Source of the DNA: Acidobacteriota bacterium
Lineage (GTDB): Bacteria > Acidobacteriota > Thermoanaerobaculia > Multivoradales > Multivoraceae
Length of the DNA: 62,830 bases
Assembly: GCA_026708285.1 (NCBI GenBank)
Contig: JAPOVF010000260.1
Coordinates: forward strand, 1-62,830
Direction of reading: 5' to 3'
Positions 1 to 62,830 of this stretch are shown here, piece by piece. The position numbers and the translations under genes were made by a program. The stretch's first letter is position 1, and each line of letters starts with the position of its first letter. The notes under the pieces were generated by a model, which saw nothing but the letters and a program-made list of their open reading frames with translations, ran no database searches and was not told the DNA's origin.

Positions 1-2
1 GG

Positions 3-764
3 GGCCGCGCGGCCCTCGTCACCGGCGGCGGCAGCGGCATCGGACTGGCGATCGCACGGGCCCTCGCCTGGGGCGGAGCGAGCGTCGCCCTCGGCGGACG
101 CCGGCGTGACGTAGTCGAAGCGGCCGCCGCCGACCTTTGCGCGCTCGGTCTCACCTCTGTCGCCGTCGCCGGGGACGTCTCCAGCGCCGACGGCGCCCGC
201 CGACTGGTGGACGAAGCGGCTCGCGAGCTCGACGGGCTCGACATCCTGGTCAACTGCGCCGGTGTGTACCGCGCCGGACCGCTCGCCGCCGAGCACGCGG
301 CGGGTCCCGACCCGGTCGACCTGGTCGTCGACATCGACCTGAAGGGTGTGCTGTTCGTGACCCGGGCCGCGATCCCCCATCTCCGTGCAAGCGGCGGCGG
401 CGCGATCGTCAACATCTCGTCGTCGCTCACCCAGTTGCCGCTTGCCAACTGCTCCGTCTACTCGGCCGCCAAGGCCGGCGTCGACGCGTTGACCCGCAAC
501 CTCGCGGCCGAGCTGGCGGCCGACCGGATCAGGGTCAACGCCGTCCTCCCCGGCGTCGTCCGCACACCGATCTTCGAGACGATCATGCCGCCCGGCGAGG
601 CCGCCGCCTTCCTCGACGGCTTCGGCGACGAAGTACCGCTGGGCCGGATCGGCGAGCCGGACGACGTCGCACGCGCAGCCGTCTTCCTCTGCGACCCGGC
701 CAACGACTGGATCACCGGAGCCTTGCTCGCCGTCGACGGCGGGCTCAGCCTGGGCTCCCGGTAG
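3..764 (+). CDS. SDR family NAD(P)-dependent oxidoreductase (5' end runs off the window)
   Basis: Reading upstream of ORF 207 in frame gives GRAALVTGGGSGIG (TGxxxGxG). It also has NCAG, catalytic YSAAK and a typical C-terminal ITGALLAVDGG. Confidence 0.93.
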   Translation, partial: GRAALVTGGGSGIGLAIARALAWGGASVALGGRRRDVVEAAAADLCALGLTSVAVAGDVSSADGARRLVDEAARELDGLDILVNCAGVYRAGPLAAEHAAGPDPVDLVVDIDLKGVLFVTRAAIPHLRASGGGAIVNISSSLTQLPLANCSVYSAAKAGVDALTRNLAAELAADRIRVNAVLPGVVRTPIFETIMPPGEAAAFLDGFGDEVPLGRIGEPDDVARAAVFLCDPANDWITGALLAVDGGLSLGSR

Positions 765-870
765 TCCACTGGGTACGCCGGCCCTCTGGCCGGCCGTGGC
801 GCGGGTCTTCTGACCCGCGAGAGAAGCGCCGCGAAGCGGCCAAGGCGATGCAGCCATACTTCCCTTCCCC

Positions 871-1710
871 ATGGACGCCACCACCCAAGCCGCTCTCCGC
901 CGGATCAACCGCGAGTTCTACAGTCGGCACGCGGCCGACTTCGACCGCACCCGCCACCCGGGCGGCTGGCCCGGCTGGCGAAGCGTCGTCGAAACGGCGG
1001 TGTCGCCGACTGGCCGTCCCCTCCATGTCCTCGATCTCGGCTGCGGCAACGGCCGCTTCGCCCTGTTCCTGGAGAACAACCCCGAACTCCTCAACCACCG
1101 GCCCTTCACCTACCACGGCATCGACCTCAGTAGCGAGCTGATCGACCACGCCCGAGCTGCCACCGCCGGCGTCGACCACATCCGCTTCCAAGTCGACGAC
1201 ATCGAGAACTGCACCCTCGCGGAAGCGACTCATGACCTGGTCACCCTGTTCGGCGTCCTCCACCACCTTCCTGGCTTCAAGTCCCGGCGCCGCACCCTCG
1301 AACGCGCCGCATCGGCGGTGGCACCGGGGGGCCTCCTTGCCCTTACCTGCTGGCAGTTCGCCGACGATCCCCGATTCGAAGACCGCCGGCTCGACTGGTG
1401 TTCGGCAGCGGGGGTCGACCCAGCCGAACTCGAACCCGGAGATCACTTGCTGCGCTGGGGACAGGCCGACACTGAAGGCCGCCGGCAAAGCCGGCGACGA
1501 TCCTCCCGCCGCCTCCGGCGGCAGCGGGTCGGAAGACCCGCGCACCAAGCGCGCCGCTACTGCCACCACACGAATGAACCGGAACTCGATCGTCTCGTCT
1601 GTGGCCTCCAGCTTGCCGAAGTCGCCCGCTACCGCTCCGACGGACGCGGGGGCCGCCAGAACCTGTACTGGCTGGGTGCTCACAACGGTGCTGCTGCTAC
1701 TTTGAGCTGA
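871..1710 (+). CDS. Class I SAM-dependent methyltransferase
   Basis: Motif I VLDLGCGNG, acidic YHGIDLS, and FGVLHH post-motif II. Confidence 0.88.
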   Translation: MDATTQAALRRINREFYSRHAADFDRTRHPGGWPGWRSVVETAVSPTGRPLHVLDLGCGNGRFALFLENNPELLNHRPFTYHGIDLSSELIDHARAATAGVDHIRFQVDDIENCTLAEATHDLVTLFGVLHHLPGFKSRRRTLERAASAVAPGGLLALTCWQFADDPRFEDRRLDWCSAAGVDPAELEPGDHLLRWGQADTEGRRQSRRRSSRRLRRQRVGRPAHQARRYCHHTNEPELDRLVCGLQLAEVARYRSDGRGGRQNLYWLGAHNGAAATLS

Positions 1711-1726
1711 AGGAGGATCGCAACCC

Positions 1727-3160
1727 ATGAAGTCCCGGTGTCTCGCTCTGGTCGCCTCCATCCTGTTGACCGCTCTCCCCGCCGTTGCCCAGCAGGAGGA
1801 GACCTACGACTACTGGCAGCCGCAGCGGCAGATGGTCCGCCTGGGCCAGCAGGCGATCTTCATGTGCAACGGACTGTTCACGTCGAACCGAACCCTCGAG
1901 CAGGTCTTCGCGCAGGAACTGGCCTACCTCCCGGAACCGGTCGGAACCGCGGAAGGCGGCGATTACGAAGTCGATTGGGAACGCAAGGCGGTGACGATCG
2001 GCTCGGGCCACGGCGTCCCGAAGATGCGGGCGACCTTCCGCGAGGGCATCGGCTGCATCGTCCTGGCGCCGGATCAGGCCCTGGACGACATCGACGGCCT
2101 GCCAGCCATCGAGATGCCGCCACTGGCCGGCGACGCGGCGAAGATCCCGTGGCCGGACGGCGACAAGACGGGCTCCATCTCACCGCCGCCCGACGTTGAC
2201 GCGGTGGCACTCCAGGCCGCCTCCGACTGGGCCTTCGACCGCGAATCGCCCCACCAGGTGACGCTCAGCCTGCTCGTCGTCCATCGCGGCCGGATCATCC
2301 ACGAGCGCTACGCCGAGGGCGTCGACATGACGACCCGCACGCGCACCTGGTCGACGGCGAAGAGCATCGCCTCGACGCTGATCGGCATGCTGGTCGACGA
2401 CGGCAAGCTGGCTCTCGATAGGCCGCTCGGCTTCGACTTCCTGCCCGCGAAGGCTGCGGCACCCGAGACCGATCCCCGGTCCGCGATCACGCTCCGTCAC
2501 GCGCTCAACATGTCGAGCGGTCTGCAGACCGTCGACAACGGCGGGCAGGAGTACGCCGTCGGCTCCGGCATGTCCTACTGGGCCGGCGCCAGCTCCGTCC
2601 AGGGCGCCCGCCGCCGCGCCCTGATCCGCGAGCCGGGCGCCAACTGGGACTACGAGAACTACGACACCCTGCTCGCCGTCTACGCGATGAAGCGCGCCCT
2701 CGGCAGCGAGAAGAAGTACCACGAGTTCCCCCGCAAGCGTCTGCTCGACCCCATCGGCATGCGGAATACCCTGCTCAGCACCGACCGCTTCGGCGACTTC
2801 GTCCTCAGCAGTCAGGTCTACACCAGCGCCCGCGACTTGGCCCGCTTCGGCCTCCTCTACCTCCAGAACGGCCTCTGGAACGGCGAACGCCTCCTCTCTG
2901 AAGAGTGGATCGACTTCGTTCGCACCCCGGCCCCCTCGACCGCCGAAAGCGGCAACTTCTACGGCGGCCAGTTCTGGCTCGTCCCCGACGAACGCAAGGA
3001 CGTCCCCGGGGAGGCCTACTCCACCGCCGGCAACCGCGGCCAGTACGTCGTCATCGTCCCCTCCCACGACCTCGTCATCGTCCGCCGCGGCCTCGACTGG
3101 GGGCGGCAGGGCTTCGACCGCTGGGACATGACACGGGAGGTGCTGAAGGCGTTCCCCTAA
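1727..3160 (+). CDS. Exported serine hydrolase, beta-lactamase/AmpC-like (class C fold) family
   Basis: Signal peptide ending AVA-Q, SxxK (STAK), YxN (YEN), and LLDPIGM and GNRGQ motifs. Confidence 0.88.
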   Translation: MKSRCLALVASILLTALPAVAQQEETYDYWQPQRQMVRLGQQAIFMCNGLFTSNRTLEQVFAQELAYLPEPVGTAEGGDYEVDWERKAVTIGSGHGVPKMRATFREGIGCIVLAPDQALDDIDGLPAIEMPPLAGDAAKIPWPDGDKTGSISPPPDVDAVALQAASDWAFDRESPHQVTLSLLVVHRGRIIHERYAEGVDMTTRTRTWSTAKSIASTLIGMLVDDGKLALDRPLGFDFLPAKAAAPETDPRSAITLRHALNMSSGLQTVDNGGQEYAVGSGMSYWAGASSVQGARRRALIREPGANWDYENYDTLLAVYAMKRALGSEKKYHEFPRKRLLDPIGMRNTLLSTDRFGDFVLSSQVYTSARDLARFGLLYLQNGLWNGERLLSEEWIDFVRTPAPSTAESGNFYGGQFWLVPDERKDVPGEAYSTAGNRGQYVVIVPSHDLVIVRRGLDWGRQGFDRWDMTREVLKAFP

Positions 3161-3182
3161 CCGAGGCCATGACCGGGCCGTC

Positions 3183-3437
3183 TCACTCTTCCAGCCGGTC
3201 TTCGGGATCCGGAACCTGGCCGCCCGATCTGCGCAACAGCCGCCGCGCCGCTTCGATGTCGGCCCGGGACGCGCGCTCCGCGAAGAATTCCGCGGTCCGC
3301 ATCGCCGAGACCTTCTCAGCCACCGCGGTCGTCACGAACTGGTTGATGCTCGTGCCATCAGCCCGGCTGATCTCGGCCACCGCCGTCTTCAACGACGTAG
3401 GTAGCCGCAACGGATAGGTACTAAGCTGCTTCTTCAT
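3183..3437 (-). CDS. Ribbon-helix-helix/HicB-like antitoxin
   Basis: MKKQLSTYPLRLPTSLKTAVAEISRADGTSINQFVTTAVAEK is an RHH pattern. Its ATG overlaps the PIN gene stop (ATGA, 3434-3437). Confidence 0.82.
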   Translation of the reverse strand: MKKQLSTYPLRLPTSLKTAVAEISRADGTSINQFVTTAVAEKVSAMRTAEFFAERASRADIEAARRLLRRSGGQVPDPEDRLEE

Positions 3438-3856
3438 GACGACAGTCTCCTCAGAGCCTCTTGGGGTGACAGCAGCGCGATGCCGAAGCGTTCGGGCGCC
3501 GGGCCGAAGTCCCTCCGGTTGAACGTCACGAGAGCGTCGGCCTCGCCGTTGATGGCGGTTTCGAGCACCATCTCGTCGCCCGGATCGCGCAATTGTGGAC
3601 GCCACAGAAACCGAGCCGCGACGGGCGCCGCAACGGCACAAAGCGCCGAGACGACGGCCTCGACCTCCGTCTCGCTCAGGCCCGACACGATCCGTTGCGC
3701 CGGATCCAAGCAGACCGCCTCGTACTCCAGCGCCAGAGGTACGGACAGCACCAACACGAAGGTCGCGTTCAAGGCGTGGTCGACCAACGCCGCGGACGCG
3801 CCGATCGGACTCCGCAGGGCGGCAACGATGACATTGGTGTCCAGAACAAGTCGCAT
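3434..3856 (-). CDS. PIN-domain toxin (putative TA toxin, PIN family)
   Basis: N-terminal VLDTNV, conserved E (LEYE), and DPGDEMVLETA...ADALVTFNRRDF acidic PIN motifs. Confidence 0.9.
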   Translation of the reverse strand: MRLVLDTNVIVAALRSPIGASAALVDHALNATFVLVLSVPLALEYEAVCLDPAQRIVSGLSETEVEAVVSALCAVAAPVAARFLWRPQLRDPGDEMVLETAINGEADALVTFNRRDFGPAPERFGIALLSPQEALRRLSS

Positions 3857-3972
3857 CGCGGGCGATATGGTATCAGTCCCCGAAAAGCCGGAACTCCGCT
3901 CAGTGAGGAGGCGGCCGACCCATCTCTCATGATGCCGTCGTCTAGGATCCGCGGCTCCGAAGACTGGGAGGT

Positions 3973-4278
3973 GTGATGACGATCGATGAGTTCGTTGCCG
4001 ATATGGCGGTGAAGGCGGGGGGTATCGATCCCCTTGGGAAGAGGCTGCTGTTCCTGCTCGACGAGGAGCAGATGCTGATCGACGGGACGGGCGACGCGAA
4101 CGTCGTCTCGAAGGTGTCCGGCCAGGAGGTCGAGTCGGACTGCACGGTGAGGATGTCGATCGACACGTTCGGCAAGCTGCAGCGCAAGGAAATCAAGCCG
4201 TTCATGGCCGTCGCCTCGGGCAAGATCAAGGTCAAGGGCGACATGTCGATTGCCGCCAAGCTGAAGAAGCTGACCTGA
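3973..4278 (+). CDS. SCP2 sterol/lipid-binding domain protein
   Basis: DCTVRMSIDTF..L....IKPFMAVASGKIKVKGDMSIAAKL is the SCP2 signature. GGAGG RBS upstream. Confidence 0.88.
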   Translation: MMTIDEFVADMAVKAGGIDPLGKRLLFLLDEEQMLIDGTGDANVVSKVSGQEVESDCTVRMSIDTFGKLQRKEIKPFMAVASGKIKVKGDMSIAAKLKKLT

Positions 4279-4280
4279 GC

Positions 4281-5522
4281 TTGGCGAACCCTTCGATCCG
4301 GATCCGGCAGCCGGTCGCGCTAAGGGCAGTCAACCGTGTCGGCGCGATGGTCCGCCGGTGCGGGCTGAAGCCCTTCGCACTGACGCCAGAGGGGATTCTG
4401 GAGAAGGCGCGGCAAGCCAGCGGGTTCGAGGTACGTGATCCCATGTTCCGGGAGGGACTCGAGCGCCTCGTTCACGGGCTCGAGACGGATGCCCGGTTGA
4501 GCACCTTCGGACGGCTGGCCGCGAGGGGCACCGTGCAGCGTTCGGCCGACTCGCGCTCCCGGGTCGAGCGGGCGCTCTCGGAACACCCGGAGATCGGCGA
4601 CGAAGAGGTCCGGCCGCCCGTCTTCATCATCGGCACGCCGCGGAGCGGGACAACGATCCTCCATGCCCTGCTGCACCTGGACCGGAACCACCGGGCGCCG
4701 CTGTCCTGGGAATGCCTCCTGCCCCACCCGGCGCCGAATCCGGACGACTACCAGGACAACGATCGGATCGAGACGGTGCGCAAGGAGTTCGACCAGATCT
4801 TCCGGTTCGTGCCCGACTTCCGCCGCAAGCACTACATGACGGCCGACTCGCCGCAGGAGTGCATCGGCATCACGGCGCTCAACTTCGCGAGCTTCCAGTA
4901 CCTCGCCATGGCCTACCTGCCGGAGTACCACGACTGGCTCGTGCAGGCTGACCAGGTCAGGAACCTGCACTGGCATCGGCGGTTCCTGCAGTTCCTGCAG
5001 TCGGGTGGCGTTCCCTTCCGTCGCTGGCTGCTCAAGTCGCCCGTCCACCTGATGCGGTTGCGGGCTCTCTTCGAGGTCTATCCGGACGCGCGGGTCATCG
5101 TGACCCACCGCCACCCGGCGTCCGTCGTGCCGTCGGTGGCGAGTCTGATCTCGTCGATGCGGTCGTTCTACTCGGACCACGAGGACACGCTCCGAACGGG
5201 GCGCGAGCAACTCCGGATCTGGGCCGACTACTTCGCCCGGTTCCTGCACGACCGCCGGGAGCTCGACCGCGAGGAACAGATGGTCGACGTCTTCTTCGAC
5301 CGTTTCGTGAAGGACCAGATGTCGGTCGTGGACGGGATCTATGCCCGCTTCGGCTGGAGTCTGCAACCCGAGGACCGGGAGAAGATGGAGCGGTTTCTGC
5401 AGCAGGAGCGCCGTGGGAAGCACGGAGCCCATGTGTACTCGCTGGACCAGATCGGCATTTCGCCGGCAGACATCGAAGACGAGTACGCCCAGTATCTGGA
5501 CTTTGTGGAGACACTACGATGA
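4281..5522 (+). CDS. PAPS-dependent sulfotransferase (Sulfotransfer_3 type)
   Basis: 5'-PSB motif PVFIIGTPRSGTTILH, WLLKSPVH, and 3'-PB THRHP. Confidence 0.9.
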   Translation: MANPSIRIRQPVALRAVNRVGAMVRRCGLKPFALTPEGILEKARQASGFEVRDPMFREGLERLVHGLETDARLSTFGRLAARGTVQRSADSRSRVERALSEHPEIGDEEVRPPVFIIGTPRSGTTILHALLHLDRNHRAPLSWECLLPHPAPNPDDYQDNDRIETVRKEFDQIFRFVPDFRRKHYMTADSPQECIGITALNFASFQYLAMAYLPEYHDWLVQADQVRNLHWHRRFLQFLQSGGVPFRRWLLKSPVHLMRLRALFEVYPDARVIVTHRHPASVVPSVASLISSMRSFYSDHEDTLRTGREQLRIWADYFARFLHDRRELDREEQMVDVFFDRFVKDQMSVVDGIYARFGWSLQPEDREKMERFLQQERRGKHGAHVYSLDQIGISPADIEDEYAQYLDFVETLR

Positions 5523-6583
5523 GCAAACCCGACTTCGAGAGCCGGCAGGCGCTGCACGAGTTCCTGGACGTGGTCCGCAACGCGGAGCAGACGTTCCTCG
5601 ATCCCGAGAAGGAACTCGACCACCAGGGCCACGTGGACGGCTACCAGCACCTGTTCCACCTGATGCAGATAACCGTCGACTTCTACCTCCACAACGATCC
5701 CCTGCGTCCCCGGCTCATGCGGCTCACCGACGGGACCCGCAAGCTCTACGGGGACAACGTGGATTCGGTCTACTACTTCTCCCAGGTCCGGGGGGACCAG
5801 GAGTACATCATCCGCGGGCGGCACTTCGGCAGCTGCTACCTGAGTTTCTGCCTCTACGGCGGAGACCCCAACGGCGAGCTGGCGGACCGGGTGACGCTCA
5901 ACGTCAACCACCGCGACATCGCGTTCGAGGACGACGGGTCGTTCGAGATCAAGCTGACGCCCGATCCGCAGGGTCCGAACGAGTTCCGGATCGATCCCGA
6001 CTCGGTGTCGCTCTTCACGCGCGAGTACTTCCTCGACCGCGCGACGGCGCGGGAGAGCATTCTCAGTATCGAGAACGCTTCGCCGCAGCCCCCCAAGCAG
6101 CCGCTCGCCGACGCCGAGCTGGCACGGCGCATCCGCAGCATGGCGATGTTCTTCATGTGCACGACGTGGATCGCCCCGCTGCCGGTCCACCTCCCGTTCA
6201 ACGAGTTCTGCGATCCGTGGGAGTTCGACCCGGAGCAGGGCGGCTGGGGGACGGTCGACAACATCTACTGCTTCTGCCGCTTCCGGCTGCAGGATCACGA
6301 GTACCTCAAGGTGACGTTCAGGTCGCCCGAGGCTTGCTACTGGGGCCTCCAGACGTGGAACTACCTGATGCAGTCGATGAACTACGAGGACTTCCCGGTC
6401 TGCGTCAACAAGCAGAGCGCCATCGCCGAGCCGGACGGCAGCTACGTCATCTACCTGAGTCACCGGGAGGCGCCGAAGAACTGGATCAGCACCGCCGGCT
6501 ACAACGAGGGCGTTCTCTTCGCCCGCTGGCTGCTTGCCGACGAACTGCCCGACACGCCCGAGGTCGAGCTGGGGGAGTGGTAA
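5519..6583 (+). CDS. DUF1214-domain protein
   Basis: GDNVDSVY, YLSF, DDGSFEIKL, YWGLQ.WN and PDGSYVIYLSH..P.NWISTAG match the sulfotransferase-associated DUF1214 type. ATGA overlap with the upstream gene. Confidence 0.7.
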   Translation: MSKPDFESRQALHEFLDVVRNAEQTFLDPEKELDHQGHVDGYQHLFHLMQITVDFYLHNDPLRPRLMRLTDGTRKLYGDNVDSVYYFSQVRGDQEYIIRGRHFGSCYLSFCLYGGDPNGELADRVTLNVNHRDIAFEDDGSFEIKLTPDPQGPNEFRIDPDSVSLFTREYFLDRATARESILSIENASPQPPKQPLADAELARRIRSMAMFFMCTTWIAPLPVHLPFNEFCDPWEFDPEQGGWGTVDNIYCFCRFRLQDHEYLKVTFRSPEACYWGLQTWNYLMQSMNYEDFPVCVNKQSAIAEPDGSYVIYLSHREAPKNWISTAGYNEGVLFARWLLADELPDTPEVELGEW

Positions 6584-6611
6584 GGGGTGGTCCAGAGAGC
6601 CGGCCAGAACC

Positions 6612-6667
6612 CGGGTGGCGCGTCCCCGCGCCACCCGCGTCACAGTCCGAGCGCCCGTCCGCGGGCG
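6612..6667. terminator. Two GC-rich hairpins between convergent genes (possible bidirectional terminator or REP-like element)
   Basis: Perfect 11-bp stem CGGGTGGCGCG/CGCGCCACCCG (6612-6637, 4-nt loop) and 6-bp stem CGCCCG/CGGGCG (6652-6667). No U-tract. Confidence 0.45.
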
Positions 6668-6714
6668 GTCGGATGTCAGGCCGGCGCACCGACGCCAGCG
6701 CACCCAGTGGCGGG

Positions 6715-7824
6715 CTAGATCCAGTCGCGATCGGCGATCTTCTTCGGCAGAAACTCCTCGGTGACGAAGGAGAGGCCCTTGCTGGAGAGGGCCTCGAGTT
6801 CCCACTTGACGCCGGCGCGGAGCATGTTCCTGATCTCTCGCTGCCAGGGCTTCGCCTTGAACCAATCGTAGTTCAGGATCTCCTTGGCGCGGGAGCGGTC
6901 CTGGTCGTTGAGGCGAATGCTGACGTCTTCGGAGAGGTCGTAGGCGCCGGGATCGAAGCTGGAGAGGCCGATGAAACGGGCCTTGGGGACGGCCATTCGC
7001 TTCGACTCGAAGGCGAGGCCGATGGAGCCCTGCTTGACCACGGAGTGGATGTAGTAGCCCCAGGGGTCGTTGTCGACGAAGACGTAGAGCGGCAGGTTCA
7101 GCTCGTTGACCATGCGGTACAGCAGGCGCCTCACACCACGCGGGGGCTGGCCCTGGCCGGTGACGAGAATGCACTTGTGGCGCTTCCAGAACTTGTCCTC
7201 GTTGAGGCGCGCCCAGACCGCCTCCTTCTCCACCAGGAGGATGAACTCGGCGCCGTGGCCAACGAAGCGGATCGTGTCCGGCTCGACGATGCCCGGGACC
7301 GACCAGCCGCCTGAGCCCATCCGGGACAGGTCGATCACGTCACCGGCGTCGACCAGGGTCAGCGGGCCGACGACCGAGCCGCGCTTGGCGGCGAACAGGT
7401 GCAGCTCCTCGCGCAGCGCGCCGAGCGTGACCTCCAGGTCCTCGATGATCGGGTCCGACTCCTCCTGGCCTTCGAAGGTGTTCTCCTTGCCGTCAGCCAG
7501 GGTGTGCTTGCTCATGTAGTAGAGGTCGCGGATGCTCGTCGTCTTCTGCTCATCGAGCAGCTGGGTGCAGCCGCGGGCGACCAGGAGCGTCTGCATGTAC
7601 TTGCGGGCCTGGTTCAGGTTGAACAGCGACCGGCGCTGGGTCGCGTCGCCCATCTCGATGATCTTCTTTCGCTTCGAGAACGTGACGTTCGAAAGCGTGC
7701 GCGATGGGATGTCGACGAAGGGGTCCACCTCGCGACGGGCCATCGCGATGGTCTTCTTCGCCAGGAACTCGATCTTGGCCTTGGCGTCGAGACTGGCCGG
7801 GATCTTCAGCCGGTCAGCCGTCAT
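6715..7824 (-). CDS. top6A: DNA topoisomerase VI subunit A (Spo11 family)
   Basis: Catalytic-Tyr motif SIRDLYY, Toprim LVEKE and VDNDPWG, TGQGQPPRGVR, and a C-terminal KWELEAL. Confidence 0.95.
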   Translation of the reverse strand: MTADRLKIPASLDAKAKIEFLAKKTIAMARREVDPFVDIPSRTLSNVTFSKRKKIIEMGDATQRRSLFNLNQARKYMQTLLVARGCTQLLDEQKTTSIRDLYYMSKHTLADGKENTFEGQEESDPIIEDLEVTLGALREELHLFAAKRGSVVGPLTLVDAGDVIDLSRMGSGGWSVPGIVEPDTIRFVGHGAEFILLVEKEAVWARLNEDKFWKRHKCILVTGQGQPPRGVRRLLYRMVNELNLPLYVFVDNDPWGYYIHSVVKQGSIGLAFESKRMAVPKARFIGLSSFDPGAYDLSEDVSIRLNDQDRSRAKEILNYDWFKAKPWQREIRNMLRAGVKWELEALSSKGLSFVTEEFLPKKIADRDWI

Positions 7825-9638
7825 ACGAGCTCCAACTGCGACCCGGGATCGCGCTCGGGTTCCGTGGGCAAAGGCGGCGGCAGGTCGTCGAGCGGCTCCA
7901 GACCCTCCGCGGGCAGAACCTCGTCCGGCGCCTCATCCTCCGGCGGCCCGTCCTTTCCGTTCGCCGGCGCCGCCACTGCCGCATCCGCTGCCGGCGGCGC
8001 CGCGTCCGGGTCGACGACCAGCACGTTCTCGCATGTCTCCAGGTCCTCGCCGGCGGCGCCCTTCGCCTCCTCGAGCATTCCCGCGAGCTCCGTCTTGCGC
8101 CGGCTGATCGCCAGCAACCGCTCGCGGAACAGCTTCTGCTCCTTGCCGGTGATCGCCTCGACCGAGTTGACCACCTCGTCGATGTAGAGGTTGAACACCT
8201 CGCGGCGCCGCGCCTCGCTCCTGGCCCGCGCCTTGCGCTTGACGTACTGCCCGAGCCGGCGGCCGCAGGTCTGGACGGCGAGCTTGATCTCCTTGCGGAT
8301 CTCGTCGTAGTCCGCGACGGCCACCTTGCTCTCGGAACTGAACGGCACCCACACCGAGGCGAGATGCACGAGCACGATCAGCGGTCCCGAGGGCAGCGCG
8401 CCGCGGGACTGGGTCAGGCCGTAGGTGCGCCAGGAGACGTCCATCACCGCCTTCGTGATGCAGCAGGAGCCGGCGTAGTACTGGAGCGGAACCCGGTTGG
8501 CGAATCGGAGCACCTTGGCCAGTTCGTCGCCGGCCAGATCACCGCCCCACGCCAGGCCGACCTCCACCTGGAACGGATTGCCTCGGTAGACGGCGGGCTT
8601 GCGCGTCTCCACGCCGTAGAACTCCGCCCGCACACCCCGGGTCAGGCCGGCGAGAAGCTCCTGGACGCCGATCGGCGACAGGCAGTCGGTCGAGGGCGGC
8701 CGGATGCGGGTCTTCGAGTCGTTGATCGCCTTGTAGAGCGCGTCGGCGGCCTGCCGGGCAACGGTGTTCGGGCGCGCCTTCGCCTTGATGCCGGCACGCT
8801 TCGCCAGGCCGCCCGCGAGTTGTGGCGAGATGCGGCTGAAATCCCGCGACAGGAACTGGGTGACCGTCTTGTGCCGACTCGACTGCAGCATCTTCATCAA
8901 CACGCCGAGTTCGACGCCGTGAGGATGAGGCTTGATCTCCCGCGGGGCGGTGGGGTTCCGCTCTACGGTGCGAGCCCACGAGTCGGTGTCGCCGTTCGGG
9001 CTCCGGTAGTGCAGCGTCACGTGCGGATTGGCGACCGCAACCTGGTGCAGGAACTCCTCGACCGACTGGCGGCCCTTGAGGTACTTCGCCTCCAGTTCCA
9101 CCTCCACCAGCGTGCCGTGGTCGAGGTGCCAGTCGGGCAGATTCCGGCGACCGATCGCCTTCGGTTTGTTCGTGTTCGTGTCGATCATGACCTGCATCGC
9201 GTAAGCCGGCGCCTCCGGCCCCGTACGCGACTCCACCGATACCGGCTTGCCGGTCGTCAACTGTCCGTACATCGCCGCGGCCGAGATGCCGATTCCCTGC
9301 TGTCCCCGGCTCTGCTTCAGGCTGTGGAACTTCGACCCGTAGAGGAGTTGACCGAAGATCCTCGGCGCCTGTTCCGGCACGATGCCGGGACCGTTGTCCG
9401 TAACCCGCACGAGGTAGCGGTTCGCCCCCCTGGCCGCCTCGAGTTCGACCCGGATCTCGGGCAGGATGCCGGCCTCCTCGCAGGCGTCGAGCGAGTTGTC
9501 GACCGCCTCCTTGACCGTGGTCAGGAGGGCCTTGCGCAACGAGTCGAAACCGAGCAGGTGCCGGTTCTTGGCGAAGAACTCCGAGACCGAGATCTCCCGC
9601 TGCTTGCGGGAGAGCGTTTCAGCGGTGACTCGGGCCAT
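7821..9638 (-). CDS. top6B: DNA topoisomerase VI subunit B (GHKL ATPase)
   Basis: ISVSEFFAKNRHLLGF, KEAVDNSLDA, DNGPGI, SRGQQGIGISAA, H2TH region, RFANRVPL and transducer VPFSSESK. 4-bp overlap with top6A. Confidence 0.96.
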   Translation of the reverse strand: MARVTAETLSRKQREISVSEFFAKNRHLLGFDSLRKALLTTVKEAVDNSLDACEEAGILPEIRVELEAARGANRYLVRVTDNGPGIVPEQAPRIFGQLLYGSKFHSLKQSRGQQGIGISAAAMYGQLTTGKPVSVESRTGPEAPAYAMQVMIDTNTNKPKAIGRRNLPDWHLDHGTLVEVELEAKYLKGRQSVEEFLHQVAVANPHVTLHYRSPNGDTDSWARTVERNPTAPREIKPHPHGVELGVLMKMLQSSRHKTVTQFLSRDFSRISPQLAGGLAKRAGIKAKARPNTVARQAADALYKAINDSKTRIRPPSTDCLSPIGVQELLAGLTRGVRAEFYGVETRKPAVYRGNPFQVEVGLAWGGDLAGDELAKVLRFANRVPLQYYAGSCCITKAVMDVSWRTYGLTQSRGALPSGPLIVLVHLASVWVPFSSESKVAVADYDEIRKEIKLAVQTCGRRLGQYVKRKARARSEARRREVFNLYIDEVVNSVEAITGKEQKLFRERLLAISRRKTELAGMLEEAKGAAGEDLETCENVLVVDPDAAPPAADAAVAAPANGKDGPPEDEAPDEVLPAEGLEPLDDLPPPLPTEPERDPGSQLELV

Positions 9639-9653
9639 GGGCTCCCTTCGGGG

Positions 9654-11822
9654 TCAGGGACTCAGGATGTGGCGCACCCCCAGGTGCACCATGCGGGGCG
9701 CTCCGACCGCGACCAGGCCGGTTCCCGAGATGCCGACCTGAACCTCCTCGTCCAGGAGGTTCTCGAGGCCGGCGAAGACCTGCCAGCGGCCGCTCAAGTC
9801 GCGGGCGGCGCTCAGGTCCACGACGGCGAAGCTCGAAAGCGGCCGCGTGTTCAGGTCGTCCTCGAACTGCGAGCCGACGAAGCGCACGCCGAGTCTGGCC
9901 TGGAGCACCTCGGGATTCGAGTACTCGAGCCCCAGGCTCGCCGACTGCTCTGGCGTCTGCGCCAGCCTCTTCCCCTCGAGTTCCGGGAAGTCGGCCGCGC
10001 TGTCGACCTCGGCGTTGCTGTAGAGGAAGGACAGATCGAGCCTCCAGACGTCGCCGAGCCGCTGGCGGAGTTCCGCCTCGAGGCCCTGAATGCGCGTGCG
10101 ATCCAGGTTCAGCCGCTGCCGGCAGGAGCCGCCGCCGGGCACGAAGCCGCACGGCCGGAAGAAGCGGCTGCTCGGGATCGTCGCCAAGGTGACGTTGGCG
10201 ATCGGGTTCTCGACGCGATTCATGAAGGCATTGAACGACAGCCGGGAACCGCCCTGATAGCGGACGGCGCCGAACTCGATGCCACTGAGCCGCTCGGGCT
10301 CGAGCGACTCGTTCGCCTCGGTGATGTCGTTGCGCACCCGGAAGGGCCGGTAGAGCTCGTTGACGGTCGGCGCGCGGAATGACCCGTACAGCGAGCCGCG
10401 CAGACTCCAGCCGAAGTCGAGTGCGTAGAGAAAGCCGACCCGCGGCGACGCTGCCGTCTCATCCCGGTCCTCGAAGATGTCGTCGCGGCGGATCGAGCCG
10501 TCCGCCTTGTTGATCTCCAGCCGGCTTCCCGAACCCGTCTGCCAGCGATCGATGCGGGCGCCGAGCTCGAGCTGCAGCCGGTCGCCGAACTGGGCCCGGC
10601 GCTGCACGTAGGCGCCGCCGATCGCCTGGTCGCCCCCGGCCGTGCGCCGGCGGTTGAACTGCGTGGTGTAGAAGAAGTCCTCGTTGGTCGCCCCTTCGAC
10701 GCTCCGCCACTCGGCGCCGGCGACCCATTGCCCCGACCCGACGTCGCCCTGCCACTGGGCGCCGAGACCGGTGGCCTCCGAGTCGACCAGCCACTGATCG
10801 AGAGCCGGCCGCTCTGAAGAGCGGTCGACCTGCTGCGCGCTGAACCGGCTGGCGAACTCCTGCTCGTGGGTGAAGCCGCGCACCGTCCACGTGTCGCCGC
10901 GCCCGGTCACGATGTCGGCGCTCAACCGGAACGAGGTCAACTCCGTGTCGTTGCCCGTCAACGGCGTGCCGTTGCCGCGGTCCTCCGACAGGGTGTCGCC
11001 GCCGACGCTGATCGACACCGAGTCGCTTGGAGAAAACGCCAGCCGGCCGGCGACCGTCGTCTGCTTCGAAAAGGCGTCCACGTCGATCGGACCGCGCTGG
11101 TCATCCCGCACCACCGGATACCCGTCGCTGTCGAACGTCCTTGCCGACAGGGTCAGCGCCCCGCGTTCGAAGCCCTGCCCGAACCAGGCGTCGCCCGAGA
11201 CCACACCGTGGTCTCCCGCCAGGGCCGACAGCCGCAGCGAGCTACCCGACTCCGGCTGCGATGTGACGAGGTGGATGACGCCGCCCAGGGCCGAGTTGCC
11301 CCACAGGCTCGAGCCACCGCCGCGTACGACCTCGATCCGGTCCAGGCTCTCGCGGCCCACCCGGCCCCAGTAGATCCAGCCGCCGAAGGGATCGTTCAGG
11401 GGCAAGCCGTCGAGCAGCACCAGGGTCCGGCTGACGCCGCTGGGGCCGATGCCGCGCAGCGAGACCCCTTGGCTCGTCGGGTGCGCAACCATCGAGCTGT
11501 TGCGCCGGAAGAGGCTGAATCCCGGCACCCTGCGCAGCGTGTCGTCCAGGGTCACGGCCGCGCTGGCGCGGAGTTCGTCGCCGGTGACGACCGAGACGCT
11601 CGATGTCACCTGCCCGAGTTCCTGCTCGGCCCGCGCCGCGGTGACGACGATCGTCTCGGCAAGGGCGGGATCCTCCACCGGCTCGGGGGCGTCACCGTCC
11701 GAGGCGGCTGTGGCCATCGAAGCCGCCAGAAGGAGGGCCGCTGACCAGGCGACCAAGGAGACGCAACGTCGAAGATTGCCGTCAAATGCCCTGGTTGTGT
11801 GATGCGAAGGCGTGGTCGGCAT
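9654..11822 (-). CDS. TonB-dependent receptor
   Basis: Signal peptide, TonB box ETIVVTA, plug motifs SLRGIG...TLVLLDGLPLND and RIEVVRGGGSSLWG, and beta-barrel-like alternation. Confidence 0.92.
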   Translation of the reverse strand: MPTTPSHHTTRAFDGNLRRCVSLVAWSAALLLAASMATAASDGDAPEPVEDPALAETIVVTAARAEQELGQVTSSVSVVTGDELRASAAVTLDDTLRRVPGFSLFRRNSSMVAHPTSQGVSLRGIGPSGVSRTLVLLDGLPLNDPFGGWIYWGRVGRESLDRIEVVRGGGSSLWGNSALGGVIHLVTSQPESGSSLRLSALAGDHGVVSGDAWFGQGFERGALTLSARTFDSDGYPVVRDDQRGPIDVDAFSKQTTVAGRLAFSPSDSVSISVGGDTLSEDRGNGTPLTGNDTELTSFRLSADIVTGRGDTWTVRGFTHEQEFASRFSAQQVDRSSERPALDQWLVDSEATGLGAQWQGDVGSGQWVAGAEWRSVEGATNEDFFYTTQFNRRRTAGGDQAIGGAYVQRRAQFGDRLQLELGARIDRWQTGSGSRLEINKADGSIRRDDIFEDRDETAASPRVGFLYALDFGWSLRGSLYGSFRAPTVNELYRPFRVRNDITEANESLEPERLSGIEFGAVRYQGGSRLSFNAFMNRVENPIANVTLATIPSSRFFRPCGFVPGGGSCRQRLNLDRTRIQGLEAELRQRLGDVWRLDLSFLYSNAEVDSAADFPELEGKRLAQTPEQSASLGLEYSNPEVLQARLGVRFVGSQFEDDLNTRPLSSFAVVDLSAARDLSGRWQVFAGLENLLDEEVQVGISGTGLVAVGAPRMVHLGVRHILSP

Positions 11823-11832
11823 GCGCTAGCTC

Positions 11833-13338
11833 CTACAGAGCCGGACCCGGCGTCTCCGGGTCGGCGGGAGCGGGCATGGTAAACGAAGCGGGATCGATAT
11901 CGGCCCCGGCTTCAGCTTCCTGGATCCGCAACTCGGTGACGACCAGGCCCTCCACCGCGATCCGGATCTTCCCCGGCACCATCAACCCCCCAGCATCCAT
12001 GTAGTCGCTGATCGTCACCTCGATCTTTCCGGTCGAACCCAGGAACGACCCATCGAAGGCGATCCGGCGCTCCAGGAAGTCCTCCCCGCCGAGGTACAGA
12101 GCGCGCGCTTCGCCGTCAGCGGTCGTGATGTCCAGCCGGTAGGCCTCGTCGCGCTCGACCTTCTCGATACCCGCCAGCGAGGCCTCGAAGTCCGACCCCT
12201 CGCTGTCGGCGAGCCTGCCCCACATGAAGTCGGAGAGGATCCCCAGCGCCCCGATCGTCTCCGCCGGCAGCGGCGTCGGCTCGAGGGCGCCCGTCATCGG
12301 CGATACGTTCCACGCCGTCTCCCCGTCGTAGGCGATCACCATTGGCAGGCCCTGCATGTCGATGTCGACACGGAGTGACTCGGGGCGCGCGAAGGCCGCC
12401 GTCATCGGCACTTCGAAGCCGAGCATGACGATCGTGCCGGCGGCGCTGAGGGTCTGCACCTCGGCGGCCGAAGCCCCGCGTGTGTTCCGGTAGCGCGACA
12501 CGACCTCCTCCAGGCCGAGGGCGGCGTCGGCCATCTGGCCCGGCATGAAGAAGATCTCGGGATCGATCTCCGCGTTGATCTCGAAGGAATCCAGGATCAG
12601 GGGCATCTCGCCGATCGCACTGCCCATGATCTGCCGGTGCGCCAGCATCAGGCCGTCGACCTCCCGGTAGTCCTCGAACCGGACGGTCGCGTCCTCCAGC
12701 CCGAAACCGAAGTCCGCCGGGTAGATCCTCTTTTTCTCGAGCCCGTCGTCCGTGCCGAGGAAGACCTGATGCGTCACGCCGCCGGGCGCGGTGACCACGA
12801 GCTTCCAGGCTTCGCCGCTCTCGATCTCCTCGCGGCCGGCGAGTTCCACCTGGTAACCCAACTCCGTGTACTCGAACCAGGGGCTGCTCAGCGCGGAGTC
12901 GGCGGCCTGCGCCGCCGCGGCCTCTCCTTCGAGCGCGCCCGGCTTGGCCTGGCCGGGCTGCTGGACCCACGCCTGCTGGCCGTCGAACGCCTGGATGAGG
13001 GCCATGCCGCCGAAGTCGCCTTCCACGCGGCTTTGATTCGGCCGGCGCAGGTGAATCGTGAACGGGGCCTCCATGCCCTGCACCGACATCGTCCCGCTGG
13101 CCCTCACACTCTGAATCGAGCGCAGCTTCTCGAGACCGCCCCGGGCCTCGTAGTGCATGGCCAGCACCCGGTCGAGTTCGCTGGCCTCCTCCGCCTCCTG
13201 AGCCCAGACCGGACCGGCCGCGAGGGCAAGCGCCAACAGGGCGAGACACGCCCGGACTCGATCCCCTTGCCGCCTGTTCGGTACGCCGCGCCCCGTTCCC
13301 GCGCGAGCTATTGAGCCGATCGGTGCAGATCCTTTCAT
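11833..13338 (-). CDS. Outer-membrane lipoprotein-sorting (LolA-like fold) protein with an internal duplication
   Basis: Start chosen at the ATG after GGAGG (13338). Signal peptide ending VWA-Q. Two homologous halves (EARGGLEKLRSIQSVRASGT...RRPNQSRVE...AFDGQQAW vs NTRGASAAEVQTLSAAGT...ARPESLRVD...AYDGETAW). Confidence 0.65.
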   Translation of the reverse strand: MKGSAPIGSIARAGTGRGVPNRRQGDRVRACLALLALALAAGPVWAQEAEEASELDRVLAMHYEARGGLEKLRSIQSVRASGTMSVQGMEAPFTIHLRRPNQSRVEGDFGGMALIQAFDGQQAWVQQPGQAKPGALEGEAAAAQAADSALSSPWFEYTELGYQVELAGREEIESGEAWKLVVTAPGGVTHQVFLGTDDGLEKKRIYPADFGFGLEDATVRFEDYREVDGLMLAHRQIMGSAIGEMPLILDSFEINAEIDPEIFFMPGQMADAALGLEEVVSRYRNTRGASAAEVQTLSAAGTIVMLGFEVPMTAAFARPESLRVDIDMQGLPMVIAYDGETAWNVSPMTGALEPTPLPAETIGALGILSDFMWGRLADSEGSDFEASLAGIEKVERDEAYRLDITTADGEARALYLGGEDFLERRIAFDGSFLGSTGKIEVTISDYMDAGGLMVPGKIRIAVEGLVVTELRIQEAEAGADIDPASFTMPAPADPETPGPAL

Positions 13339-13657
13339 CTCATCCTCCGCTGGCCGTCCGCCGCGAGGCCCGCCGGTGACCAACAAGCCGGCTCGCTGCC
13401 CCCAATCTGTGCCGGGATGATACCCGAACAGGGCTGGTGAAGAACGGCCCGGACCGCAGTGTCAAGGGCCAGACTATACCCTCCCGGGCTTTACGCAAAC
13501 TCTGGAAACAAAGAGGTTACGGTCAGTGACAAGGCTCGTCGGCGGTGGCGTGGCGACGCGGTCGCGAACCATCTCGAGGCGATCTTCGATCCAGCGGCCC
13601 GGATCGACGCATTCCGGCCGCGAGTAGCTCTCCACTACGATTCGCCGAGCACGGTCA

Positions 13658-14818
13658 ATGAGCGAGGGAAACACAGGCGCCGGGATCGACGCGGGCGTTG
13701 AATCGAAGCCAGACTCGGGTGCCTCGGCGGAGGCATGGTCGCTCGGCGAGACTCTCGCTTCCGGCCGGGACGACCACCCTCCCGTCGCGACGGAAAGCGA
13801 CGAGTCCCGGACTCAGCGTCTGCGATGCACCGCCGACGGATGGGAGTACTTCCGGATCTGGATCGTCAACGTCGCGCTGACGCTCCTGACTCTGGGCGTC
13901 TACTCGGCCTGGGCCAAGGTGCGGGCCCGGCGCTACCTCTACGGCCACATCTGGCTCGGTGACACGTCCTTCGACTACACCGCGAACCCGGTCGCGATTC
14001 TGCGAGGGAGGATCCTTGTCGCCTTCGTCGCGGTCGCCCTGTGGTTCGCCAACCTCCTCTCCCTCTGGTACTACTACGCCGCGCTTGCCGTGCTGGCGCC
14101 CCTCGTACCCTGGGTCGTGATTCGAGCGCGCACCTTCCAGCTCCGCAACTCCAGGTATCGCGGCGTCGCCTTCGACTTCCAGGGACGGTTCTGGGACGCC
14201 GCGGTCTGGTACCCGCTAATGGCCGTTGCATCGTTCGTGACGTTCGGGCTGGCCTGGCCATTCAGGATCTTCGGACGCGACCGCTTCCTGATCGAGGAGT
14301 CCCGTTTCGGCAACAAACGGTTCCGCTTCATCGGCGAAGCCGGTCCCTACTACGGCGTCTACATCTTCGTCTGGGTGATGACCGTGGTCCTCTTCATCGG
14401 AAGTTGCATCGTCTTGGTCCTCCCCTCCGTAGGTTCCGATCCCGAGTCTCCCTCTCCCACGGCAGCTTGGTTCGTGCCGGTCTTCGGGGTGCTGGCGGGG
14501 CTGTTCTCGTTCATCTACATCCGGGCTCGCCTGCTTAGCTACCGGTGGAGTTGCACCCAGTTCGGAGACAGCGACTTCGTTCTGCAGCTCTCCTTCGGAG
14601 CCATGTTGTGGCTCTACGCGAGCAATGCCGTCCTGATCATCGCCACCTTCGGACTGTTCACGCCCTTCGCGAGGATCCGTGTGCTGCGCTACGTCGTGGA
14701 CCAGTTTCTCGTCATGCAGCCCCTGGGCGAAGTGACCTTCGAGGCCGGCGAAGCCCAGAGGCTCGGCGCCGCCGGCGCGGAGGCCGCCGGAGAGTTCGGG
14801 CTGGAGATCGGCATATGA
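13658..14818 (+). CDS. YjgN/DUF898 family inner-membrane protein
   Basis: EYFRIWIVNVALTLLTLGVYSAWAKVRARRYLYG signature and multiple TM segments. Confidence 0.9.
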   Translation: MSEGNTGAGIDAGVESKPDSGASAEAWSLGETLASGRDDHPPVATESDESRTQRLRCTADGWEYFRIWIVNVALTLLTLGVYSAWAKVRARRYLYGHIWLGDTSFDYTANPVAILRGRILVAFVAVALWFANLLSLWYYYAALAVLAPLVPWVVIRARTFQLRNSRYRGVAFDFQGRFWDAAVWYPLMAVASFVTFGLAWPFRIFGRDRFLIEESRFGNKRFRFIGEAGPYYGVYIFVWVMTVVLFIGSCIVLVLPSVGSDPESPSPTAAWFVPVFGVLAGLFSFIYIRARLLSYRWSCTQFGDSDFVLQLSFGAMLWLYASNAVLIIATFGLFTPFARIRVLRYVVDQFLVMQPLGEVTFEAGEAQRLGAAGAEAAGEFGLEIGI

Positions 14819-15882
14819 ACGGCCTGCCCTGCCGCTACTACGACGGTCGCACCTCGACACCGCGCGAAGCGGAAATGACGATCACCGCCGACGGCAACCT
14901 GATCGTCGCGATCGACGGCATCGAGAACCGCGAACTTCACTCCCTGTCCGACGTACGGATTCCCCATCGCATCGCCGACACGCCACGGCATGTCCGTCTG
15001 CCGGGGGGCGCCTCGTGCGAGGTCCGGGACAACGACGCCCTGGACGAGATGCAGGTCCGCTCCGATTCCGGTCGCCAACCCGTCGGCCGGCGTTTCGAGC
15101 GACTTCTCCACAGGCTCGACAGCACCTGGCGCGGCGCGGCGGCCGCGCTGGCGGTCACTGCCGCGATCCTGCTGTCCTTCACGAAGTGGGGCACGCCGGC
15201 CGTCGCCCGCCTGGTGGTCTTAGCGACGCCTCCGGAACTGGAGGCCGTCATCGGCGAGAACCTGATGACTCTGTTTCTCCAACTGGATGTTCTCACTCCC
15301 ACCGAAGTCGACGAGAGCCGGCAGGCCGAGATTCTGCAGGCCTTCTACGAGATGAAGGACGACACCGGCGTCGAAGGCGCGGTCCTCGGCTTCTTCTCCT
15401 CAGCCCGTTTCGGCCCGAACGCCTTTGCCCTGCCGGGAGGCACCGTCGTCATAACTGACGAACTGGTCGAGCTGGCCGAAAACGACGAGGAGATCATCGC
15501 GGTTCTCGCCCACGAACTGGGCCATGTTGCGCGCCGCCACGTCCTGCGGCGCATCGCCGAGAGATCGTCCATGCTCGTCCTCTGGACCGCCTTTACGGGC
15601 GACGTATCGGTTGCCGCGCTGTCGCTCCTGGGTCCGGATCAGTTGCTCGCCCAGCGGTACTCGCGCGTGGCCGAGCGCGAAGCCGATCGCTTCGCGTTCG
15701 ACTATCTGCTTGACGCCGACATCCCACCGACTCGCCTCGGCGACCTCCTGCAACGACTCGAGGGCGCCCACGGTGCGGGAGGCGTTCCGAGCTGGTTGGC
15801 CAGCCATCCGGGCGCGGAGGAGCGCGCACGCGATGCGGCAGGGGCGGCCGAAAGAGCGGGCGGCGCCGAAGCCATCGAATGA
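14815..15882 (+). CDS. M48 family Zn metallopeptidase
   Basis: PNAFALPGG, VLAHELGH (HExxH), YSRVAEREAD and LASHP. ATGA overlap with YjgN. Confidence 0.92.
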   Translation: MNGLPCRYYDGRTSTPREAEMTITADGNLIVAIDGIENRELHSLSDVRIPHRIADTPRHVRLPGGASCEVRDNDALDEMQVRSDSGRQPVGRRFERLLHRLDSTWRGAAAALAVTAAILLSFTKWGTPAVARLVVLATPPELEAVIGENLMTLFLQLDVLTPTEVDESRQAEILQAFYEMKDDTGVEGAVLGFFSSARFGPNAFALPGGTVVITDELVELAENDEEIIAVLAHELGHVARRHVLRRIAERSSMLVLWTAFTGDVSVAALSLLGPDQLLAQRYSRVAEREADRFAFDYLLDADIPPTRLGDLLQRLEGAHGAGGVPSWLASHPGAEERARDAAGAAERAGGAEAIE

Positions 15883-15979
15883 CCGCCCGGCAAACAGCGG
15901 CGTATGCTCGAACGCCACCACCGGCACAGGCGCTATGGGTCGCGGCCGCCAACCGAACCCGCACCAGGAGACAACCGCC

Positions 15980-16828
15980 ATGCAGCAACTGACCCGAGCC
16001 CAGCGCGAACAATGGGCGATCGACGGCTACATCCGCGTCGAACGGGCACTGTCACCGGACCAGGTCGCGTTCTTCGACGCCGAACTCGACCGCATCCGGC
16101 AGCTCCCCGGCTGGGAACCGAGCCCCGACGGACCGCTGGGCCACTACGCCTGGCTCGACCACGCCGTCGACCGCGACCCCGAGGGCTTCATGGACCGCCG
16201 GGTCCTGCTCCACTACGACCAGGCCTTCCTCGACCTGATGGACGCGTCTCCCGTCTTCGACCTGATCACGGACATCATGGGCCCCTACGTCGTGCTCAGC
16301 ATGACCCAGGCGATCGTTAGACCGTCCAACCCGCGCTGGCCGGGCTACACCCACACCGACGGCGGCGAGGCGCTCCGCCGCATCCGCGTCACCGAGACCA
16401 GTCTGCCGCTGGCGATGAAGGGGATGTACCTGCTCTCCGACATCACGGACGAGGACTGCGGCAACTTCACCGTCTTCCCCGGCAGCCACATGCGCCCGTT
16501 CCCCAACCAGCCCTACCCCGCCCCGGGCCCGAAGACGCCGGGCGCCGTCCAGCTCAAGGGCAAGGCCGGCGACTGCATCCTCTTCCCGCACTCGCTCTGG
16601 CACGGTCCGTCCGTCAACGCGTCGCCGCGCGCCCGCAAGACGATCCTCTACAACTACTGCCAGTTGTTCCTGCGCACCTACGACCCGGAGCCCACGCCCG
16701 AAGTCCTGGAGCGCTGCACGCCCCGCCAGCGCCGCCTGCTCGGTGACCTCGGCTACGACTTCCGGCCAGGGTCGTACTTCTACGCGCCGCAAGACCAGGT
16801 CGACGTGATCGTCGGCGAGGGCGCCTGA
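15980..16828 (+). CDS. Phytanoyl-CoA dioxygenase family Fe(II)/2-oxoglutarate oxygenase
   Basis: AGGAG RBS, WAIDGYI, HxD (HTDG), FPGSH, and GKAGD..LF....WHG facial triad. Confidence 0.88.
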   Translation: MQQLTRAQREQWAIDGYIRVERALSPDQVAFFDAELDRIRQLPGWEPSPDGPLGHYAWLDHAVDRDPEGFMDRRVLLHYDQAFLDLMDASPVFDLITDIMGPYVVLSMTQAIVRPSNPRWPGYTHTDGGEALRRIRVTETSLPLAMKGMYLLSDITDEDCGNFTVFPGSHMRPFPNQPYPAPGPKTPGAVQLKGKAGDCILFPHSLWHGPSVNASPRARKTILYNYCQLFLRTYDPEPTPEVLERCTPRQRRLLGDLGYDFRPGSYFYAPQDQVDVIVGEGA

Positions 16829-16842
16829 CGGCCACGAAACGG

Positions 16843-17841
16843 GTGGTTCTCACGACCGTAGTGCACCCCGGCGGCCACTCCGTCCGCCATCGCCGGCTGG
16901 CAGGCGCCGCGCTGTGCGCGTGCATGGCGCTGGCGTGTTCCAGCATTGCCGCCCCGGGCCCGGAGCGCCCGGCGCTCCCCGCGGAACCACGGCAAGGCCC
17001 GCTGACCGGCCTGCTCGACGATCTGGGTCGGATCGTCGGCCGCGAGACGGTGGATCGCGGCGACGAACTGCTTCGCATGTTCGAGGAGCGCGGGCTCGAA
17101 CCTCTTGTCCAGGAGTTCCCGGCCACGGCAACGGAGCACCAGCCGCGAGAAAGCGGGAAGAACCTGATCGCCACGGTCGGTGAAGGTCCTCGCGACATCG
17201 TGGTCGGCGCGCACTACGACGTGGTCCGGCTCCAGGACGGCACGGTCGTCGGCGGCGCCGTGGACAACGGCGCGGCTTCGGTCGTCCTGACCAGGGTCGC
17301 GGAGACCCTGGGACGACACGAGTTGAGCCACCGCGTTCGGGTCGTTCTCTTCGACCTCGAGGAAGCCGGGCTGCTCGGCTCTCAGGCCTACGTGCAGGCG
17401 GAAGGCGCCGCTCGCGTCGCCGCCATGGTCAACGTCGACGTGGTCGTCGGCGACGAGACGCTGATGTACGGACCGACCTCCCACGAGGGAAACGACACCG
17501 TCTACCGCAGCCTCCGCGTCGCCTGCGCCGCGAGCGAGATCGCGTGCATGGGCTTCCCCCGCTATCCCCCGAGCGACGATCGCCCTTTTCAGGCCGCGGG
17601 CATCCCCAACGTCTCGCTCGCCATGAACGGCGCCACGGCGTCGCATCAGATGTGGCTCGCCCTGAACGCGGGGCCCGAGTCCGGGCTCCGCGAGGGCTTC
17701 ATGCCCGAGGTCTTCGGGATCATTCACTCGAGCAGAGACACCATCGAGCATGTCTCTGAGACCGCGATGAACCACCTTCACGACCTGGTCGTCGCTCTCG
17801 TGCTTGAATTGGACGCGGCCCTCCCGGAGTCGAATCCCTGA
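16843..17841 (+). CDS. M28 family metallopeptidase, possibly a lipoprotein (start uncertain)
   Basis: VGAHYD, GAVDNGAA, FDLEEAGLLGS, NVD, SDD..F and IHS..D. LACS lipobox-like segment. Confidence 0.85.
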   Translation: MVLTTVVHPGGHSVRHRRLAGAALCACMALACSSIAAPGPERPALPAEPRQGPLTGLLDDLGRIVGRETVDRGDELLRMFEERGLEPLVQEFPATATEHQPRESGKNLIATVGEGPRDIVVGAHYDVVRLQDGTVVGGAVDNGAASVVLTRVAETLGRHELSHRVRVVLFDLEEAGLLGSQAYVQAEGAARVAAMVNVDVVVGDETLMYGPTSHEGNDTVYRSLRVACAASEIACMGFPRYPPSDDRPFQAAGIPNVSLAMNGATASHQMWLALNAGPESGLREGFMPEVFGIIHSSRDTIEHVSETAMNHLHDLVVALVLELDAALPESNP

Positions 17842-17848
17842 CCCCGAC

Positions 17849-18532
17849 TCAGGGCGGATCGGCGTAGGGCTCGTCCTCGGGCACAAACTCCGTCTCCAAT
17901 CTGGCCGCCCGGCTCCACTCGCGCATCGCCATCGTGTCGAGCAGGGCGCGGCAGTAGTCCTGGGCTTCGCGGTCCAGCGGAGGATCGTAGGTGGCAAACC
18001 GCGACGCGACCGGCAGGAAGTAGGCGTCCGCGGCCGAGAAGTTGCCGAACAGGTACGGGCTCCGCGTGCCGAACTCGGCGCGGGTATCGCGCCAGAAGGC
18101 GGTCAGCCGTTCGATCTCGGCGATGACTTCCGGCTCGTGCCCCTTGCCCGGGTGGTGCGAGCGGATGTTCATCGGCATCGCTGAGCGCAGCGCCGCGTAG
18201 CCGGAGTGGAAGTTCGCGACCAAGGACCGTGCCCGGGCCCGGGCCCGGCCCTCGGCCGGCCAGATCCCGCGGTCGGGATAGAGGTCGTTCAGCCGCTCGA
18301 TGATCGCCGAGGTGTCGAAGGTGGCGAAGCCGCTTCCCGGCTCGCCCTCCCACAGCACCGGCACCAGCCGCGCAGGGGACAGTGTGCCGATGCTGGCCTC
18401 CCAGTCCTCCGAGTCGAACTTCAGCATCCGTTCAGCGAACGGGATGCCGAGTTCGGTCATCAGCGCCCACGGCCGGAGCGACCACGAGGAGTAGTTCTTG
18501 TTGCCGATGACAAGGGTGAGGGGCGCCGCCAT
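17849..18532 (-). CDS. Glutathione S-transferase family protein
   Basis: IGNKNYSSWSLRPW, SPARLVPVL, D(T)SAI.E and YLFGNFSAADA. Confidence 0.93.
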   Translation of the reverse strand: MAAPLTLVIGNKNYSSWSLRPWALMTELGIPFAERMLKFDSEDWEASIGTLSPARLVPVLWEGEPGSGFATFDTSAIIERLNDLYPDRGIWPAEGRARARARSLVANFHSGYAALRSAMPMNIRSHHPGKGHEPEVIAEIERLTAFWRDTRAEFGTRSPYLFGNFSAADAYFLPVASRFATYDPPLDREAQDYCRALLDTMAMREWSRAARLETEFVPEDEPYADPP

Positions 18533-18603
18533 CGCGCGAGCATAGAAGAGATCCGCGACTCCCGGGGATGACGGACGCGAGTACAGGCGCTATCCTGAAA
18601 CAG

Positions 18604-19548
18604 GTGCTCCCATCACGCAGCCCGAGCCTCCAGTTCGCGCTCGCCGCCGCCCTGGTGGCTGCGGCGCCACTAAGCGCGCAGGCCGACCCGAACTGGACCC
18701 CGCCCGGCGACATCGACGGGCTGTGGGACTTCGCCACGGCAACGCCGCTGCAGCGCCCCTCCGCGCACGCCGACAAGGAGTACTTCACCGCCGATGAGGC
18801 CGCCCAGTTCGAGCGCGACACGATCGCGCGCCGCGCCGAGGCCCAGAAGCGGAGCCCGAGCGTCCACGCGCCCTACTGGCTCGACCACGGGCGCCACGTG
18901 CAGGAGTCCCGCCGCACGTCGCTGATCTTCGACCCGCCGACCGGCCGCATCCCGCCGATGACCGAGGACGGCCGGCGCCGGGCACAGGAACGGAGGGATC
19001 TGCGCGCCAGTCCGCCGACCGGCCCCGAGGACCGGAACCTCTGGGAACGCTGCCTGATGGGCTTCAACGCCGGCCCGCCGATGAACCCCGGCGGCTACAA
19101 CAACAACGTGCTGATTCTGGTGACGCCGGACACCGTGGCACTCCTCAACGAGATGGTCCACGACACCCGGATCGTGCCCCTCGACGACGAGCCCCGCCTG
19201 CCTGAGCACGTACGCCAGTTCAAGGGCGACTCCCGCGGCTACTGGGACGGCGCAACCCTGGTCGTCGAGACCCGGAACTTCGACCCCCGGATCAGCTTCG
19301 CCGGCTCCGGCGGCAACATGCGGCTCGTCGAGCGCTTCACCCGCTTCGACGAGACGACCCTCATCTACGAGTACACGATCGACGACCCGGAGTCCTTCCA
19401 GCGCCCCTGGAGCGCACGGGTCGAGATGAAGCGGTCGGACCAGGCGATCTTCGAGTACGCCTGCCACGAGGGCAACTACGGCCTGCTCAACATCCTCGAG
19501 TACGCGCGCACCAACGAGAAGCGGGCTAACGAGGCTCCAGCAGAGTGA
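18604..19548 (+). CDS. Exported conserved hypothetical protein ('ERC...FEYACHEGNY' family), copy 1
   Basis: Signal peptide, with an in-frame GTG at 18604 after a TATCCT -10 (ORF track start is 18568). Aligns by eye along its length with 57988-59049. Confidence 0.8.
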   Translation: MLPSRSPSLQFALAAALVAAAPLSAQADPNWTPPGDIDGLWDFATATPLQRPSAHADKEYFTADEAAQFERDTIARRAEAQKRSPSVHAPYWLDHGRHVQESRRTSLIFDPPTGRIPPMTEDGRRRAQERRDLRASPPTGPEDRNLWERCLMGFNAGPPMNPGGYNNNVLILVTPDTVALLNEMVHDTRIVPLDDEPRLPEHVRQFKGDSRGYWDGATLVVETRNFDPRISFAGSGGNMRLVERFTRFDETTLIYEYTIDDPESFQRPWSARVEMKRSDQAIFEYACHEGNYGLLNILEYARTNEKRANEAPAE

Positions 19549-19581
19549 CGCCAGGCAGCCGCGGGCGGGTGTAGCTGACGG

Positions 19582-21414
19582 CTAGCCGCCGGAGGCGTAC
19601 GCGGTGACGTCGTCGCGGTGCGTCCACCAGCCGGGGCTGGTCCACCAGTCGCTGCCCGGGGGCGGCGTCGGCTGGAACAGGAAGACGCCGGAGGGCGCGA
19701 ACTCGACGCCGCGGATGCGCTTGCTGAAGGCGCGGATCTCGGAGTAGTTCCACATCATCGTGAACGGCTGATCCTCGGCGACGACGTAGGCCAGCTCCCG
19801 ATAGATCGCGGCGCGCGCTTCGGGGTCGAACTCCCGCCGACCGCGCTCGAGCAGATCGTCGACCCGTTGGCTCTTGTAGCCGACGTAGTTGCGGGCGTTG
19901 TCGTAGCTCGTCGAGTGGAGGCGGATCGTCCATTGATCCGGATCGGTGGTCACCTCGTCGGCATCCGCGTGGGCCTGGAACTCGTGCTCCTGCAGGTGCC
20001 GCTCGTGGGTCGCGTTCTCGAACTGGCGAAGCGTCAGCTCGACGCCGATGCTGCGCAGATCCTCGCGGTAGATGTCCGCCATCTTGACCGCGTCCGCGAA
20101 GGTCTGGGCGATCTCCAACTCGAACGAGAACTTGACCCGCTCGCCGTTGATCTCCCTGTAGCGCCAGCCGTCGTCGGGGTCCGGTAGCCAGCCGGCCTCG
20201 TCGAGCAGCTCGCCGGCGCGCTCGAGGTCGAACGGGTACTTCGGCACGTCCGGGTTGTAGCCCATGTGCTCCTTGTCCCAGAGCTGGTCGGTCTCCAGGT
20301 AGACCCCGTAGGCGACGTCCCGGATCACGCGCTTCTGATCGTAGGCGTGGGTCATGGCCCGCCGCACCCGCACGTCGGTGAAGAACGGGTTGCTGCCGTC
20401 CTGGTTCCAGCCGATTCGCGAGATTCGCCGCGCCGGCGCCCAGCCCTTGACGCCGACCCGCTCGAACTCCTCGTCGTTGCTCTGGGTGGCGAACTGCTGG
20501 GGCGTGAACCAGTACTCGTCGAGTTCGCCCTTCTTGAACAGCAACAGGCCGAGGTTGCGGTCGCTTTGCGGCCGGTAGATCACGCGCCTGAAGGGCGCGA
20601 TACGTACCGCGTCGGGGAACTCGTCCCAGCGCTCGACCACGATCTTGTCGGTCAGGGTCCAGGACACGAACTTGTACGGCCCCGAGCCGATGACTTCCTC
20701 GCGCGCGTAGTGGTTGAAGTACTCGCTGCTCCACATCGTCGGGTCGTTCGCGAGCTCTTCCGGGTTGTTCCAGATGTGGCGCGGAATCGGGGGCACTCGC
20801 ATGGCGAGCATGTTCGTGACCAGGGCGTCCTTGAAGTGGAACACGACGGTCAGATCGTCGACCACGTCGATCCACTCGACCTGGTCGACGTCGTGCTTGT
20901 ACATCGCCGCCGGCACGTCGTCCGAAGCCACCATGTCGTAGGTGAACTTCAGGTCGTGCATCGTCCACGGCTTGCCGTCGTGCCAGGTCAGCCCCGGCCG
21001 GATGCGCACGCGGGCGCTCATCCAGTCGTCCGCGATCACGGCCTCTTCGACCACGGTCTGGTTCCACACCATCGTCATGTCGGCGTTGCGCGTCGTCAGC
21101 GACTGGAACAGCGCGCCCGACAGGTAGTAGTCCTCCCAGAAGATCGCGAAGATCGGGTTCAGCGTGCGCGGGTCGCCGAACATGTAGCGAACCAGCGTGT
21201 CGTCCCGGGCCACAACCTCCGGCCGGTCGAACGGGTACGGCTCGGTCAGCGTCGGCGGGTTGACGAGCGGGTCGGTCCGCGGGTCGTAGGCCGGGCCCGA
21301 GGGCGCGGTCGAGCGCTCCGGCAGCGGGCCGGTGCAGGCGGCCGCGAAGGCGACCAGGACGCTGACGACGACGAGACCCGCCGCGTAGCGGGGCAGCAAC
21401 GATCTGGAGGGCAT
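19582..21414 (-). CDS. ABC transporter substrate-binding lipoprotein, family 5 (peptide/nickel)
   Basis: Lipobox FAAAC, DPRTLNP, LTWHDGKPWT..D.KFT and IGSGPYKF family-5 motifs. Confidence 0.92.
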   Translation of the reverse strand: MPSRSLLPRYAAGLVVVSVLVAFAAACTGPLPERSTAPSGPAYDPRTDPLVNPPTLTEPYPFDRPEVVARDDTLVRYMFGDPRTLNPIFAIFWEDYYLSGALFQSLTTRNADMTMVWNQTVVEEAVIADDWMSARVRIRPGLTWHDGKPWTMHDLKFTYDMVASDDVPAAMYKHDVDQVEWIDVVDDLTVVFHFKDALVTNMLAMRVPPIPRHIWNNPEELANDPTMWSSEYFNHYAREEVIGSGPYKFVSWTLTDKIVVERWDEFPDAVRIAPFRRVIYRPQSDRNLGLLLFKKGELDEYWFTPQQFATQSNDEEFERVGVKGWAPARRISRIGWNQDGSNPFFTDVRVRRAMTHAYDQKRVIRDVAYGVYLETDQLWDKEHMGYNPDVPKYPFDLERAGELLDEAGWLPDPDDGWRYREINGERVKFSFELEIAQTFADAVKMADIYREDLRSIGVELTLRQFENATHERHLQEHEFQAHADADEVTTDPDQWTIRLHSTSYDNARNYVGYKSQRVDDLLERGRREFDPEARAAIYRELAYVVAEDQPFTMMWNYSEIRAFSKRIRGVEFAPSGVFLFQPTPPPGSDWWTSPGWWTHRDDVTAYASGG

Positions 21415-21442
21415 GGTGCGGGAACTGTAGCGCGCCGGCCCG

Positions 21443-21832
21443 TCAGCGCAGCCGGTCGATCAGCCGGCGGTCCCGCTTGGTCGGACGGCCGGCGCCCCGC
21501 CGTCTCCGCGCCGGCTCCGGGACCAGGAAAGGACCGCGCTTTCGCGGCTCCGGTTTCGGTGGGCTCAGGTCCTCGTAGAGACGTGGCGCCTCCGCCTTCG
21601 GCAGCGGTTTGTCTCTCAGCTCGCGCACGACGAGAACCCGCTTCCAGTCCCGGATCCTGAACTCGATCCGGTCGCCGACCCGGACTTGGCGGTGAGCCTT
21701 CGCCTGCTGGCCGTTGACCGTTACACGGCCGGCCGCGCAGGCCGCGGCCGCCTTCGAACGGGCGCGGAACATGCGCGACACTTGCAGCCACTTGTCGAGG
21801 CGGTTCAAGGGTCCGATCCCGGCGATGAGCAT
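21443..21832 (-). CDS. hslR: S4-domain RNA-binding protein, Hsp15 (ribosome-associated heat shock protein)
   Basis: RLDKWL..SRMFRARSKA..AC..GRV.VNG...K....V.VGD and C-terminal GRPTKRDRR. Confidence 0.88.
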   Translation of the reverse strand: MLIAGIGPLNRLDKWLQVSRMFRARSKAAAACAAGRVTVNGQQAKAHRQVRVGDRIEFRIRDWKRVLVVRELRDKPLPKAEAPRLYEDLSPPKPEPRKRGPFLVPEPARRRRGAGRPTKRDRRLIDRLR

Positions 21833-21862
21833 TCCTCGTTCATCGCGAACTGCCGGCTCCCC

Positions 21863-23149
21863 TCATCGTAGTCCAAGGCGGTGCATCTTCCGGATCCGCT
21901 GTACGTCCCGACTCGCGACGCCCGCCTCCGCAGCGAACCGGGGCCAGTCCGCGACAACTTCGAGCACCCGCTCGATGACGCGCGAAGCCCGTGCGAACTT
22001 CAGCCCGGAGGTCTCCGCGAACCTAAGCAAGTCGGTCCGCTCGAAGCGGCGGCGCTTGCCCGCCAGGCTCATCTGATGTTGACCGGTCCAGGGGCCCCGC
22101 GGGTTGTAGGCATAGGTCACCTCGTACGCCGGCGACAAGCGCCATTCTCCCGCACGGTTCATCAGGAACGAGATGTTCTTCGGATGATCGTCCTGGTTTC
22201 GTCCGACGACGTTGAAGACTGTCCGGCGGTACTGCTGTTCGACCACCACCATCCCGAGCCCAAGTTCGCGGATCGTCTCCATCGCCTGCTCGTACGAGTG
22301 CGCGCCGGCATCGTTGTAGTCGAAGTGCCTCAACGCCGCCAGGGACTGCATGTGGATCTTGGCTCCCGCCGGGTCGCAATCAAACCGGCGCGTCATGAAG
22401 TGGCTCCGTTTGCCCTCAAGATGCAACCGGCACTCCGACATTTCGATGCCGGCGGCGCGCGCCATCAAGTGATAGCCGTACTCGATCCGGCCGTAGCCCA
22501 GTGGATCCGCCAGTTCGCGGTCGCGGTTGCCGGTCACGCCGTCGAACTTCAGGATCCAGTGCTCGAAGCCGGCCTTCGTGTCCACCTGGCCGGAACGGAA
22601 CTCCCCCTTGTCCCGATTCCAGGCGAGCACCGCCTTCGCCCGGGCACCGCCCGCGGATGTTCCTACGCTGAGGATGTCCTCCAGCGCCTCGCCGTCGTCC
22701 AACTGGCCGGACAGTCGGTTCCGTTCGTCGAGCACCCGATTTGTGAGGTCGACGAGTCGAGCGATCTCAACCTCCTCGCGCCGATCTCCCCTACGTGCCG
22801 CCGGTTGGTACTCCAATGCCCCCATGCCGCGGGTGCCGACGTAACAGAGCCGGTCCACTGGATTGAAGCTCTCGGGACTCCTTTCGTTTTCCGCCAGCCA
22901 GGCATCGATCAGCAAGTTGCCGAAGCGGTCGGGCAGCGAGTCCGCCACAAGACCGGGCAAGCCCATGAACGATCGCCCGATCGCCGGGAAGTCGTAGGTG
23001 CCCTCACGAACGGGCATCGCCAGCGGAGAGACCTCGATGCCGGCCGCCAGGAACGCGGGGTCGTACTGGAAGACGCCGACTCCCCGCCCGGCATGCCATG
23101 AAACCGCGCCGATGCGACGACCCCACAGGTTGACGCTGGCGTCAATCAT
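21863..23149 (-). CDS. hipA: HipA-family Ser/Thr kinase toxin (with N-terminal HipA_N/couple domain)
   Basis: DSLPDRFG, P-loop TSAGGARAK, WILKFDG, catalytic NQDDHPKN and LSPAY. Confidence 0.93.
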   Translation of the reverse strand: MIDASVNLWGRRIGAVSWHAGRGVGVFQYDPAFLAAGIEVSPLAMPVREGTYDFPAIGRSFMGLPGLVADSLPDRFGNLLIDAWLAENERSPESFNPVDRLCYVGTRGMGALEYQPAARRGDRREEVEIARLVDLTNRVLDERNRLSGQLDDGEALEDILSVGTSAGGARAKAVLAWNRDKGEFRSGQVDTKAGFEHWILKFDGVTGNRDRELADPLGYGRIEYGYHLMARAAGIEMSECRLHLEGKRSHFMTRRFDCDPAGAKIHMQSLAALRHFDYNDAGAHSYEQAMETIRELGLGMVVVEQQYRRTVFNVVGRNQDDHPKNISFLMNRAGEWRLSPAYEVTYAYNPRGPWTGQHQMSLAGKRRRFERTDLLRFAETSGLKFARASRVIERVLEVVADWPRFAAEAGVASRDVQRIRKMHRLGLR

Positions 23150-23163
23150 TCAAGTGCTCGGTG

Positions 23164-23511
23164 CTAGGCCCAGGACCACGGCTCTTCCCGCGACCCGCGC
23201 TTCCGGGGGCGGGCACGCCGCCGTTCCAAGCCGCCGGAGTCGATCCGTTCGATGGGCCGGATCTCCCGCGCAGGTACCGCGCTCAGTAGACCATCCGCCA
23301 AACCGAGCTCGATCGAGAGGCGCAGCAAGCTGTCCAGACTGCTGGACCGGCCAGCCTCGATGTTACGGAGTGTACGAAGCCCGATTCCCGCATCCGCAGC
23401 CAAGGCTTGCTGCGTGATGTTCCTGGAGAGGCGTAGCTTCGCCAGACGACGACCAAGCTCGCTCCGCAGCGCCCGCGACGTTAGGTGTCGACCTGTCGCT
23501 TCTTCGGCCAT
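23164..23511 (-). CDS. XRE/HTH transcriptional regulator, HipB-like antitoxin
   Basis: RLSRNITQQALAADAGIGLRTLRNIEAG HTH, directly upstream of hipA, with a GGAGG RBS. Confidence 0.88.
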   Translation of the reverse strand: MAEEATGRHLTSRALRSELGRRLAKLRLSRNITQQALAADAGIGLRTLRNIEAGRSSSLDSLLRLSIELGLADGLLSAVPAREIRPIERIDSGGLERRRARPRKRGSREEPWSWA

Positions 23512-23576
23512 GACTCCCTCCTACTCGTAGATTCCCCATGGCCCGTCCAATACTGACGTCAATCCGTCTTCCTTGC

Positions 23577-23638
23577 AAGAGGCACTATCCTGCCTCTTAA
23601 CGGTCTATACTCCAATAAGAGGCAACAAACCGCCTACT
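23577..23638. promoter_or_regulatory. Two palindromic operator-like sites upstream of the hipB-like/hipA operon
   Basis: Perfect AAGAGGCA-N6-TGCCTCTT at 23577-23598 and degenerate AAGAGGCA-N6-CGCCTACT at 23617-23638, in an AT-richer intergenic stretch. Confidence 0.7.
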
Positions 23639-23698
23639 ATTACTCGACCGGAGCAGTCCCGCGGCCCCCAAGAGCGCCGCCCAAGCAGCCTTCGGGAT

Positions 23699-25534
23699 CT
23701 AGCGCTTCCCGCGTCGCGGCAGGTAGAGGTCGGTGATCGTGCCCTCGTAGGCCTCGGCGGCGAAGGCGACCGTCTCGGAGAGGGTCGGGTGCGGGTGGAC
23801 AGTCAGCGCCAGGTCGGCCGCGTCCGCATTCATCTCGATCGCCAGCGCCGCCTCGGTGATCAGGTCGCCGGCGTTTGTGCCGACGATGCCAGCGCCGACG
23901 ACCCGTCCGTTGCCGGGATCGAAGAGCAGCTTGGTCAGGCCTTCGGGCCGGCCCAGCGTCAGGGCGCGGCCCGAGGCGCCCCACGGAAACACCGCCTTCT
24001 CGTACGCGGTGCCGTTCTCGCGCGCTTCGGTCTCGGTGAGGCCCACCCACGCCACCTCCGGGTCGGTGTAGGCGACGGACGGGATGACCCGCGCCTCGAA
24101 GCCGCTCTTCTCGCCCGCCGCGACCTCTGCCGCGACCTTGCCCTCATGGGTCGCCTTGTGCGCGAGCATCGGTCCGGGCACGAGGTCGCCGATCGCGAAG
24201 ATGTGGGGCATGTTCGTGCGCTGCTGATCGTCGACGGACACGAAGCCCTGACCGTCGACTTGAACGCCGGCCGCCTCCGCGCCGAAGCGGTCGCTGTTCG
24301 GACGGCGGCCGACCGCCACCAGGACGCGCCCGAACAGGCCGGAGCCTGGAGCGTCCTCGCCCTCCATCGACACCATCAGGCCGTTCTTCTGCGCCTTGAC
24401 GGCCGTCACCCGCGTGTTCACGTGGATGTTCTCCAGGCGTTTCGCCAGACGTCGCTGAAGCGGTCGGACGAGGTCCCGGTCGACGCCGGTGAGCAGTTCG
24501 GGCAGCAGTTCGACGACGGTCACCCGGTAACCCAGGGCGGCGTAGACCGTCGCCATCTCGAGGCCGATGATGCCGCCGCCGATCACCAGCAGTCGGCCGC
24601 CCGGCTCGAAGTCGGGATCGAGTTCCAGCGCGTCGGTCGAGTCCCAGACCCGCGGATCGCCGGCCGGCAGACCCGGAATCATCGCCGGACGCGAGCCGAC
24701 TGCGACGATCGCCTGGCCGAAGGTCAGAGTGCGCCGGCCGCCGTCGGCGTCCTCGATTTCCACTTCGTGGGACCCGCTCAAGCGACCATGTCCACGCACG
24801 ACGTCGACCTTGCGCCGCGCGGCAAGCTGGGCCAGACCACCAGTCAGCCGGCCCACGACCTCGTTCTTCCAGCCCCCGAGCTTGCCCCGGTCGATGGCCG
24901 GTTCGCCGAAGTCGATGCCGTGGGCCGCGAACCCGGCCGCCTCGTCGATCACGCGGGCGGCGTGCAGCAGGGCCTTGGACGGAATGCAGCCGACGTTCAA
25001 GCAGACGCCGCCCAGGTTGGAGTACGGCTCGACGAGAACGACCTGACGGCCCAGGTCGGCGGCGCGGAAGGCCGCCGTGTAGCCGCCCGGGCCTGCGCCA
25101 AGAACCAGGACTTCGGCGTCGACATCAGGCGGCGCCACGACGGTGGGCGCCGCCGTCGCCGCGGCCGCCTGAGGCGGCGCCGGCTCTCCCTGCGCGGTCG
25201 ACTCCGCTCCGACGTCCTCGACTGCACTCCTCCCAGACGGCGGCGCATGCGGATGCCGCGGACGCTCGACGCGATGGTCCGGATGGGACTCGTCGTCGGC
25301 GTCGAGGATGACGATCAGGTCCCCCTCCCCCACCTTGTCTCCGAGCGAGACGGCGACCTCCAGGACGACGCCGCAGTGAGGCGACGGCACCTCCATCGAG
25401 GCCTTGTCGCTCTCGAGCGTGATCAGGCCCGCATCGACATCGACGTGCTCACCCGGCGAGACGAGCACCTCGACCACATCGACCGAGTCGAAGTCGCCGA
25501 TGTCGGGTACGACGATGCGGATCGGGTCGGCCAT
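23699..25534 (-). CDS. lpdA: Dihydrolipoamide dehydrogenase (E3) with N-terminal lipoyl domain
   Basis: Lipoyl motif ESDKASMEVPSP, GAGPGG, redox GGVCLNVGCIPSK and C-terminal HPHPTLSE. Confidence 0.96.
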   Translation of the reverse strand: MADPIRIVVPDIGDFDSVDVVEVLVSPGEHVDVDAGLITLESDKASMEVPSPHCGVVLEVAVSLGDKVGEGDLIVILDADDESHPDHRVERPRHPHAPPSGRSAVEDVGAESTAQGEPAPPQAAAATAAPTVVAPPDVDAEVLVLGAGPGGYTAAFRAADLGRQVVLVEPYSNLGGVCLNVGCIPSKALLHAARVIDEAAGFAAHGIDFGEPAIDRGKLGGWKNEVVGRLTGGLAQLAARRKVDVVRGHGRLSGSHEVEIEDADGGRRTLTFGQAIVAVGSRPAMIPGLPAGDPRVWDSTDALELDPDFEPGGRLLVIGGGIIGLEMATVYAALGYRVTVVELLPELLTGVDRDLVRPLQRRLAKRLENIHVNTRVTAVKAQKNGLMVSMEGEDAPGSGLFGRVLVAVGRRPNSDRFGAEAAGVQVDGQGFVSVDDQQRTNMPHIFAIGDLVPGPMLAHKATHEGKVAAEVAAGEKSGFEARVIPSVAYTDPEVAWVGLTETEARENGTAYEKAVFPWGASGRALTLGRPEGLTKLLFDPGNGRVVGAGIVGTNAGDLITEAALAIEMNADAADLALTVHPHPTLSETVAFAAEAYEGTITDLYLPRRGKR

Positions 25535-25547
25535 TCGGGCTCAGGAC

Positions 25548-26870
25548 TCAGAGCACGATCCGGCGGATGTCGGCCAGCACCGAGCACAGGTGCGACGTGA
25601 AGCGCACGGCATAGGCACCGTCGATCACGCGGTGGTCGTAGGAGAGCGAGACCGGAAGCATGAGTCGCGGGGCCAGGCCGGCGCCGACGTAGACCGGCCT
25701 CCGCACGGAGCGCGAAACGCCCAGAATGCCCACTTCCGGTGCGTTGACGATCGGCGTGAAGGCCGTACCGCCGATGCCGCCGAGACTCGAGATCGTGAAG
25801 GACGCGCCCTGAATGTCCGCCGGACGGAGCTTGCGCTCGCGGGCGCGGCCGCTGACCTCGGTCAGCTCCTCCGCCAGCTCGTAGACGCCCTTCCTGTCCA
25901 CGTCCCGCACCACGGGCACGACCAGACCGTCCGGCGTGTCCACGGCGACGCCCAGATGGATGTAGCGCTTGAGGATCAACGATTCGCCGTCCGGAGCAAG
26001 CGACGAGTTCATCTCCTGGAACTCGCCCAGCGAAACCGAGGCCGCCTTCATCAGGAAGGCCAGCAGGGTGAGCCGGACGCCGCGCTCGCGAGCCTCGGCG
26101 AGATGCGCCCGGCGGAACGCCTCCAGTTCGGTGATGTCCGCCTCGTCGTGCTGGGTCACATGCGGCACATTGAGCCAGCTCCGATGGAGGTTCGCCGCCG
26201 CCAGCTTGCGGATGCGGCTCAGCGGCTTCGACTCGACCGGTCCGAACTTCAAGAAGTCGATCTCCGGGACCGGCGGAATGCCGGCGCCCGCAACCTGCGG
26301 GTCGCGGCCCGTCATCACTTCCTTGACGAAGCCCTCGACGTCTTCCCGCAGGATGCGCCCCTTGGCGCCGGTGCCGGCAACCCTCGTCAGATCGACGCCG
26401 AGCATGCGGGCGAACCGCCGCACCGCCGGGCTGGCGTGCGGCGGGGCCGACGTCGTCGCCGACCCGGTGGCCGCGGGGGGCGGTGGTCGGCGGCCGCGCC
26501 GCGATGGACGTTGGCGCGCCGGACCCGCCGGCTGGGGCTGCGCCTCCGAGGCGCGAGGCTGCGGCGACGGCGTGGCCACGGCCGCGTCCTCGGCCCCGGC
26601 CTCCTCTGCCTCCGCGTCCGCAGACACATCCGCCGGCTCGATCGTCAGGATCAGATCGCCCTCACCGACCTGGCCGCCGAGTTCCACCGCGATCTCGACC
26701 ACGCGGCCGGCCGCCGGCGACGGCACCTCCATCGACGCCTTGTCGCTCTCGAGGGTGATCAGGGATTGATCGACCGAGACCTCGTCGCCGACCCCCACCA
26801 GGACCTCGACGACATCGACGGACTCGAAGTCGCCGATGTCGGGGACGACGACGGAGAGGGTCTCGCTCAC
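25548..26870 (-). CDS. aceF: Dihydrolipoamide acetyltransferase (PDH E2), single lipoyl domain
   Basis: ESDKASMEVP, E3-binding HASPAVRRFAR, and catalytic SYDHRVIDGA. Confidence 0.96.
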   Translation of the reverse strand: MSETLSVVVPDIGDFESVDVVEVLVGVGDEVSVDQSLITLESDKASMEVPSPAAGRVVEIAVELGGQVGEGDLILTIEPADVSADAEAEEAGAEDAAVATPSPQPRASEAQPQPAGPARQRPSRRGRRPPPPAATGSATTSAPPHASPAVRRFARMLGVDLTRVAGTGAKGRILREDVEGFVKEVMTGRDPQVAGAGIPPVPEIDFLKFGPVESKPLSRIRKLAAANLHRSWLNVPHVTQHDEADITELEAFRRAHLAEARERGVRLTLLAFLMKAASVSLGEFQEMNSSLAPDGESLILKRYIHLGVAVDTPDGLVVPVVRDVDRKGVYELAEELTEVSGRARERKLRPADIQGASFTISSLGGIGGTAFTPIVNAPEVGILGVSRSVRRPVYVGAGLAPRLMLPVSLSYDHRVIDGAYAVRFTSHLCSVLADIRRIVL

Positions 26871-29536
26871 GCGCTGGCCGGGTTCGGAGCGTTCGGGTCG
26901 ATGCCGTAGGCGGCAATCGCTTTCGCCGGCGCCTCGGCCTCGATTTCGCCGTTCTCGGCCAGGGAGGCCAGTGCGGAGACCACGATGTGCCGGCGGTCAA
27001 CCTCGAAGAAGGCCCGCAACTGCTCGCGGGTGTCGCTGCGCCCAAAGCCGTCGGTGCCAAGCGTGCGGTACGGACCCGGGACGAAAGCGCGGATCTGGTC
27101 GGTGTAGACCTTCATGTAGTCGCTCGCCGCGACCGTCACGCCGCCGCGCCCGGTCAGGCATTGGCGGACGTAGGACACTCTCTTCTCTTCCCCCGGATGC
27201 AGCCGGTTCCAGCGCTCCACCTCGATGCCGTCGCGCCGCAGCTCGTTGAAGCTGGTCGCCGACCAGACCTCGGCGGACACCTTCCAGTCTTCCTCCAGCA
27301 TCTCGGCCGCGGCCTCCGCCTCGCGCAGGATCGCGCCGGAGGCCAGCAACGTGGCGCGCTTCCTGTACCGCGAACCGGGCCGGATCCGGTGGAGGCCGCG
27401 CCGGATGCCCTCTTCGGCGCCGGCGGGCATCCTGGGGTGCTCGTAGTTCTCGTTCAGCGTCGTCAGGTAGTAGAAGACCGGCTCCTCCTCGGCGTACATC
27501 CGGCGCAGGCCGTCCTGGAGGATCACCGCCAGCTCGTAGGCGTAGGTGGGGTCGTACGAGACGCAGTTCGGCACCGTGGAGGCAGCGAGATGACTGTGGC
27601 CGTCCTGATGTTGCAGGCCCTCTCCGTTGAGCGTCGTCCGTCCCGACGTGCCGCCGATCAGAAAGCCCCGCGCCTGCATGTCGGCCGCGGCCCAGATCAG
27701 GTCGCCAACGCGCTGGAACCCGAACATCGAGTAGAAGATGAAGAACGGGATCATGTGGAACCCGTGGTTGGAGGCTGAAGTCCCCGCCGCCATCCAGGAA
27801 CAGAGGGAGCCGGCCTCGTTGATCCCCTCCTGGAGAATCTGTCCGTCACGGGCCTCCCGGTAGGGCGCGATCTTGTGCGCGTCGACCGGCTCGTAGAGCT
27901 GGCCGGTGGGGGCGTAGATGCCGAGCTGCCGGAACATGCCCTCCATGCCGAAGGTGCGCGCCTCGTCGGCGACGATCGGCACCAGGCGGTTGCGGATCGC
28001 GGGATTCCGCGTGAGCAGCGTGAACAGTCGCACGAACGCCATCGTGGTCGAGAACTGGCGCCCGCGGCTCGACCGCAGCAGGGCGTCGAAGGCGTCCAGA
28101 TTCGGCACGTCGAGCGGTGTCGCGGCAACGGTCCGTGCCGGAAGGTAGCCGCCCAGAGCCTCGCGACGCTCCTTCATGTAGCGGATCTCGGGGCTGTCGT
28201 CCGGCGGCCGGTAGAACGGAGTCTCCTCCAGTTCCTCGTCCGAAACCGGGATGTCGAGCCGGTCCCGGAAACCCATCAGCGCCCGCAGCCCCATCTTCTT
28301 CTGCTGGTGCGTGATGTTCATCCCCTCGCCGGCTTCGCCCATGCCGTAGCCCTTGACCGTCTTGGCCAGGATGACCGTCGGCTGCCCGGTGTGCTTCATC
28401 GCCGCCGCGTAGGCGGCGTAGATCTTGTGCGGGTCGTGTCCACCCCGGTTCAGCCGCCAAATGTCCTCGTCGGTCAGGTGGGCGACCATCGCCTTGAGCT
28501 CCGGGTACCTGCCGAAGAAGTGCTCGCGCACGAAGCCGCCGTCCTGGCTCGCCTTGTAGGCCTGGTACTCGCCGTCGACCGCCTCCTCCATGCGTCGCCG
28601 CAGCAGCCCGTGGCGGTCCCGGGCGAGCAGCGGATCCCAGTACGAGCCCCAGACCAGCTTGATCACGTTCCAGCCGGCGCCCCGGAAGACTGCTTCCAGT
28701 TCCTGGATGATCTTGCCGTTGCCCCGGACCGGCCCGTCCAGCCGCTGCAGGTTGCAGTTGACGACGAAGATCAGGTTGTCGAGGTTCTCCCGCGACGCCA
28801 GGGAGATGGAACCCAGGGACTCCGGCTCGTCCATCTCGCCGTCGCCCATGAAGGCCCACACCTTGCGGCCCTCCGTGTCGACCAGACCGCGGTTGTGGAG
28901 GTACTTCATGAACCGTGCCTGGAAGATCGCCATCAACGGCCCGAGGCCCATCGACACGGTCGGGTACTGCCAGAAACCCGGCATCAGCCAGGGATGCGGA
29001 TAGGACGAGAGCCCCCCCGGCCGTGCCTCGCGCCGGAAACGGAGCAGCTCCTCCTCGCTCAGACGGCCCTCGAGGAAGGCGCGGGCGTAGATCCCGGGCG
29101 AAGAGTGCCCCTGGATCATGACCAGGTCGCCGCCGTGCTGCTCCGACGGGGCGTGAAAGAAGTGGTTGAAGCCGACGTCGTAGAGCGTCGCGGCGGAGGC
29201 GAAGGACGCGATGTGTCCGCCCAGCCCCTCGTAGTCGTGGTTGGCGCGCACCACCATCGCCATCGCGTTCCAGCGGATGATGCTCCGGATCCGCCATTCG
29301 AGATCCGCATCTCCCGGCAACGGCTCCTGCGCCTGCACCGGGATCGTGTTCAGGTAGGCGGTCGTCGCCTTGTAAGGCAGGTAAGCACCGGAGCGGCGAG
29401 CCTGGTCGACCAGGGCCTCGAGCAGGAAGTGCGCCCGTTCCGGACCCTCGCGGTCCATGACCGCTTCGAGCGCCTCCAGCCACTCGGCCGTTTCGGCCGG
29501 ATCGATGTCCTGGCGGGCCTTGAGAGTGGGGTCCAT
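26867..29536 (-). CDS. aceE: Pyruvate dehydrogenase E1, homodimeric type
   Basis: DIDPAETAEWLEAL, GGHIASFAS, TVSMGLGP, TPP motif GDGEMDEPES...NCNLQRLDGPV and GEGLQHQDG. Start could also be 29542. Confidence 0.97.
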   Translation of the reverse strand: MDPTLKARQDIDPAETAEWLEALEAVMDREGPERAHFLLEALVDQARRSGAYLPYKATTAYLNTIPVQAQEPLPGDADLEWRIRSIIRWNAMAMVVRANHDYEGLGGHIASFASAATLYDVGFNHFFHAPSEQHGGDLVMIQGHSSPGIYARAFLEGRLSEEELLRFRREARPGGLSSYPHPWLMPGFWQYPTVSMGLGPLMAIFQARFMKYLHNRGLVDTEGRKVWAFMGDGEMDEPESLGSISLASRENLDNLIFVVNCNLQRLDGPVRGNGKIIQELEAVFRGAGWNVIKLVWGSYWDPLLARDRHGLLRRRMEEAVDGEYQAYKASQDGGFVREHFFGRYPELKAMVAHLTDEDIWRLNRGGHDPHKIYAAYAAAMKHTGQPTVILAKTVKGYGMGEAGEGMNITHQQKKMGLRALMGFRDRLDIPVSDEELEETPFYRPPDDSPEIRYMKERREALGGYLPARTVAATPLDVPNLDAFDALLRSSRGRQFSTTMAFVRLFTLLTRNPAIRNRLVPIVADEARTFGMEGMFRQLGIYAPTGQLYEPVDAHKIAPYREARDGQILQEGINEAGSLCSWMAAGTSASNHGFHMIPFFIFYSMFGFQRVGDLIWAAADMQARGFLIGGTSGRTTLNGEGLQHQDGHSHLAASTVPNCVSYDPTYAYELAVILQDGLRRMYAEEEPVFYYLTTLNENYEHPRMPAGAEEGIRRGLHRIRPGSRYRKRATLLASGAILREAEAAAEMLEEDWKVSAEVWSATSFNELRRDGIEVERWNRLHPGEEKRVSYVRQCLTGRGGVTVAASDYMKVYTDQIRAFVPGPYRTLGTDGFGRSDTREQLRAFFEVDRRHIVVSALASLAENGEIEAEAPAKAIAAYGIDPNAPNPASA

Positions 29537-29677
29537 GAACATCTCTTTGCTACCCAAGGGCTTCCGGCGCACGCCCCGCGCGACCCTGGGACCTCCGATT
29601 CTACCCGCCCAAGGCCCCCCAAGCGGCTTCGGGGCAACAGCGCGGAGCAGCGCCAGATTCCATGACTGCTATGGTTT

Positions 29678-31717
<2,040 letters not shown>

Positions 31718-31755
31718 GTCGGGGCGGGGAACGCTCGCGCTACACTGCGCCGCCG

Positions 31756-32814
31756 ATGACGGAGAGCCGCCAGGAGAAGTTCTCGGGTACCAGGGAGGTC
31801 GCGGAGCGCCTCAGCTTCGACCTCGCGCCGCTGCAGCGCTACCTCGAAGAACACGTCGAAGGGTTCTCGGGAGACCTCCACGTCCAGCAGTTCAAGGGCG
31901 GCCAGTCCTGCCCCACCTACCTGCTCGAGGCCGGCGGCAAGAGCTACGTGCTGCGCCGCAAGCCGCCGGGCAAGCTGCTGCCCTCGGCGCACGCGGTGGA
32001 CCGCGAGTACCGGGTGATGACGGCGCTCCGCGACACGGGCGTCCCCGTGCCGCGCACCTACTGCCTCTGCACCGACGAGTCGGTCGTCGGCACGATGTTC
32101 TTCGTCATGGAGCACGTGAAGGGCCGGATCCTGTGGGAGGCGCTGCTGCCGGGCATGGAACCGGCCCAGCGGTTCGCGATCTACGACGCGATGAACAGGA
32201 CCCTCGCCCGCCTGCACGCCGTCGACTACGAGGCGGTTGGACTCTCCACCTACGGCAAGCCGGGCAACTACTTCGCCCGCCAGATCCACCGGTGGACGAA
32301 GCAGTACCTGGCCTCGGAGACCCGGGACATCCCGGCGATGAACGCGCTGATCGAGTGGCTGCCGGCGAACATCCCCGACCGCGACGAGACGACGATCGTC
32401 CACGGCGACTTCCGGCTCGACAACATGATCCTGCACCCGGAACGGGCCGAGGTGATCGCCATCCTCGACTGGGAGTTGGGCACGCTGGGCCACCCGCTGG
32501 CCGACTTCAGCTACCACACGATGCAGTGGGAAATCCCGAAGGACAAGGGCGGTCTCAAGGGCCGCGACCTGGAGGCGCTCGGCATCCCGACCCTCGAGAC
32601 GTACCGCGACGCCTACTGCCGCCGGACCGGCCGCGACGGCATCGAGCACTGGAACTTCTACCTCGCCTACAACCTGTTCCGCAGCGCCGGCATCGCCCAG
32701 GGCATCGCCGGCAGGGTGCGCGACGGCACCGCCGCCAGCGCCCACGCGAAGGAAGTCGGCGAGTCGGTGCCGCGAACGGCCGGACTGGCCTGGGACGTCG
32801 CACAGCGGGCCTGA
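31756..32814 (+). CDS. Phosphotransferase family protein (APH/ACAD10-11 kinase-like)
   Basis: QFKGGQSCPTY, VLRRKPPG.LLPSAHAVDREY, HGDFRLDN and LDWELGTLGHP. Confidence 0.92.
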   Translation: MTESRQEKFSGTREVAERLSFDLAPLQRYLEEHVEGFSGDLHVQQFKGGQSCPTYLLEAGGKSYVLRRKPPGKLLPSAHAVDREYRVMTALRDTGVPVPRTYCLCTDESVVGTMFFVMEHVKGRILWEALLPGMEPAQRFAIYDAMNRTLARLHAVDYEAVGLSTYGKPGNYFARQIHRWTKQYLASETRDIPAMNALIEWLPANIPDRDETTIVHGDFRLDNMILHPERAEVIAILDWELGTLGHPLADFSYHTMQWEIPKDKGGLKGRDLEALGIPTLETYRDAYCRRTGRDGIEHWNFYLAYNLFRSAGIAQGIAGRVRDGTAASAHAKEVGESVPRTAGLAWDVAQRA

Positions 32815-32853
32815 ACCCGGAGCCCGCTTCCTCCGTAGAAGACAGCGGCCCCC

Positions 32854-34148
32854 ATGGACTGGACCGCCATTCGTCTGCTCTATCTGAGCGAGCTCCGCGC
32901 CGCGATGCGGGAGCGGGCCGTTCTGATCAACGGAATCCTGATTCCGCTGTTGATGTATCCGTTGATGATGTGGGTCATGTTCTCGGGCATCCTCTTCGTC
33001 ACGGCCCGCTTCGAGAGTTTCGCTTCGCGGGTCGAGATCGCGGGCCTGCCGGCGGAGCACAGGGGCCTGCTCGAACGGCTCGAGGAGGACGAAGGACGAA
33101 TCGAGATCACGGAGGTCGAGGCACCCACAACCCGCGCCGCCACCGCCTACCGTGAGGAAGTCGAGAACCGCCTGCTCGCCGGCGAGCTCGACGCCGCCCT
33201 GATCTTCGAGACCATCGTCGATCCTCCGGGCAACGCCGAGGTCTTGTTGCTGAGCAATGGCTCGAGCGACCCGTCGCAGGCCGCCCGCGGGCGGTTGGAA
33301 AGGGCGCTCTCGGCGGAACGATCGGCCTGGCTGGACCGGATCGCCGAACAGCACGGCCTCGAAGGCGCCGAGTGGCAGGTCTTCGAGGTGCGCTCGAACA
33401 ACCTCGCCACCGGCCGCCAGATGGGGCAGTTCGTGATGGGGATGATGATCCCGCTCTTTTTCGTCATCATGATCGCGAACGGCTGCGTCTACCCGGCCAT
33501 TGACTCGACCGCCGGCGAGCGCGAGCGGAACACCTGGGAGACCACGAGCACGCTCGCCACCCGGCGCATTCACATCGTCACCGCGAAGTACCTCTACGTG
33601 GCCACGATGGGCCTCGTTGCCGGAGCCCTCAACGCGGCCGCCATGGTCGTCTCCTTCCGCTCCTTCCTCGGGCCGCTCCTCGCCCGCCTGGGAGGCGGAG
33701 ACGGGAGCGCCTTCGCCTTCGAGCTGCCGCTGACGTCGCTGCCGGTCCTGCTCCTGACCGCCGTCCTCCTGGGCGCCCTGATCGCCGCCGCGATGATGAT
33801 CCTCGCCGCCTTCGCCCGCACCTTCAAGGAAGGTCAGTCCATGGTCACGCCGGTGATCCTGCTGGTCATCTTCCCGGTCCTGGTGCTGAACGACCCGAGC
33901 ATGGAGTTCACGCCGGCGCTGGCCGGCATCCCGGTGGTCAACGTCGTGCTGCTGCTTCGCCAGGCGATCGCCGGCAACGTCCTCTGGCTGCAGCTCGGAA
34001 TCACCGTCCTGGCGAACGGCGCCGCCATCGCGGCCTGCCTGTGGCTTGCATCGCGCATCCTGCGGGTCGAGGAGATCGCCACCGGCTCCTTCGAGGGCAA
34101 CCTGTTCCAGTTCCTGCGCCAGCACTGGCGACCGGCGGGAGGTAAAGC

Positions 34149-34152
<4 letters not shown>
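32854..34152 (+). CDS. ABC exporter permease, NatB-like
   Basis: PAIDSTAGERERNTWETT signature, ARTFKEGQS and multiple TM segments. Confidence 0.85.
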
Positions 34153-34907
<755 letters not shown>

Positions 34908-34919
34908 GGCGGAGCCGCG

Positions 34920-36944
34920 ATGAACCGCCGCACCGTCGCCGCGCTGGTCATCAACGACCTGCGCCAGCTCGCCCGCAATCCGCGGGTGCTCGTGTTCGCG
35001 GTCGCCCTGCCGCTCGTCCTGTGGCCGCTGATGTGGTTCCTGACCTCGCTGACCACGGAGCGCCGGCAGGAACGGATCGAGAGCCGCACCTACACCTACG
35101 CCGTGGCCGACGAAGCGGCCGAAGTCGCAGGCGCCGCCGACACCCGGACGTGGCTCGAGCGGGCTCTGGCCGTCGTCGGCGGCGACGGCCCGGCCGACGG
35201 CGACGAACCGACGGACGGCCCGGCGGTTCGCTTCGAGCGAGTCGAAGCCCCGGACGATGTTGCGGCCGCGCTCGACGAAGAGCGACTCCACGTTCACGTG
35301 GCCTGGGAGGCCGGAGGCGACGAAGACGTCCCGGCACCGCGCATCGTCCTCTCGCACCGTGCGGATCTCGACGCCTCGGACTCCGCCGAGGGGTTTCTGA
35401 GGCGGGCGCTCGAGCGCACTCGAACCGAAGTCCGCGAAAGGCGGCTCACGGATGCCGGCTTCGCGTCGCCGCCCGAAGACCTGCTGCCGCTCGAGCGGAT
35501 CGAGACGGCAAGCGAGGAACAGACGTCCGGGCTGCTGCTGGGACGCCTGCTGACCGCGATCATCGTGATGATGATGCTCGCGGGCGGCTCGATCGTGGCC
35601 ACCGACGCACTAGCCGGCGAGAAGGAACGCGGCACGCTCGAAACCCTGCTAACCACAGCCGCAAGCCGCGTCGAGATCGTCACCGCGAAGAACCTGTCGA
35701 TCCTGGCCGTCGCCTTCGCCACCAGCGTGCTCAACATCGTGAACATCGTCGTCTGGATGCAGCTCGACCTGATCGCGCCGCCCGCCGGCATGAAACTGGT
35801 CATTCCGGTCGGCGCTGGCCTGCTGCTGCTCCTGCTGTACGCGCCGGCCGCCGTGCTCCTCTCGAGCAGCCTGCTGCTGGTCTCCGGCCGGTCGAAGACG
35901 TACAAGGAAGCCCAGTTGCTGTTCGCGCCCGTGATGCTCGTCGCCATGGCCGTCGCGGCGATTCCCGTCCTGCCGGGCGTCGAGCTGCGCAGCGCGATCG
36001 TCCTGTTGCCGATCGCGAACCTGGGCGTGGCCGCCCGCGAGATCCTGACCGGCACCTACGACTGGCCCCTGCTCGCCGCCGCCTGGGCGGTCACCGGCGG
36101 CGCCGCCGCCCTGCTCGCCCGCGCTTCGTTGCGCACGTTGTCGGCAGAGAAGCTGATCACCGCCAGCGAACTCGACGCCGCCGACCTCGCCGGCGGGCCA
36201 GCGCTCTTCCCGCGCCGCGTTGCGCGCTGGTTCGCCGCTCTCTGGGCCCTGCTCCTCGTCTGGCAACTCAACATCGGCGGCAACATCGACAGCCGCCTGC
36301 TGATCTCGATCAACATGGCCATCTTCGGTGCCGCGGCCTGGCTGATGATCTCCCGCTACCGGCTGCCCGTGCGGCAGACGCTCTCGCTCCGTGCGCCGCC
36401 GGCCCGAGCGTGGCTCGGCGTCCTGATCGGCGCTCCCGCCGGTCTGATGCTGGCCGACGGCGTCGTCCGGCTCGCCAGTCTGGCCATGCCGATCCCGGAG
36501 GCCTGGATCGAGGCGATGGCCGAGAACATGGGCGTGACCCTGCCGCTCTGGCAGATGCTCATCTTCTTCTCCCTGATGCCCGCCCTCTTCGAGGAGGTCG
36601 CGTTTCGCGGCGTTCTGCTCCACGGACTGAAGGACCGCCTGACCACCCTCCAGCTCGTCCTGGTCGCCGGCATCGCCTTCGGCTTCTTCCACGTCGACCT
36701 GTTCCGCATCCCGCCGACTTCCCTGCTGGGGATCTTCCTGGTCGTCACCGTCATCCGGTCCGGCTCGATCTTCCCGGCCATGGCCTGGCACGCCCTCCAC
36801 AACGCGCTGGCCCTGGGCAGCGCCCGCGTCGAGCAGATCGCCCTGCCCGAACAACCGATCTGGTGGCACTACGCGCTGGCCGTGTTGGCGATCCTGCTGG
36901 CCTTCCGGTTGATGAAGCGGAGGACGAGAGCCGCCTTCAGTTGA
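34920..36944 (+). CDS. NatB-like ABC permease fused to a C-terminal CPBP (CAAX/Abi) intramembrane glutamic protease
   Basis: AGEKERGTLETLL permease motif, followed by CPBP motifs FEEVAFRG, FGFFH and HALHN. Confidence 0.88.
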   Translation: MNRRTVAALVINDLRQLARNPRVLVFAVALPLVLWPLMWFLTSLTTERRQERIESRTYTYAVADEAAEVAGAADTRTWLERALAVVGGDGPADGDEPTDGPAVRFERVEAPDDVAAALDEERLHVHVAWEAGGDEDVPAPRIVLSHRADLDASDSAEGFLRRALERTRTEVRERRLTDAGFASPPEDLLPLERIETASEEQTSGLLLGRLLTAIIVMMMLAGGSIVATDALAGEKERGTLETLLTTAASRVEIVTAKNLSILAVAFATSVLNIVNIVVWMQLDLIAPPAGMKLVIPVGAGLLLLLLYAPAAVLLSSSLLLVSGRSKTYKEAQLLFAPVMLVAMAVAAIPVLPGVELRSAIVLLPIANLGVAAREILTGTYDWPLLAAAWAVTGGAAALLARASLRTLSAEKLITASELDAADLAGGPALFPRRVARWFAALWALLLVWQLNIGGNIDSRLLISINMAIFGAAAWLMISRYRLPVRQTLSLRAPPARAWLGVLIGAPAGLMLADGVVRLASLAMPIPEAWIEAMAENMGVTLPLWQMLIFFSLMPALFEEVAFRGVLLHGLKDRLTTLQLVLVAGIAFGFFHVDLFRIPPTSLLGIFLVVTVIRSGSIFPAMAWHALHNALALGSARVEQIALPEQPIWWHYALAVLAILLAFRLMKRRTRAAFS

Positions 36945-37725
36945 CCCACGGACCGCGGTGGATGCGGTCGTCGTCCTTCGGCTTCTTGCCGCCCGGGACG
37001 ACGCGGAAGCGGCGGCGGCCCCGATTCAGCTTCTGCTTGACGTACCAGCGCTCGTAGCGGAGCCGCATCTCTCGCATCAGGCCCTTGGTGCGTCCAGGCC
37101 GCAGCAACGCAACGACGGCGCCGACCGCGGTGCAGATGCCGATGAAGCCGGCAAAGTCGCCTGTCTGCAGGAAGAGGACCCAGGCGAACGCGATCTCGAT
37201 CCAGATGAACCACCTCGCCCGGATCGGAAGCACGAAGAACAGCATGATCGTGGCGTCACGCCGAATCACCGCGAAGCCGGTGATCGCGATCGCCAGCAGC
37301 ATCTGTTGACCCTGCATGACGACGAAGGCGTTCGGAGCGGCACCGCCTGCCAGCAACTGCACCAGACAGGCCACCACCGCCGCGACCGCCGCCGACATCC
37401 AGAGCAGGTTCCAGAACCGCTGCCTGCCAAGTGCCCAGCGCACGTCGTTCGCGAACATGTAGAAGATCAGGAGGCCCACCAGGAACCAGATCGACGGTCT
37501 GCCCCAACCAGCGGCCGGATAGGTCACGAGCTGCCAGATCATCCCGTGCTGCCACACGGAACTCGACAGCCGCATGAGCTCCGGCACGATGGCCAGCCCT
37601 TGCAGGAACTGCATCGAGAAGGTGACGAACAGCACGGCTACCAGCAGCAGCAGATCGCGCGCATGGGGTCCCGAGAGCCCGCCGAAGCTCATCCTGCGCG
37701 CGTACGGTCCTCCACTCATCGTCAT
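36937..37725 (-). CDS. Rhomboid-like (DUF1751-type) membrane protein, apparently non-catalytic (start uncertain)
   Basis: IWQLVTYP loop, TM pattern, FFVLPIRARW and C-terminal FRVVPGGK...WVN. No GxS or His dyad visible. Confidence 0.65.
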   Translation of the reverse strand: MTMSGGPYARRMSFGGLSGPHARDLLLLVAVLFVTFSMQFLQGLAIVPELMRLSSSVWQHGMIWQLVTYPAAGWGRPSIWFLVGLLIFYMFANDVRWALGRQRFWNLLWMSAAVAAVVACLVQLLAGGAAPNAFVVMQGQQMLLAIAITGFAVIRRDATIMLFFVLPIRARWFIWIEIAFAWVLFLQTGDFAGFIGICTAVGAVVALLRPGRTKGLMREMRLRYERWYVKQKLNRGRRRFRVVPGGKKPKDDDRIHRGPWVN

Positions 37726-37742
37726 CGTCGGCGCGACCTTAC

Positions 37743-38165
37743 CTAGGGAATGACCCGGAGACCTTCCAGTTCCGCCGCAGCCGCAAGGCGTTCGTCGAGG
37801 CATACGAACGGAAGCGCACCGCCGAACTGGTCCTGGATGAGCAGGGCCGCCCCGAGCTGGCCGGAGTCGGCGGCCCGGAGCGAATGCCGCGCCAGCAGAA
37901 GCTCGGCCCGGGATCGCACCGCGAGCACGTCCGTTACTTCATCCCAACCGGCGGCCAGCGCATGGAAGAAGTCGAACAACTCTCGACGTTCCGGACGCGA
38001 CAACGTCACTTCACGACAGCGCCGCTCAAGCGCGCTGACGATCTCGGCGCGCGTCCACACCCAGGTGACGACACCATCGTCCTCGGCGAACCACTCGCGC
38101 ACGCGCTCGCTCTCCGGTTCGTCAAGGACCAGGGGAACCAGGGCGGACGCATCCCAGTACCTCAC
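37743..38165 (-). CDS. vapC: VapC-like PIN toxin
   Basis: YWDASALVPL...E, E(IVSA), LRAADSGQLGAA and FVCLDERL. Confidence 0.9.
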   Translation of the reverse strand: MRYWDASALVPLVLDEPESERVREWFAEDDGVVTWVWTRAEIVSALERRCREVTLSRPERRELFDFFHALAAGWDEVTDVLAVRSRAELLLARHSLRAADSGQLGAALLIQDQFGGALPFVCLDERLAAAAELEGLRVIP

Positions 38166-38177
38166 GCGACGCTCGGC

Positions 38178-38459
38178 TCAGAAGCGATCGGCCCGGTCCT
38201 CGGCCAGCGCTTCGGACAGATTCAGGTTCAGCGCAAGCGGCGGCTTCTCGAGAATCCGGGCCATGTCGCCCTTGCCCGGACGAATCACACCGGCGGCGAC
38301 GAGGCGCGCCCGCAGATCGTCGTCGTCCTTCACGTCCGGCGCCACCAGCTTGGCCACGGGCTTCCCGCGATCCAGCACCTGAACCTCTCCGCCCCGGCGA
38401 ACCTCGCGCAGGTAGTGAGAGAGACCTGCCTTCAACTCAGAAATCGAGACCGTCGTCAT
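38178..38459 (-). CDS. Phd/YefM (prevent-host-death) antitoxin
   Basis: MTTVSISELKAGLSHYLREVRRGGEVQVLDRGKPVAKLV is the Phd pattern, upstream of the PIN toxin. Confidence 0.9.
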   Translation of the reverse strand: MTTVSISELKAGLSHYLREVRRGGEVQVLDRGKPVAKLVAPDVKDDDDLRARLVAAGVIRPGKGDMARILEKPPLALNLNLSEALAEDRADRF

Positions 38460-38466
38460 GACGACC

Positions 38467-38500
38467 AATATAGTCTCTTGCCCGAGACCAGACAAGTCTC
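38467..38500 (-). promoter_or_regulatory. Sigma70-type promoter with overlapping inverted repeats for the Phd-VapC operon (leaderless)
   Basis: Minus strand TTGTCT-17 nt-TATATT-7 nt-ATG. GTCTC/GAGAC inverted repeats at 38473-38477, 38484-38488 and 38496-38500. Confidence 0.65.
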
Positions 38501-38587
38501 GATCCTGAATCGCCCCCGAACCGCACGCCGCAAACCGTCGCTATCATTCGCCGCGACCGGCAAACCGCCGCAGCAAGGGAGAAGACG

Positions 38588-39181
38588 ATGGACCGAGAAG
38601 CGGCCTGGCAGACGGTACAGGAGTTCGTGAAGGCGCCGGGCCTGCGGAAACACATGCTGGCGGTCGAGGCGGCCATGCGCTGGTACGCCGAACAGCTCGG
38701 CGGCGACCCGGACTCCTGGGGCCTCGCCGGCCTGCTCCACGACTTCGACTGGGAGATCCACCCGACCCTCGAACAGCACCCGGCCGATGGCGCGGCGATC
38801 CTGCGCGAACGCGGGCTCGACGAGGACATCATCCGCACGATCCTCTCCCACAACACGGAAGGAACCGGAGTCGAACGGGAGACGAAGCGCGACTACGCGC
38901 TGCTGGCCTGCGACGAGATCACCGGGTTGATCAGTGCCGCCGCCCTCATCCGCCCGAGCAAGGACGTACGCGACGTGCCGCTCAAGTCGGTCCGCAAGCG
39001 CTGGAAGCAGAGAGCCTTCGCCGCCGGCGTCGACCGCGAGCACGTCGAGGAAGTCACCGCCGACTTCAGCCGCGAGTGCTTCGATGGCGATCTCGAACTC
39101 TGGCAGCACGCCGGCAACGTGCTGGCGGCGATGCAGGGCGTAGCGGCCGAGCTGGAGCTGGACGGCCGCCTGGCGAAGTGA
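38588..39181 (+). CDS. HD/HDIG-domain metal-dependent phosphohydrolase
   Basis: KHMLAVE, GLLHDFD, HP...G..IL, ILSH and ACDEITG. Confidence 0.88.
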   Translation: MDREAAWQTVQEFVKAPGLRKHMLAVEAAMRWYAEQLGGDPDSWGLAGLLHDFDWEIHPTLEQHPADGAAILRERGLDEDIIRTILSHNTEGTGVERETKRDYALLACDEITGLISAAALIRPSKDVRDVPLKSVRKRWKQRAFAAGVDREHVEEVTADFSRECFDGDLELWQHAGNVLAAMQGVAAELELDGRLAK

Positions 39182-40638
39182 TCTTCCTGGCTTGGTTAGC
39201 GTTGCTCGCGGGGGCCGCGGCGCCGCAACAACACACCGCGCGACCCAACGTTCTCTGGATTGACATCGACGACCAGTCGCCCTGGTACTCGAGCTACGGG
39301 AACGACCTCGTCGATACGCCCAACATCGATGCGCTGGCGCGACAGGGCGTGCTGTTCGAGCGGGCGTACGCGCCGGCGCCGGTGTGTAGTCCGACCCGTT
39401 CGTCGCTGATCACCGGCAGCTACGCCATTCGGATCGGGGCGCACGACCATCGCTCGGGGCGGGTTCCCGGCTACCGGATCCATCTGCCGGAAGGGGTCGT
39501 GACGGTACCCGAACTGTTCCGGGCCGCGGGCTACGAGACCTACAACGCCAGCAAGGACGACTTCAACTTCACCTACGACCGCGCGAAGCTCTACACGATC
39601 GGCGCCGAGCCGTCGGAAATCCCGTCCTGGAAGGGCCCGCAGGGCCGTGGACACTGGCGCGACGTGTCCGAAGGCAAGCCGTTCTTCGGGCAAACGAAGG
39701 TGGCCGGCGGCAAGGGCGTCGCGGACATCGCCGGGGAAGTGGAGGCGCTTGGTCGAAAGCCCGTGCGTCCGGCGGATGTGCCGGTGCCGGCGCAGTATCC
39801 CGACATTCCCCAGGTGCGCCAGCACATCGCCGACCACTACAACTCGATCCTGCGCACCGACCACCAGGTAGGCGAACTCGTGGCGCAACTGAAGGCCGAC
39901 GGACTCTGGGAAAGCACGGTCCTGGTGCTCTTCTCCGACCACGGTTCGGATCTGCCCCGGAGCAAGGAGTTCTCCTACGACGAAGGCCTGAGGATCCCGC
40001 TGATCGTCGTCGCTCCTGGACTACCGGAGGTCGTGAAGCCCGGCACGCGACGGGCCGATCTCGTCAACCTGATGGACCTCGCAGCCACGTCGCTGGCACT
40101 CGCCGGCCTCGACGTGCCGGAATTCATGGACGCGAAGGACATCTTCGATCCGGACTACCGCCGCAGCTACGTGTTCACCTCGGCCGACCGCATGTCGAAC
40201 GTCATCGACCGGGTTCGATCCGTGATGGGGCCGCGCTTCCACTACATCAGGAACTTCATGCTGGACCGGCCGCTCATCAACTGGGGCCATCGGGAGATGA
40301 TCGACCTCACGGGCGATCCGGATGACAGCAGCTTCCTGACGATCCGACGACTGGCCGGGAAAGGCAAGCTGACGCCCGCACAGGCCGCGCCCTACGGACA
40401 ACGCGTCGCCGAAGAGCTCTACGATCTCGAGAACGACCCGGACGAAGTCGTCAACCTGGCCGAAGATCCCGCATGCGCGGCAGTACTGAGCGAGATGCGC
40501 GAAGCGCTGGCGGGCTGGATCGAAGACACCGGCGACAAGGGCCAGTACCCCAGGTCGCAGGCGGCGATGGACGAGATCACGGGGCGCTTCGCCGAGGACT
40601 GGCTTCGAAGCCCCGAGTTCCGCGATCTACCGAAGTAG
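39178..40638 (+). CDS. Exported Cys-type (formylglycine) sulfatase
   Basis: GTG overlapping the HD gene stop, signal-like N-terminus, RPNVLWIDIDD, CSPTRSSLITG (CxPxR), FSDHG and ELYDL..DP.E. Confidence 0.92.
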   Translation: MIFLAWLALLAGAAAPQQHTARPNVLWIDIDDQSPWYSSYGNDLVDTPNIDALARQGVLFERAYAPAPVCSPTRSSLITGSYAIRIGAHDHRSGRVPGYRIHLPEGVVTVPELFRAAGYETYNASKDDFNFTYDRAKLYTIGAEPSEIPSWKGPQGRGHWRDVSEGKPFFGQTKVAGGKGVADIAGEVEALGRKPVRPADVPVPAQYPDIPQVRQHIADHYNSILRTDHQVGELVAQLKADGLWESTVLVLFSDHGSDLPRSKEFSYDEGLRIPLIVVAPGLPEVVKPGTRRADLVNLMDLAATSLALAGLDVPEFMDAKDIFDPDYRRSYVFTSADRMSNVIDRVRSVMGPRFHYIRNFMLDRPLINWGHREMIDLTGDPDDSSFLTIRRLAGKGKLTPAQAAPYGQRVAEELYDLENDPDEVVNLAEDPACAAVLSEMREALAGWIEDTGDKGQYPRSQAAMDEITGRFAEDWLRSPEFRDLPK

Positions 40639-40664
40639 GGGCCGGCAACAGCCCACCGAACCGC

Positions 40665-41906
40665 CTACCCCTTGGCCGGATACCGGCTCTCCACGTAGTC
40701 TCCGACGATTCGGGTGAACTGCTCCGACAGTTCCGCCGCGGTCCCACGCAGCGTCGTGAACTGCCGGCCGTCGACGTAGACCGGGCAGGTCGGCGCCTCT
40801 CCGGTGCCCGGCAGCGAGATGCCGATGTCGGCAGCCTTCGACTCCCCCGGACCGTTGACGACGCAGCCCATGACGGCGAGTTTCAGTTCCTCGACGCCGT
40901 CGTAGCGGCGGCGCCACCCCGGCATGTTCGCCTCGATGAAGTCTTCCACCTGGAGCGCCAGCTCCTGGAAGGTCGTGCTCGTCGTGCGGCCGCAGCCGGG
41001 GCAGGCGGTGACGCTGGGCGCGAAGGCGCGCAGCCCCAGGGCCTGCAACAGTTCCCGGCAGGCGTGCACCTCCTCCCGGCGGTCGCCGCCGGGTCGCGGA
41101 GTCAGGGACGTTCGGATCGTGTCGCCGATGCCCTCCGCCAGCAGAACGGACATGGCCGACGACGACCAGACCAGCCCCTTGAGCCCCATACCGGCCTCGG
41201 TCAGACCGAGGTGAAGCGGCTGCCGCGTGCGGTTCGCCAGGTCCCGGTAGACCTCGATCAGGTCCGGCGGCGACGACATCTTGCAGGAGATGACGATCTG
41301 CTCCTCCGTCAGGCCGCAGTCGAGGGCCAGTTCCGTCGAACGGAGCGCCGACAGCACCATGCACTCGCCAACGATCTCCTCCGACGTCTTGCCGAGGTCG
41401 CGTTCCGTGTTCTCCTCCATTTTCGCCACCAGCAGATCCTGGTCGAGCGACCCGCCGTTGACGCCGATCCTCACCGGCTTGCCAAGCCTCCGGGCTACCT
41501 CGCAGATCGCCGCGAACTGGGGATCTCGCCGGCCGCCACGGCCGACGTTGCCGGGGTTGATCCGCAGCTTCGCCAAGGCCCGCGCGCAGGCCGGATGCCG
41601 CTCCAGAAGGACGTGGCCGTTGTAGTGAAAGTCGCCGACCAGCGGCACATCGCAGCCCTCCGCGTCGAGCCGGGCCCGAATCTCAGGCACGGCGACCGCC
41701 GCCGCGTCGACGTTGACCGTGATCCGCACGAGTTCCGAACCCGCCTCGGCCAGCGCCAGCGCCTGGGCGGTCGTCGCTTCGGCGTCCGCGGTGTCGGTGC
41801 TGGTCATTGACTGCACCACCACCGGCGCCCCGCCGCCGAGGACCACACCGCCTACTTCGACCGGGTGGGTCGTGCTGCGGTGGCTCTCCGGCGCGGCTGC
41901 CGCCAT
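40665..41906 (-). CDS. ispG: (E)-4-hydroxy-3-methylbut-2-enyl-diphosphate synthase
   Basis: [38 protein letters not shown], and Fe-S ligands CPGCGR and GCVVNGPGE. Confidence 0.97.
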
Positions 41907-42009
41907 GACGGGGCAGGCTAGCAGCCCACCACGGACTTACGAAGGACGCCCATGCCAGGACGAAGCGAACCGTTTCCTGCGGCAAGGGATACGGTTAGCA
42001 TCCGCTTCC

Positions 42010-45000
42010 ATGTCGGAGTCAAGCTCGGTTGTCCCCGGACCAGGCCGCGAGAAAGAACCCGGCAGGCCCGGAACTGAGACGCTCACGCCCGGCGCCCGCC
42101 GGCGTGAACTGCACAGGGGCTTGGGCGCCGGTGTACTGGCGATTGCCGGCCTGAGCAGCCTTGCCTTCGCCCAGCCGGTCTACGACGTCCTGAGGCGGGC
42201 GCCGGAGTTCTTCGCTATCCGCAACCTCTACATGGGCGATCTTCTGACCCTGGTCGTGGTGCTCGCAGTCGCGCCGACCCTGGCGCTCTCGGCACCGGCG
42301 GCAGCCCTTCGTTTTCTACGCCCGTCCTGGATGCGGCCCGCGATTGCGGTGCCCGCCGGCCTGCTAGGGGCGGTGATCGCGCTGCAGGCGATCCGCAACC
42401 TTCCCGCGGCCCTTGCCACGACCCTTGCACTGGCCGCCGGCGCCGCCGTGGGCTGGGCCTACATCCGATTCCGTGGCGTCCGCTCATTCGCCCTGCTGCT
42501 GTCCGCCGCCGCGATCCTGGTACCGGCACTCCTCGTGCTCGACGGTCGGGTTCGGAGAAGCGCGGCCAACCCCAACGAAGCGATCCCGGCCGATCTTGGC
42601 GACACCGGCGCCCGAGCGCCGGTCGTCCTGGTGGTTTTCGATGAGTGGTCACTGACCTCGATCCTTGACGCTGAGGGATCGATCGACCGCGAGCGGCTTC
42701 CCAACCTGGCGCGTCTGGCCGACCAGGCCACCTGGTATCCAAACGCGACGGCAGCCGCCGACGTGTCGGAACTGGCGGTGCCGGCGATGCTGACCGGTCG
42801 GACGACCGAGCAGGGCCGGCTTCCCACTCTGGCCGAGCAGCCGATCAACCTGTTCACGATCCTTGCACCCAGTCACGACATCTTCGCTATCGAGCCGATC
42901 ACTTCGCTCTGCCCGCCTGAGCTGAATCTCCTGGCCGAGCCACAGCCCGCCTTCAGGGAGCGCTTCGGACTCCTGATCTCCGATCTATGGGTCGTCTGGC
43001 TCAACCTGACGTTGCCCCCAGTCTGGACCGAACGATTGCCCGACGTGACCCAGACCTGGAGCGCCTTCGGACAGGACCTGGCCTCCGAACAGGAAGGGCC
43101 GCCCACCGACGAGCCCGTCAGGCGGGCCTTGCGTCACCTTCGGGAGGTCGACCGCGCGGCCGAGTTCCGCCGCCTAGGCGACTCGATCCGGAGGCAAGGC
43201 CAGCGTCCAGGTTTCTACTTCATGCACACACTTCTGCCTCACCTGCCCTGGGAGTATCTGCCCTCCGGCCGCACCTATCGCGTCACCCGGACCCGCGTCC
43301 ACGGACTCGAGCGGGAACTGTGGACGACTGATCCCTGGCCAGTGCGCCACCACCAGAAGCGTTATCTGCTGCAAGTGGAGTTCGTCGATCACCTGATCGG
43401 CGAGCTGATCGAGAAGCTCGAGTCCGCCGGTCTCTTCGACCAGAGCGTGTTCGTCATCACGGCGGATCACGGCGTAGCCTTCCAGCCCGGCAGATCGCGG
43501 CGCCTGCTCGAGGTCGACGACGCTTCCGGCTATCAGCCTCTTGATCTCGCTGCGGTTCCCCTCATCATCAAGGCGCCCCTTCAGCGTCAGGCAGAGATTG
43601 ACAGCACCGTTACTTCTCTGGTCAGCCTGACGCCGCGAATCCTCGAACTCGCGGGAGCCGAAACGACTCCGATTCCTCCGTTGGAGGACACCGGAACACC
43701 CTCCCTGGTCGGCAAGTATGCCGCTGACGTGGCGGTGCCTATCGACCGCGAGCCCTGGCGGCGGGAACGGCTCGCGGAGCAGGCAGCTCTGCTCGGCGAA
43801 GCGAACGACCCAACGGCCATCGGGGCCGTACCCAGTCTTCACGGCCGGAGGATCTCGGAGCTGCCGCGTCAGAACGGGGAGATCAGCATCGAGATGGAAC
43901 TCCCAGCTCTCTGGGATCACGTCGATCCCGACCGGGCTTCACTGCCGGCGCTCGCACAGGGGACTCTCAAGGGGCCCGAGTCCCTCCTCGAACGCTCTGT
44001 CGCGGTGGCCCTGAACGGTGTCGTCGCAACCTCCGTTCGTCCCCACCAGACGAGCAGCGGTGATATCCGTATCGCGGCCCTCCTGCCGGAACACCTTTTC
44101 CGCGCGGGGCTGAATCACGTGGACGTGTTCCTGATCTCAGAACGGGGTACCGCCTTGGAGCTCGAGCATGTGGAACGCCCGCTGGGCTTCGTCTACGAAC
44201 TGTCCTGGGGCGAACCTGGCGAAGGAGACACACTGCTGCGTGGGTCACGAAGCGCCCTCGCCACGAATGTGGAACGAATCCCCGTGGTCCGAAACGACCC
44301 CAGCATGATCGGCTACCTTGAGGGCAGCCACCGGGAAACCGCCAACATCCACGGTTGGGCGGCCGACCTCACCGAGCCCGGAAGCATCCAGGAAGTGATC
44401 GCCTTTCTCGCCGGACGCCAGTACTGGATCGGTTCGCCTCAGTACGAAAGGCCCAGCGTCGCGAATCGCTATGGCCTGGAACACGTCTTCTCCGGCTTCA
44501 CCCAGAAGTCCCGTCCCGGTGCCGGGCTCGACTCCGAGGCTACTGCCGAAGTCATCGCCGCGATCCGCCGCGAGGGCATCGTCGCCTACGCGATCTCCCG
44601 CCGGGGCATCGCTACTCGACTGCGGTTTTTCTACGCGCCACTCGAGTTCGACCAGGACGGAATCGAGACCATGCCGATCAGCGACGGTCGCCGACTTCCT
44701 GTCCGTCAAACCGGAAGCGGCGTTGAAGGCACGATCGACCTGATCAGCAAACCCGGGAAACGCACGCTGATCGAGGGCTGGGCTGCCGACGTCGAACGCG
44801 GTGAACGCCCCCGTCAGATCGTCATCTATCGCGACGGAAGATTCCTGCGGAACCTGGGCGCGAACCGCGCGCGGCCGGACGTCGTCAGGCACCACGATGA
44901 CCCCCGGCTGCTGCGCACCGGCTTCCGCGGCACCGTACCGGGCGCTCCCGAACCAGAGACGTTCGCTGAGCGTCACCGGGTCTTCGCTCTGACACTCAGT

Positions 45001-45051
45001 GGCTTCGCGGTCGAGTTGCCGCTGCGTGCGCCGCCGGAAACGGCTGACTAG
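42010..45051 (+). CDS. Membrane-anchored alkaline-phosphatase-superfamily (LTA-synthase/sulfatase-like) transferase with C-terminal repeated module
   Basis: About five N-terminal TM helices, VVFDEW, ADVSELAVPAMLTG, HTLLPHLPW and TADHG. C-terminal GWxxD...RPDV...GF repeats. Confidence 0.78.
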   Translation: MSESSSVVPGPGREKEPGRPGTETLTPGARRRELHRGLGAGVLAIAGLSSLAFAQPVYDVLRRAPEFFAIRNLYMGDLLTLVVVLAVAPTLALSAPAAALRFLRPSWMRPAIAVPAGLLGAVIALQAIRNLPAALATTLALAAGAAVGWAYIRFRGVRSFALLLSAAAILVPALLVLDGRVRRSAANPNEAIPADLGDTGARAPVVLVVFDEWSLTSILDAEGSIDRERLPNLARLADQATWYPNATAAADVSELAVPAMLTGRTTEQGRLPTLAEQPINLFTILAPSHDIFAIEPITSLCPPELNLLAEPQPAFRERFGLLISDLWVVWLNLTLPPVWTERLPDVTQTWSAFGQDLASEQEGPPTDEPVRRALRHLREVDRAAEFRRLGDSIRRQGQRPGFYFMHTLLPHLPWEYLPSGRTYRVTRTRVHGLERELWTTDPWPVRHHQKRYLLQVEFVDHLIGELIEKLESAGLFDQSVFVITADHGVAFQPGRSRRLLEVDDASGYQPLDLAAVPLIIKAPLQRQAEIDSTVTSLVSLTPRILELAGAETTPIPPLEDTGTPSLVGKYAADVAVPIDREPWRRERLAEQAALLGEANDPTAIGAVPSLHGRRISELPRQNGEISIEMELPALWDHVDPDRASLPALAQGTLKGPESLLERSVAVALNGVVATSVRPHQTSSGDIRIAALLPEHLFRAGLNHVDVFLISERGTALELEHVERPLGFVYELSWGEPGEGDTLLRGSRSALATNVERIPVVRNDPSMIGYLEGSHRETANIHGWAADLTEPGSIQEVIAFLAGRQYWIGSPQYERPSVANRYGLEHVFSGFTQKSRPGAGLDSEATAEVIAAIRREGIVAYAISRRGIATRLRFFYAPLEFDQDGIETMPISDGRRLPVRQTGSGVEGTIDLISKPGKRTLIEGWAADVERGERPRQIVIYRDGRFLRNLGANRARPDVVRHHDDPRLLRTGFRGTVPGAPEPETFAERHRVFALTLSGFAVELPLRAPPETAD

Positions 45052-45062
45052 CGGTCACCGTC

Positions 45063-47531
45063 ATGACCGAGGCTGCGCCGGAGCGTGATGCGGGCGACTC
45101 CCGGTCCCCGGAACTGTCGGCTCCACGGCCACGCCTGAGCGCGCTGGCCGCGTGGGGCGCGTTCGGGGTCTTCGCGATCTGGTTCGCAGCCCGCCTGATC
45201 CCCAGCCTCGCTCTGCGGCTACGCTTCGAGGACCAGTTGATCGTGCTCCGCTACGCCCGCAACTTGGCGGAGGGCGATGGCCTCGTCTACAACGCCGGCG
45301 AGCGAGTGATGGGCTTCACGACCCCGCTGTTCACGGTGCTGAGCAGCGTGTTCGTGGTCCTCGGCGGAGACGAGGCGGCGGCATGGCAGAACGGGTTCGG
45401 CCTGCTCTGCATGCTGGGCACCGCCGCACTCGCCGCCAGACTACTGGTCCGCCTCGGTGCCGGGACAGCCACGCCCCTGGCGGTGGCCCTGGTCACCTTC
45501 AATCCGGCTGTCGCCTACAACTATCTCTACGTGGGGATGGAAATCCACCTCTTCGCCCTGCTCTTCCTGCTGGCCCTGGAGCTGCACCTGAGCGAACGCA
45601 CCACCGCCGCCGCGGTCACGTCGGCGCTGCTGTTTCTGACCCGACCGGAGGGCGCCCTTCTTGCCGGCATGCTGATCGCTCACCCGTGGCTCCGGCGGCG
45701 CCAGGCGTCTTGGGCTCCGGCGCTGGCGGCGCTGGCCACGGCAGTGCCGTGGCTCCTTTTCGCCGCCCTGTACTACGGCGACATCCTGCCGAAGACGCTG
45801 GGAGCGAAAGAAGGCGAGAGCATCGTCTCTCCCTGGCGCTACCTGGACCTGGTGCGAGAGGTGTACGCCGAGGCGGCCGGCAGTTTGCTGGCAGCATGGA
45901 GTCCCTGGTTGGCGGAGACGATTGCCGGGCCGCTGCTTCTGGTCGCCCTTCTGGTCGCCGGAGCCACGGCGCTCCTGCGCCGCGAGGCGGCGCTGTGGCC
46001 CTTGATCGCCTTCCCGCTCTGCTCGCTCCTCGGCTATGCCGCGATCGGCTCGCTGCCGGGCTACACGTGGCACTACTACACGCTGAACGTGCTCAGCGCG
46101 TTCCTCCTCGCCCTCGGCGTTCACGCCTGCCTGGTCGCTACGGGCCGACTCTGCCGGCGGGCCGCTGAGCTGGTGTCCGCAGCCGCGCGCATCGCCCCCC
46201 GGCGCCGCCCGCTCCTCGCGGTCCTGCTAGCCGCGATCCCGATCCTCGCCCTCACGGCGCCGGTGCTGCGGGACACCTCGCGGCAGATCGGACATCGAAT
46301 CGAGCCGACCGCCCGGGAGCAACGGTTGGAAGACATCGGCCGATGGCTCGCCGAGCACTACGAGCCGAGCACGTCCGTTCTCGTTCGCGAGATCGGCCAC
46401 GTCGGCTGGGTCAGCGGGCTGCGCATCGTCGACCGGGGCGGTCTGGTCACGCCAGGCCTTCGCTACGACGTGCCGCGCCGCGTCGCCACCATGAAGTTCC
46501 TGCCGGACCTGCTGCTGCTGCGAGCGGACAACTACGGAGTCCGGGATCCCCGCGAAGGCGCCGGCTTCCCTGCGAACCTGGGCTACGAACGGGTCGAGGG
46601 GTTCGACCACGGACAGGAGTGGAGCCTCCACTCGCTGATCGCACCCGGCGCCTCCTCCGGGCGCGAAGAGGATCGAACCCGCTACGAGGTCGCCCGAAGC
46701 GCCGCCGGCCACCTCGAGGCCGTGCTCCGCTACCGCGTCGTCGACGGCGAATCCGAACCGCCGACCCGAATACCCATCAACCCGCCCGCCACCGGCTTCG
46801 ACGGCGCGCTCGATGCGGTGCTGCCACGATCCGGCCACGGGCCAGTCGACGCCGTGGCCGACATCGTGGTCAGCGGTTTCATCCGCGACGAACCGCCGGA
46901 TCCCCGCGGCGTCGAGGCGGTCCTCCTGTTCACCGGCGGCGAGATGACGGTTCACCAGCCCGGCGTTCACCCTCGCCCCGATCTCGCCGCCCTCTACGGA
47001 CCGCCTTTCGGGAACGGTGGCTTCGCGTTCCGGACCCCGGCCGATCGGAATCTCGTCGAGCGCGAAGGCGTCCTCGCCTACGCGGTGTCGCGGCGCGGAG
47101 TGGCCAGCCGCCTCCGCTTTGCCTATCTGCCTCTCGAGTGGGAGCCCCGCAACCGCGAGATCCTGCCGACGACCGACGGGCGTCGCCTGGCCGTGCGTCC
47201 GCCAGGCGACGGCTACCACGGGGAGTCGCGCCTCCTCGCGTCAGGAAACCGCGTCGAGATCGAAGGCTGGGCGTTGGACGCCGCACGAGGCCAGCGGCCG
47301 CGCCAGATCGTCATCTACCGGGACAACCACTTTCTGACCAACCTGGGGCTCAACCAGGAACGACCCGACATCGCCGAGCGCTTCGGGAATCCGGCTCTGC
47401 TGCGGGCCGGTTTCGGCGGCGCCGTTCCGGGAGAAGCCGACGCCGCTTCCCCTAGCGAGCGTTACCGCGTGTTCGCCATCATGCTGCGCGGCGCCGCCGT
47501 GGAACTCAATCCGCCGCGGACAGCGCCTTGA
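45063..47531 (+). CDS. GT-C-fold membrane glycosyltransferase-like protein with the same C-terminal module
   Basis: EDQLIVLRYARNLAEGDGLVYNAGERVMGFTTPL (DDxxIxxRYAxN family), GME, TRPEG, YYGD.LP.T..AK and many TM segments. Confidence 0.78.
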   Translation: MTEAAPERDAGDSRSPELSAPRPRLSALAAWGAFGVFAIWFAARLIPSLALRLRFEDQLIVLRYARNLAEGDGLVYNAGERVMGFTTPLFTVLSSVFVVLGGDEAAAWQNGFGLLCMLGTAALAARLLVRLGAGTATPLAVALVTFNPAVAYNYLYVGMEIHLFALLFLLALELHLSERTTAAAVTSALLFLTRPEGALLAGMLIAHPWLRRRQASWAPALAALATAVPWLLFAALYYGDILPKTLGAKEGESIVSPWRYLDLVREVYAEAAGSLLAAWSPWLAETIAGPLLLVALLVAGATALLRREAALWPLIAFPLCSLLGYAAIGSLPGYTWHYYTLNVLSAFLLALGVHACLVATGRLCRRAAELVSAAARIAPRRRPLLAVLLAAIPILALTAPVLRDTSRQIGHRIEPTAREQRLEDIGRWLAEHYEPSTSVLVREIGHVGWVSGLRIVDRGGLVTPGLRYDVPRRVATMKFLPDLLLLRADNYGVRDPREGAGFPANLGYERVEGFDHGQEWSLHSLIAPGASSGREEDRTRYEVARSAAGHLEAVLRYRVVDGESEPPTRIPINPPATGFDGALDAVLPRSGHGPVDAVADIVVSGFIRDEPPDPRGVEAVLLFTGGEMTVHQPGVHPRPDLAALYGPPFGNGGFAFRTPADRNLVEREGVLAYAVSRRGVASRLRFAYLPLEWEPRNREILPTTDGRRLAVRPPGDGYHGESRLLASGNRVEIEGWALDAARGQRPRQIVIYRDNHFLTNLGLNQERPDIAERFGNPALLRAGFGGAVPGEADAASPSERYRVFAIMLRGAAVELNPPRTAP

Positions 47532-48376
47532 CCAACCGGTACAGGAACTCCTGCCCTTCGTGAAAGTGGTCGATCCGGATCCGCTCGTCGCGGCCGTGGG
47601 CGCGGACGTCGTCCATGTCGCCGAAGATGCCGGAGACGCCGTAGACCGGGATACCGGCGTTGCGCAGGTACAGGCCGTCCGTGGCGCCAGTGGTCATGAC
47701 AGGCAGCACGGGAACGCCCGGCCACATCTCCTCGGTCACCCGCTCGATCGCGTCGAGAACGTCGCCGGTCATCGGCGACGGCGGGCTCGGCGTCGCCTCC
47801 CGCCTCCGTTCGACCTCGACGCCGAACGGGGAGGCGAGCCGGTGCAACGTCTCCTCGACCTCGTCCGGGTCGTGGCCAGGCAACAGCCGGCAGTTCACGT
47901 TCGCCTCCGCCAACTGCGGCAGCGCGTTCTCGGCGTGCCCGCCCTCGATCAGGGTAGCGACGCAGGTTGTCCGTAGCCGCGCGTGGTAGGAGGCCTGCGG
48001 CGACAGCACGGCCAGGGCCTCGGGGTCGCGCGGGTCGGCCACGATCCGCCGCATGGCCTCGCCGGTTTCGCCGCCGACCAGGTCCGCCGAACGCTCGAAG
48101 AACTCCTCGGTGACCTCGTTCAGCATGACCGGAAAGTCGAAGTCGCGCACGGCCAGGAGCGCCGCCGACAGATCGGCGATCGCGTTCTCGCGCACCGGCA
48201 GCGAGGAGTGGCCGCCCGGGTTCCTGGCCCTGAACCAGAAGGACAGGAAGACCTTCTCGCTTCCTTTACTCGGCCGGCGGCAGGTTCCGCGGGTTCGCCG
48301 CCTGGGCAACGGCCACGGAAGCAACCGCCCCGAGCCCCAGGGCAGCGGCAGCGAGAATCGTTTCCAGGCGTTTCAT
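47506..48376 (-). pseudogene. M20/M25/M40 peptidase pseudogene with large internal deletion and frameshift
   Basis: RBS plus ATG at 48376 gives MKRLETILAAAALGLGAVASVAVAQAANPRNLPPAE* (stop 48266-48268). A different frame then resumes as SEKVFLSF...PGGHSS...GGHAENALP...GATDG...AHGRDE, which is only the C-terminal half of an M20 peptidase. Confidence 0.8.
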
Positions 48377-48392
48377 CGGTCCGTCCTCCAGT

Positions 48393-49622
48393 CTAGGAGC
48401 TTGCGAGGACGGACGGAGCGGCGCCGGCGACCAGCAGTTCGGCGAGCTGGCTCCGGCCCAGCCAGTAGCTCAGATCGCGCGGATGGGCGATGTCCCAGAT
48501 GGCGATGTCGGCACGCTTCCCCGCCTCCAGCGTGCCCCGATCCGCGAGTCCCATCGCCCGCGCGGCGTGACGGGTGACACCGGCCAGGCATTCCTCCGGC
48601 GTCAGACCGAAGAGACGGCTGGCCAGAGCCATCGTTTCCGGCAAAGAGCACAGCGACGACGTGCCCGGATTGCAGTCCGTGGCGATCGCGATCGGCACCC
48701 CGCGCCGGCGCAACTCGCCGACCGGCGGGCGGCACCTCTCGTCGAGCGTCAGACAGGCGCCGGGTAGCAGCACGGCAACCGTGCCGGCCCTGGCCAGCGC
48801 CTCCACGCCGTGCGGCGGCGTGTACTCGAGATGGTCCGCCGACAGCGCGCGGAAACGAGCGGCCACCTCGGCGCCGCCGCCATCGCTCAACTGATCCGCA
48901 TGCAGTCTGACGGGCAGGCCGAGATCGACGGCCCGCTCGAAGACCCTGGCGACCTGGGCGGCGTCGAACGCGATCCCCTCGCAGAAGGCGTCCACGGCAT
49001 CGGCGAGGTTCCGTTCCACCGCCGCGGGCATTACCTCCGAGAGGACCAGATCGATGTACTCGTCCGCACGGCCCCTGAACTCGGCCGGCACCGCGTGCGC
49101 CGCGAGCAGCGTGGTCCGGATCGTCAGGCCGGAGTGCCGGCCGAGGCGCCGGGCCACCTCCAGCATCCGGAGTTCCGTGTCCGAATCGAGGCCATAGCCG
49201 GACTTGATCTCGACCGTAGCCGCGCCTTCGGCGGCAAGGGCTCGAAGTCGATGGAGCGCGGCGCCGTAGAGCTCGTCATCGGTCGCCGCCCGGGTCGCGC
49301 GGACCGTCGACATGATGCCGCCGCCCGCATCGGCGATGTCCTCGTAGCTCGCTCCGCCGAGGCGCGCCTCGAACTCCGCCCCCCGGTCTCCTCCGAAGAC
49401 CAGGTGGGTGTGGCAATCGATGAGCGCGGGAGTGATCCATCGGCCCTCCAGGGAGCGTTGCTCGGCGGCCTCGCCGGGCGGCAGCCGGGAACGCGGACCG
49501 ACCCAGGCGATCGTCCCCCCGGCGATCGCCAGAGCGCCGTCCTCCACCGCCCCGTACGCGACGACACCGTGATGCATCGTCGCGATGCGCGCGTCGGTCA
49601 GCAGCAGGTCCCAACGGTCCAT
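48393..49622 (-). CDS. hutI: Imidazolonepropionase
   Basis: LIDCHTHLVFGG.R..EF..RL.GASY..I..AGGGI, EIKSGYGL, DAFCE, HADQLS, ADHLE and DCNPG. Confidence 0.96.
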   Translation of the reverse strand: MDRWDLLLTDARIATMHHGVVAYGAVEDGALAIAGGTIAWVGPRSRLPPGEAAEQRSLEGRWITPALIDCHTHLVFGGDRGAEFEARLGGASYEDIADAGGGIMSTVRATRAATDDELYGAALHRLRALAAEGAATVEIKSGYGLDSDTELRMLEVARRLGRHSGLTIRTTLLAAHAVPAEFRGRADEYIDLVLSEVMPAAVERNLADAVDAFCEGIAFDAAQVARVFERAVDLGLPVRLHADQLSDGGGAEVAARFRALSADHLEYTPPHGVEALARAGTVAVLLPGACLTLDERCRPPVGELRRRGVPIAIATDCNPGTSSLCSLPETMALASRLFGLTPEECLAGVTRHAARAMGLADRGTLEAGKRADIAIWDIAHPRDLSYWLGRSQLAELLVAGAAPSVLASS

Positions 49623-49687
49623 CCGTCCGATCCTGCCCTGTTGTCCACACGATTGCCAGACGACGCCGCCAGGCAGTAGCGTGGACC

Positions 49688-51049
49688 ATGGTGACGAGGA
49701 TCAGGGCACGCCTCGCGCTCCTGGCGCGGGGATGGGCGGAAGACGTCCTCCTGGTCATCGACGGAGGCACGATCGCCCGGGCGGAGCCAGGCGCCGCCCG
49801 CTGCCCCGCCGACCTGGACGCCGGCATCGTCACTCCCGGCCTCACCAATGCCCACAGCCACGCCTTCCAGCGGGCGCTGGCCGGCAGGACCGAACACCGC
49901 TCGGGAGCCGGCCGCGACAGCTTCTGGACCTGGCGCCGGAGCATGTACCGACTCGTCCAGCGGCTCGATGCCGGCCGGTTCGAGGCGATCGCGCGGCAGG
50001 CGTACGTGGAGATGCTGGAGAGCGGGTTCACTTCGGTCGTCGAGTTCCACTACCTGCACCGGGAGCCGGCGGGATCCGGGAACGCGGAGACGATGTTCGA
50101 GGCGATCCACCGCGCCGCTTCAGCAACCGGCATCCGGTTGACCTACGTCCCCGTGCTCTACCAGCGCGCGGGATTCGACGACGACGCCGTCGGACCCGGC
50201 CAACGCCCCTTTGCCCTGACGACCGCTCGTTTTCTGGACCACCAGGAACGCACCGCCGAGACCGTGTCCGGGCCGATCCGGGTCGGCATCGGCGTCCACA
50301 GCCTGCGCGCGGTCGGCGAACGGTCGCTGCGCCGGGTCGCGGCGCGAGCCGGAGAAACCGGCGCGCCGATGCACATCCACATCGCCGAACAGCAACGGGA
50401 GGTCGACGAGTGCCTGGCCGCCCGCGGACAGCGCCCGGTCCGCTGGCTCCTCGACCGGTTCGAGATCGGTGAGACGTGGTGCCTGGTGCATGCCACCCAC
50501 ATGGATGCCGACGAGTGCCGCGATCTCGCCGCTTCCGGCGCCACCGTCTGCCTGTGTCCGACGACCGAGGCGAACCTGGGCGACGGCCTGTTTCCGCTGC
50601 CCGACTATCTGCGGCACCGCGGCCGCATCGCGATCGGCTCCGACAGCCACGTCTCGATCAATCCCTTCGAGGAACTGCGCTGGCTCGAGTACGCGCAGCG
50701 GCTTCGCTCGCAGTCGCGGAACGTGGTGTCCATGCAGGACCCGCATGTCGGGCGTGAGCTGTTCGAGCGCGCCCTTGCCGGCGGCGCCCGGGCAGCCGGC
50801 CACGGGATTGCCGGCCTCGAGGTGGGAGCGCCGGCCGATCTGGTCGTCCTCGATGCCGGGAATCCGATGCTTGCCGGCCACGAGCCGGCCACTCTGCTCG
50901 ATGCACTGGTATTCTCGGGCTACCGCCTCCCCATCGAACGGGTGATGGTCGATGGCAAGTGGCGGGTAGCAGGCGGCGAGCACGCCGATCGCAGCGAAGC
51001 GGCAAGAGACTTCGCAAGAGCACTGGCAAACCTGGAAGCAGGCCCGTAA
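49688..51049 (+). CDS. hutF: Formimidoylglutamate deiminase
   Basis: [54 protein letters not shown] and GSDSH. Confidence 0.94.
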
Positions 51050-51063
51050 CCGCGGAGCCCGAT

Positions 51064-52740
51064 ATGAAGACCACCCGGATCGAACCGATCAGGGCGCCCA
51101 CCGGGAGCAGCATCTCGGCGAAGAGCTGGCTCACCGAGGCGCCGCTCCGCATGCTGATGAACAACCTCGACCCGGAGGTCGCGGAGCGCCCAGAGGACCT
51201 CGTCGTCTACGGCGGGATCGGCAAGGCGGCCCGCAACTGGGAGTCCTACGAGCGGCTCACCGAAACGCTCCGTGAACTGGAAGCCGACGAAACGCTCGTC
51301 GTCCAGTCCGGGAAGCCGGTCGGCGTGTTCAGGACCCACGCCGACGCTCCTCGCGTTCTCATCGCCAACTCGAACCTCGTCCCCGCCTGGGCGACCTGGG
51401 AGCACTTCCGGGAGCTCGACCGGCTGGGCCTGATGATGTTCGGGCAGATGACCGCCGGATCGTGGATCTACATCGGCAGCCAGGGGATCATCCAGGGCAC
51501 CTACGAGACGTTCGTCGAGATGGGCCGGCAGCACTACGGCGGCGATCTGTCCGGGCGCTGGATTCTGACCGCCGGACTCGGCGGCATGGGCGGAGCGCAG
51601 CCCCTCGCCGCCAAGCTGGCCGGGGCCTCGCTGCTGGCGATCGAGTGCCAGGCGGACCGGATCGAGAAGCGGCTCGAGACCGGCTACGTCGACATGCGGG
51701 CCGAGTCCCTCGACGAGGCTCTGACCGTGATCCAGGCGTCGGTCGAAGCGCGGTCGCCGCTCTCTGTCGGCCTGCTCGGCAACGCCGCTGAGGTGCTTCC
51801 CGAACTGCTGGCCCGCGGCGTGCGGCCCGACGCGCTGACCGACCAGACCTCGGCGCACGACCCGGCGAACGGCTATCTGCCGGTCGGCTGGAGCGTCGAC
51901 GAGTGGCGTGCGCGCAGGGAGAGCGATCCCGACGCGGTGGCGACGGCGGCGCGCGAGTCGATCGCGGTCCACGTTCGCGCGATGCTCGGCTTCAGCGAGG
52001 CCGGCGTGCCCACCTTCGACTACGGCAACAACATCCGCCAGGAGGCGCTCGGCGCGGGAGTCGAGAACGCCTTCGACTTTCCCGGCTTCGTGCCGGCATA
52101 CATCCGCCCCCTGTTCTGCCGGGGCATCGGTCCCTTCCGCTGGGCCGCCCTGTCCGGCGATCCCGAGGACATCTACCGCACCGACGCGAAGGTCAAGGAG
52201 CTGATTCCCGACGACCCGCACCTGCACAACTGGCTGGACGCCGCGCGCGAGCAGATCCGGTTCCAGGGCCTGCCGGCGCGGATCTGCTGGGTGGGCCTGG
52301 GACAGCGTCACCGGATCGGCCTCGCCTTCAACGAGATGGTGCGAACCGGCGAGTTGCGCGCTCCCGTCGTCATCGGCCGCGATCACCTGGACAGCGGCTC
52401 CGTCGCGAGTCCGAACCGGGAGACCGAGGCGATGCGGGACGGTTCCGACGCAGTCTCCGACTGGGCCTTCCTCAACGCGATGCTGAATACCGCCAGCGGC
52501 GCCACCTGGGTCTCCGTGCATCACGGCGGCGGAGTCGGCATGGGGTACGCCCAGCATGCCGGGTTCGTCATCGTCTGCGACGGCAGCGAGGCCGCCGACC
52601 GGCGGATCGAGCGTGTGCTGTGGAACGACCCGGCGACCGGCGTCATGCGCCACGCCGACGCCGGCTACGAGGAAGCGATCGAATGCGCCAGCGAGCAGGG
52701 CCTCAACCTGCCGATGGTCCCGGGCGCCGGGCAGCGATGA
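51064..52740 (+). CDS. hutU: Urocanate hydratase
   Basis: [46 protein letters not shown] and [18 protein letters not shown]. Confidence 0.98.
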
Positions 52741-54257
52741 ACCTCCGGCTCAACGGTTCGCCGCTAACGCTTAGCGAACTGCGGGAAGCCTGGCGCCTTC
52801 CGCTCAGCGTCGAGCTCGGCGAGGACGCCAGGAGCCGAATCGAAGCGGCCGCGGCAGCCGTCGACCGCGTGATCGCCGAAGGCGCCGCGGTCTACGGCGT
52901 CAACACCGGCTTCGGGCAGCTCGCCCAGGTGCGGATCGAAGAGGACGAACTCGCCCACCTCCAGGAGAACCTGGTGCGCTCCCACGCCGCCGGCGTCGGC
53001 GACGATCTGAGCGACGAGATCGTGCGCCTGGTGATCCTGCTGAAGGTGATGGCCCTTGCCCGCGGCCATTCCGGCGTGCGACTGGAGCTGGTCGACGCGC
53101 TGAGAGCACTCCTGGAGCACGAGATCTACCCGTGCATTCCGTCGCAGGGCTCGGTCGGCGCCTCGGGAGACCTCGCGCCGCTCGCCCATCTGTCGCGGGT
53201 GCTGCTCGGGGAGGGCGAGGCCCACGTCCGCGGCAGGCTGGTCCCCGCGCTTGAAGCCCTGACCGAGGCGGGTATCGAACCGATCCGGCTGGGCCCGAAG
53301 GAGGGCCTTGCGCTGCTGAACGGCACCCAGGTGTCGACGGCGCTGGCGCTGGCCGCGGTCTTCCGAACCGAGAACGTCCTGGCCGCCGCCCTGGTGGCCG
53401 GTGCGATGGCCACCGACGCGACCAAGGGGAGCGACGGCCCGTTCGACCGACGAATCCAGGATCTCCGGGGGCATTCCGGTCAGGCCGACGTCGCTACCGC
53501 GCTGCGGGAGCTGATGAGGGGAAGCGAAATCCGGGCATCGCACCTCCGGTGCAACCGGGTGCAGGATCCCTACTCGATCCGCTGCCAGCCCCCGGTAGCC
53601 GGTGCCTGTCTGGAAGCTCTCCGCCACGTCTCCGGCCTTCTCGAGACGGAAGCGAACGCCGTCACCGACAATCCGCTCGTCTTCGCCAGCACCGGGGAGA
53701 TCCTCTCCGGCGGCAACTTCCATGCGGAACCGGTCGCGATCGCCGCCGACTACCTGGCGCTCGCGGTCGCCGAGATCGGCTCGCTGTCCGAACGCCGCAC
53801 GGCGCTCCTCATCGACGCCAATCTCAGCCAGTTGCCGGCCTTCCTGGTCCGCAACAGCGGCCTGAACAGCGGCTTCATGATGGCAGGCACCACCGCCGCG
53901 GCCCTCGTGTCCGAGAACAAGTGCCTCGCCCATCCCGCGACTGTGGACACGATCCCGACCTCCGCCAACCAGGAGGACCACGTCAGCATGGCGACCCACG
54001 GGGCACGACGGCTGCACGACATGCTGGACAACGCGCAGAACATCGTCGCGATCGAACTGCTCGCGGCGGCTCAGGGAATCGAGTTCCGCCGTCCGGACCG
54101 GAGTTCCACCGCGATCGAGGAAGCGATCGCGACGGTGCGTGCGATCTCGCCGCCCTACACCGAGGACCGGCCGCTCGCCAACGACATCGCAGGTGTTGCC
54201 GCGCTGATCGGGCGAGGCGCCTTCCGCGGCTACGTGGCGTCCTTGCTTGCGCGCTAA
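52737..54257 (+). CDS. hutH: Histidine ammonia-lyase
   Basis: YGVNTGFG, specificity [11 protein letters not shown] motif [20 protein letters not shown] and [10 protein letters not shown]. Confidence 0.96.
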
Positions 54258-54296
54258 CCTAGAGTCGCCAACCCGCACTGCAACAAGGAGATCGTC

Positions 54297-56159
54297 ATGC
54301 GTCTTGCCCGCGCTGCGCTCGTTTCCGCGGCTCTCTTCTCGCTCGTCCTGCTCGGCTGCGCTGCCGGCGACCAGGAAGCCGGCGCCGGTACGGCCGGTGA
54401 CGGCGAGGGTCCGGCGCCGAATCCACTGAAGGACGCCTACTTCGGCGACCTTCACGTCCATACGAAGTACTCCTTCGACGCCTACCTGTTCACGACGCGC
54501 ACGAACCCCGACGACGCCTACCGCTTCGCCAAGGGCGAGGCGATCGACCACCCCAGCGGCCACCAAATCCAGCTCCAGAGCGGCGCCCTCGACTTCCAGG
54601 CGGTGACCGACCACGGCCTGTACCTGGGCGTCCTGCCGGAGATGGACAACCCGGAGAGTCCCCTCTACGCGACCGTGCTCGGGACCGATCTCCGCGAAGG
54701 CGGCGGCTTCGCCCGAGCGATCCAGGGGCTGCGCAGCGGCGAGTTCGCGGAACTGCCGGAAGACGACGTGGATCAGGCCGCCCGCACCGCCTGGCAGGCG
54801 ATCATCGATGCCGCCGAGGCCCACAACGACCCCGGAACCTTCACGACCTTCGTCGGCTACGAGTACACGACGTCGTCCGACGACCGGGGCAATCTGCACC
54901 GCAACGTGATCTTCCGTGGCAGCAACGTGCCGCCGAAACCGTTCGCGTCGACCGATTCGCGCAATCCGGAGGACCTGTGGCGCTGGCTCGACGAACGCCG
55001 GGACGAGGGCATCGAAGGGCTCGCCATTCCGCACAACTCGAACGGCAGCAACGGCCACATGTTCAAGCTGGAGACGGTGGGCGGCGAGCCGCTCGACGCC
55101 GCCTACGCCGACCTGCGCATGCGCAACGAGCCCCTGGTCGAGATGACCCAGGTCAAGGGCACGTCGGAGACGCACCCGCTCCTGTCGCCCAACGACGAGT
55201 GGGCCGACTTCGAGATCTTCCCGTATCGCATCGCCACGACCCTCTACAGCGAGCCGAAGGGCAGCTACGTCCGCGAGGCATACGTCAACGGTCTCGTGCT
55301 GCAGGAGACGCAGGGCTTCAATCCCTTCCGGTTCGGCATCCTCGCCGCCACCGACACCCATAACTCCGGCGGCACGCCCGAGGAGGACAACTTCCACGGC
55401 AAGGTCGGTCGCGGCGACGGTACCGGCCAGGGTCGCGGCTCGGTGCCGCTCGACGAACCGACCGAGGACGGCGAGCGGTACGCACAGAACAGCTTCAAGT
55501 ACTGGGGTGGCTCGGGGCTCGCCGCGGTCTGGGCCGAGGAGAACACCCGCGACGCGATCTACAACGCCTTCCGGCGCAAGGAGACCTTCGCCACCAGCGG
55601 TCCCAGGATGCGGGTTCGCTTCTTCGGCGGCTACCACTACACGGACGACCTGACCTCCGACCCGGAGATGATCGCCGCCGCCTACGAGGGCGGCGTGCCG
55701 ATGGGGGGCGACCTGGTGGCGGACGAGGGCAGGAGCCCGCGCTTCCTGGTCTGGGCGGCCCGCGACGCGGACAGCGCCCCGCTCCAGCGCCTGCAGATGG
55801 TCAAGGGCTGGGTCGAGGACGGGGAACCGCGCGAATCGGTCGTCGACATCGCCTGTGCCGATGGCGGCATTCCCTCAGGCGATCCGCTCCGCTGCCCCGA
55901 CAACGGCGCCAGCGTCGATCTCTCGGACTGCGGCTACTCCCAGGACCTCGGCGCCGCCGAACTCTCGGCCCTATGGACCGACCCCGACTTCGACGCGGCG
56001 AGGCACGCCGTCTACTACGTGCGCGTGCTCGAGAATCCCACCTGCCGCTGGTCGACCTGGGACGCGCTCCGTGCCGGCGTGGAGCCCAATCCCGACATGC
56101 CGTCGACGATCCAGGAACGCGCCTGGTCATCGCCAATCTGGTACGTGCCGGGCGGGTAG
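54297..56159 (+). CDS. DUF3604-domain (PHP-like metallo-hydrolase) lipoprotein, copy 1
   Basis: Lipobox LLGC, YFGDLHVHT, AVTDH, HRNVIFR, IPHNSNGSNG, ETFATSG, and RVLENPTCRWS...QERAWSSPIWY. Confidence 0.82.
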   Translation: MRLARAALVSAALFSLVLLGCAAGDQEAGAGTAGDGEGPAPNPLKDAYFGDLHVHTKYSFDAYLFTTRTNPDDAYRFAKGEAIDHPSGHQIQLQSGALDFQAVTDHGLYLGVLPEMDNPESPLYATVLGTDLREGGGFARAIQGLRSGEFAELPEDDVDQAARTAWQAIIDAAEAHNDPGTFTTFVGYEYTTSSDDRGNLHRNVIFRGSNVPPKPFASTDSRNPEDLWRWLDERRDEGIEGLAIPHNSNGSNGHMFKLETVGGEPLDAAYADLRMRNEPLVEMTQVKGTSETHPLLSPNDEWADFEIFPYRIATTLYSEPKGSYVREAYVNGLVLQETQGFNPFRFGILAATDTHNSGGTPEEDNFHGKVGRGDGTGQGRGSVPLDEPTEDGERYAQNSFKYWGGSGLAAVWAEENTRDAIYNAFRRKETFATSGPRMRVRFFGGYHYTDDLTSDPEMIAAAYEGGVPMGGDLVADEGRSPRFLVWAARDADSAPLQRLQMVKGWVEDGEPRESVVDIACADGGIPSGDPLRCPDNGASVDLSDCGYSQDLGAAELSALWTDPDFDAARHAVYYVRVLENPTCRWSTWDALRAGVEPNPDMPSTIQERAWSSPIWYVPGG

Positions 56160-57931
56160 TGCCCTTGCGCCAAGGGCCCTGCCTCTACTGCCTTGTCCTG
56201 GTTCCGGGTCTACTGGCAGCGTCGGAAACCACCGTCCCGCCCAATCCGCTCAAGGACGCCTACTTCGGCGATCTGCACGTCCACACGCGGTACTCCATCG
56301 ACGCCTACCTGTTCGGAGTCCGCACCGATCCGGACGACGCCTACCGGTTCGCACGCGGCGAGGCGATCGAACATCCGAGCGGCTTTCGTTTCCAGCTCCG
56401 GACCGGCCCGCTCGACTTCCTGGCGGTCACCGATCACGGCGCCTTCCTATACGAGATGCCCGCCACCTACAACCCGGAGAACTCCTTCTTCGCCGCGATC
56501 GGCCCGGGCGGCAACCGCGCGAACGCACCGGTCGCCGCCGAGACAGGCGACGGTCGCAACGCATGGCAGGAAACCATCGATGCCGCCGAGCAGCACAACG
56601 ACCCGGGCAGCTTCACGACCTTCATCGCCTACGAGTACACCGCGTTCTCCGAGGGCCGCGGCAATCTTCATCGCAACGTGATCTTCAGGGGCGGCGAGGC
56701 GCCGGCGAAGCCGTTCACCGCCGACGACTCGAACGACCCGGAGGACCTCTGGCACTGGCTGGACGCGCGGCGCGCCGAGGGTTTCGAGGCGCTCGCGATC
56801 CCCCACAACTCGAACGGCAGCAATGGCCAGATGTTCCGGCTCGCTCGGGTAGACGGCCGGGACTTCGACTCCGCGTACGTGGAACAGCGAAACCGCAACG
56901 AACCCCTGGTCGAGATCACCCAGGGCAAGGGCACGTCGGACACCCATCCGCTCCTGTCGCCGAACGACGAGTGGGCCGACTTCGAGATCTACGCCTTCCG
57001 CATCGGCACCACGCTCCCGAGCCAGGCTCCCGGAAGCTATGTGCGCGAGGCCTACCTGAGCGGCCTCGTGCAACAGGAGACCCGCGGCTTCAACCCGTTC
57101 CGCTTCGGGCTGATCGGTTCCACCGACTCCCACAACGCGGGCGGCACGACCGGAGAGTCCAACTTCCACGGCAACTTCGGAACTGGCGACGGCACCCCCG
57201 AGCGGCGCGGCGCGGTACCCCTCGGCAGCGGAGGCTCGCCCGGGCGGAAGTACAGCCAGACGAACAACCGCTTCTACAGCGGCTCCGGTCTGACCGGAGT
57301 CTGGTCCGAGCAGAACACGCGCGACTCGATCTACGCCGCGTTGCGGCGCAAGGAGACCTTCGCCACGACCGGGCCGCGCATCCGCGTCCGCTTCTTCGCC
57401 GGCTACGACTACGCCGACGACTTCACGTCCGATCCCCAGATGATCGAGAAGGCCTACGAAGGCGGCGTACCGATGGGTGGCGACCTGCTGGCGGACCGCG
57501 GCCGAAGCCCCCGCTTTCTGGTCTGGGCCGCCCGCGACAAGGACAGCGCGCCGCTTCAGCGCCTGCAGGTGGTCAAGGGCTGGGTCGAAGATGGAGAGGG
57601 GCACGAGCAGGTGGTCGACGTCGCCTGTCCGGGTGGCGCAATCCCAGGGGGAACCCCGCTCCGCTGCCCCGACGACGACGCCAAGGTCGATCTCTCGGAC
57701 TGCAGCTTCCCGCAGAACGCCGGCGCCGCCGAACTCACCGCGCTGTGGCAAGACCCCGACTTCCACCCCGCCAAACACGCCGTCTACTACGTCCGGGTGC
57801 TCGAGAACCCGACCTGCCGCTGGTCGACCTGGGATGCGCTCCGGACCGGCGTCGAGCCGCGGCCGGACTTGCCGGCGACGCTCCAGGAGCGGGCCTGGTC
57901 TTCGCCGATCTGGTACGTGCCGGGCGACTAG
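56159..57931 (+). CDS. DUF3604-domain protein, copy 2
   Basis: GTG overlapping the copy-1 stop (TAGTG). Same motif set as copy 1, with a hydrophobic N-terminus but no clear lipobox. Confidence 0.82.
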   Translation: MPLRQGPCLYCLVLVPGLLAASETTVPPNPLKDAYFGDLHVHTRYSIDAYLFGVRTDPDDAYRFARGEAIEHPSGFRFQLRTGPLDFLAVTDHGAFLYEMPATYNPENSFFAAIGPGGNRANAPVAAETGDGRNAWQETIDAAEQHNDPGSFTTFIAYEYTAFSEGRGNLHRNVIFRGGEAPAKPFTADDSNDPEDLWHWLDARRAEGFEALAIPHNSNGSNGQMFRLARVDGRDFDSAYVEQRNRNEPLVEITQGKGTSDTHPLLSPNDEWADFEIYAFRIGTTLPSQAPGSYVREAYLSGLVQQETRGFNPFRFGLIGSTDSHNAGGTTGESNFHGNFGTGDGTPERRGAVPLGSGGSPGRKYSQTNNRFYSGSGLTGVWSEQNTRDSIYAALRRKETFATTGPRIRVRFFAGYDYADDFTSDPQMIEKAYEGGVPMGGDLLADRGRSPRFLVWAARDKDSAPLQRLQVVKGWVEDGEGHEQVVDVACPGGAIPGGTPLRCPDDDAKVDLSDCSFPQNAGAAELTALWQDPDFHPAKHAVYYVRVLENPTCRWSTWDALRTGVEPRPDLPATLQERAWSSPIWYVPGD

Positions 57932-57987
57932 GGAGGCCGGTCTACAATGGCCCGCGTATCGAACGAAGTCGGCTGGGAGGGGCTCGC

Positions 57988-59049
57988 ATGAGCATCAAGG
58001 GAAGAACCCGCATTGCCTTCATCCTCACTCTCGCCGTCGGCGCCAGCGGAGCCGCGGCAGGGGACGACATCCCCAGGACCCCGGGCGGCAAGCCGGACTT
58101 CTCCGGCAACTACGACATCAGCACGCTGACGCCGGTGCAGCGGAGCCCCGAACTGGGGAATCGCCTCACCCTGACCCCGGAGGAAGCGCAGGCCATCCGG
58201 GATCGTGAGGCCCAGAACATCGACGCGAGATCGCGCGCCAGCGATCCGAACCGCGACGCTCCGCCGGTCGGCGGCAGCGTCGGCGGCTACAACTACTTCT
58301 TCATGGACCGTGGCACCAGCGCGGTCACCGTCGACGGCAAGTACCGGACCTCCCTGCTCACCGACCCGTCCAACGGCCGTTTTCCGCCGCTCACCGAGCG
58401 CGGCAAGGCGCGCCGGGAAGGGATCTACGGATTCTCGAAGCGGAACACCGGCCCCGCCTGGTGGCGCGACCGCGAGGTCGGTCCCTACGACCACCCCGAG
58501 TCCCTGTCGATCGCGGACCGCTGCGTCTTCTCCCTGGAAGCGACGATCCCGATCTACCCGAAGAACTACAACAACATCAAGACGATCGTGCAGACGGACA
58601 CCCACCTGATGATCCTGATCGAGTGGATGCACTACGCGCGCGTCATCCCCATCAGCCCGTCCAGGGAGGAAGCCCAGCATCTACCCTCCCTGATCCGCTC
58701 CCGTGCCGGCGATTCGGTGGCCTGGTGGGAGGGTGACACCCTGGTCGTCGACACGACGAACTTCCTGGAAGAGAAGTGGGGGGCGACCACGCTCTTCGGC
58801 GAGCCCTCCCCGCCCGCCGACCAGCATGTGGTCGAGCGCTTCTCGTTCCAGGACGAGAACACCCTGCTCTACCAGTTCACGCTCGAGAGCGGCGACTGGG
58901 AGACGCCCTACGGCGGCGAGTACACGTGGCCGGCCACCGACGCCAAGCTGTACGAGTTCGCCTGCCACGAGGGCAACTACGCGACCGGGAATACGCTTCG
59001 CGGTGCGCGCCTTGAAGAGAGGGAAGTCGCAGCGCAAACGGGCGGGTAA
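57988..59049 (+). CDS. Exported conserved hypothetical protein ('DRC...YEFACHEGNY' family), copy 2
   Basis: GGAGG RBS, signal peptide, PDFSGNYD, TPVQR, YRTSLLTDP.NGR.PPLT, GDSVAWWEGDTLVVDT.NF and ACHEGNY. Confidence 0.8.
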   Translation: MSIKGRTRIAFILTLAVGASGAAAGDDIPRTPGGKPDFSGNYDISTLTPVQRSPELGNRLTLTPEEAQAIRDREAQNIDARSRASDPNRDAPPVGGSVGGYNYFFMDRGTSAVTVDGKYRTSLLTDPSNGRFPPLTERGKARREGIYGFSKRNTGPAWWRDREVGPYDHPESLSIADRCVFSLEATIPIYPKNYNNIKTIVQTDTHLMILIEWMHYARVIPISPSREEAQHLPSLIRSRAGDSVAWWEGDTLVVDTTNFLEEKWGATTLFGEPSPPADQHVVERFSFQDENTLLYQFTLESGDWETPYGGEYTWPATDAKLYEFACHEGNYATGNTLRGARLEEREVAAQTGG

Positions 59050-59091
59050 CCAGATCCGTACAACAAACCGGACCCACCGACGAGGGGAGGC

Positions 59092-60825
59092 GTGTGTATG
59101 TCCGACGTTCAGTGGAATCGTAAAGGCGGCCGCGGCAAGAGCGGATTGCTCCTGCGACGCCTTCTGATCAGTCTCTGCGGCCTCGCTCTCGCGGCGGCGC
59201 CGGCGGCCGGCCAGTCGAGTGTCCTGGACGCGATGAAGGCGGAACTCGACCGCTCCATGGAGCTGCTCGGCGAGGAGGAGACGCCGCCGTACTTTCTGAG
59301 CTACGAGATCTCGGAAAGCCGGAGCGCGTCCGCCTCGGCCTCGTTCGGAGCTCTCACCGGCAGCGATGAGCGGCACGAGCGTTTGCTCGACATCGACCTC
59401 CGCGTCGGCGACTACAGCCTCGACAACACTCGACCGATTCGCGACACCTTCTTCTCCTCGGCGTTCCTTGGCGCCGGTCGCACCCAGGTACCCCTCGACG
59501 ACGACCCCGGCGCGATCCGCGGCGTCCTGTGGGCCGAGACCGACAAGGAGTACAAGCGCGCGCTCGAGCAACTCACCCAGGTGAAGACGAACGTGCAGGT
59601 CAAGGTCGAGGCCGAGGACCAGTCCGACGACTTCTCCCGCGAAACCCCGTCCAAGGGCGTCGACGAGCCCCGGCCCGTTGAGTACGACCGCGCCGAATGG
59701 GAGGACAGGGTCAGGCGCTACTCGGCGCCGTTCGCCGAACATGGCGAGTTCCTGCGGGCCTCGGCATCCCTCACCGCCGGTACGGACACCCGCTGGTTCG
59801 TCAACAGCGAGGGTTCCGAGATTCAGACTTCGGAGACCAGGTACCGCCTCTTCGTCTCGGCGATGACGAAGGCCGACGACGGCATGGAACTGCCGCTCTA
59901 CAAGAGCTACAGCTCCTTCACGCTCGACGGACTACCGGACGACGAGACCGTCGAGCGGGATGTCCGCAAGATGATCGAGATCCTCCTGGCACTCCGTGAA
60001 GCCCCGCTCGTGGAGCCGTACACGGGCCCGGCGATCCTGTCCGGCGAAGCCAGCGGCGTCTTCTTCCACGAGATCCTCGGACACCGGCTCGAGGGTCATC
60101 GCCTGAAGGAAGCCGATGACAGCCAGACGTTCCGCGACCAACTGAACCAGCGTGTCCTGCCGGAGAGCTTCTCCGTGCACTTCGATCCGACGATCAGGAC
60201 CTACGGGCCATCCGACCTGGTCGGCAGCTATCGCTACGACAACCAGGGGGTGGCGGCTCGCCGGGTGACCGCGATCGACAAGGGGATCCTGAAGAACTTC
60301 CTCATGTCCCGCTCCCCCATCGACGGTTTCCCGAACTCCAACGGCCACGGCCGCAAGCAGCCCGGTCGCAAGCCGGTATCCAGACAGTCCAACCTGATTG
60401 TCGAGGTAACCAATCCCCTCACGAGTGACGAACTGAAAGCGAGATTCGTCGAGGCGATCGAGGCAGCGGAGAGACCGTTCGGACTTCGCATCGAGGAGAT
60501 CCAGGGAGGCTTCACGTTCACCGGACGGATGATTCCCAACTCGTTCAACGTGTCGCCGCTCCTCGTCTACCGCATCTACCCGGACGGCCGCGAGGAACTC
60601 GTCCGTGGCGTCGACCTGATCGGCACGCCACTCACGACGTTCAGCCGCGTGGTCGCGGCCGACGACAGGATCGGCGTGTTCAACGGCTTCTGCGGCGCGG
60701 AGTCGGGCATGGTGCCCGTCTCCGCGGCCGCACCGTCGATCCTCGTGTCGCAGATCGAGGTGCAGAAAAAGGAGAAGTCTCAGGACCGACCACCCCTGCT
60801 GCCCGCTCCTGTGGGGGACTTCTAG
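59092..60825 (+). CDS. tldD: TldD-like metalloprotease with N-terminal signal peptide (start may be 59098)
   Basis: FFHEILGHRLEG (HExxGH), YRYDNQGV, GHGRK, SRQSNL and GFCG third ligand. Signal LLRRLLISLCGLALAAAPAAG-Q. Confidence 0.85.
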   Translation: MCMSDVQWNRKGGRGKSGLLLRRLLISLCGLALAAAPAAGQSSVLDAMKAELDRSMELLGEEETPPYFLSYEISESRSASASASFGALTGSDERHERLLDIDLRVGDYSLDNTRPIRDTFFSSAFLGAGRTQVPLDDDPGAIRGVLWAETDKEYKRALEQLTQVKTNVQVKVEAEDQSDDFSRETPSKGVDEPRPVEYDRAEWEDRVRRYSAPFAEHGEFLRASASLTAGTDTRWFVNSEGSEIQTSETRYRLFVSAMTKADDGMELPLYKSYSSFTLDGLPDDETVERDVRKMIEILLALREAPLVEPYTGPAILSGEASGVFFHEILGHRLEGHRLKEADDSQTFRDQLNQRVLPESFSVHFDPTIRTYGPSDLVGSYRYDNQGVAARRVTAIDKGILKNFLMSRSPIDGFPNSNGHGRKQPGRKPVSRQSNLIVEVTNPLTSDELKARFVEAIEAAERPFGLRIEEIQGGFTFTGRMIPNSFNVSPLLVYRIYPDGREELVRGVDLIGTPLTTFSRVVAADDRIGVFNGFCGAESGMVPVSAAAPSILVSQIEVQKKEKSQDRPPLLPAPVGDF

Positions 60826-60827
60826 CC

Positions 60828-62630
60828 ATGCGCCTGTCCTTGCAGAACCGTAGGTCACCGCTAGCGCCGGTCACTCTTCTGGCCGCGTTCGTGGCCCTGT
60901 CCCTCGTCCCGCTCCCCGCGGCGAACGCTCAGGAAGAAGCCCAACTCAACGTGATCATGCAGGCGATGCGCGATGAACTGGCGCGCAGCACCGAGCAGCT
61001 CGAGCTGGAAGGACTCGAAAAGCCCTACTTCCTCGCGTACACCGTGCGGGAAACGGAACAGCTGAACGCCGCCGGGAGCTTCGGAGCACTGCTGTCGAGC
61101 TCAGTAAACAAGGGAAAGCGACTGAGCGTCGAAGTGCGCATTGGCGACCCGTCGTTCGACAACACGAACTTTGGCTCCATGTCCCTCTTCCCGTCGAGCT
61201 TCGCGATGGGGGGATTCCTGCCGCTGGAGAACGACTACCGCGAGATCAGGCGGCAGATCTGGCTCGCCACGGACCAGGCCTACAAAGCCGCACTGGAGTC
61301 GCTGGCCGAGAAGCGTGCGGTGCTCCAGAACGAAACGCGGGCCGAGGACATCGCCGACTTCTCATCGGAGGAGCCGTTCACGTACTTCGACCAGGCCGAC
61401 TCCGACCTCCCGCCCCGAACGGCACTCGAAGAACTCGCCCGGGACCTTTCCGCCGCGTTCAGGGACCTGCCCGAGATCTTCAGTTCGAACGTTTCGGTTT
61501 CGGCCGGCAACCGGCGCACCTACTACCTGAACAGTGAGGGCTCCGCGTTCATCCGGTCCGATCCCACCGCTGCGATCGCCGTGGAGGCTCGCACCCAGGC
61601 CACGGACGGTACGGTTCTGAACGACTCCGTCGCGGCCCGCGGCCGTTCCTGGGACGACATCAACGACCGGAACGATCTGGAATCGCGTATTGCCGCAATG
61701 GGCGCCAATCTGACCGCTCGACGTTCTGCAGAGGGTCTCGACCGCTACAGCGGCCCCGTGCTGTTCGAAGGTCAGGCCGCCGCCGAACTGTTCGCTCAGG
61801 TGCTGGTGCCCAGATTGCTGGGCAACCGCGTACCCGACGCTGAACCGAACTTCGCGCGCATGCTGCAGCAGAGCCGCAACCCGTTCCTCGACCGGATCGG
61901 GGCCAGGGTGCTGCCGAGATTCCTCAACATCCACGACGACCCCTCCGCCGACGGCGACGGTTTCCTCGGCGGTTACCCGGTCGACGACGACGGCGTCGAG
62001 GCAAGGTCGAAGGCCCTGGTCGAGAACGGCATCCTGAAGTCTCTGCTCACGTCCCGCAACCCGGTCCCGGGAATCGAGCGAAGCACCGCGAACCGACGCG
62101 GTGAAGGTCCGGCGCCAAGCAACCTGATCGTCGCCTCGCGTCGCGGCATGAACGACGAAGAGCTCCACGCCGAGTTGATGCTGCTCGTCGAGGAACGGGG
62201 AGCCGACTACGGCATCGTCGTCCGCCGCATGGCCAAGCCCGAGTCCACGGGCGATCCGGCGTCCGCCTTGAGCCTCCTGCGCTCGGGACCCCAGGCGGGT
62301 CCACAGCTCGGCATTACCAGCCTCGCCTACAGGGTCTTCCCGGACGGCAGGGAGGAACTGATTCCCAAGGCGGAACTGGTCGCCGTGACCGAAGCAGCGT
62401 TCCGCGACATCGTGGCCGTATCCGATACGTCGACCGTGTACAGCTTCCCCCACACACCCGCCGGTGGGTTGATCCCGTCCTTCCTGGCGGGCGCACTCAG
62501 TGCTCTCGGCCTGGGCGAGCTTGTATCGGTTTCCATCCCCGATCTGCTCTTCGAAGAGCTGAGTCTGCGCAAACCGTCCGGGAACGCTCCCCACCTGCCG
62601 GTGGCGAACCACCCCTCCTTCGACCCCTAG
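60828..62630 (+). CDS. TldE/PmbA-like non-catalytic partner with N-terminal signal peptide
   Basis: Homologous to the upstream gene (AMRDELARS, KPYFLAY, YSGPVLF, DDDGV...LVENGILKSLL, PSNL) but lacks HExxH. Signal ends ANA-Q. Confidence 0.8.
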   Translation: MRLSLQNRRSPLAPVTLLAAFVALSLVPLPAANAQEEAQLNVIMQAMRDELARSTEQLELEGLEKPYFLAYTVRETEQLNAAGSFGALLSSSVNKGKRLSVEVRIGDPSFDNTNFGSMSLFPSSFAMGGFLPLENDYREIRRQIWLATDQAYKAALESLAEKRAVLQNETRAEDIADFSSEEPFTYFDQADSDLPPRTALEELARDLSAAFRDLPEIFSSNVSVSAGNRRTYYLNSEGSAFIRSDPTAAIAVEARTQATDGTVLNDSVAARGRSWDDINDRNDLESRIAAMGANLTARRSAEGLDRYSGPVLFEGQAAAELFAQVLVPRLLGNRVPDAEPNFARMLQQSRNPFLDRIGARVLPRFLNIHDDPSADGDGFLGGYPVDDDGVEARSKALVENGILKSLLTSRNPVPGIERSTANRRGEGPAPSNLIVASRRGMNDEELHAELMLLVEERGADYGIVVRRMAKPESTGDPASALSLLRSGPQAGPQLGITSLAYRVFPDGREELIPKAELVAVTEAAFRDIVAVSDTSTVYSFPHTPAGGLIPSFLAGALSALGLGELVSVSIPDLLFEELSLRKPSGNAPHLPVANHPSFDP

Positions 62631-62830
62631 CGGCCTCGCGGCTCGCTCAACCCCCACAACGCGGACGTCGCGAACTCCAGGCTGTTTCCGTCCGGATCGC
62701 GAAAGTAGATGGATCGTCCGCGACTGCCGCCCCAGTCGATCTCCTGCTCGACCGGAACGTCGTGGCTCTCGAGATGAGCACGCCAGAGGTCGATCTCATC
62801 CTCCGTGACGCCGAACGCAAGATGACCGGG
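62627..62830 (-). CDS. VOC (glyoxalase/bleomycin resistance) family protein, 3' part only
   Basis: Not in the ORF track. The minus strand reads PGHLAFGVTEDEIDLWRAHLESHDV...GRSIYFRDPDGNSLEFAT...*. Confidence 0.88.
   Translation of the reverse strand, partial: PGHLAFGVTEDEIDLWRAHLESHDVPVEQEIDWGGSRGRSIYFRDPDGNSLEFATSALWGLSEPRGR

Follow-up and report, generated by a model that had tools for sequence, protein, structure and literature searches.

Two neighbouring genes on an acidobacterial contig encode mechanistically unrelated envelope enzymes that end in the same tandem of Ig-like repeats (RA-RB), and, by analogy with the glycosyltransferase AftD, this tandem most likely binds an acceptor polymer common to both. 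The genes are co-oriented and 11 bp apart in the window, by which we mean the whole stretch of 62,830 nucleotides that was analysed (Table 1). Gene 1 (protein P1) is, judging from homology and a structural model, a membrane-anchored enzyme of the LtaS/EptA/PbgA type within the alkaline-phosphatase (AP) superfamily, with a predicted serine nucleophile, and gene 2 (protein P2) is by sequence comparison an AftB-like GT-C (GT-CA) glycosyltransferase. The fold of the module is not new: as far as profiles and model indicate, its repeats are diverged versions of an Ig repeat of the Big_7 type that is common in bacteria. The locus combines known parts in a new way, and is not the new surface-glycopolymer decoration system for which it had been put forward in an initial annotation.

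Table 1. Coordinates of the two genes and of their domains and putative functional residues in the window
Feature	Position	Strand	Basis or remark
Gene 1	42010..45051	+	1013 aa; ORF list
Gene 1 membrane anchor, helices aa 27-184	42088..42561	+	AF2 model, hydropathy peaks, Foldseek PbgA match
Gene 1 catalytic domain aa 186-600	42565..43809	+	Pfam Sulfatase, conserved residues, Foldseek
Gene 1 D211/E212	42640-42645	+	invariant in homologues
Gene 1 putative nucleophile S253	42766-42768	+	Ser/Thr in 52/52 homologues
Gene 1 D486/H487	43465-43470	+	invariant in homologues
Gene 1 extra beta-sandwich 'R0' aa 601-745	43810..44244	+	model strands E620-744; no counterpart in gene 2
Gene 1 repeat A (RA) aa 746-880, GWAAD...RPSV...SGF	44245..44649	+	alignment A1; model strands E21-125
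Gene 1 repeat B (RB) aa 881-1013, DGRRL, GWAAD, RPRQIVIYRDG, RPDV, LLRTGF, RHRVFA	44650..45048	+	
Gene 2	45063..47531	+	822 aa; ORF list
Gene 2 transmembrane GT-C core aa 1-410	45063..46292	+	alignment to 9dlf, ~10 hydropathy peaks
Gene 2 D57 (E56-D57)	45231-45233	+	aligns with AftB DD motif
Gene 2 R194	45642-45644	+	aligns with AftB R221
Gene 2 GT-C periplasmic domain aa 411-575	46293..46787	+	module-less paralogues stop after this domain
Gene 2 repeat A (RA) aa 576-700, SGFIRD...RPDL...GGF	46788..47162	+	BLASTP, alignment A1
Gene 2 repeat B (RB) aa 701-822	47163..47528	+	BLASTP, alignment A1

Two enzymes of different catalytic fold

The gene 1 protein matches the Pfam Sulfatase family (PF00884, E=5e-20), and its 242 homologues go by the NCBI name 'sulfatase-like hydrolase/transferase'. 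The AF2 model begins with a helical membrane anchor (H27-63, H75-103, H105-127, H133-153, H155-184), continues with an AP fold and ends in three beta-sandwich domains, namely R0, which is kept in most gene-1-like relatives, and the two repeats of the module. With Foldseek this model matches full-length PbgA (PDB ID: 6xlp) across 657 columns, and S1 sulfatases and phosphonate monoester hydrolases with E~1e-11. Besides the acidic residues and the histidine in Table 1 (D211, E212, D486, H487), H406 and H411 are invariant among 52 homologues; we take these positions to correspond to the LtaS/EptA ligands, going by motif position and by the EptA/MCR-1 motif T-x-x-S-V-P-C-M. The C/S-x-P-x-R motif of S1 formylglycine sulfatases was not found in gene 1, where S253-E-L-A-V-P stands in its place and the Pro and Arg of the motif are missing. 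A true sulfatase gene nearby (39076-40638) carries CSPTR, and the 10 residues from S253 to G263 equal the Cys-to-Gly spacing in its CSPTRSSLITG. Gene 1 falls far under the NCBIfam equivalog cut-offs for LtaS (29 bits vs 970) and YejM (18.5 vs 825), and scores 41.8 bits against a cut-off of 433 on the choline sulfatase model. Its ORF can be extended upstream to 41713, but the extension overlaps ispG on the opposite strand; the orthologues begin at the position equivalent to 42010.

For gene 2 (117 homologues), a profile of the N-terminal part matches the AftB structure (PDB ID: 9dlf) with E=4e-27 over 325 profile positions. The catalytic Asp of AftB is D62, which belongs to the DD motif and lies at the JM1 tip, and its R221 is a phosphate-binding Arg (PMC12041299). 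Their counterparts in gene 2 are, respectively, at least 90% conserved (D57) and invariant (R194) in alignment A2, and the periplasmic domain has conserved residues of its own (D457, G460, P481, D482). A few members of the family match PMT_2, Glyco_transf_22 or STT3, and the paralogues that lack the module have 500-541 aa. On the NCBIfam AftB model (NF041481) gene 2 scores 28.5 bits vs a cut-off of 1050, over 50 N-terminal residues only, and it is therefore not an AftB orthologue.

A shared tandem of Ig-like repeats

Comparison of the two proteins by BLASTP gives an alignment of P1 789-1012 with P2 613-821 (44% identity, E=3e-47) and no other. Profile searches set the bounds of the module at P1 aa 773-1011 (44326-45042) and P2 aa 577-818 (46791-47516). 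The common region makes up about the last 225-240 residues of each protein. Much of what the initial annotation had read from this DNA is borne out here: it described adjacent co-oriented genes with an 11-bp gap and different catalytic folds, placed the homologous ends at 44310-45030 and 46790-47510, in agreement with the profile bounds, quoted peptides that are all present, and saw in each end two repeats with a probable Ig-like beta-sandwich fold. The halves of the module are weakly similar to each other (pairwise E=1e-3 to 2e-4), and each is matched separately by single repeats of other proteins. Between the genes, RA is 34% identical (E=4e-14) and RB 54% (E=7e-42). The AF2 model of the module has two beta-sandwiches (pLDDT 89.9, and about 95 for RB of gene 1; pTM 0.83), and homology of the two enzymes to LtaS/EptA/PbgA and AftB would place it outside the cytoplasm.

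Pfam searched at E<=10 and the PDB sequences returned nothing useful for the module itself. A structural search, which had been suggested as a way of identifying it, was uninformative as to any specific relative: against PDB and viral structures, the tandem model gave generic Fab/scFv, LAG3, phage tail and FN3 matches with TM 0.2-0.3. No CBM family was among the 50 best PDB structural matches, nor was there a Pfam CBM match.

Distribution and origin of the module

The repeats of genes 1 and 2 do not match Pfam Big_7 at E<=10 (gathering cut-off 24.1 bits), and the link to this family runs through remote single repeats, found with the A1 profile at iE 1e-10 to 1e-13, which score 25-30 bits on Big_7, above gathering, and have GWAxD...RPDV motifs in common with the module. 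The module shares its Ig-like beta-sandwich fold with Big_7 (PF17957), an auxiliary domain known from chitinases and adhesins, but its helical insertions are longer (RPDV...LLRTGF) and it has a DGRRL junction that is conserved.

A search with the module profile found 3339 protein clusters at 50% identity, and partner domains were listed for the best 143 of these, which lean towards close relatives; in 51 of the 143 the N-terminus is gene-1-like and the repeat is matched 1-5 times, where one match may stand for a tandem. The other partners are GT-C, GT2/GT4 and methyltransferase domains and many surface proteins, and the best 143 include one further AftB-like GT-C cluster outside the lineage's own. 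Remote members sit on beta-propeller/NHL, beta-helix, T9SS cargo, peptidase, GT2/GT4 and methyltransferase proteins, and one GT2/GT4 protein with the repeat is probably cytoplasmic. Unrelated secreted proteins carry the repeat in rows of 2-15 copies. We therefore discard the idea of a new dedicated tag, as this is an Ig-like family of 3339 clusters with members on unrelated proteins. The initial annotation had set its tag against a generic Ig-like domain spread at random, with no enrichment on envelope-modifying enzymes; the domain did turn out to be generic and to have many unrelated partners, but its closest subfamily is strongly concentrated on LtaS-like enzymes. That the family occurs on many proteins where a mere spacer is possible, and that some GT-C paralogues in arrays work without the module, speaks against a binding role.

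In a neighbour-joining tree of the modules, computed without support values and rooted at the midpoint, the GT-C modules form one clade next to the acidobacterial LtaS-like modules, with LtaS-like modules from other lineages branching outside, and modules group by enzyme class, not by genome. With this root, the LtaS-like family seems to have had the module first, and a single copying event probably brought it to a GT-C within the Thermoanaerobaculia (Ca. Multivorans relatives), which is the direction of transfer that we infer. Recent duplication of DNA and recent gene conversion were discarded as a source of the likeness between the two copies, given the clustering by enzyme class and a nucleotide identity that reaches about 67% in patches only.

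In related loci, 1-4 LtaS-like genes and 0-4 GT-C genes stand together in co-oriented arrays. Nearly all of these genes have the module at their end, and some GT-C paralogues within the same arrays lack it. As about 13 of about 31 primary loci have no GT-C within the flank examined, the pairing is frequent and not obligatory. The contig scan used a single, very specific peptide pattern and so reached the close lineage only. Proteins that seem to consist of the module alone (P0004-P0006, L040) are doubtful as independent secreted factors: they look like gene fragments, and inspection found no signal peptide in them. At one such locus (L001) the gene-1 orthologue is broken up into three ORFs and the module ORF comes immediately after it, and the module of P0006 groups with those of GT-C paralogues.

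Relation to known systems

Gene 1 resembles LtaS, EptA/MCR-1, OpgB and PbgA/YejM in its helical N-terminal anchor followed by an extracytoplasmic sulfatase-fold domain, in the Ser/Thr that stands in place of formylglycine, and in its invariant acidic and His residues. It differs from them by its three additional C-terminal beta-sandwiches, and the structures most like it are those of soluble S1 sulfatases and of phosphonate monoester hydrolases. Gene 2 resembles AftB, a terminal beta-(1->2)-arabinofuranosyltransferase, in its transmembrane core and the two retained residues; AftB, however, has no Ig tandem.

A precedent for the architecture of gene 2 is AftD, a GT-C whose three beta-sandwich CBMs bind arabinan, its polymeric acceptor (10.1101/2019.12.22.885152). 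Gene 2 shares with the arabinofuranosyltransferases AftD and EmbA/B/C the combination of a membrane GT-C with non-catalytic beta-sandwich domains on the periplasmic side. Unlike these mycobacterial enzymes, gene 2 carries a Big_7-type Ig tandem of no recognised CBM family, this tandem is also found on a class that is not a glycosyltransferase, and the host is a diderm acidobacterium.

A GT-C paired with an LtaS/EptA-type enzyme, both acting on one glycolipid or polymer at the outer surface of the cytoplasmic membrane, is a combination that the two genes would have in common with ArnT and EptA and with LtaS and YfhO. LtaS is the enzyme that makes LTA. The partners in these pairs are not known to have an accessory module in common. 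Lipid A is decorated by both ArnT and EptA in the periplasm (PMC2904496), and YfhO, a GT-C, glycosylates LTA (PMC5836110).

Possible roles of the module

The explanation we favour, to which we give slightly less than an even chance as a whole, is that of two periplasm-facing enzymes with a shared accessory arm for acceptor binding. Both proteins would sit in the inner membrane with their catalytic domains towards the periplasm and modify an extracytoplasmic glycoconjugate, where gene 1, with a membrane lipid as its predicted donor, probably transfers a phospho-substituent by way of the Ser nucleophile, and gene 2 probably transfers a sugar from a predicted polyprenyl-phosphate donor. The RA-RB tandem would have passed from the LtaS-like family to the neighbouring GT-C once in this lineage, and both copies would since have been retained under purifying selection. 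Like the beta-sandwich CBMs of AftD, RA-RB would act as a non-catalytic arm for binding the polymeric acceptor or bringing it into position, and would thereby keep both enzyme classes on the same glycan. The presence of module arrays on both enzyme classes in related genomes fits a common target. If RA-RB does bind the acceptor, one recognition arm would serve two mechanistically unrelated classes of envelope enzyme through domain transfer between neighbouring genes, the small soluble module would be a handle for finding the glycan on the cell surface of an Acidobacteriota group that has no cultured member, and a very large unannotated Big_7-like subfamily (GWAxD...RPDV) would have been defined. 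The architecture of sulfatase-like hydrolase/transferase plus Ig repeats is widespread and has no characterised member.

A reading that seems to us rather unlikely, though it deserves serious weight, gives the module a passive structural part, as an Ig-like stalk, a spacer or an aid to folding and stability, without a specific ligand; both genes would have it through easy duplication between neighbours, with no functional link implied. This reading would agree with a generic repeat family that forms long arrays on unrelated secreted proteins, with the variable number of repeats in LtaS-like relatives, with the module-less GT-C paralogues inside the same arrays, and with structural searches that returned no CBM-like match. 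Spacers usually drift faster, however, and RB is conserved like the catalytic cores: its identity is 52-61% among GT-C paralogues (47-58% for the GT-C catalytic core) and 54-70% among LtaS-like paralogues (56-67% for the AP domain), and in a distant LtaS-like paralogue type (P0131) RB is 61% identical although the catalytic domain is only 33% so. Most invariant columns of alignment A1 fall in RB, including charged and aromatic residues that are invariant across enzyme classes (D147-G148-R149, W179, D182, R190, Y195, R196, R245), and conservation is lower in RA and in the remaining periplasmic parts. Should the module be a mere spacer, the finding would be one of ordinary domain shuffling.

The same conservation, which in A1 extends over RB and the RA-RB junction, could be expected of a protein-protein interaction domain, through which both enzymes and their paralogues form homo- or hetero-oligomers or dock on a common periplasmic or outer-membrane partner. 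Ig-like domains often mediate such contacts, and all array paralogues that carry the module have the same RB. We regard this reading as unlikely, and the clustering of modules by enzyme class counts against it, since it means that there is no sign of co-adaptation within genomes. Improbable, in our estimate, is also an extension of the acceptor-binding explanation to a lineage-specific cassette system that diversifies the surface glycan of marine Thermoanaerobaculia, in which variable arrays of LtaS-like phosphotransferases and GT-C enzymes would be directed to one polymer by a lectin-like RA-RB, and gain, loss or fission of cassettes would alter surface decoration between strains.

Base composition and synteny

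The initial annotation had also found gene 1 less GC-rich than its surroundings and taken this as a hint of acquisition. The difference is real but small: gene 1 has a GC content of 0.663, about 1.1 sd below the average of the window (0.679, sd 0.014 in 3-kb windows), and its GC3 is 0.777 against 0.859 +/- 0.052 for the 34 putative genes of the window (about 1.6 sd below). Recent arrival of gene 1, alone or together with gene 2, as an acquired island is very hard to credit, and horizontal acquisition is unsupported, because these deviations are minor, with five other genes of the window having GC3 as low or lower, and the synteny is conserved in related genomes; no mobility genes were found flanking the pair, and orthologues with 52-92% identity occur throughout the lineage. 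Genes for donor synthesis were not found adjoining the pair either, a point against the explanation we favour. The flanking genes (ABC2/Rce1, PIN-Phd, HD, sulfatase and ispG) keep their order across several related genomes. Many genomes of the lineage presumably come from marine hosts, going by the isolate names.

The shared C-terminal tandem

The two co-oriented genes (see table) are separated by 11 bp. The ORF of gene 1 can be read back upstream to 41713, and its orthologues begin at the equivalent of 42010. When the two proteins are compared by BLASTP, residues 789-1012 of the first (P1) align with residues 613-821 of the second (P2) at 44% identity (E=3e-47) with no other significant alignment between them, which confirms the homologous C-terminal region proposed in the initial annotation, and every peptide cited there is found in the proteins. 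This module occurs exactly twice in the window, and in the DNA of the two copies identity is left only as patches of ~67%, so the duplication is old.

Features of the locus and of the gene 1 product
Feature	Position	Strand	Details
PIN-domain toxin and PhdYeFM antitoxin	37743-38495	-	same position in related loci L001 and L005
HD-domain protein, then soluble formylglycine-type sulfatase	38588-40638	+	sulfatase with CSPTR motif and SGSH_C
ispG	40665-41906	-	overlapped by the upstream extension of the gene 1 ORF
Gene 1 (LtaS-like)	42010-45051	+	1013 aa
Gene 1, helical membrane anchor	aa 27-184		AF2 model
Gene 1, alpha/beta catalytic domain	after anchor		AF2 model
Gene 1, beta-sandwich R0	aa ~620-745		AF2 model
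Gene 2 (AftB-like GT-C)	45063-47531	+	822 aa
M20/M28 peptidase, C-terminal part	47506-48324	-	~230-270 aa; M20_dimer and Peptidase_M20
Histidine utilisation genes (hutI-like, hutF-like, urocanase, aromatic-amino-acid lyase), then DUF3604 genes	48393-54257 and downstream		

A model of the module computed from 27 aligned copies is confident (pLDDT 89.9, pTM 0.83) and consists of two beta-sandwiches, in each of which short helices flank the RPDV...GF segment. The halves are weakly similar to one another (E 1e-3 to 2e-4) and single repeats of other proteins match either half on their own, so the module is, as first suggested, made of two repeats, RA and RB. Foldseek matches in the PDB are generic tandem-Ig structures only (Fab/scFv, LAG3 D3-4; E of at least 1e-4, TM 0.2-0.3), those in a viral library are phage tail and FN3-type proteins, and no specific structural relative or carbohydrate-binding module (CBM) is among them. 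The model and the tandem-Ig matches agree with the Ig-like fold that had been anticipated.

Searched exhaustively by HMMER with the module profile, 1.84 billion cluster representatives yield 3339 proteins at E <= 1e-3, 799 at E <= 1e-10 and 73 at E <= 1e-30, many of them with 2-15 matched stretches. In remote proteins these stretches coincide with Pfam Big_7 matches, and excised remote repeats, which carry GWAAD...VYIDG...ARPDVA, singly exceed the Big_7 gathering score (25-30 bits vs 24.1), whereas neither the window's own repeats nor their closer relatives match Big_7. These results make the module a divergent subfamily, so far unannotated, within a well-known bacterial Ig domain family, and not the new kind of tag first envisaged.

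The initial annotation had weighed its proposal against that of a generic domain lacking enrichment on envelope enzymes. The domain is indeed a generic one, though its closest subfamily concentrates on LtaS-like enzymes: 51 of the best 143 further representatives, a sample biased to close relatives, have a gene-1-like anchor and alkaline-phosphatase-superfamily (AP) domain, with 1-5 repeat matches each (one match can stand for a tandem). Pfam Sulfatase is found in 40 of the 92 representatives scanned. AftB-like GT-C partners are confined to clusters of this lineage (P0043, P0069, P0081, P0087) plus P0140, which probably comes from a genome of the same lineage. Other partners include a PMT_2 GT-C protein (P0212), a GT2/GT4 protein (P0266), a methyltransferase (P0202), a beta-helix protein (P0138), NHL, SBBP and Kelch propellers, a pro-kumamolisin peptidase and T9SS cargo. 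The remote homologue P0266 (1133 aa) has the tandem within a multi-domain GT2/GT4 glycosyltransferase that is probably cytoplasmic, and the repeat family is therefore not confined to extracytoplasmic proteins.

The catalytic domains

The two catalytic folds differ, as had been claimed. Gene 1 matches Pfam Sulfatase (PF00884) at residues ~200-550 (E=5e-20), and its NCBIfam matches to choline sulfatase, arylsulfatase, LtaS, PehA and YejM are all far under their cut-offs. Across 52 aligned homologues (26-92% identical to gene 1) D211, E212, H406, H411, D486 and H487 are invariant, with Ser or Thr at position 253 in every one. S253 precedes the conserved G263 by 10 residues, the same spacing as from Cys to Gly in the CSPTRSSLITG of the neighbouring true sulfatase (39076-40638), and the Pro and Arg of C-x-P-x-R, required for formylglycine formation, are missing from gene 1. 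Within the alkaline-phosphatase superfamily it belongs to the branch with a Ser/Thr nucleophile, as do LtaS, EptA/MCR-1, OpgB and PbgA. Foldseek aligns the AF2 model of residues 1-745 (pLDDT 84.9) to S1 sulfatases and phosphonate monoester hydrolases (E~1e-11), and also to full-length PbgA (6xlp) over 657 columns.

Gene 2 has no Pfam match. A profile from 48 family members matches the solved AftB structure 9dlf across the transmembrane core (E=4e-27), placing AftB D61-D62 against P2 E56-D57 and R221 against R194. In AftB, D62 is the catalytic residue and R221 steadies the leaving phosphate (PMC12041299); in the gene 2 family D57 is conserved in at least 90% and R194 is invariant. Together with weak matches of a few members to PMT_2, Glyco_transf_22 and STT3, all GT-C families, this similarity marks gene 2 as a predicted AftB-like GT-C enzyme. 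Orthology to AftB is ruled out by the NCBIfam AftB model (28.5 bits vs a cut-off of 1050).

Origin and constraint

In a neighbour-joining tree of tandem modules (midpoint root, without support values) all GT-C modules form a single clade adjoining acidobacterial LtaS-like modules, and LtaS-like modules from other lineages fall outside. Read most simply, this means that the LtaS-like family carried the module ancestrally, that the module was copied once to a GT-C enzyme in this lineage, and that this enzyme then duplicated. Since modules cluster with others of their enzyme class rather than of their genome, the copies are not undergoing homogenisation.

Among paralogues, RB is 52-61% identical in the GT-C family (transmembrane core 47-58%) and 54-70% in the LtaS-like family (AP domain 56-67%), and the range for RA and for the periplasmic domain of the GT-C enzymes is 30-50%; RB is conserved as well as the catalytic cores, the other two less. 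A long LtaS-like paralogue type (P0131, ~1164 aa) shares only 33% identity with gene 1 across the AP domain, against 61% across RB. Residues invariant among the aligned modules include the DGR at the RA-RB junction, W179, D182, R190, Y195, R196 and R245. This conservation, the P0131 contrast and the invariant residues argue for a specific role of RB.

The lower GC of gene 1 is real and slight (0.663 vs 0.679 +/- 0.014 in the surroundings; GC3 0.777 vs 0.859 +/- 0.052). As the gene is no outlier and the locus is syntenic throughout the lineage, the acquisition at which it was said to hint finds no support.

The locus in related genomes

A 246 kb ENA contig is identical to the window across the gene. 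Close module relatives in species-representative genomes bear Acidobacteriota labels (Thermoanaerobaculia, Ca. Multivorans, 'Holophagales' MAGs), the sole exception being a short Chloroflexota-binned contig (L035; JAJDZD010000070.1, 4.8 kb) encoding a GT-C with the module and then one without; its label probably reflects misbinning, not transfer. Relatives conserve the order ABC2/Rce1, PIN-Phd, HD, sulfatase, ispG, gene 1, gene 2.

Profile scans of 48 loci show a co-oriented array of variable content. Seven loci (L005, L007, L008, L012, L017, L024, L025) have gene 1 then gene 2, like the window; L014 has three LtaS-like genes with the module and one such GT-C, L016/L038 four LtaS-like and two GT-C genes, and L006 one LtaS-like and four GT-C genes, two of the latter without the module. 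Maxima are four LtaS-like genes with the module and four GT-C genes, and L010 and L031 are also variable arrays. About 13 of ~31 primary loci have no GT-C gene in the fetched flank.

Second loci hold lone LtaS-like paralogues with the module. At L037 (1214-6666) such a paralogue (991 aa) lies directly 3' of a class A penicillin-binding protein (Transgly and Transpeptidase), another envelope context. In L001/L002 (5781-8759) the gene 1 orthologue is broken into ORFs of 134, 574 and 283 aa, and in L036 (3661-6803) a frameshift divides the module. Short 'standalone' modules (P0004-P0006; L003 8001-8747; L040 5824-6633) lack signal peptides by inspection. The standalone and split ORFs are probably pseudogenes, fragments or assembly frameshifts, not independent proteins.

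Proposed function

Judging from the topologies of the homologues LtaS/EptA/PbgA and AftB, each enzyme would have its catalytic domain and its module on the periplasmic face of the inner membrane. Most likely, gene 1 is a phospho-substituent transferase and gene 2 a polyprenyl-phosphate-sugar-dependent glycosyltransferase, both decorating an extracytoplasmic glycoconjugate, with RA-RB as a putative arm for acceptor binding or positioning. Rival readings make the module a protein-protein docking domain or a passive spacer. The acceptor arm has a precedent in AftD, a GT-C enzyme with three beta-sandwich CBMs that bind arabinan. A GT-C and an LtaS/EptA-type enzyme also meet on one molecule elsewhere: ArnT and EptA both decorate lipid A, and the GT-C YfhO glycosylates LTA, the polymer made by LtaS. 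The reading given in the initial annotation is plausible in outline and overstated, and the module's function is a prediction. The module's parent family, a common Ig-like repeat, is already known; the novelty lies in the architecture, which puts one and the same Ig tandem on envelope enzymes of two unrelated classes, in a variable multi-gene array of an uncultured acidobacterial lineage.

Neighbouring genes

The formylglycine-type sulfatase, close upstream of ispG and genes 1 and 2, represents another branch of gene 1's superfamily. The M20/M28 peptidase part shares 26 nt with the 3' end of gene 2 and looks like a truncated remnant; longer versions occur in L040 (6608-9436, 942-aa ORF) and L003 (733-aa ORF with Ns). 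A DUF3604 gene lies directly 3' of the module gene in L001, a TARA contig, and the region has therefore been rearranged between relatives.

Follow-up and report, generated by a model that had tools for sequence, protein, structure and literature searches.

The question raised by this locus is whether a TldD-type peptidase pair, in which one subunit keeps the metal site and the other has lost it, may operate outside the cytoplasm. The locus lies in a contig of an Acidobacteriota bacterium, analysed here as a single stretch of 62,830 nucleotides (the window), and consists of two open reading frames on the + strand, at positions 59092..60825 and 60828..62630, separated by an intergenic gap of only 2 bp (TAG-cc-ATG), as had been described in an earlier note on this DNA. 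To our knowledge, all of the characterised TldD/E enzymes act in the cytoplasm, in the maturation of microcin B17 and other RiPPs, and in the turnover of CcdA. The earlier note had treated a periplasmic protease of this type as uncharacterised, and a full-text search of the literature likewise recovered no paper characterising either an exported TldD/E or the family described here.

Translation of the first gene (D; 59098..60825, + strand, 575 aa) more likely begins at the ATG at position 59098 than at the alternative GTG at 59092 (577 aa), given the spacing of the ribosome-binding site, as direct reading of the sequence places a Shine-Dalgarno-like GAGGGGAGG at 59082..59090 (+), 7 nt 5' of this ATG. 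The second gene (E) occupies positions 60828..62630 (+) and encodes 600 aa. The GC3 of the two genes (0.86 in D and 0.82 in E) matches that of the remaining real genes of the window. A scan of positions 57800-62830 recovered no promoter-like sites, and the terminator scan of the same interval returned a single minus-strand match, below the shuffle expectation, which does not inform the limits of the operon. An exported protein of 353 aa is encoded upstream, and matches no Pfam family.

Both of the proteins share the fold of the TldD/PmbA superfamily (MEROPS M103), a reading supported by Pfam, AF2 models, and Foldseek, and, in the case of D, by a sequence match in the PDB. The Pfam model PmbA_TldD_3rd matches D at 89.6 bits and E at 62.1 bits (cut-off 22), while PmbA_TldD_2nd matches D at 23.0 bits and falls just under its cut-off of 20.9 in E (20.7 bits); the model of the N-terminal PmbA_TldD domain found no match in the Pfam scan of D and E. 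In the sequence search of the PDB, D recovered E. coli TldD (5nj5, E=3.4e-9) and E recovered no match. The model of D (pLDDT 82.6 overall) has E. coli TldD as its best Foldseek match (5njf_A, E=1.4e-27, target TM 0.73, 541 columns), and the model of E, which is of moderate confidence (pLDDT 65.5), recovers the TldD, TldE, and PmbA structures with an E-value of about 3e-21 and TM of 0.63-0.71. All 16 significant Foldseek matches were TldD, TldE, or PmbA structures. The scores on the curated NCBIfam models all fall far short of the respective cut-offs, with D at 29 bits on the TldD equivalog NF008006 (513) and 70.6 bits on NF040952 (635), and E at 25.1 bits on the TldE/PmbA model NF008268 (438), lower than its 34.1 bits on the archaeal TldD model NF040952.

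Within this fold, D is catalytically equipped. It has a single HExxxH (HEILGH, residues 324-329), located in a predicted metal-binding and catalytic helix, HEILGHRLEGHR (60067..60102, +), in which the columns of H324, E325, H329, E332, H334, and R335 are invariant in the alignment of homologues (A1), and which aligns with H262-E263-H267 of E. coli TldD under the family signature HE[IV][LF]GHR[LIV]EGHR. The predicted third metal ligand is Cys532, found in the motif GFCGAESG (60685..60708, +), where G530, C532, G533, A534, E535, S536, and G537 are all invariant. This motif aligns with GVCGKEGQ of E. coli TldD, and Cys532 is the equivalent of Cys454, a metal ligand in that enzyme (PMC5810440). 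In 106 of 111 homologues, this ligand is the only Cys of mature D. The protein ends in a Pro-rich conserved tail, EVQKKEKSQDRPPLLPAPVGDF (60757..60822, +), with invariant residues at E554, V555, Q556, K557, K558, S561, P566, L568, and P571, and the model has low confidence here (pLDDT <50 at residues 561-575).

In E, by contrast, there is no HExxxH and no Cys in the whole protein. Pairwise alignment and translation place AQVLVP (61794..61811, +) opposite the HEILGH of D, with H replaced by A, E by Q, and H by P. This degeneration extends across the family, with both HExxxH and GxCGxE absent from every second gene at the 83 loci surveyed, and no Cys in mature E in 115 of 119 homologues. The pairing of an active with an inactive TldD-type subunit, the first with its HExxGH and GFCG cysteine and the second with neither, had been proposed in the earlier note, and is borne out by the Pfam and Foldseek matches and by the distribution of these residues.

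The same note had named the second gene TldE, a label that finds no support. In pairwise comparison, E scores 219 bits against the D of the window, with 30% identity over 596 alignment columns, and only 41 bits against E. coli TldE. The neighbor-joining tree separates exported D and exported E from E. coli TldD and TldE in 100/100 bootstraps, with E. coli being the only canonical outgroup and long-branch attraction of its two sequences being possible in a tree built on NJ distances. From these sequence comparisons and the NCBIfam scores, E is a paralogue of exported D rather than a demonstrable orthologue of TldE/PmbA, and the exported pair would appear to have arisen through its own duplication, and not as an export-tagged copy of canonical TldD and TldE.

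The export of the pair is suggested by the N-termini of both proteins, as the earlier note had anticipated. Based on hydrophobicity and the leaders of homologues, the signal peptide of D covers residues 1-38 (59098..59211, +), with an n-region containing R/K, the h-region LLISLCGLALAA, and the c-region AAG|Q, and that of E covers residues 1-34 (60828..60929, +), with the h-region VTLLAAFVALSL and the c-region ANA|Q. The complete leaders, with their predicted cleavage, read MSDVQWNRKGGRGKSGLLLRRLLISLCGLALAAAPAAG|QSS in D and MRLSLQNRRSPLAPVTLLAAFVALSLVPLPAANA|QEE in E. In both proteins, the most hydrophobic 12-residue stretch has a Kyte-Doolittle mean of 2.52, against 0.94 and 1.03 in E. coli TldD and TldE, which were used as negative controls. 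Among the homologues, a hydrophobic leader precedes the conserved mature N-terminus in 111 of 114 cases for D and in 114 of 115 for E, so that the leaders are a trait of the family rather than an artefact of the start codons. They were found in all of the phyla sampled, and while their sequence drifts, their character is kept and the mature N-terminus is conserved. This supports the view that both leaders are genuine, evolutionarily maintained export signals.

If the starts had been called too far upstream, the proteins would be cytoplasmic, with translation beginning past the hydrophobic stretch, a situation that the earlier note had set as the refutation of its claim. Long spurious 5' extensions are common in GC-rich regions, and D does have an in-frame Met46. 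However, this Met46 lies within the conserved first helix, where L43, A45, and E49 are conserved, the ribosome-binding site stands upstream of ATG 59098, and both the reading frame and the character of the leaders are preserved in phyla that differ greatly in GC content. The leader of E is lost, moreover, precisely in the fused proteins described below, where it would serve no purpose. Mis-called starts are thus effectively refuted, and retain only a very slight probability.

A second question is the route of export, for which the earlier note had proposed the Tat system, with the subunits folding and loading their metal in the cytoplasm and crossing the membrane folded. The RR pairs that it described before the hydrophobic cores are present in both leaders, which are also long (38 and 34 aa), and, in this acidobacterial clade, 20 of the 23 proteins most closely related to D have RR somewhere in the n-region, some of them reading VRRPFLR, near the Tat consensus; that D and E would form a metalloprotein dimer also speaks for this route. 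A Tat signal would be expected to keep the motif S/T-R-R-x-F-L-K, with an RR that hardly varies among orthologues. The pairs are not maintained, however, even in relatives with identities of 80-91%. RR is missing in three of the 23 closest D relatives (P0008, P0016, and P0022, at 79-85% identity), as well as in eight of the 20 proteins nearest to E, where NRG, SRT, NRT, SRK, ERT, or DRT is found instead, and its position shifts among those that have it. In the family as a whole, an RR close to the h-region is limited to 42 of 114 homologues for D and 21 of 115 for E, the strict motif is found in none of 229 leaders, and the majority of the leaders are short and of the Lys-bearing Sec type, with many classical MKK... 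examples. The c-regions lack a basic residue, and the h-regions are strongly hydrophobic. No Tat-signal HMM from Pfam or NCBIfam matched the window leaders at E<=10, a null result with no positive control from within the genome, given that the molybdopterin oxidoreductase neighbouring the pair in locus L001 lacks a Tat leader and that no canonical Tat motif occurs among the long ORFs of the window. These observations lend no support to Tat export, which is considered distinctly unlikely, and the leader sequences point to the Sec route in both proteins.

By heuristic tests, the leaders have the features of Sec signal peptides cleaved by signal peptidase I, with small residues at (-3,-1), by a crude measure, in 111 of 114 homologues for D and 96 of 115 for E. 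A lipoprotein leader, processed by signal peptidase II, was considered for D and rejected, as the string ISLC has Leu at -1 and Cys27 is not conserved (LIGLAAI in the homologue P0013); a lipobox-like string ([LVI][ASTVI][GAS]C) was found in only four of 114 D and four of 115 E homologues. The signals might also act as uncleaved anchors that hold the enzyme on the periplasmic face of the inner membrane. Cleavage is itself a prediction, the D leader is long with its charges on the N-terminal side, and the fused proteins retain this leader only, as a single anchor would allow. The small residues stand, however, directly before the conserved mature start, the h-regions, at ~12-17 residues, are shorter than is usual in transmembrane helices, and the segment of E is dispensable in the fusions, all of which make anchoring unlikely, though a shade less so than Tat export. 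Export would fit the hosts, given that the named taxa are all diderm, except for one Clostridia-labelled MAG and a few labelled only "bacterium". A thiolate metal ligand is unusual in an oxidising compartment, which counts against a periplasmic reading of D.

The pair is not peculiar to this window, but belongs to a very large family, with 1390 clusters (50% identity) at E<=1e-30, and D followed by E, or a fusion of the two, in at least 572 GTDB species of many diderm phyla. Since they recur across many phyla, in homologues numbering in the hundreds, the features of D and E lie far beyond chance. The order D-then-E, or the fusion, is found in nearly all of the 83 loci, and single-chain D-E fusions account for 57 of the best 149 cluster representatives, each with a single HExxxH, and 48 with the N-terminal leader retained. 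In the true fusions L026, L036, L057, and L078, the D tail runs through a short hydrophilic linker into mature E, and the E leader is deleted. A further candidate, L022, was rejected as a fusion, and probably reflects a frameshift or the loss of a stop codon, because it keeps an internal Met and leader. The adjacency of the genes, the 2-bp gap, and these Rosetta-stone fusions suggest that D and E form a heterodimer.

Taken together, the evidence makes it reasonably probable that D and E leave the cytoplasm by the Sec route and form a heterodimeric cage peptidase in the periplasm, with unfolded peptides as its substrates. The two genes would constitute a translationally coupled operon for a two-subunit metallopeptidase of the TldD/PmbA fold. 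Each subunit, directed by its own signal peptide, would cross the inner membrane unfolded and be trimmed by signal peptidase I at AAG|Q (D) or ANA|Q (E). In the periplasm, D may bind Zn or Fe through H324, H329, and C532 and pair with its dead paralogue to produce a closed shell similar to that of E. coli TldD/E, into which only unfolded peptide ends would thread, to be cut irrespective of their sequence, by extension from the E. coli enzyme (PMC5810440, PMC10885120).

The most likely role of such an enzyme would be the general degradation of periplasmic oligopeptides and unfolded polypeptides, for nutrition or the clean-up of the envelope, given the lack of conserved gene neighbours and the spread of the family over many diderm phyla. 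In the all-against-all clustering of the ORFs of the 83 loci, which sets aside a 67-locus cluster of antisense ORFs within the D/E genes, no conserved neighbour was found beyond clade-level synteny, the largest cluster other than D/E covering eight of the 83 loci, all from one clade, and the flanking genes are completely different between genomes. A role in maturing a single dedicated product is less probable. In such a case, the pair would process a specific exported peptide in the manner of microcin B17, but outside the cytoplasm, a role with a precedent in canonical TldD/E, which matures RiPPs and is usually encoded apart from the RiPP gene clusters (PMC10885120), so that the missing linkage is not decisive. 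Even so, no linked precursor, modification enzyme, or exporter was found at the 83 loci from many phyla, the flanks are unrelated between genomes, and the breadth of the family is better suited to housekeeping, and a dedicated maturation protease is judged to be a rather remote prospect.

General degradation forms part of a broader and more tentative proposal, to which we give somewhat less than an even chance, that an active enzyme and its dead paralogue evolved independently into a cage, which would act in the periplasm of the Acidobacteriota, Gemmatimonadota, FCB group, Planctomycetota, and others as the general chambered peptidase, with unfolded or imported peptides being trimmed. A TldD-like ancestor would have gained a signal peptide and then duplicated, with one copy losing its metal site, in parallel with the split of cytoplasmic TldD and TldE, and the pair would later have been fused repeatedly into single chains. 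An exported clade of this size would extend the principle of the threading-cage peptidase to the cell envelope. It would also supply abundant phyla of soil, the sea, and symbioses, in which proteolysis in the envelope is poorly characterised, with a candidate for a periplasmic oligopeptidase. An apparent second, independent origin of the dead partner, together with the many fusions, would offer a clean system for the study of the evolution of pseudo-enzyme partners, and the natural single-chain fusions are ready candidates for structural work.

The closest known system is the TldD/TldE (PmbA) of E. coli (PDB 5NJ5 and related; PMC5810440), the two subunits of which share their fold with D and E, and which also combines HExxxH and a distal Cys in one subunit with a partner that lacks them. 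A similar 1:1 complex is implied for D and E by their adjacency and fusions, and the shell and threading would be expected by analogy. In contrast with the E. coli proteins, which have no signal peptides, D and E each have one, are about 90-150 aa longer, and are encoded by adjacent or fused genes, and D has a conserved Pro-rich C-terminal tail that is absent from E. coli TldD. The tether residues D272 and K456 of E. coli TldD, which form salt bridges (PMC5810440), are replaced by the invariant H334 and A534 in D, and E groups with exported D, as its paralogue, and not with TldE as an orthologue. Among the curated models, the best-scoring for both D (70.6 bits) and E (34.1 bits) is that of archaeal TldD (NF040952), represented by Sulfolobus Sso0660, a Zn-dependent TldD-type protease (PMC3497727), and archaeal TldD has been reported as an active homodimer with no dead partner (PMC5810440). 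This enzyme is cytoplasmic, however, and its cut-off of 635 bits is far above the scores of D and E. In functional terms, a parallel is offered by pitrilysin or protease III of E. coli (PtrA, M16), a zinc peptidase that reaches the periplasm by the Sec route and has a chamber in which small unfolded peptides are enclosed. PtrA has the M16 clam-shell fold and the motif HxxEH, and is unrelated to D and E, so its resemblance to the role proposed for them is one of functional analogy only, with no homology implied.

The two genes lie on the forward strand at 59092..60825 and 60828..62630 by direct reading of the sequence, and are separated by a gap of 2 bp (TAG cc ATG). The first encodes D, the catalytically equipped TldD-like subunit, and the second encodes E, its degenerate partner of 600 aa. 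The probable start of D is the ATG at 59098, which gives a product of 575 aa and follows a ribosome-binding site, GAGGGGAGG, at 59082-59090 with a spacing of 7 nt. The GC3 of the genes (0.86 for D and 0.82 for E) is the same as that of the other genuine genes of the window, which has 68% GC. A single HExxxH motif is found in D (HEILGH, residues 324-329), and Cys532 sits in GFCGAESG, whereas E has neither an HExxxH motif nor any cysteine, and presents AQVLVP as the counterpart of HEILGH in the pairwise alignment. The N-termini of both products are organized into n-, h-, and c-regions as in a signal peptide, and small residues occupy positions -3 and -1 (...LLISLCGLALAAAPAAG|QSS in D and ...VTLLAAFVALSLVPLPAANA|QEE in E), so that the predicted cleavage would fall at G38|Q39 in D and A34|Q35 in E. 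The highest mean hydropathy over 12 residues is 2.52 for D and E alike, in comparison with 0.94 and 1.03 in the TldD and TldE of Escherichia coli (reference sequences from NC_000913.3). As the reading frames, motifs, leader layout, and hydropathy all agree, the earlier description of the pair, with its 2-bp gap, its leaders, and HExxxH and metal-binding cysteine in D only, is accurate.

Both proteins match the Pfam family PmbA_TldD_3rd, and the central PmbA_TldD domain is recovered in D and marginally in E. When solved structures were searched by sequence, E. coli TldD was the only match to D (E=3.4e-9), with H324, E325, H329, and C532 aligned to H262, E263, H267, and C454, and E had no match. 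The AlphaFold2 model of D (pLDDT 82.6, from an alignment of 44 sequences) matches E. coli TldD across its full length, with a Foldseek E of 1.4e-27 and a TM of 0.73 on the target, and the model of E, of moderate confidence (pLDDT 65.5), matches TldD, TldE, and PmbA structures at E of about 3e-21. The significant fold matches of the two models comprise 16 TldD/TldE/PmbA chains and no others. Both proteins fall far short of the NCBIfam equivalog cut-offs for TldD and PmbA, and D and E are therefore members of the superfamily, yet lie outside both canonical families.

The leaders are a trait of the family. At least 7985 proteins related to D, and at least 1758 related to E, came up in a word-indexed search. 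In the best 120 matches to each, the leader sequences diverge freely but, despite this drift, remain hydrophobic and end right ahead of the conserved beginning of the mature chain (VLxAMKAELxRS in D and LMQAMRDELxR in E). A hydrophobic core is present in 111 of the 114 full-length homologues of D and in 114/115 of those of E, and a crude (-3,-1) test is passed by 111/114 and 96/115, respectively. The same pattern is found in reading frames taken directly from the genomes of 80 GTDB species of the Acidobacteriota, Gemmatimonadota, Gamma- and Alphaproteobacteria, Latescibacterota, Verrucomicrobiota, Ignavibacteria/Kapaibacteria, Chlorobi, Bacteroidota, Planctomycetota, and Myxococcota.

Natural fusions provide the strongest test that these leaders are real signal peptides. 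At four loci (L026, L036, L057, and L078), the pair forms a single reading frame of approximately 1100 aa, in which the tail of D (...LPILPAP) runs through a hydrophilic linker of 5-20 residues into the mature start of E, and the hydrophobic leader of E is gone. Of the top 149 cluster representatives (50% identity) in an exhaustive representative search, 57 are fusions; all 57 have exactly one HExxxH, and 48 keep the N-terminal leader. P0241 is a further natural fusion. The N-terminal segment of E thus behaves as a signal peptide, since it is kept when the gene is separate and lost behind the leader of D. The mature chains contain a single cysteine, the metal ligand, in 106/111 homologues of D, and none in 115/119 of E, a pattern that offers circumstantial support for an extracytoplasmic location. 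The proposal that both subunits carry export signals is upheld by the homologues, the 80 genomes, and the fusions, which indicate that the leaders are real and family-wide.

The earlier note had also raised the possibility of Tat export, given the RR pairs that do occur in both leaders of the window. These pairs are not conserved: among the matches listed, the 23 closest relatives of D (79-94% identity) have RR at two differing positions, or lack it (P0008, P0016, and P0022), and 8 of the 20 closest relatives of E (84-100% identity) have RG, RT, or RK in its place, or are missing the segment. Across the family, RR is found near the hydrophobic core in 42/114 homologues of D and 21/115 of E, the strict Tat motif has no match in any of these leaders, and many are short Lys-type Sec leaders. 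Scans of the N-termini of the window proteins and two relatives with the Pfam and NCBIfam models returned no Tat-signal model at E<=10. The Tat proposal thus fails, and the signals are probably of the Sec type. For this acidobacterial clade, Tat export is graded as unlikely, and no lower, because a few relatives have VRRPFLR and a search for an in-genome positive control for the scan found none.

Genetic pairing is obligate, as D followed by E or as a fusion, across 83 loci, the exceptions being early contig ends and the loci L033, L035, and L066, where no partner was detected. The genera represented at these loci include Gemmatimonas, Melioribacter, and Chloroherpeton. The HExxxH and GxCGxE motifs are always in the first gene and never in the second. 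No neighboring gene is conserved around the pair in these 83 loci, where the largest other cluster covers eight loci of one clade, once a 67-locus cluster of antisense reading frames inside the D and E genes is set aside, and the flanks are wholly different in three distant genomes. A genome scan confirmed at least 572 species, and the number of clusters at 50% identity in an exhaustive search was 5836 at E<=1e-3, 3445 at E<=1e-10, and 1390 at E<=1e-30. The exported pair is thus widespread, and not peculiar to the window, the D of which is approximately 95% identical to those of RHO1_bin_33 and Candidatus Multivorans azotirespirans, Acidobacteriota MAGs of the class Thermoanaerobaculia. The gammaproteobacterial MAG SB0670_bin_2 has two full pairs in tandem, D-E-D-E (L048, 2439-9441). 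In a Pseudomonadales MAG chromosome (L009, 7796-11195), the E gene is in two pieces approximately 1.7 kb apart, covering query residues 42-278 and 287-599, which suggests an insertion inside the gene.

In the window, the pair closes a co-directional run of hutU, hutH, two DUF3604 genes, an exported protein of no family, D, and E, which would suit the scavenging of amino acids and peptides, although the order is not conserved elsewhere. The tandem DUF3604 paralogues lie upstream on the forward strand (54297-56159, with a lipobox-like LLGC leader, and about 56159-57931), and are followed by a 353-aa protein (57988-59049, +) that carries a signal peptide and matches nothing in Pfam. The genes of 54297-59049, together with D and E, encode five consecutive exported proteins, and may be transcribed as a single unit; this gene order from DUF3604 to E is not conserved in distant genomes. 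Elsewhere in the window, an 822-aa reading frame (45063-47531, +) is gene-like in its GC3 (0.85) and matches no Pfam family at E<=1e-5, and a 674-aa protein (34920-36944, +) has ABC-2 permease domains joined to a CAAX/Rce1-like protease domain at its C-terminus. Just past the right end of the window, and convergent with E, locus L001 (11800-19804) encodes a glyoxalase, a TPR-thioredoxin protein, and a molybdopterin oxidoreductase set, formed by a Nitrate_red_del chaperone, a catalytic subunit (as called, without a Tat leader), and a 4Fe-4S/NrfD fusion.

The literature searched yielded no exported TldD/E-type protease (a 2022 review of the family lay outside its coverage), no curated NCBIfam model covers the family, and database names are purely generic, such as "metallopeptidase TldD-related protein" and "TldD/PmbA family protein". 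For these reasons, the widespread exported pair is considered to be real and uncharacterized, in line with the earlier remark that a periplasmic protease of this type was not known to be characterized.

The fold, the restriction of the metal ligands to one subunit, and the export signals of both are established for the pair. If it works like the E. coli enzyme, a closed shell with a channel and non-specific cutting (PMC5810440, PMC10885120), the mature D and E chains would close into a shell, unfolded peptide ends would enter through a narrow channel, and the threaded ends would be cleaved at the active site of D with no sequence preference. As no other genes are linked to the pair and it is spread over many phyla, its role would be a general periplasmic one, in oligopeptide catabolism or the removal of unfolded polypeptides, rather than the maturation of a single product.

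The second gene had been read as a TldE, as in the canonical pair, and this is not supported. The D and E of the window share 30% identity (219 bits) over 596 aligned columns, a span that takes in both the N-terminal helix and the C-terminal tail, in comparison with 62 bits between D and E. coli TldD, 41 bits between E and E. coli TldE, and 70 bits between the two E. coli proteins. The E-family profile has no preference for TldE (17.9 bits, versus 20.6 for TldD), and the archaeal TldD model of NCBIfam scores E above the PmbA model. In a neighbor-joining tree that combined 11 sequences each of the D and E types with the E. coli pair, the two E. coli proteins were separated from D and E in 100/100 bootstraps, although this is a distance method with a single canonical species, in which long-branch attraction is possible. 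Given the closer similarity of D to E, the lack of a TldE preference, and this split, the simplest reading would be that a lineage which was already distinct underwent a duplication of its own, and that the metal site was lost independently.

Among the features specific to the exported subfamily, D carries the signature HE[IV][LF]GHR[LIV]EGHR plus GxCGAESG, in which invariant H334 and A534 occupy the positions of D272 and K456 in E. coli TldD, residues that make structural salt bridges (PMC5810440). Another is the conserved C-terminal tail of both D (60757-60822, QKKxKSQxRPPxLPAP) and E (62562-62627, LRKPSGNxPHLPVAxHP), which is rich in proline and lacks order in the monomer models. The two tails can be aligned with one another, and might represent an inter-subunit arm, in contrast with E. 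coli TldD, which has no such tail.
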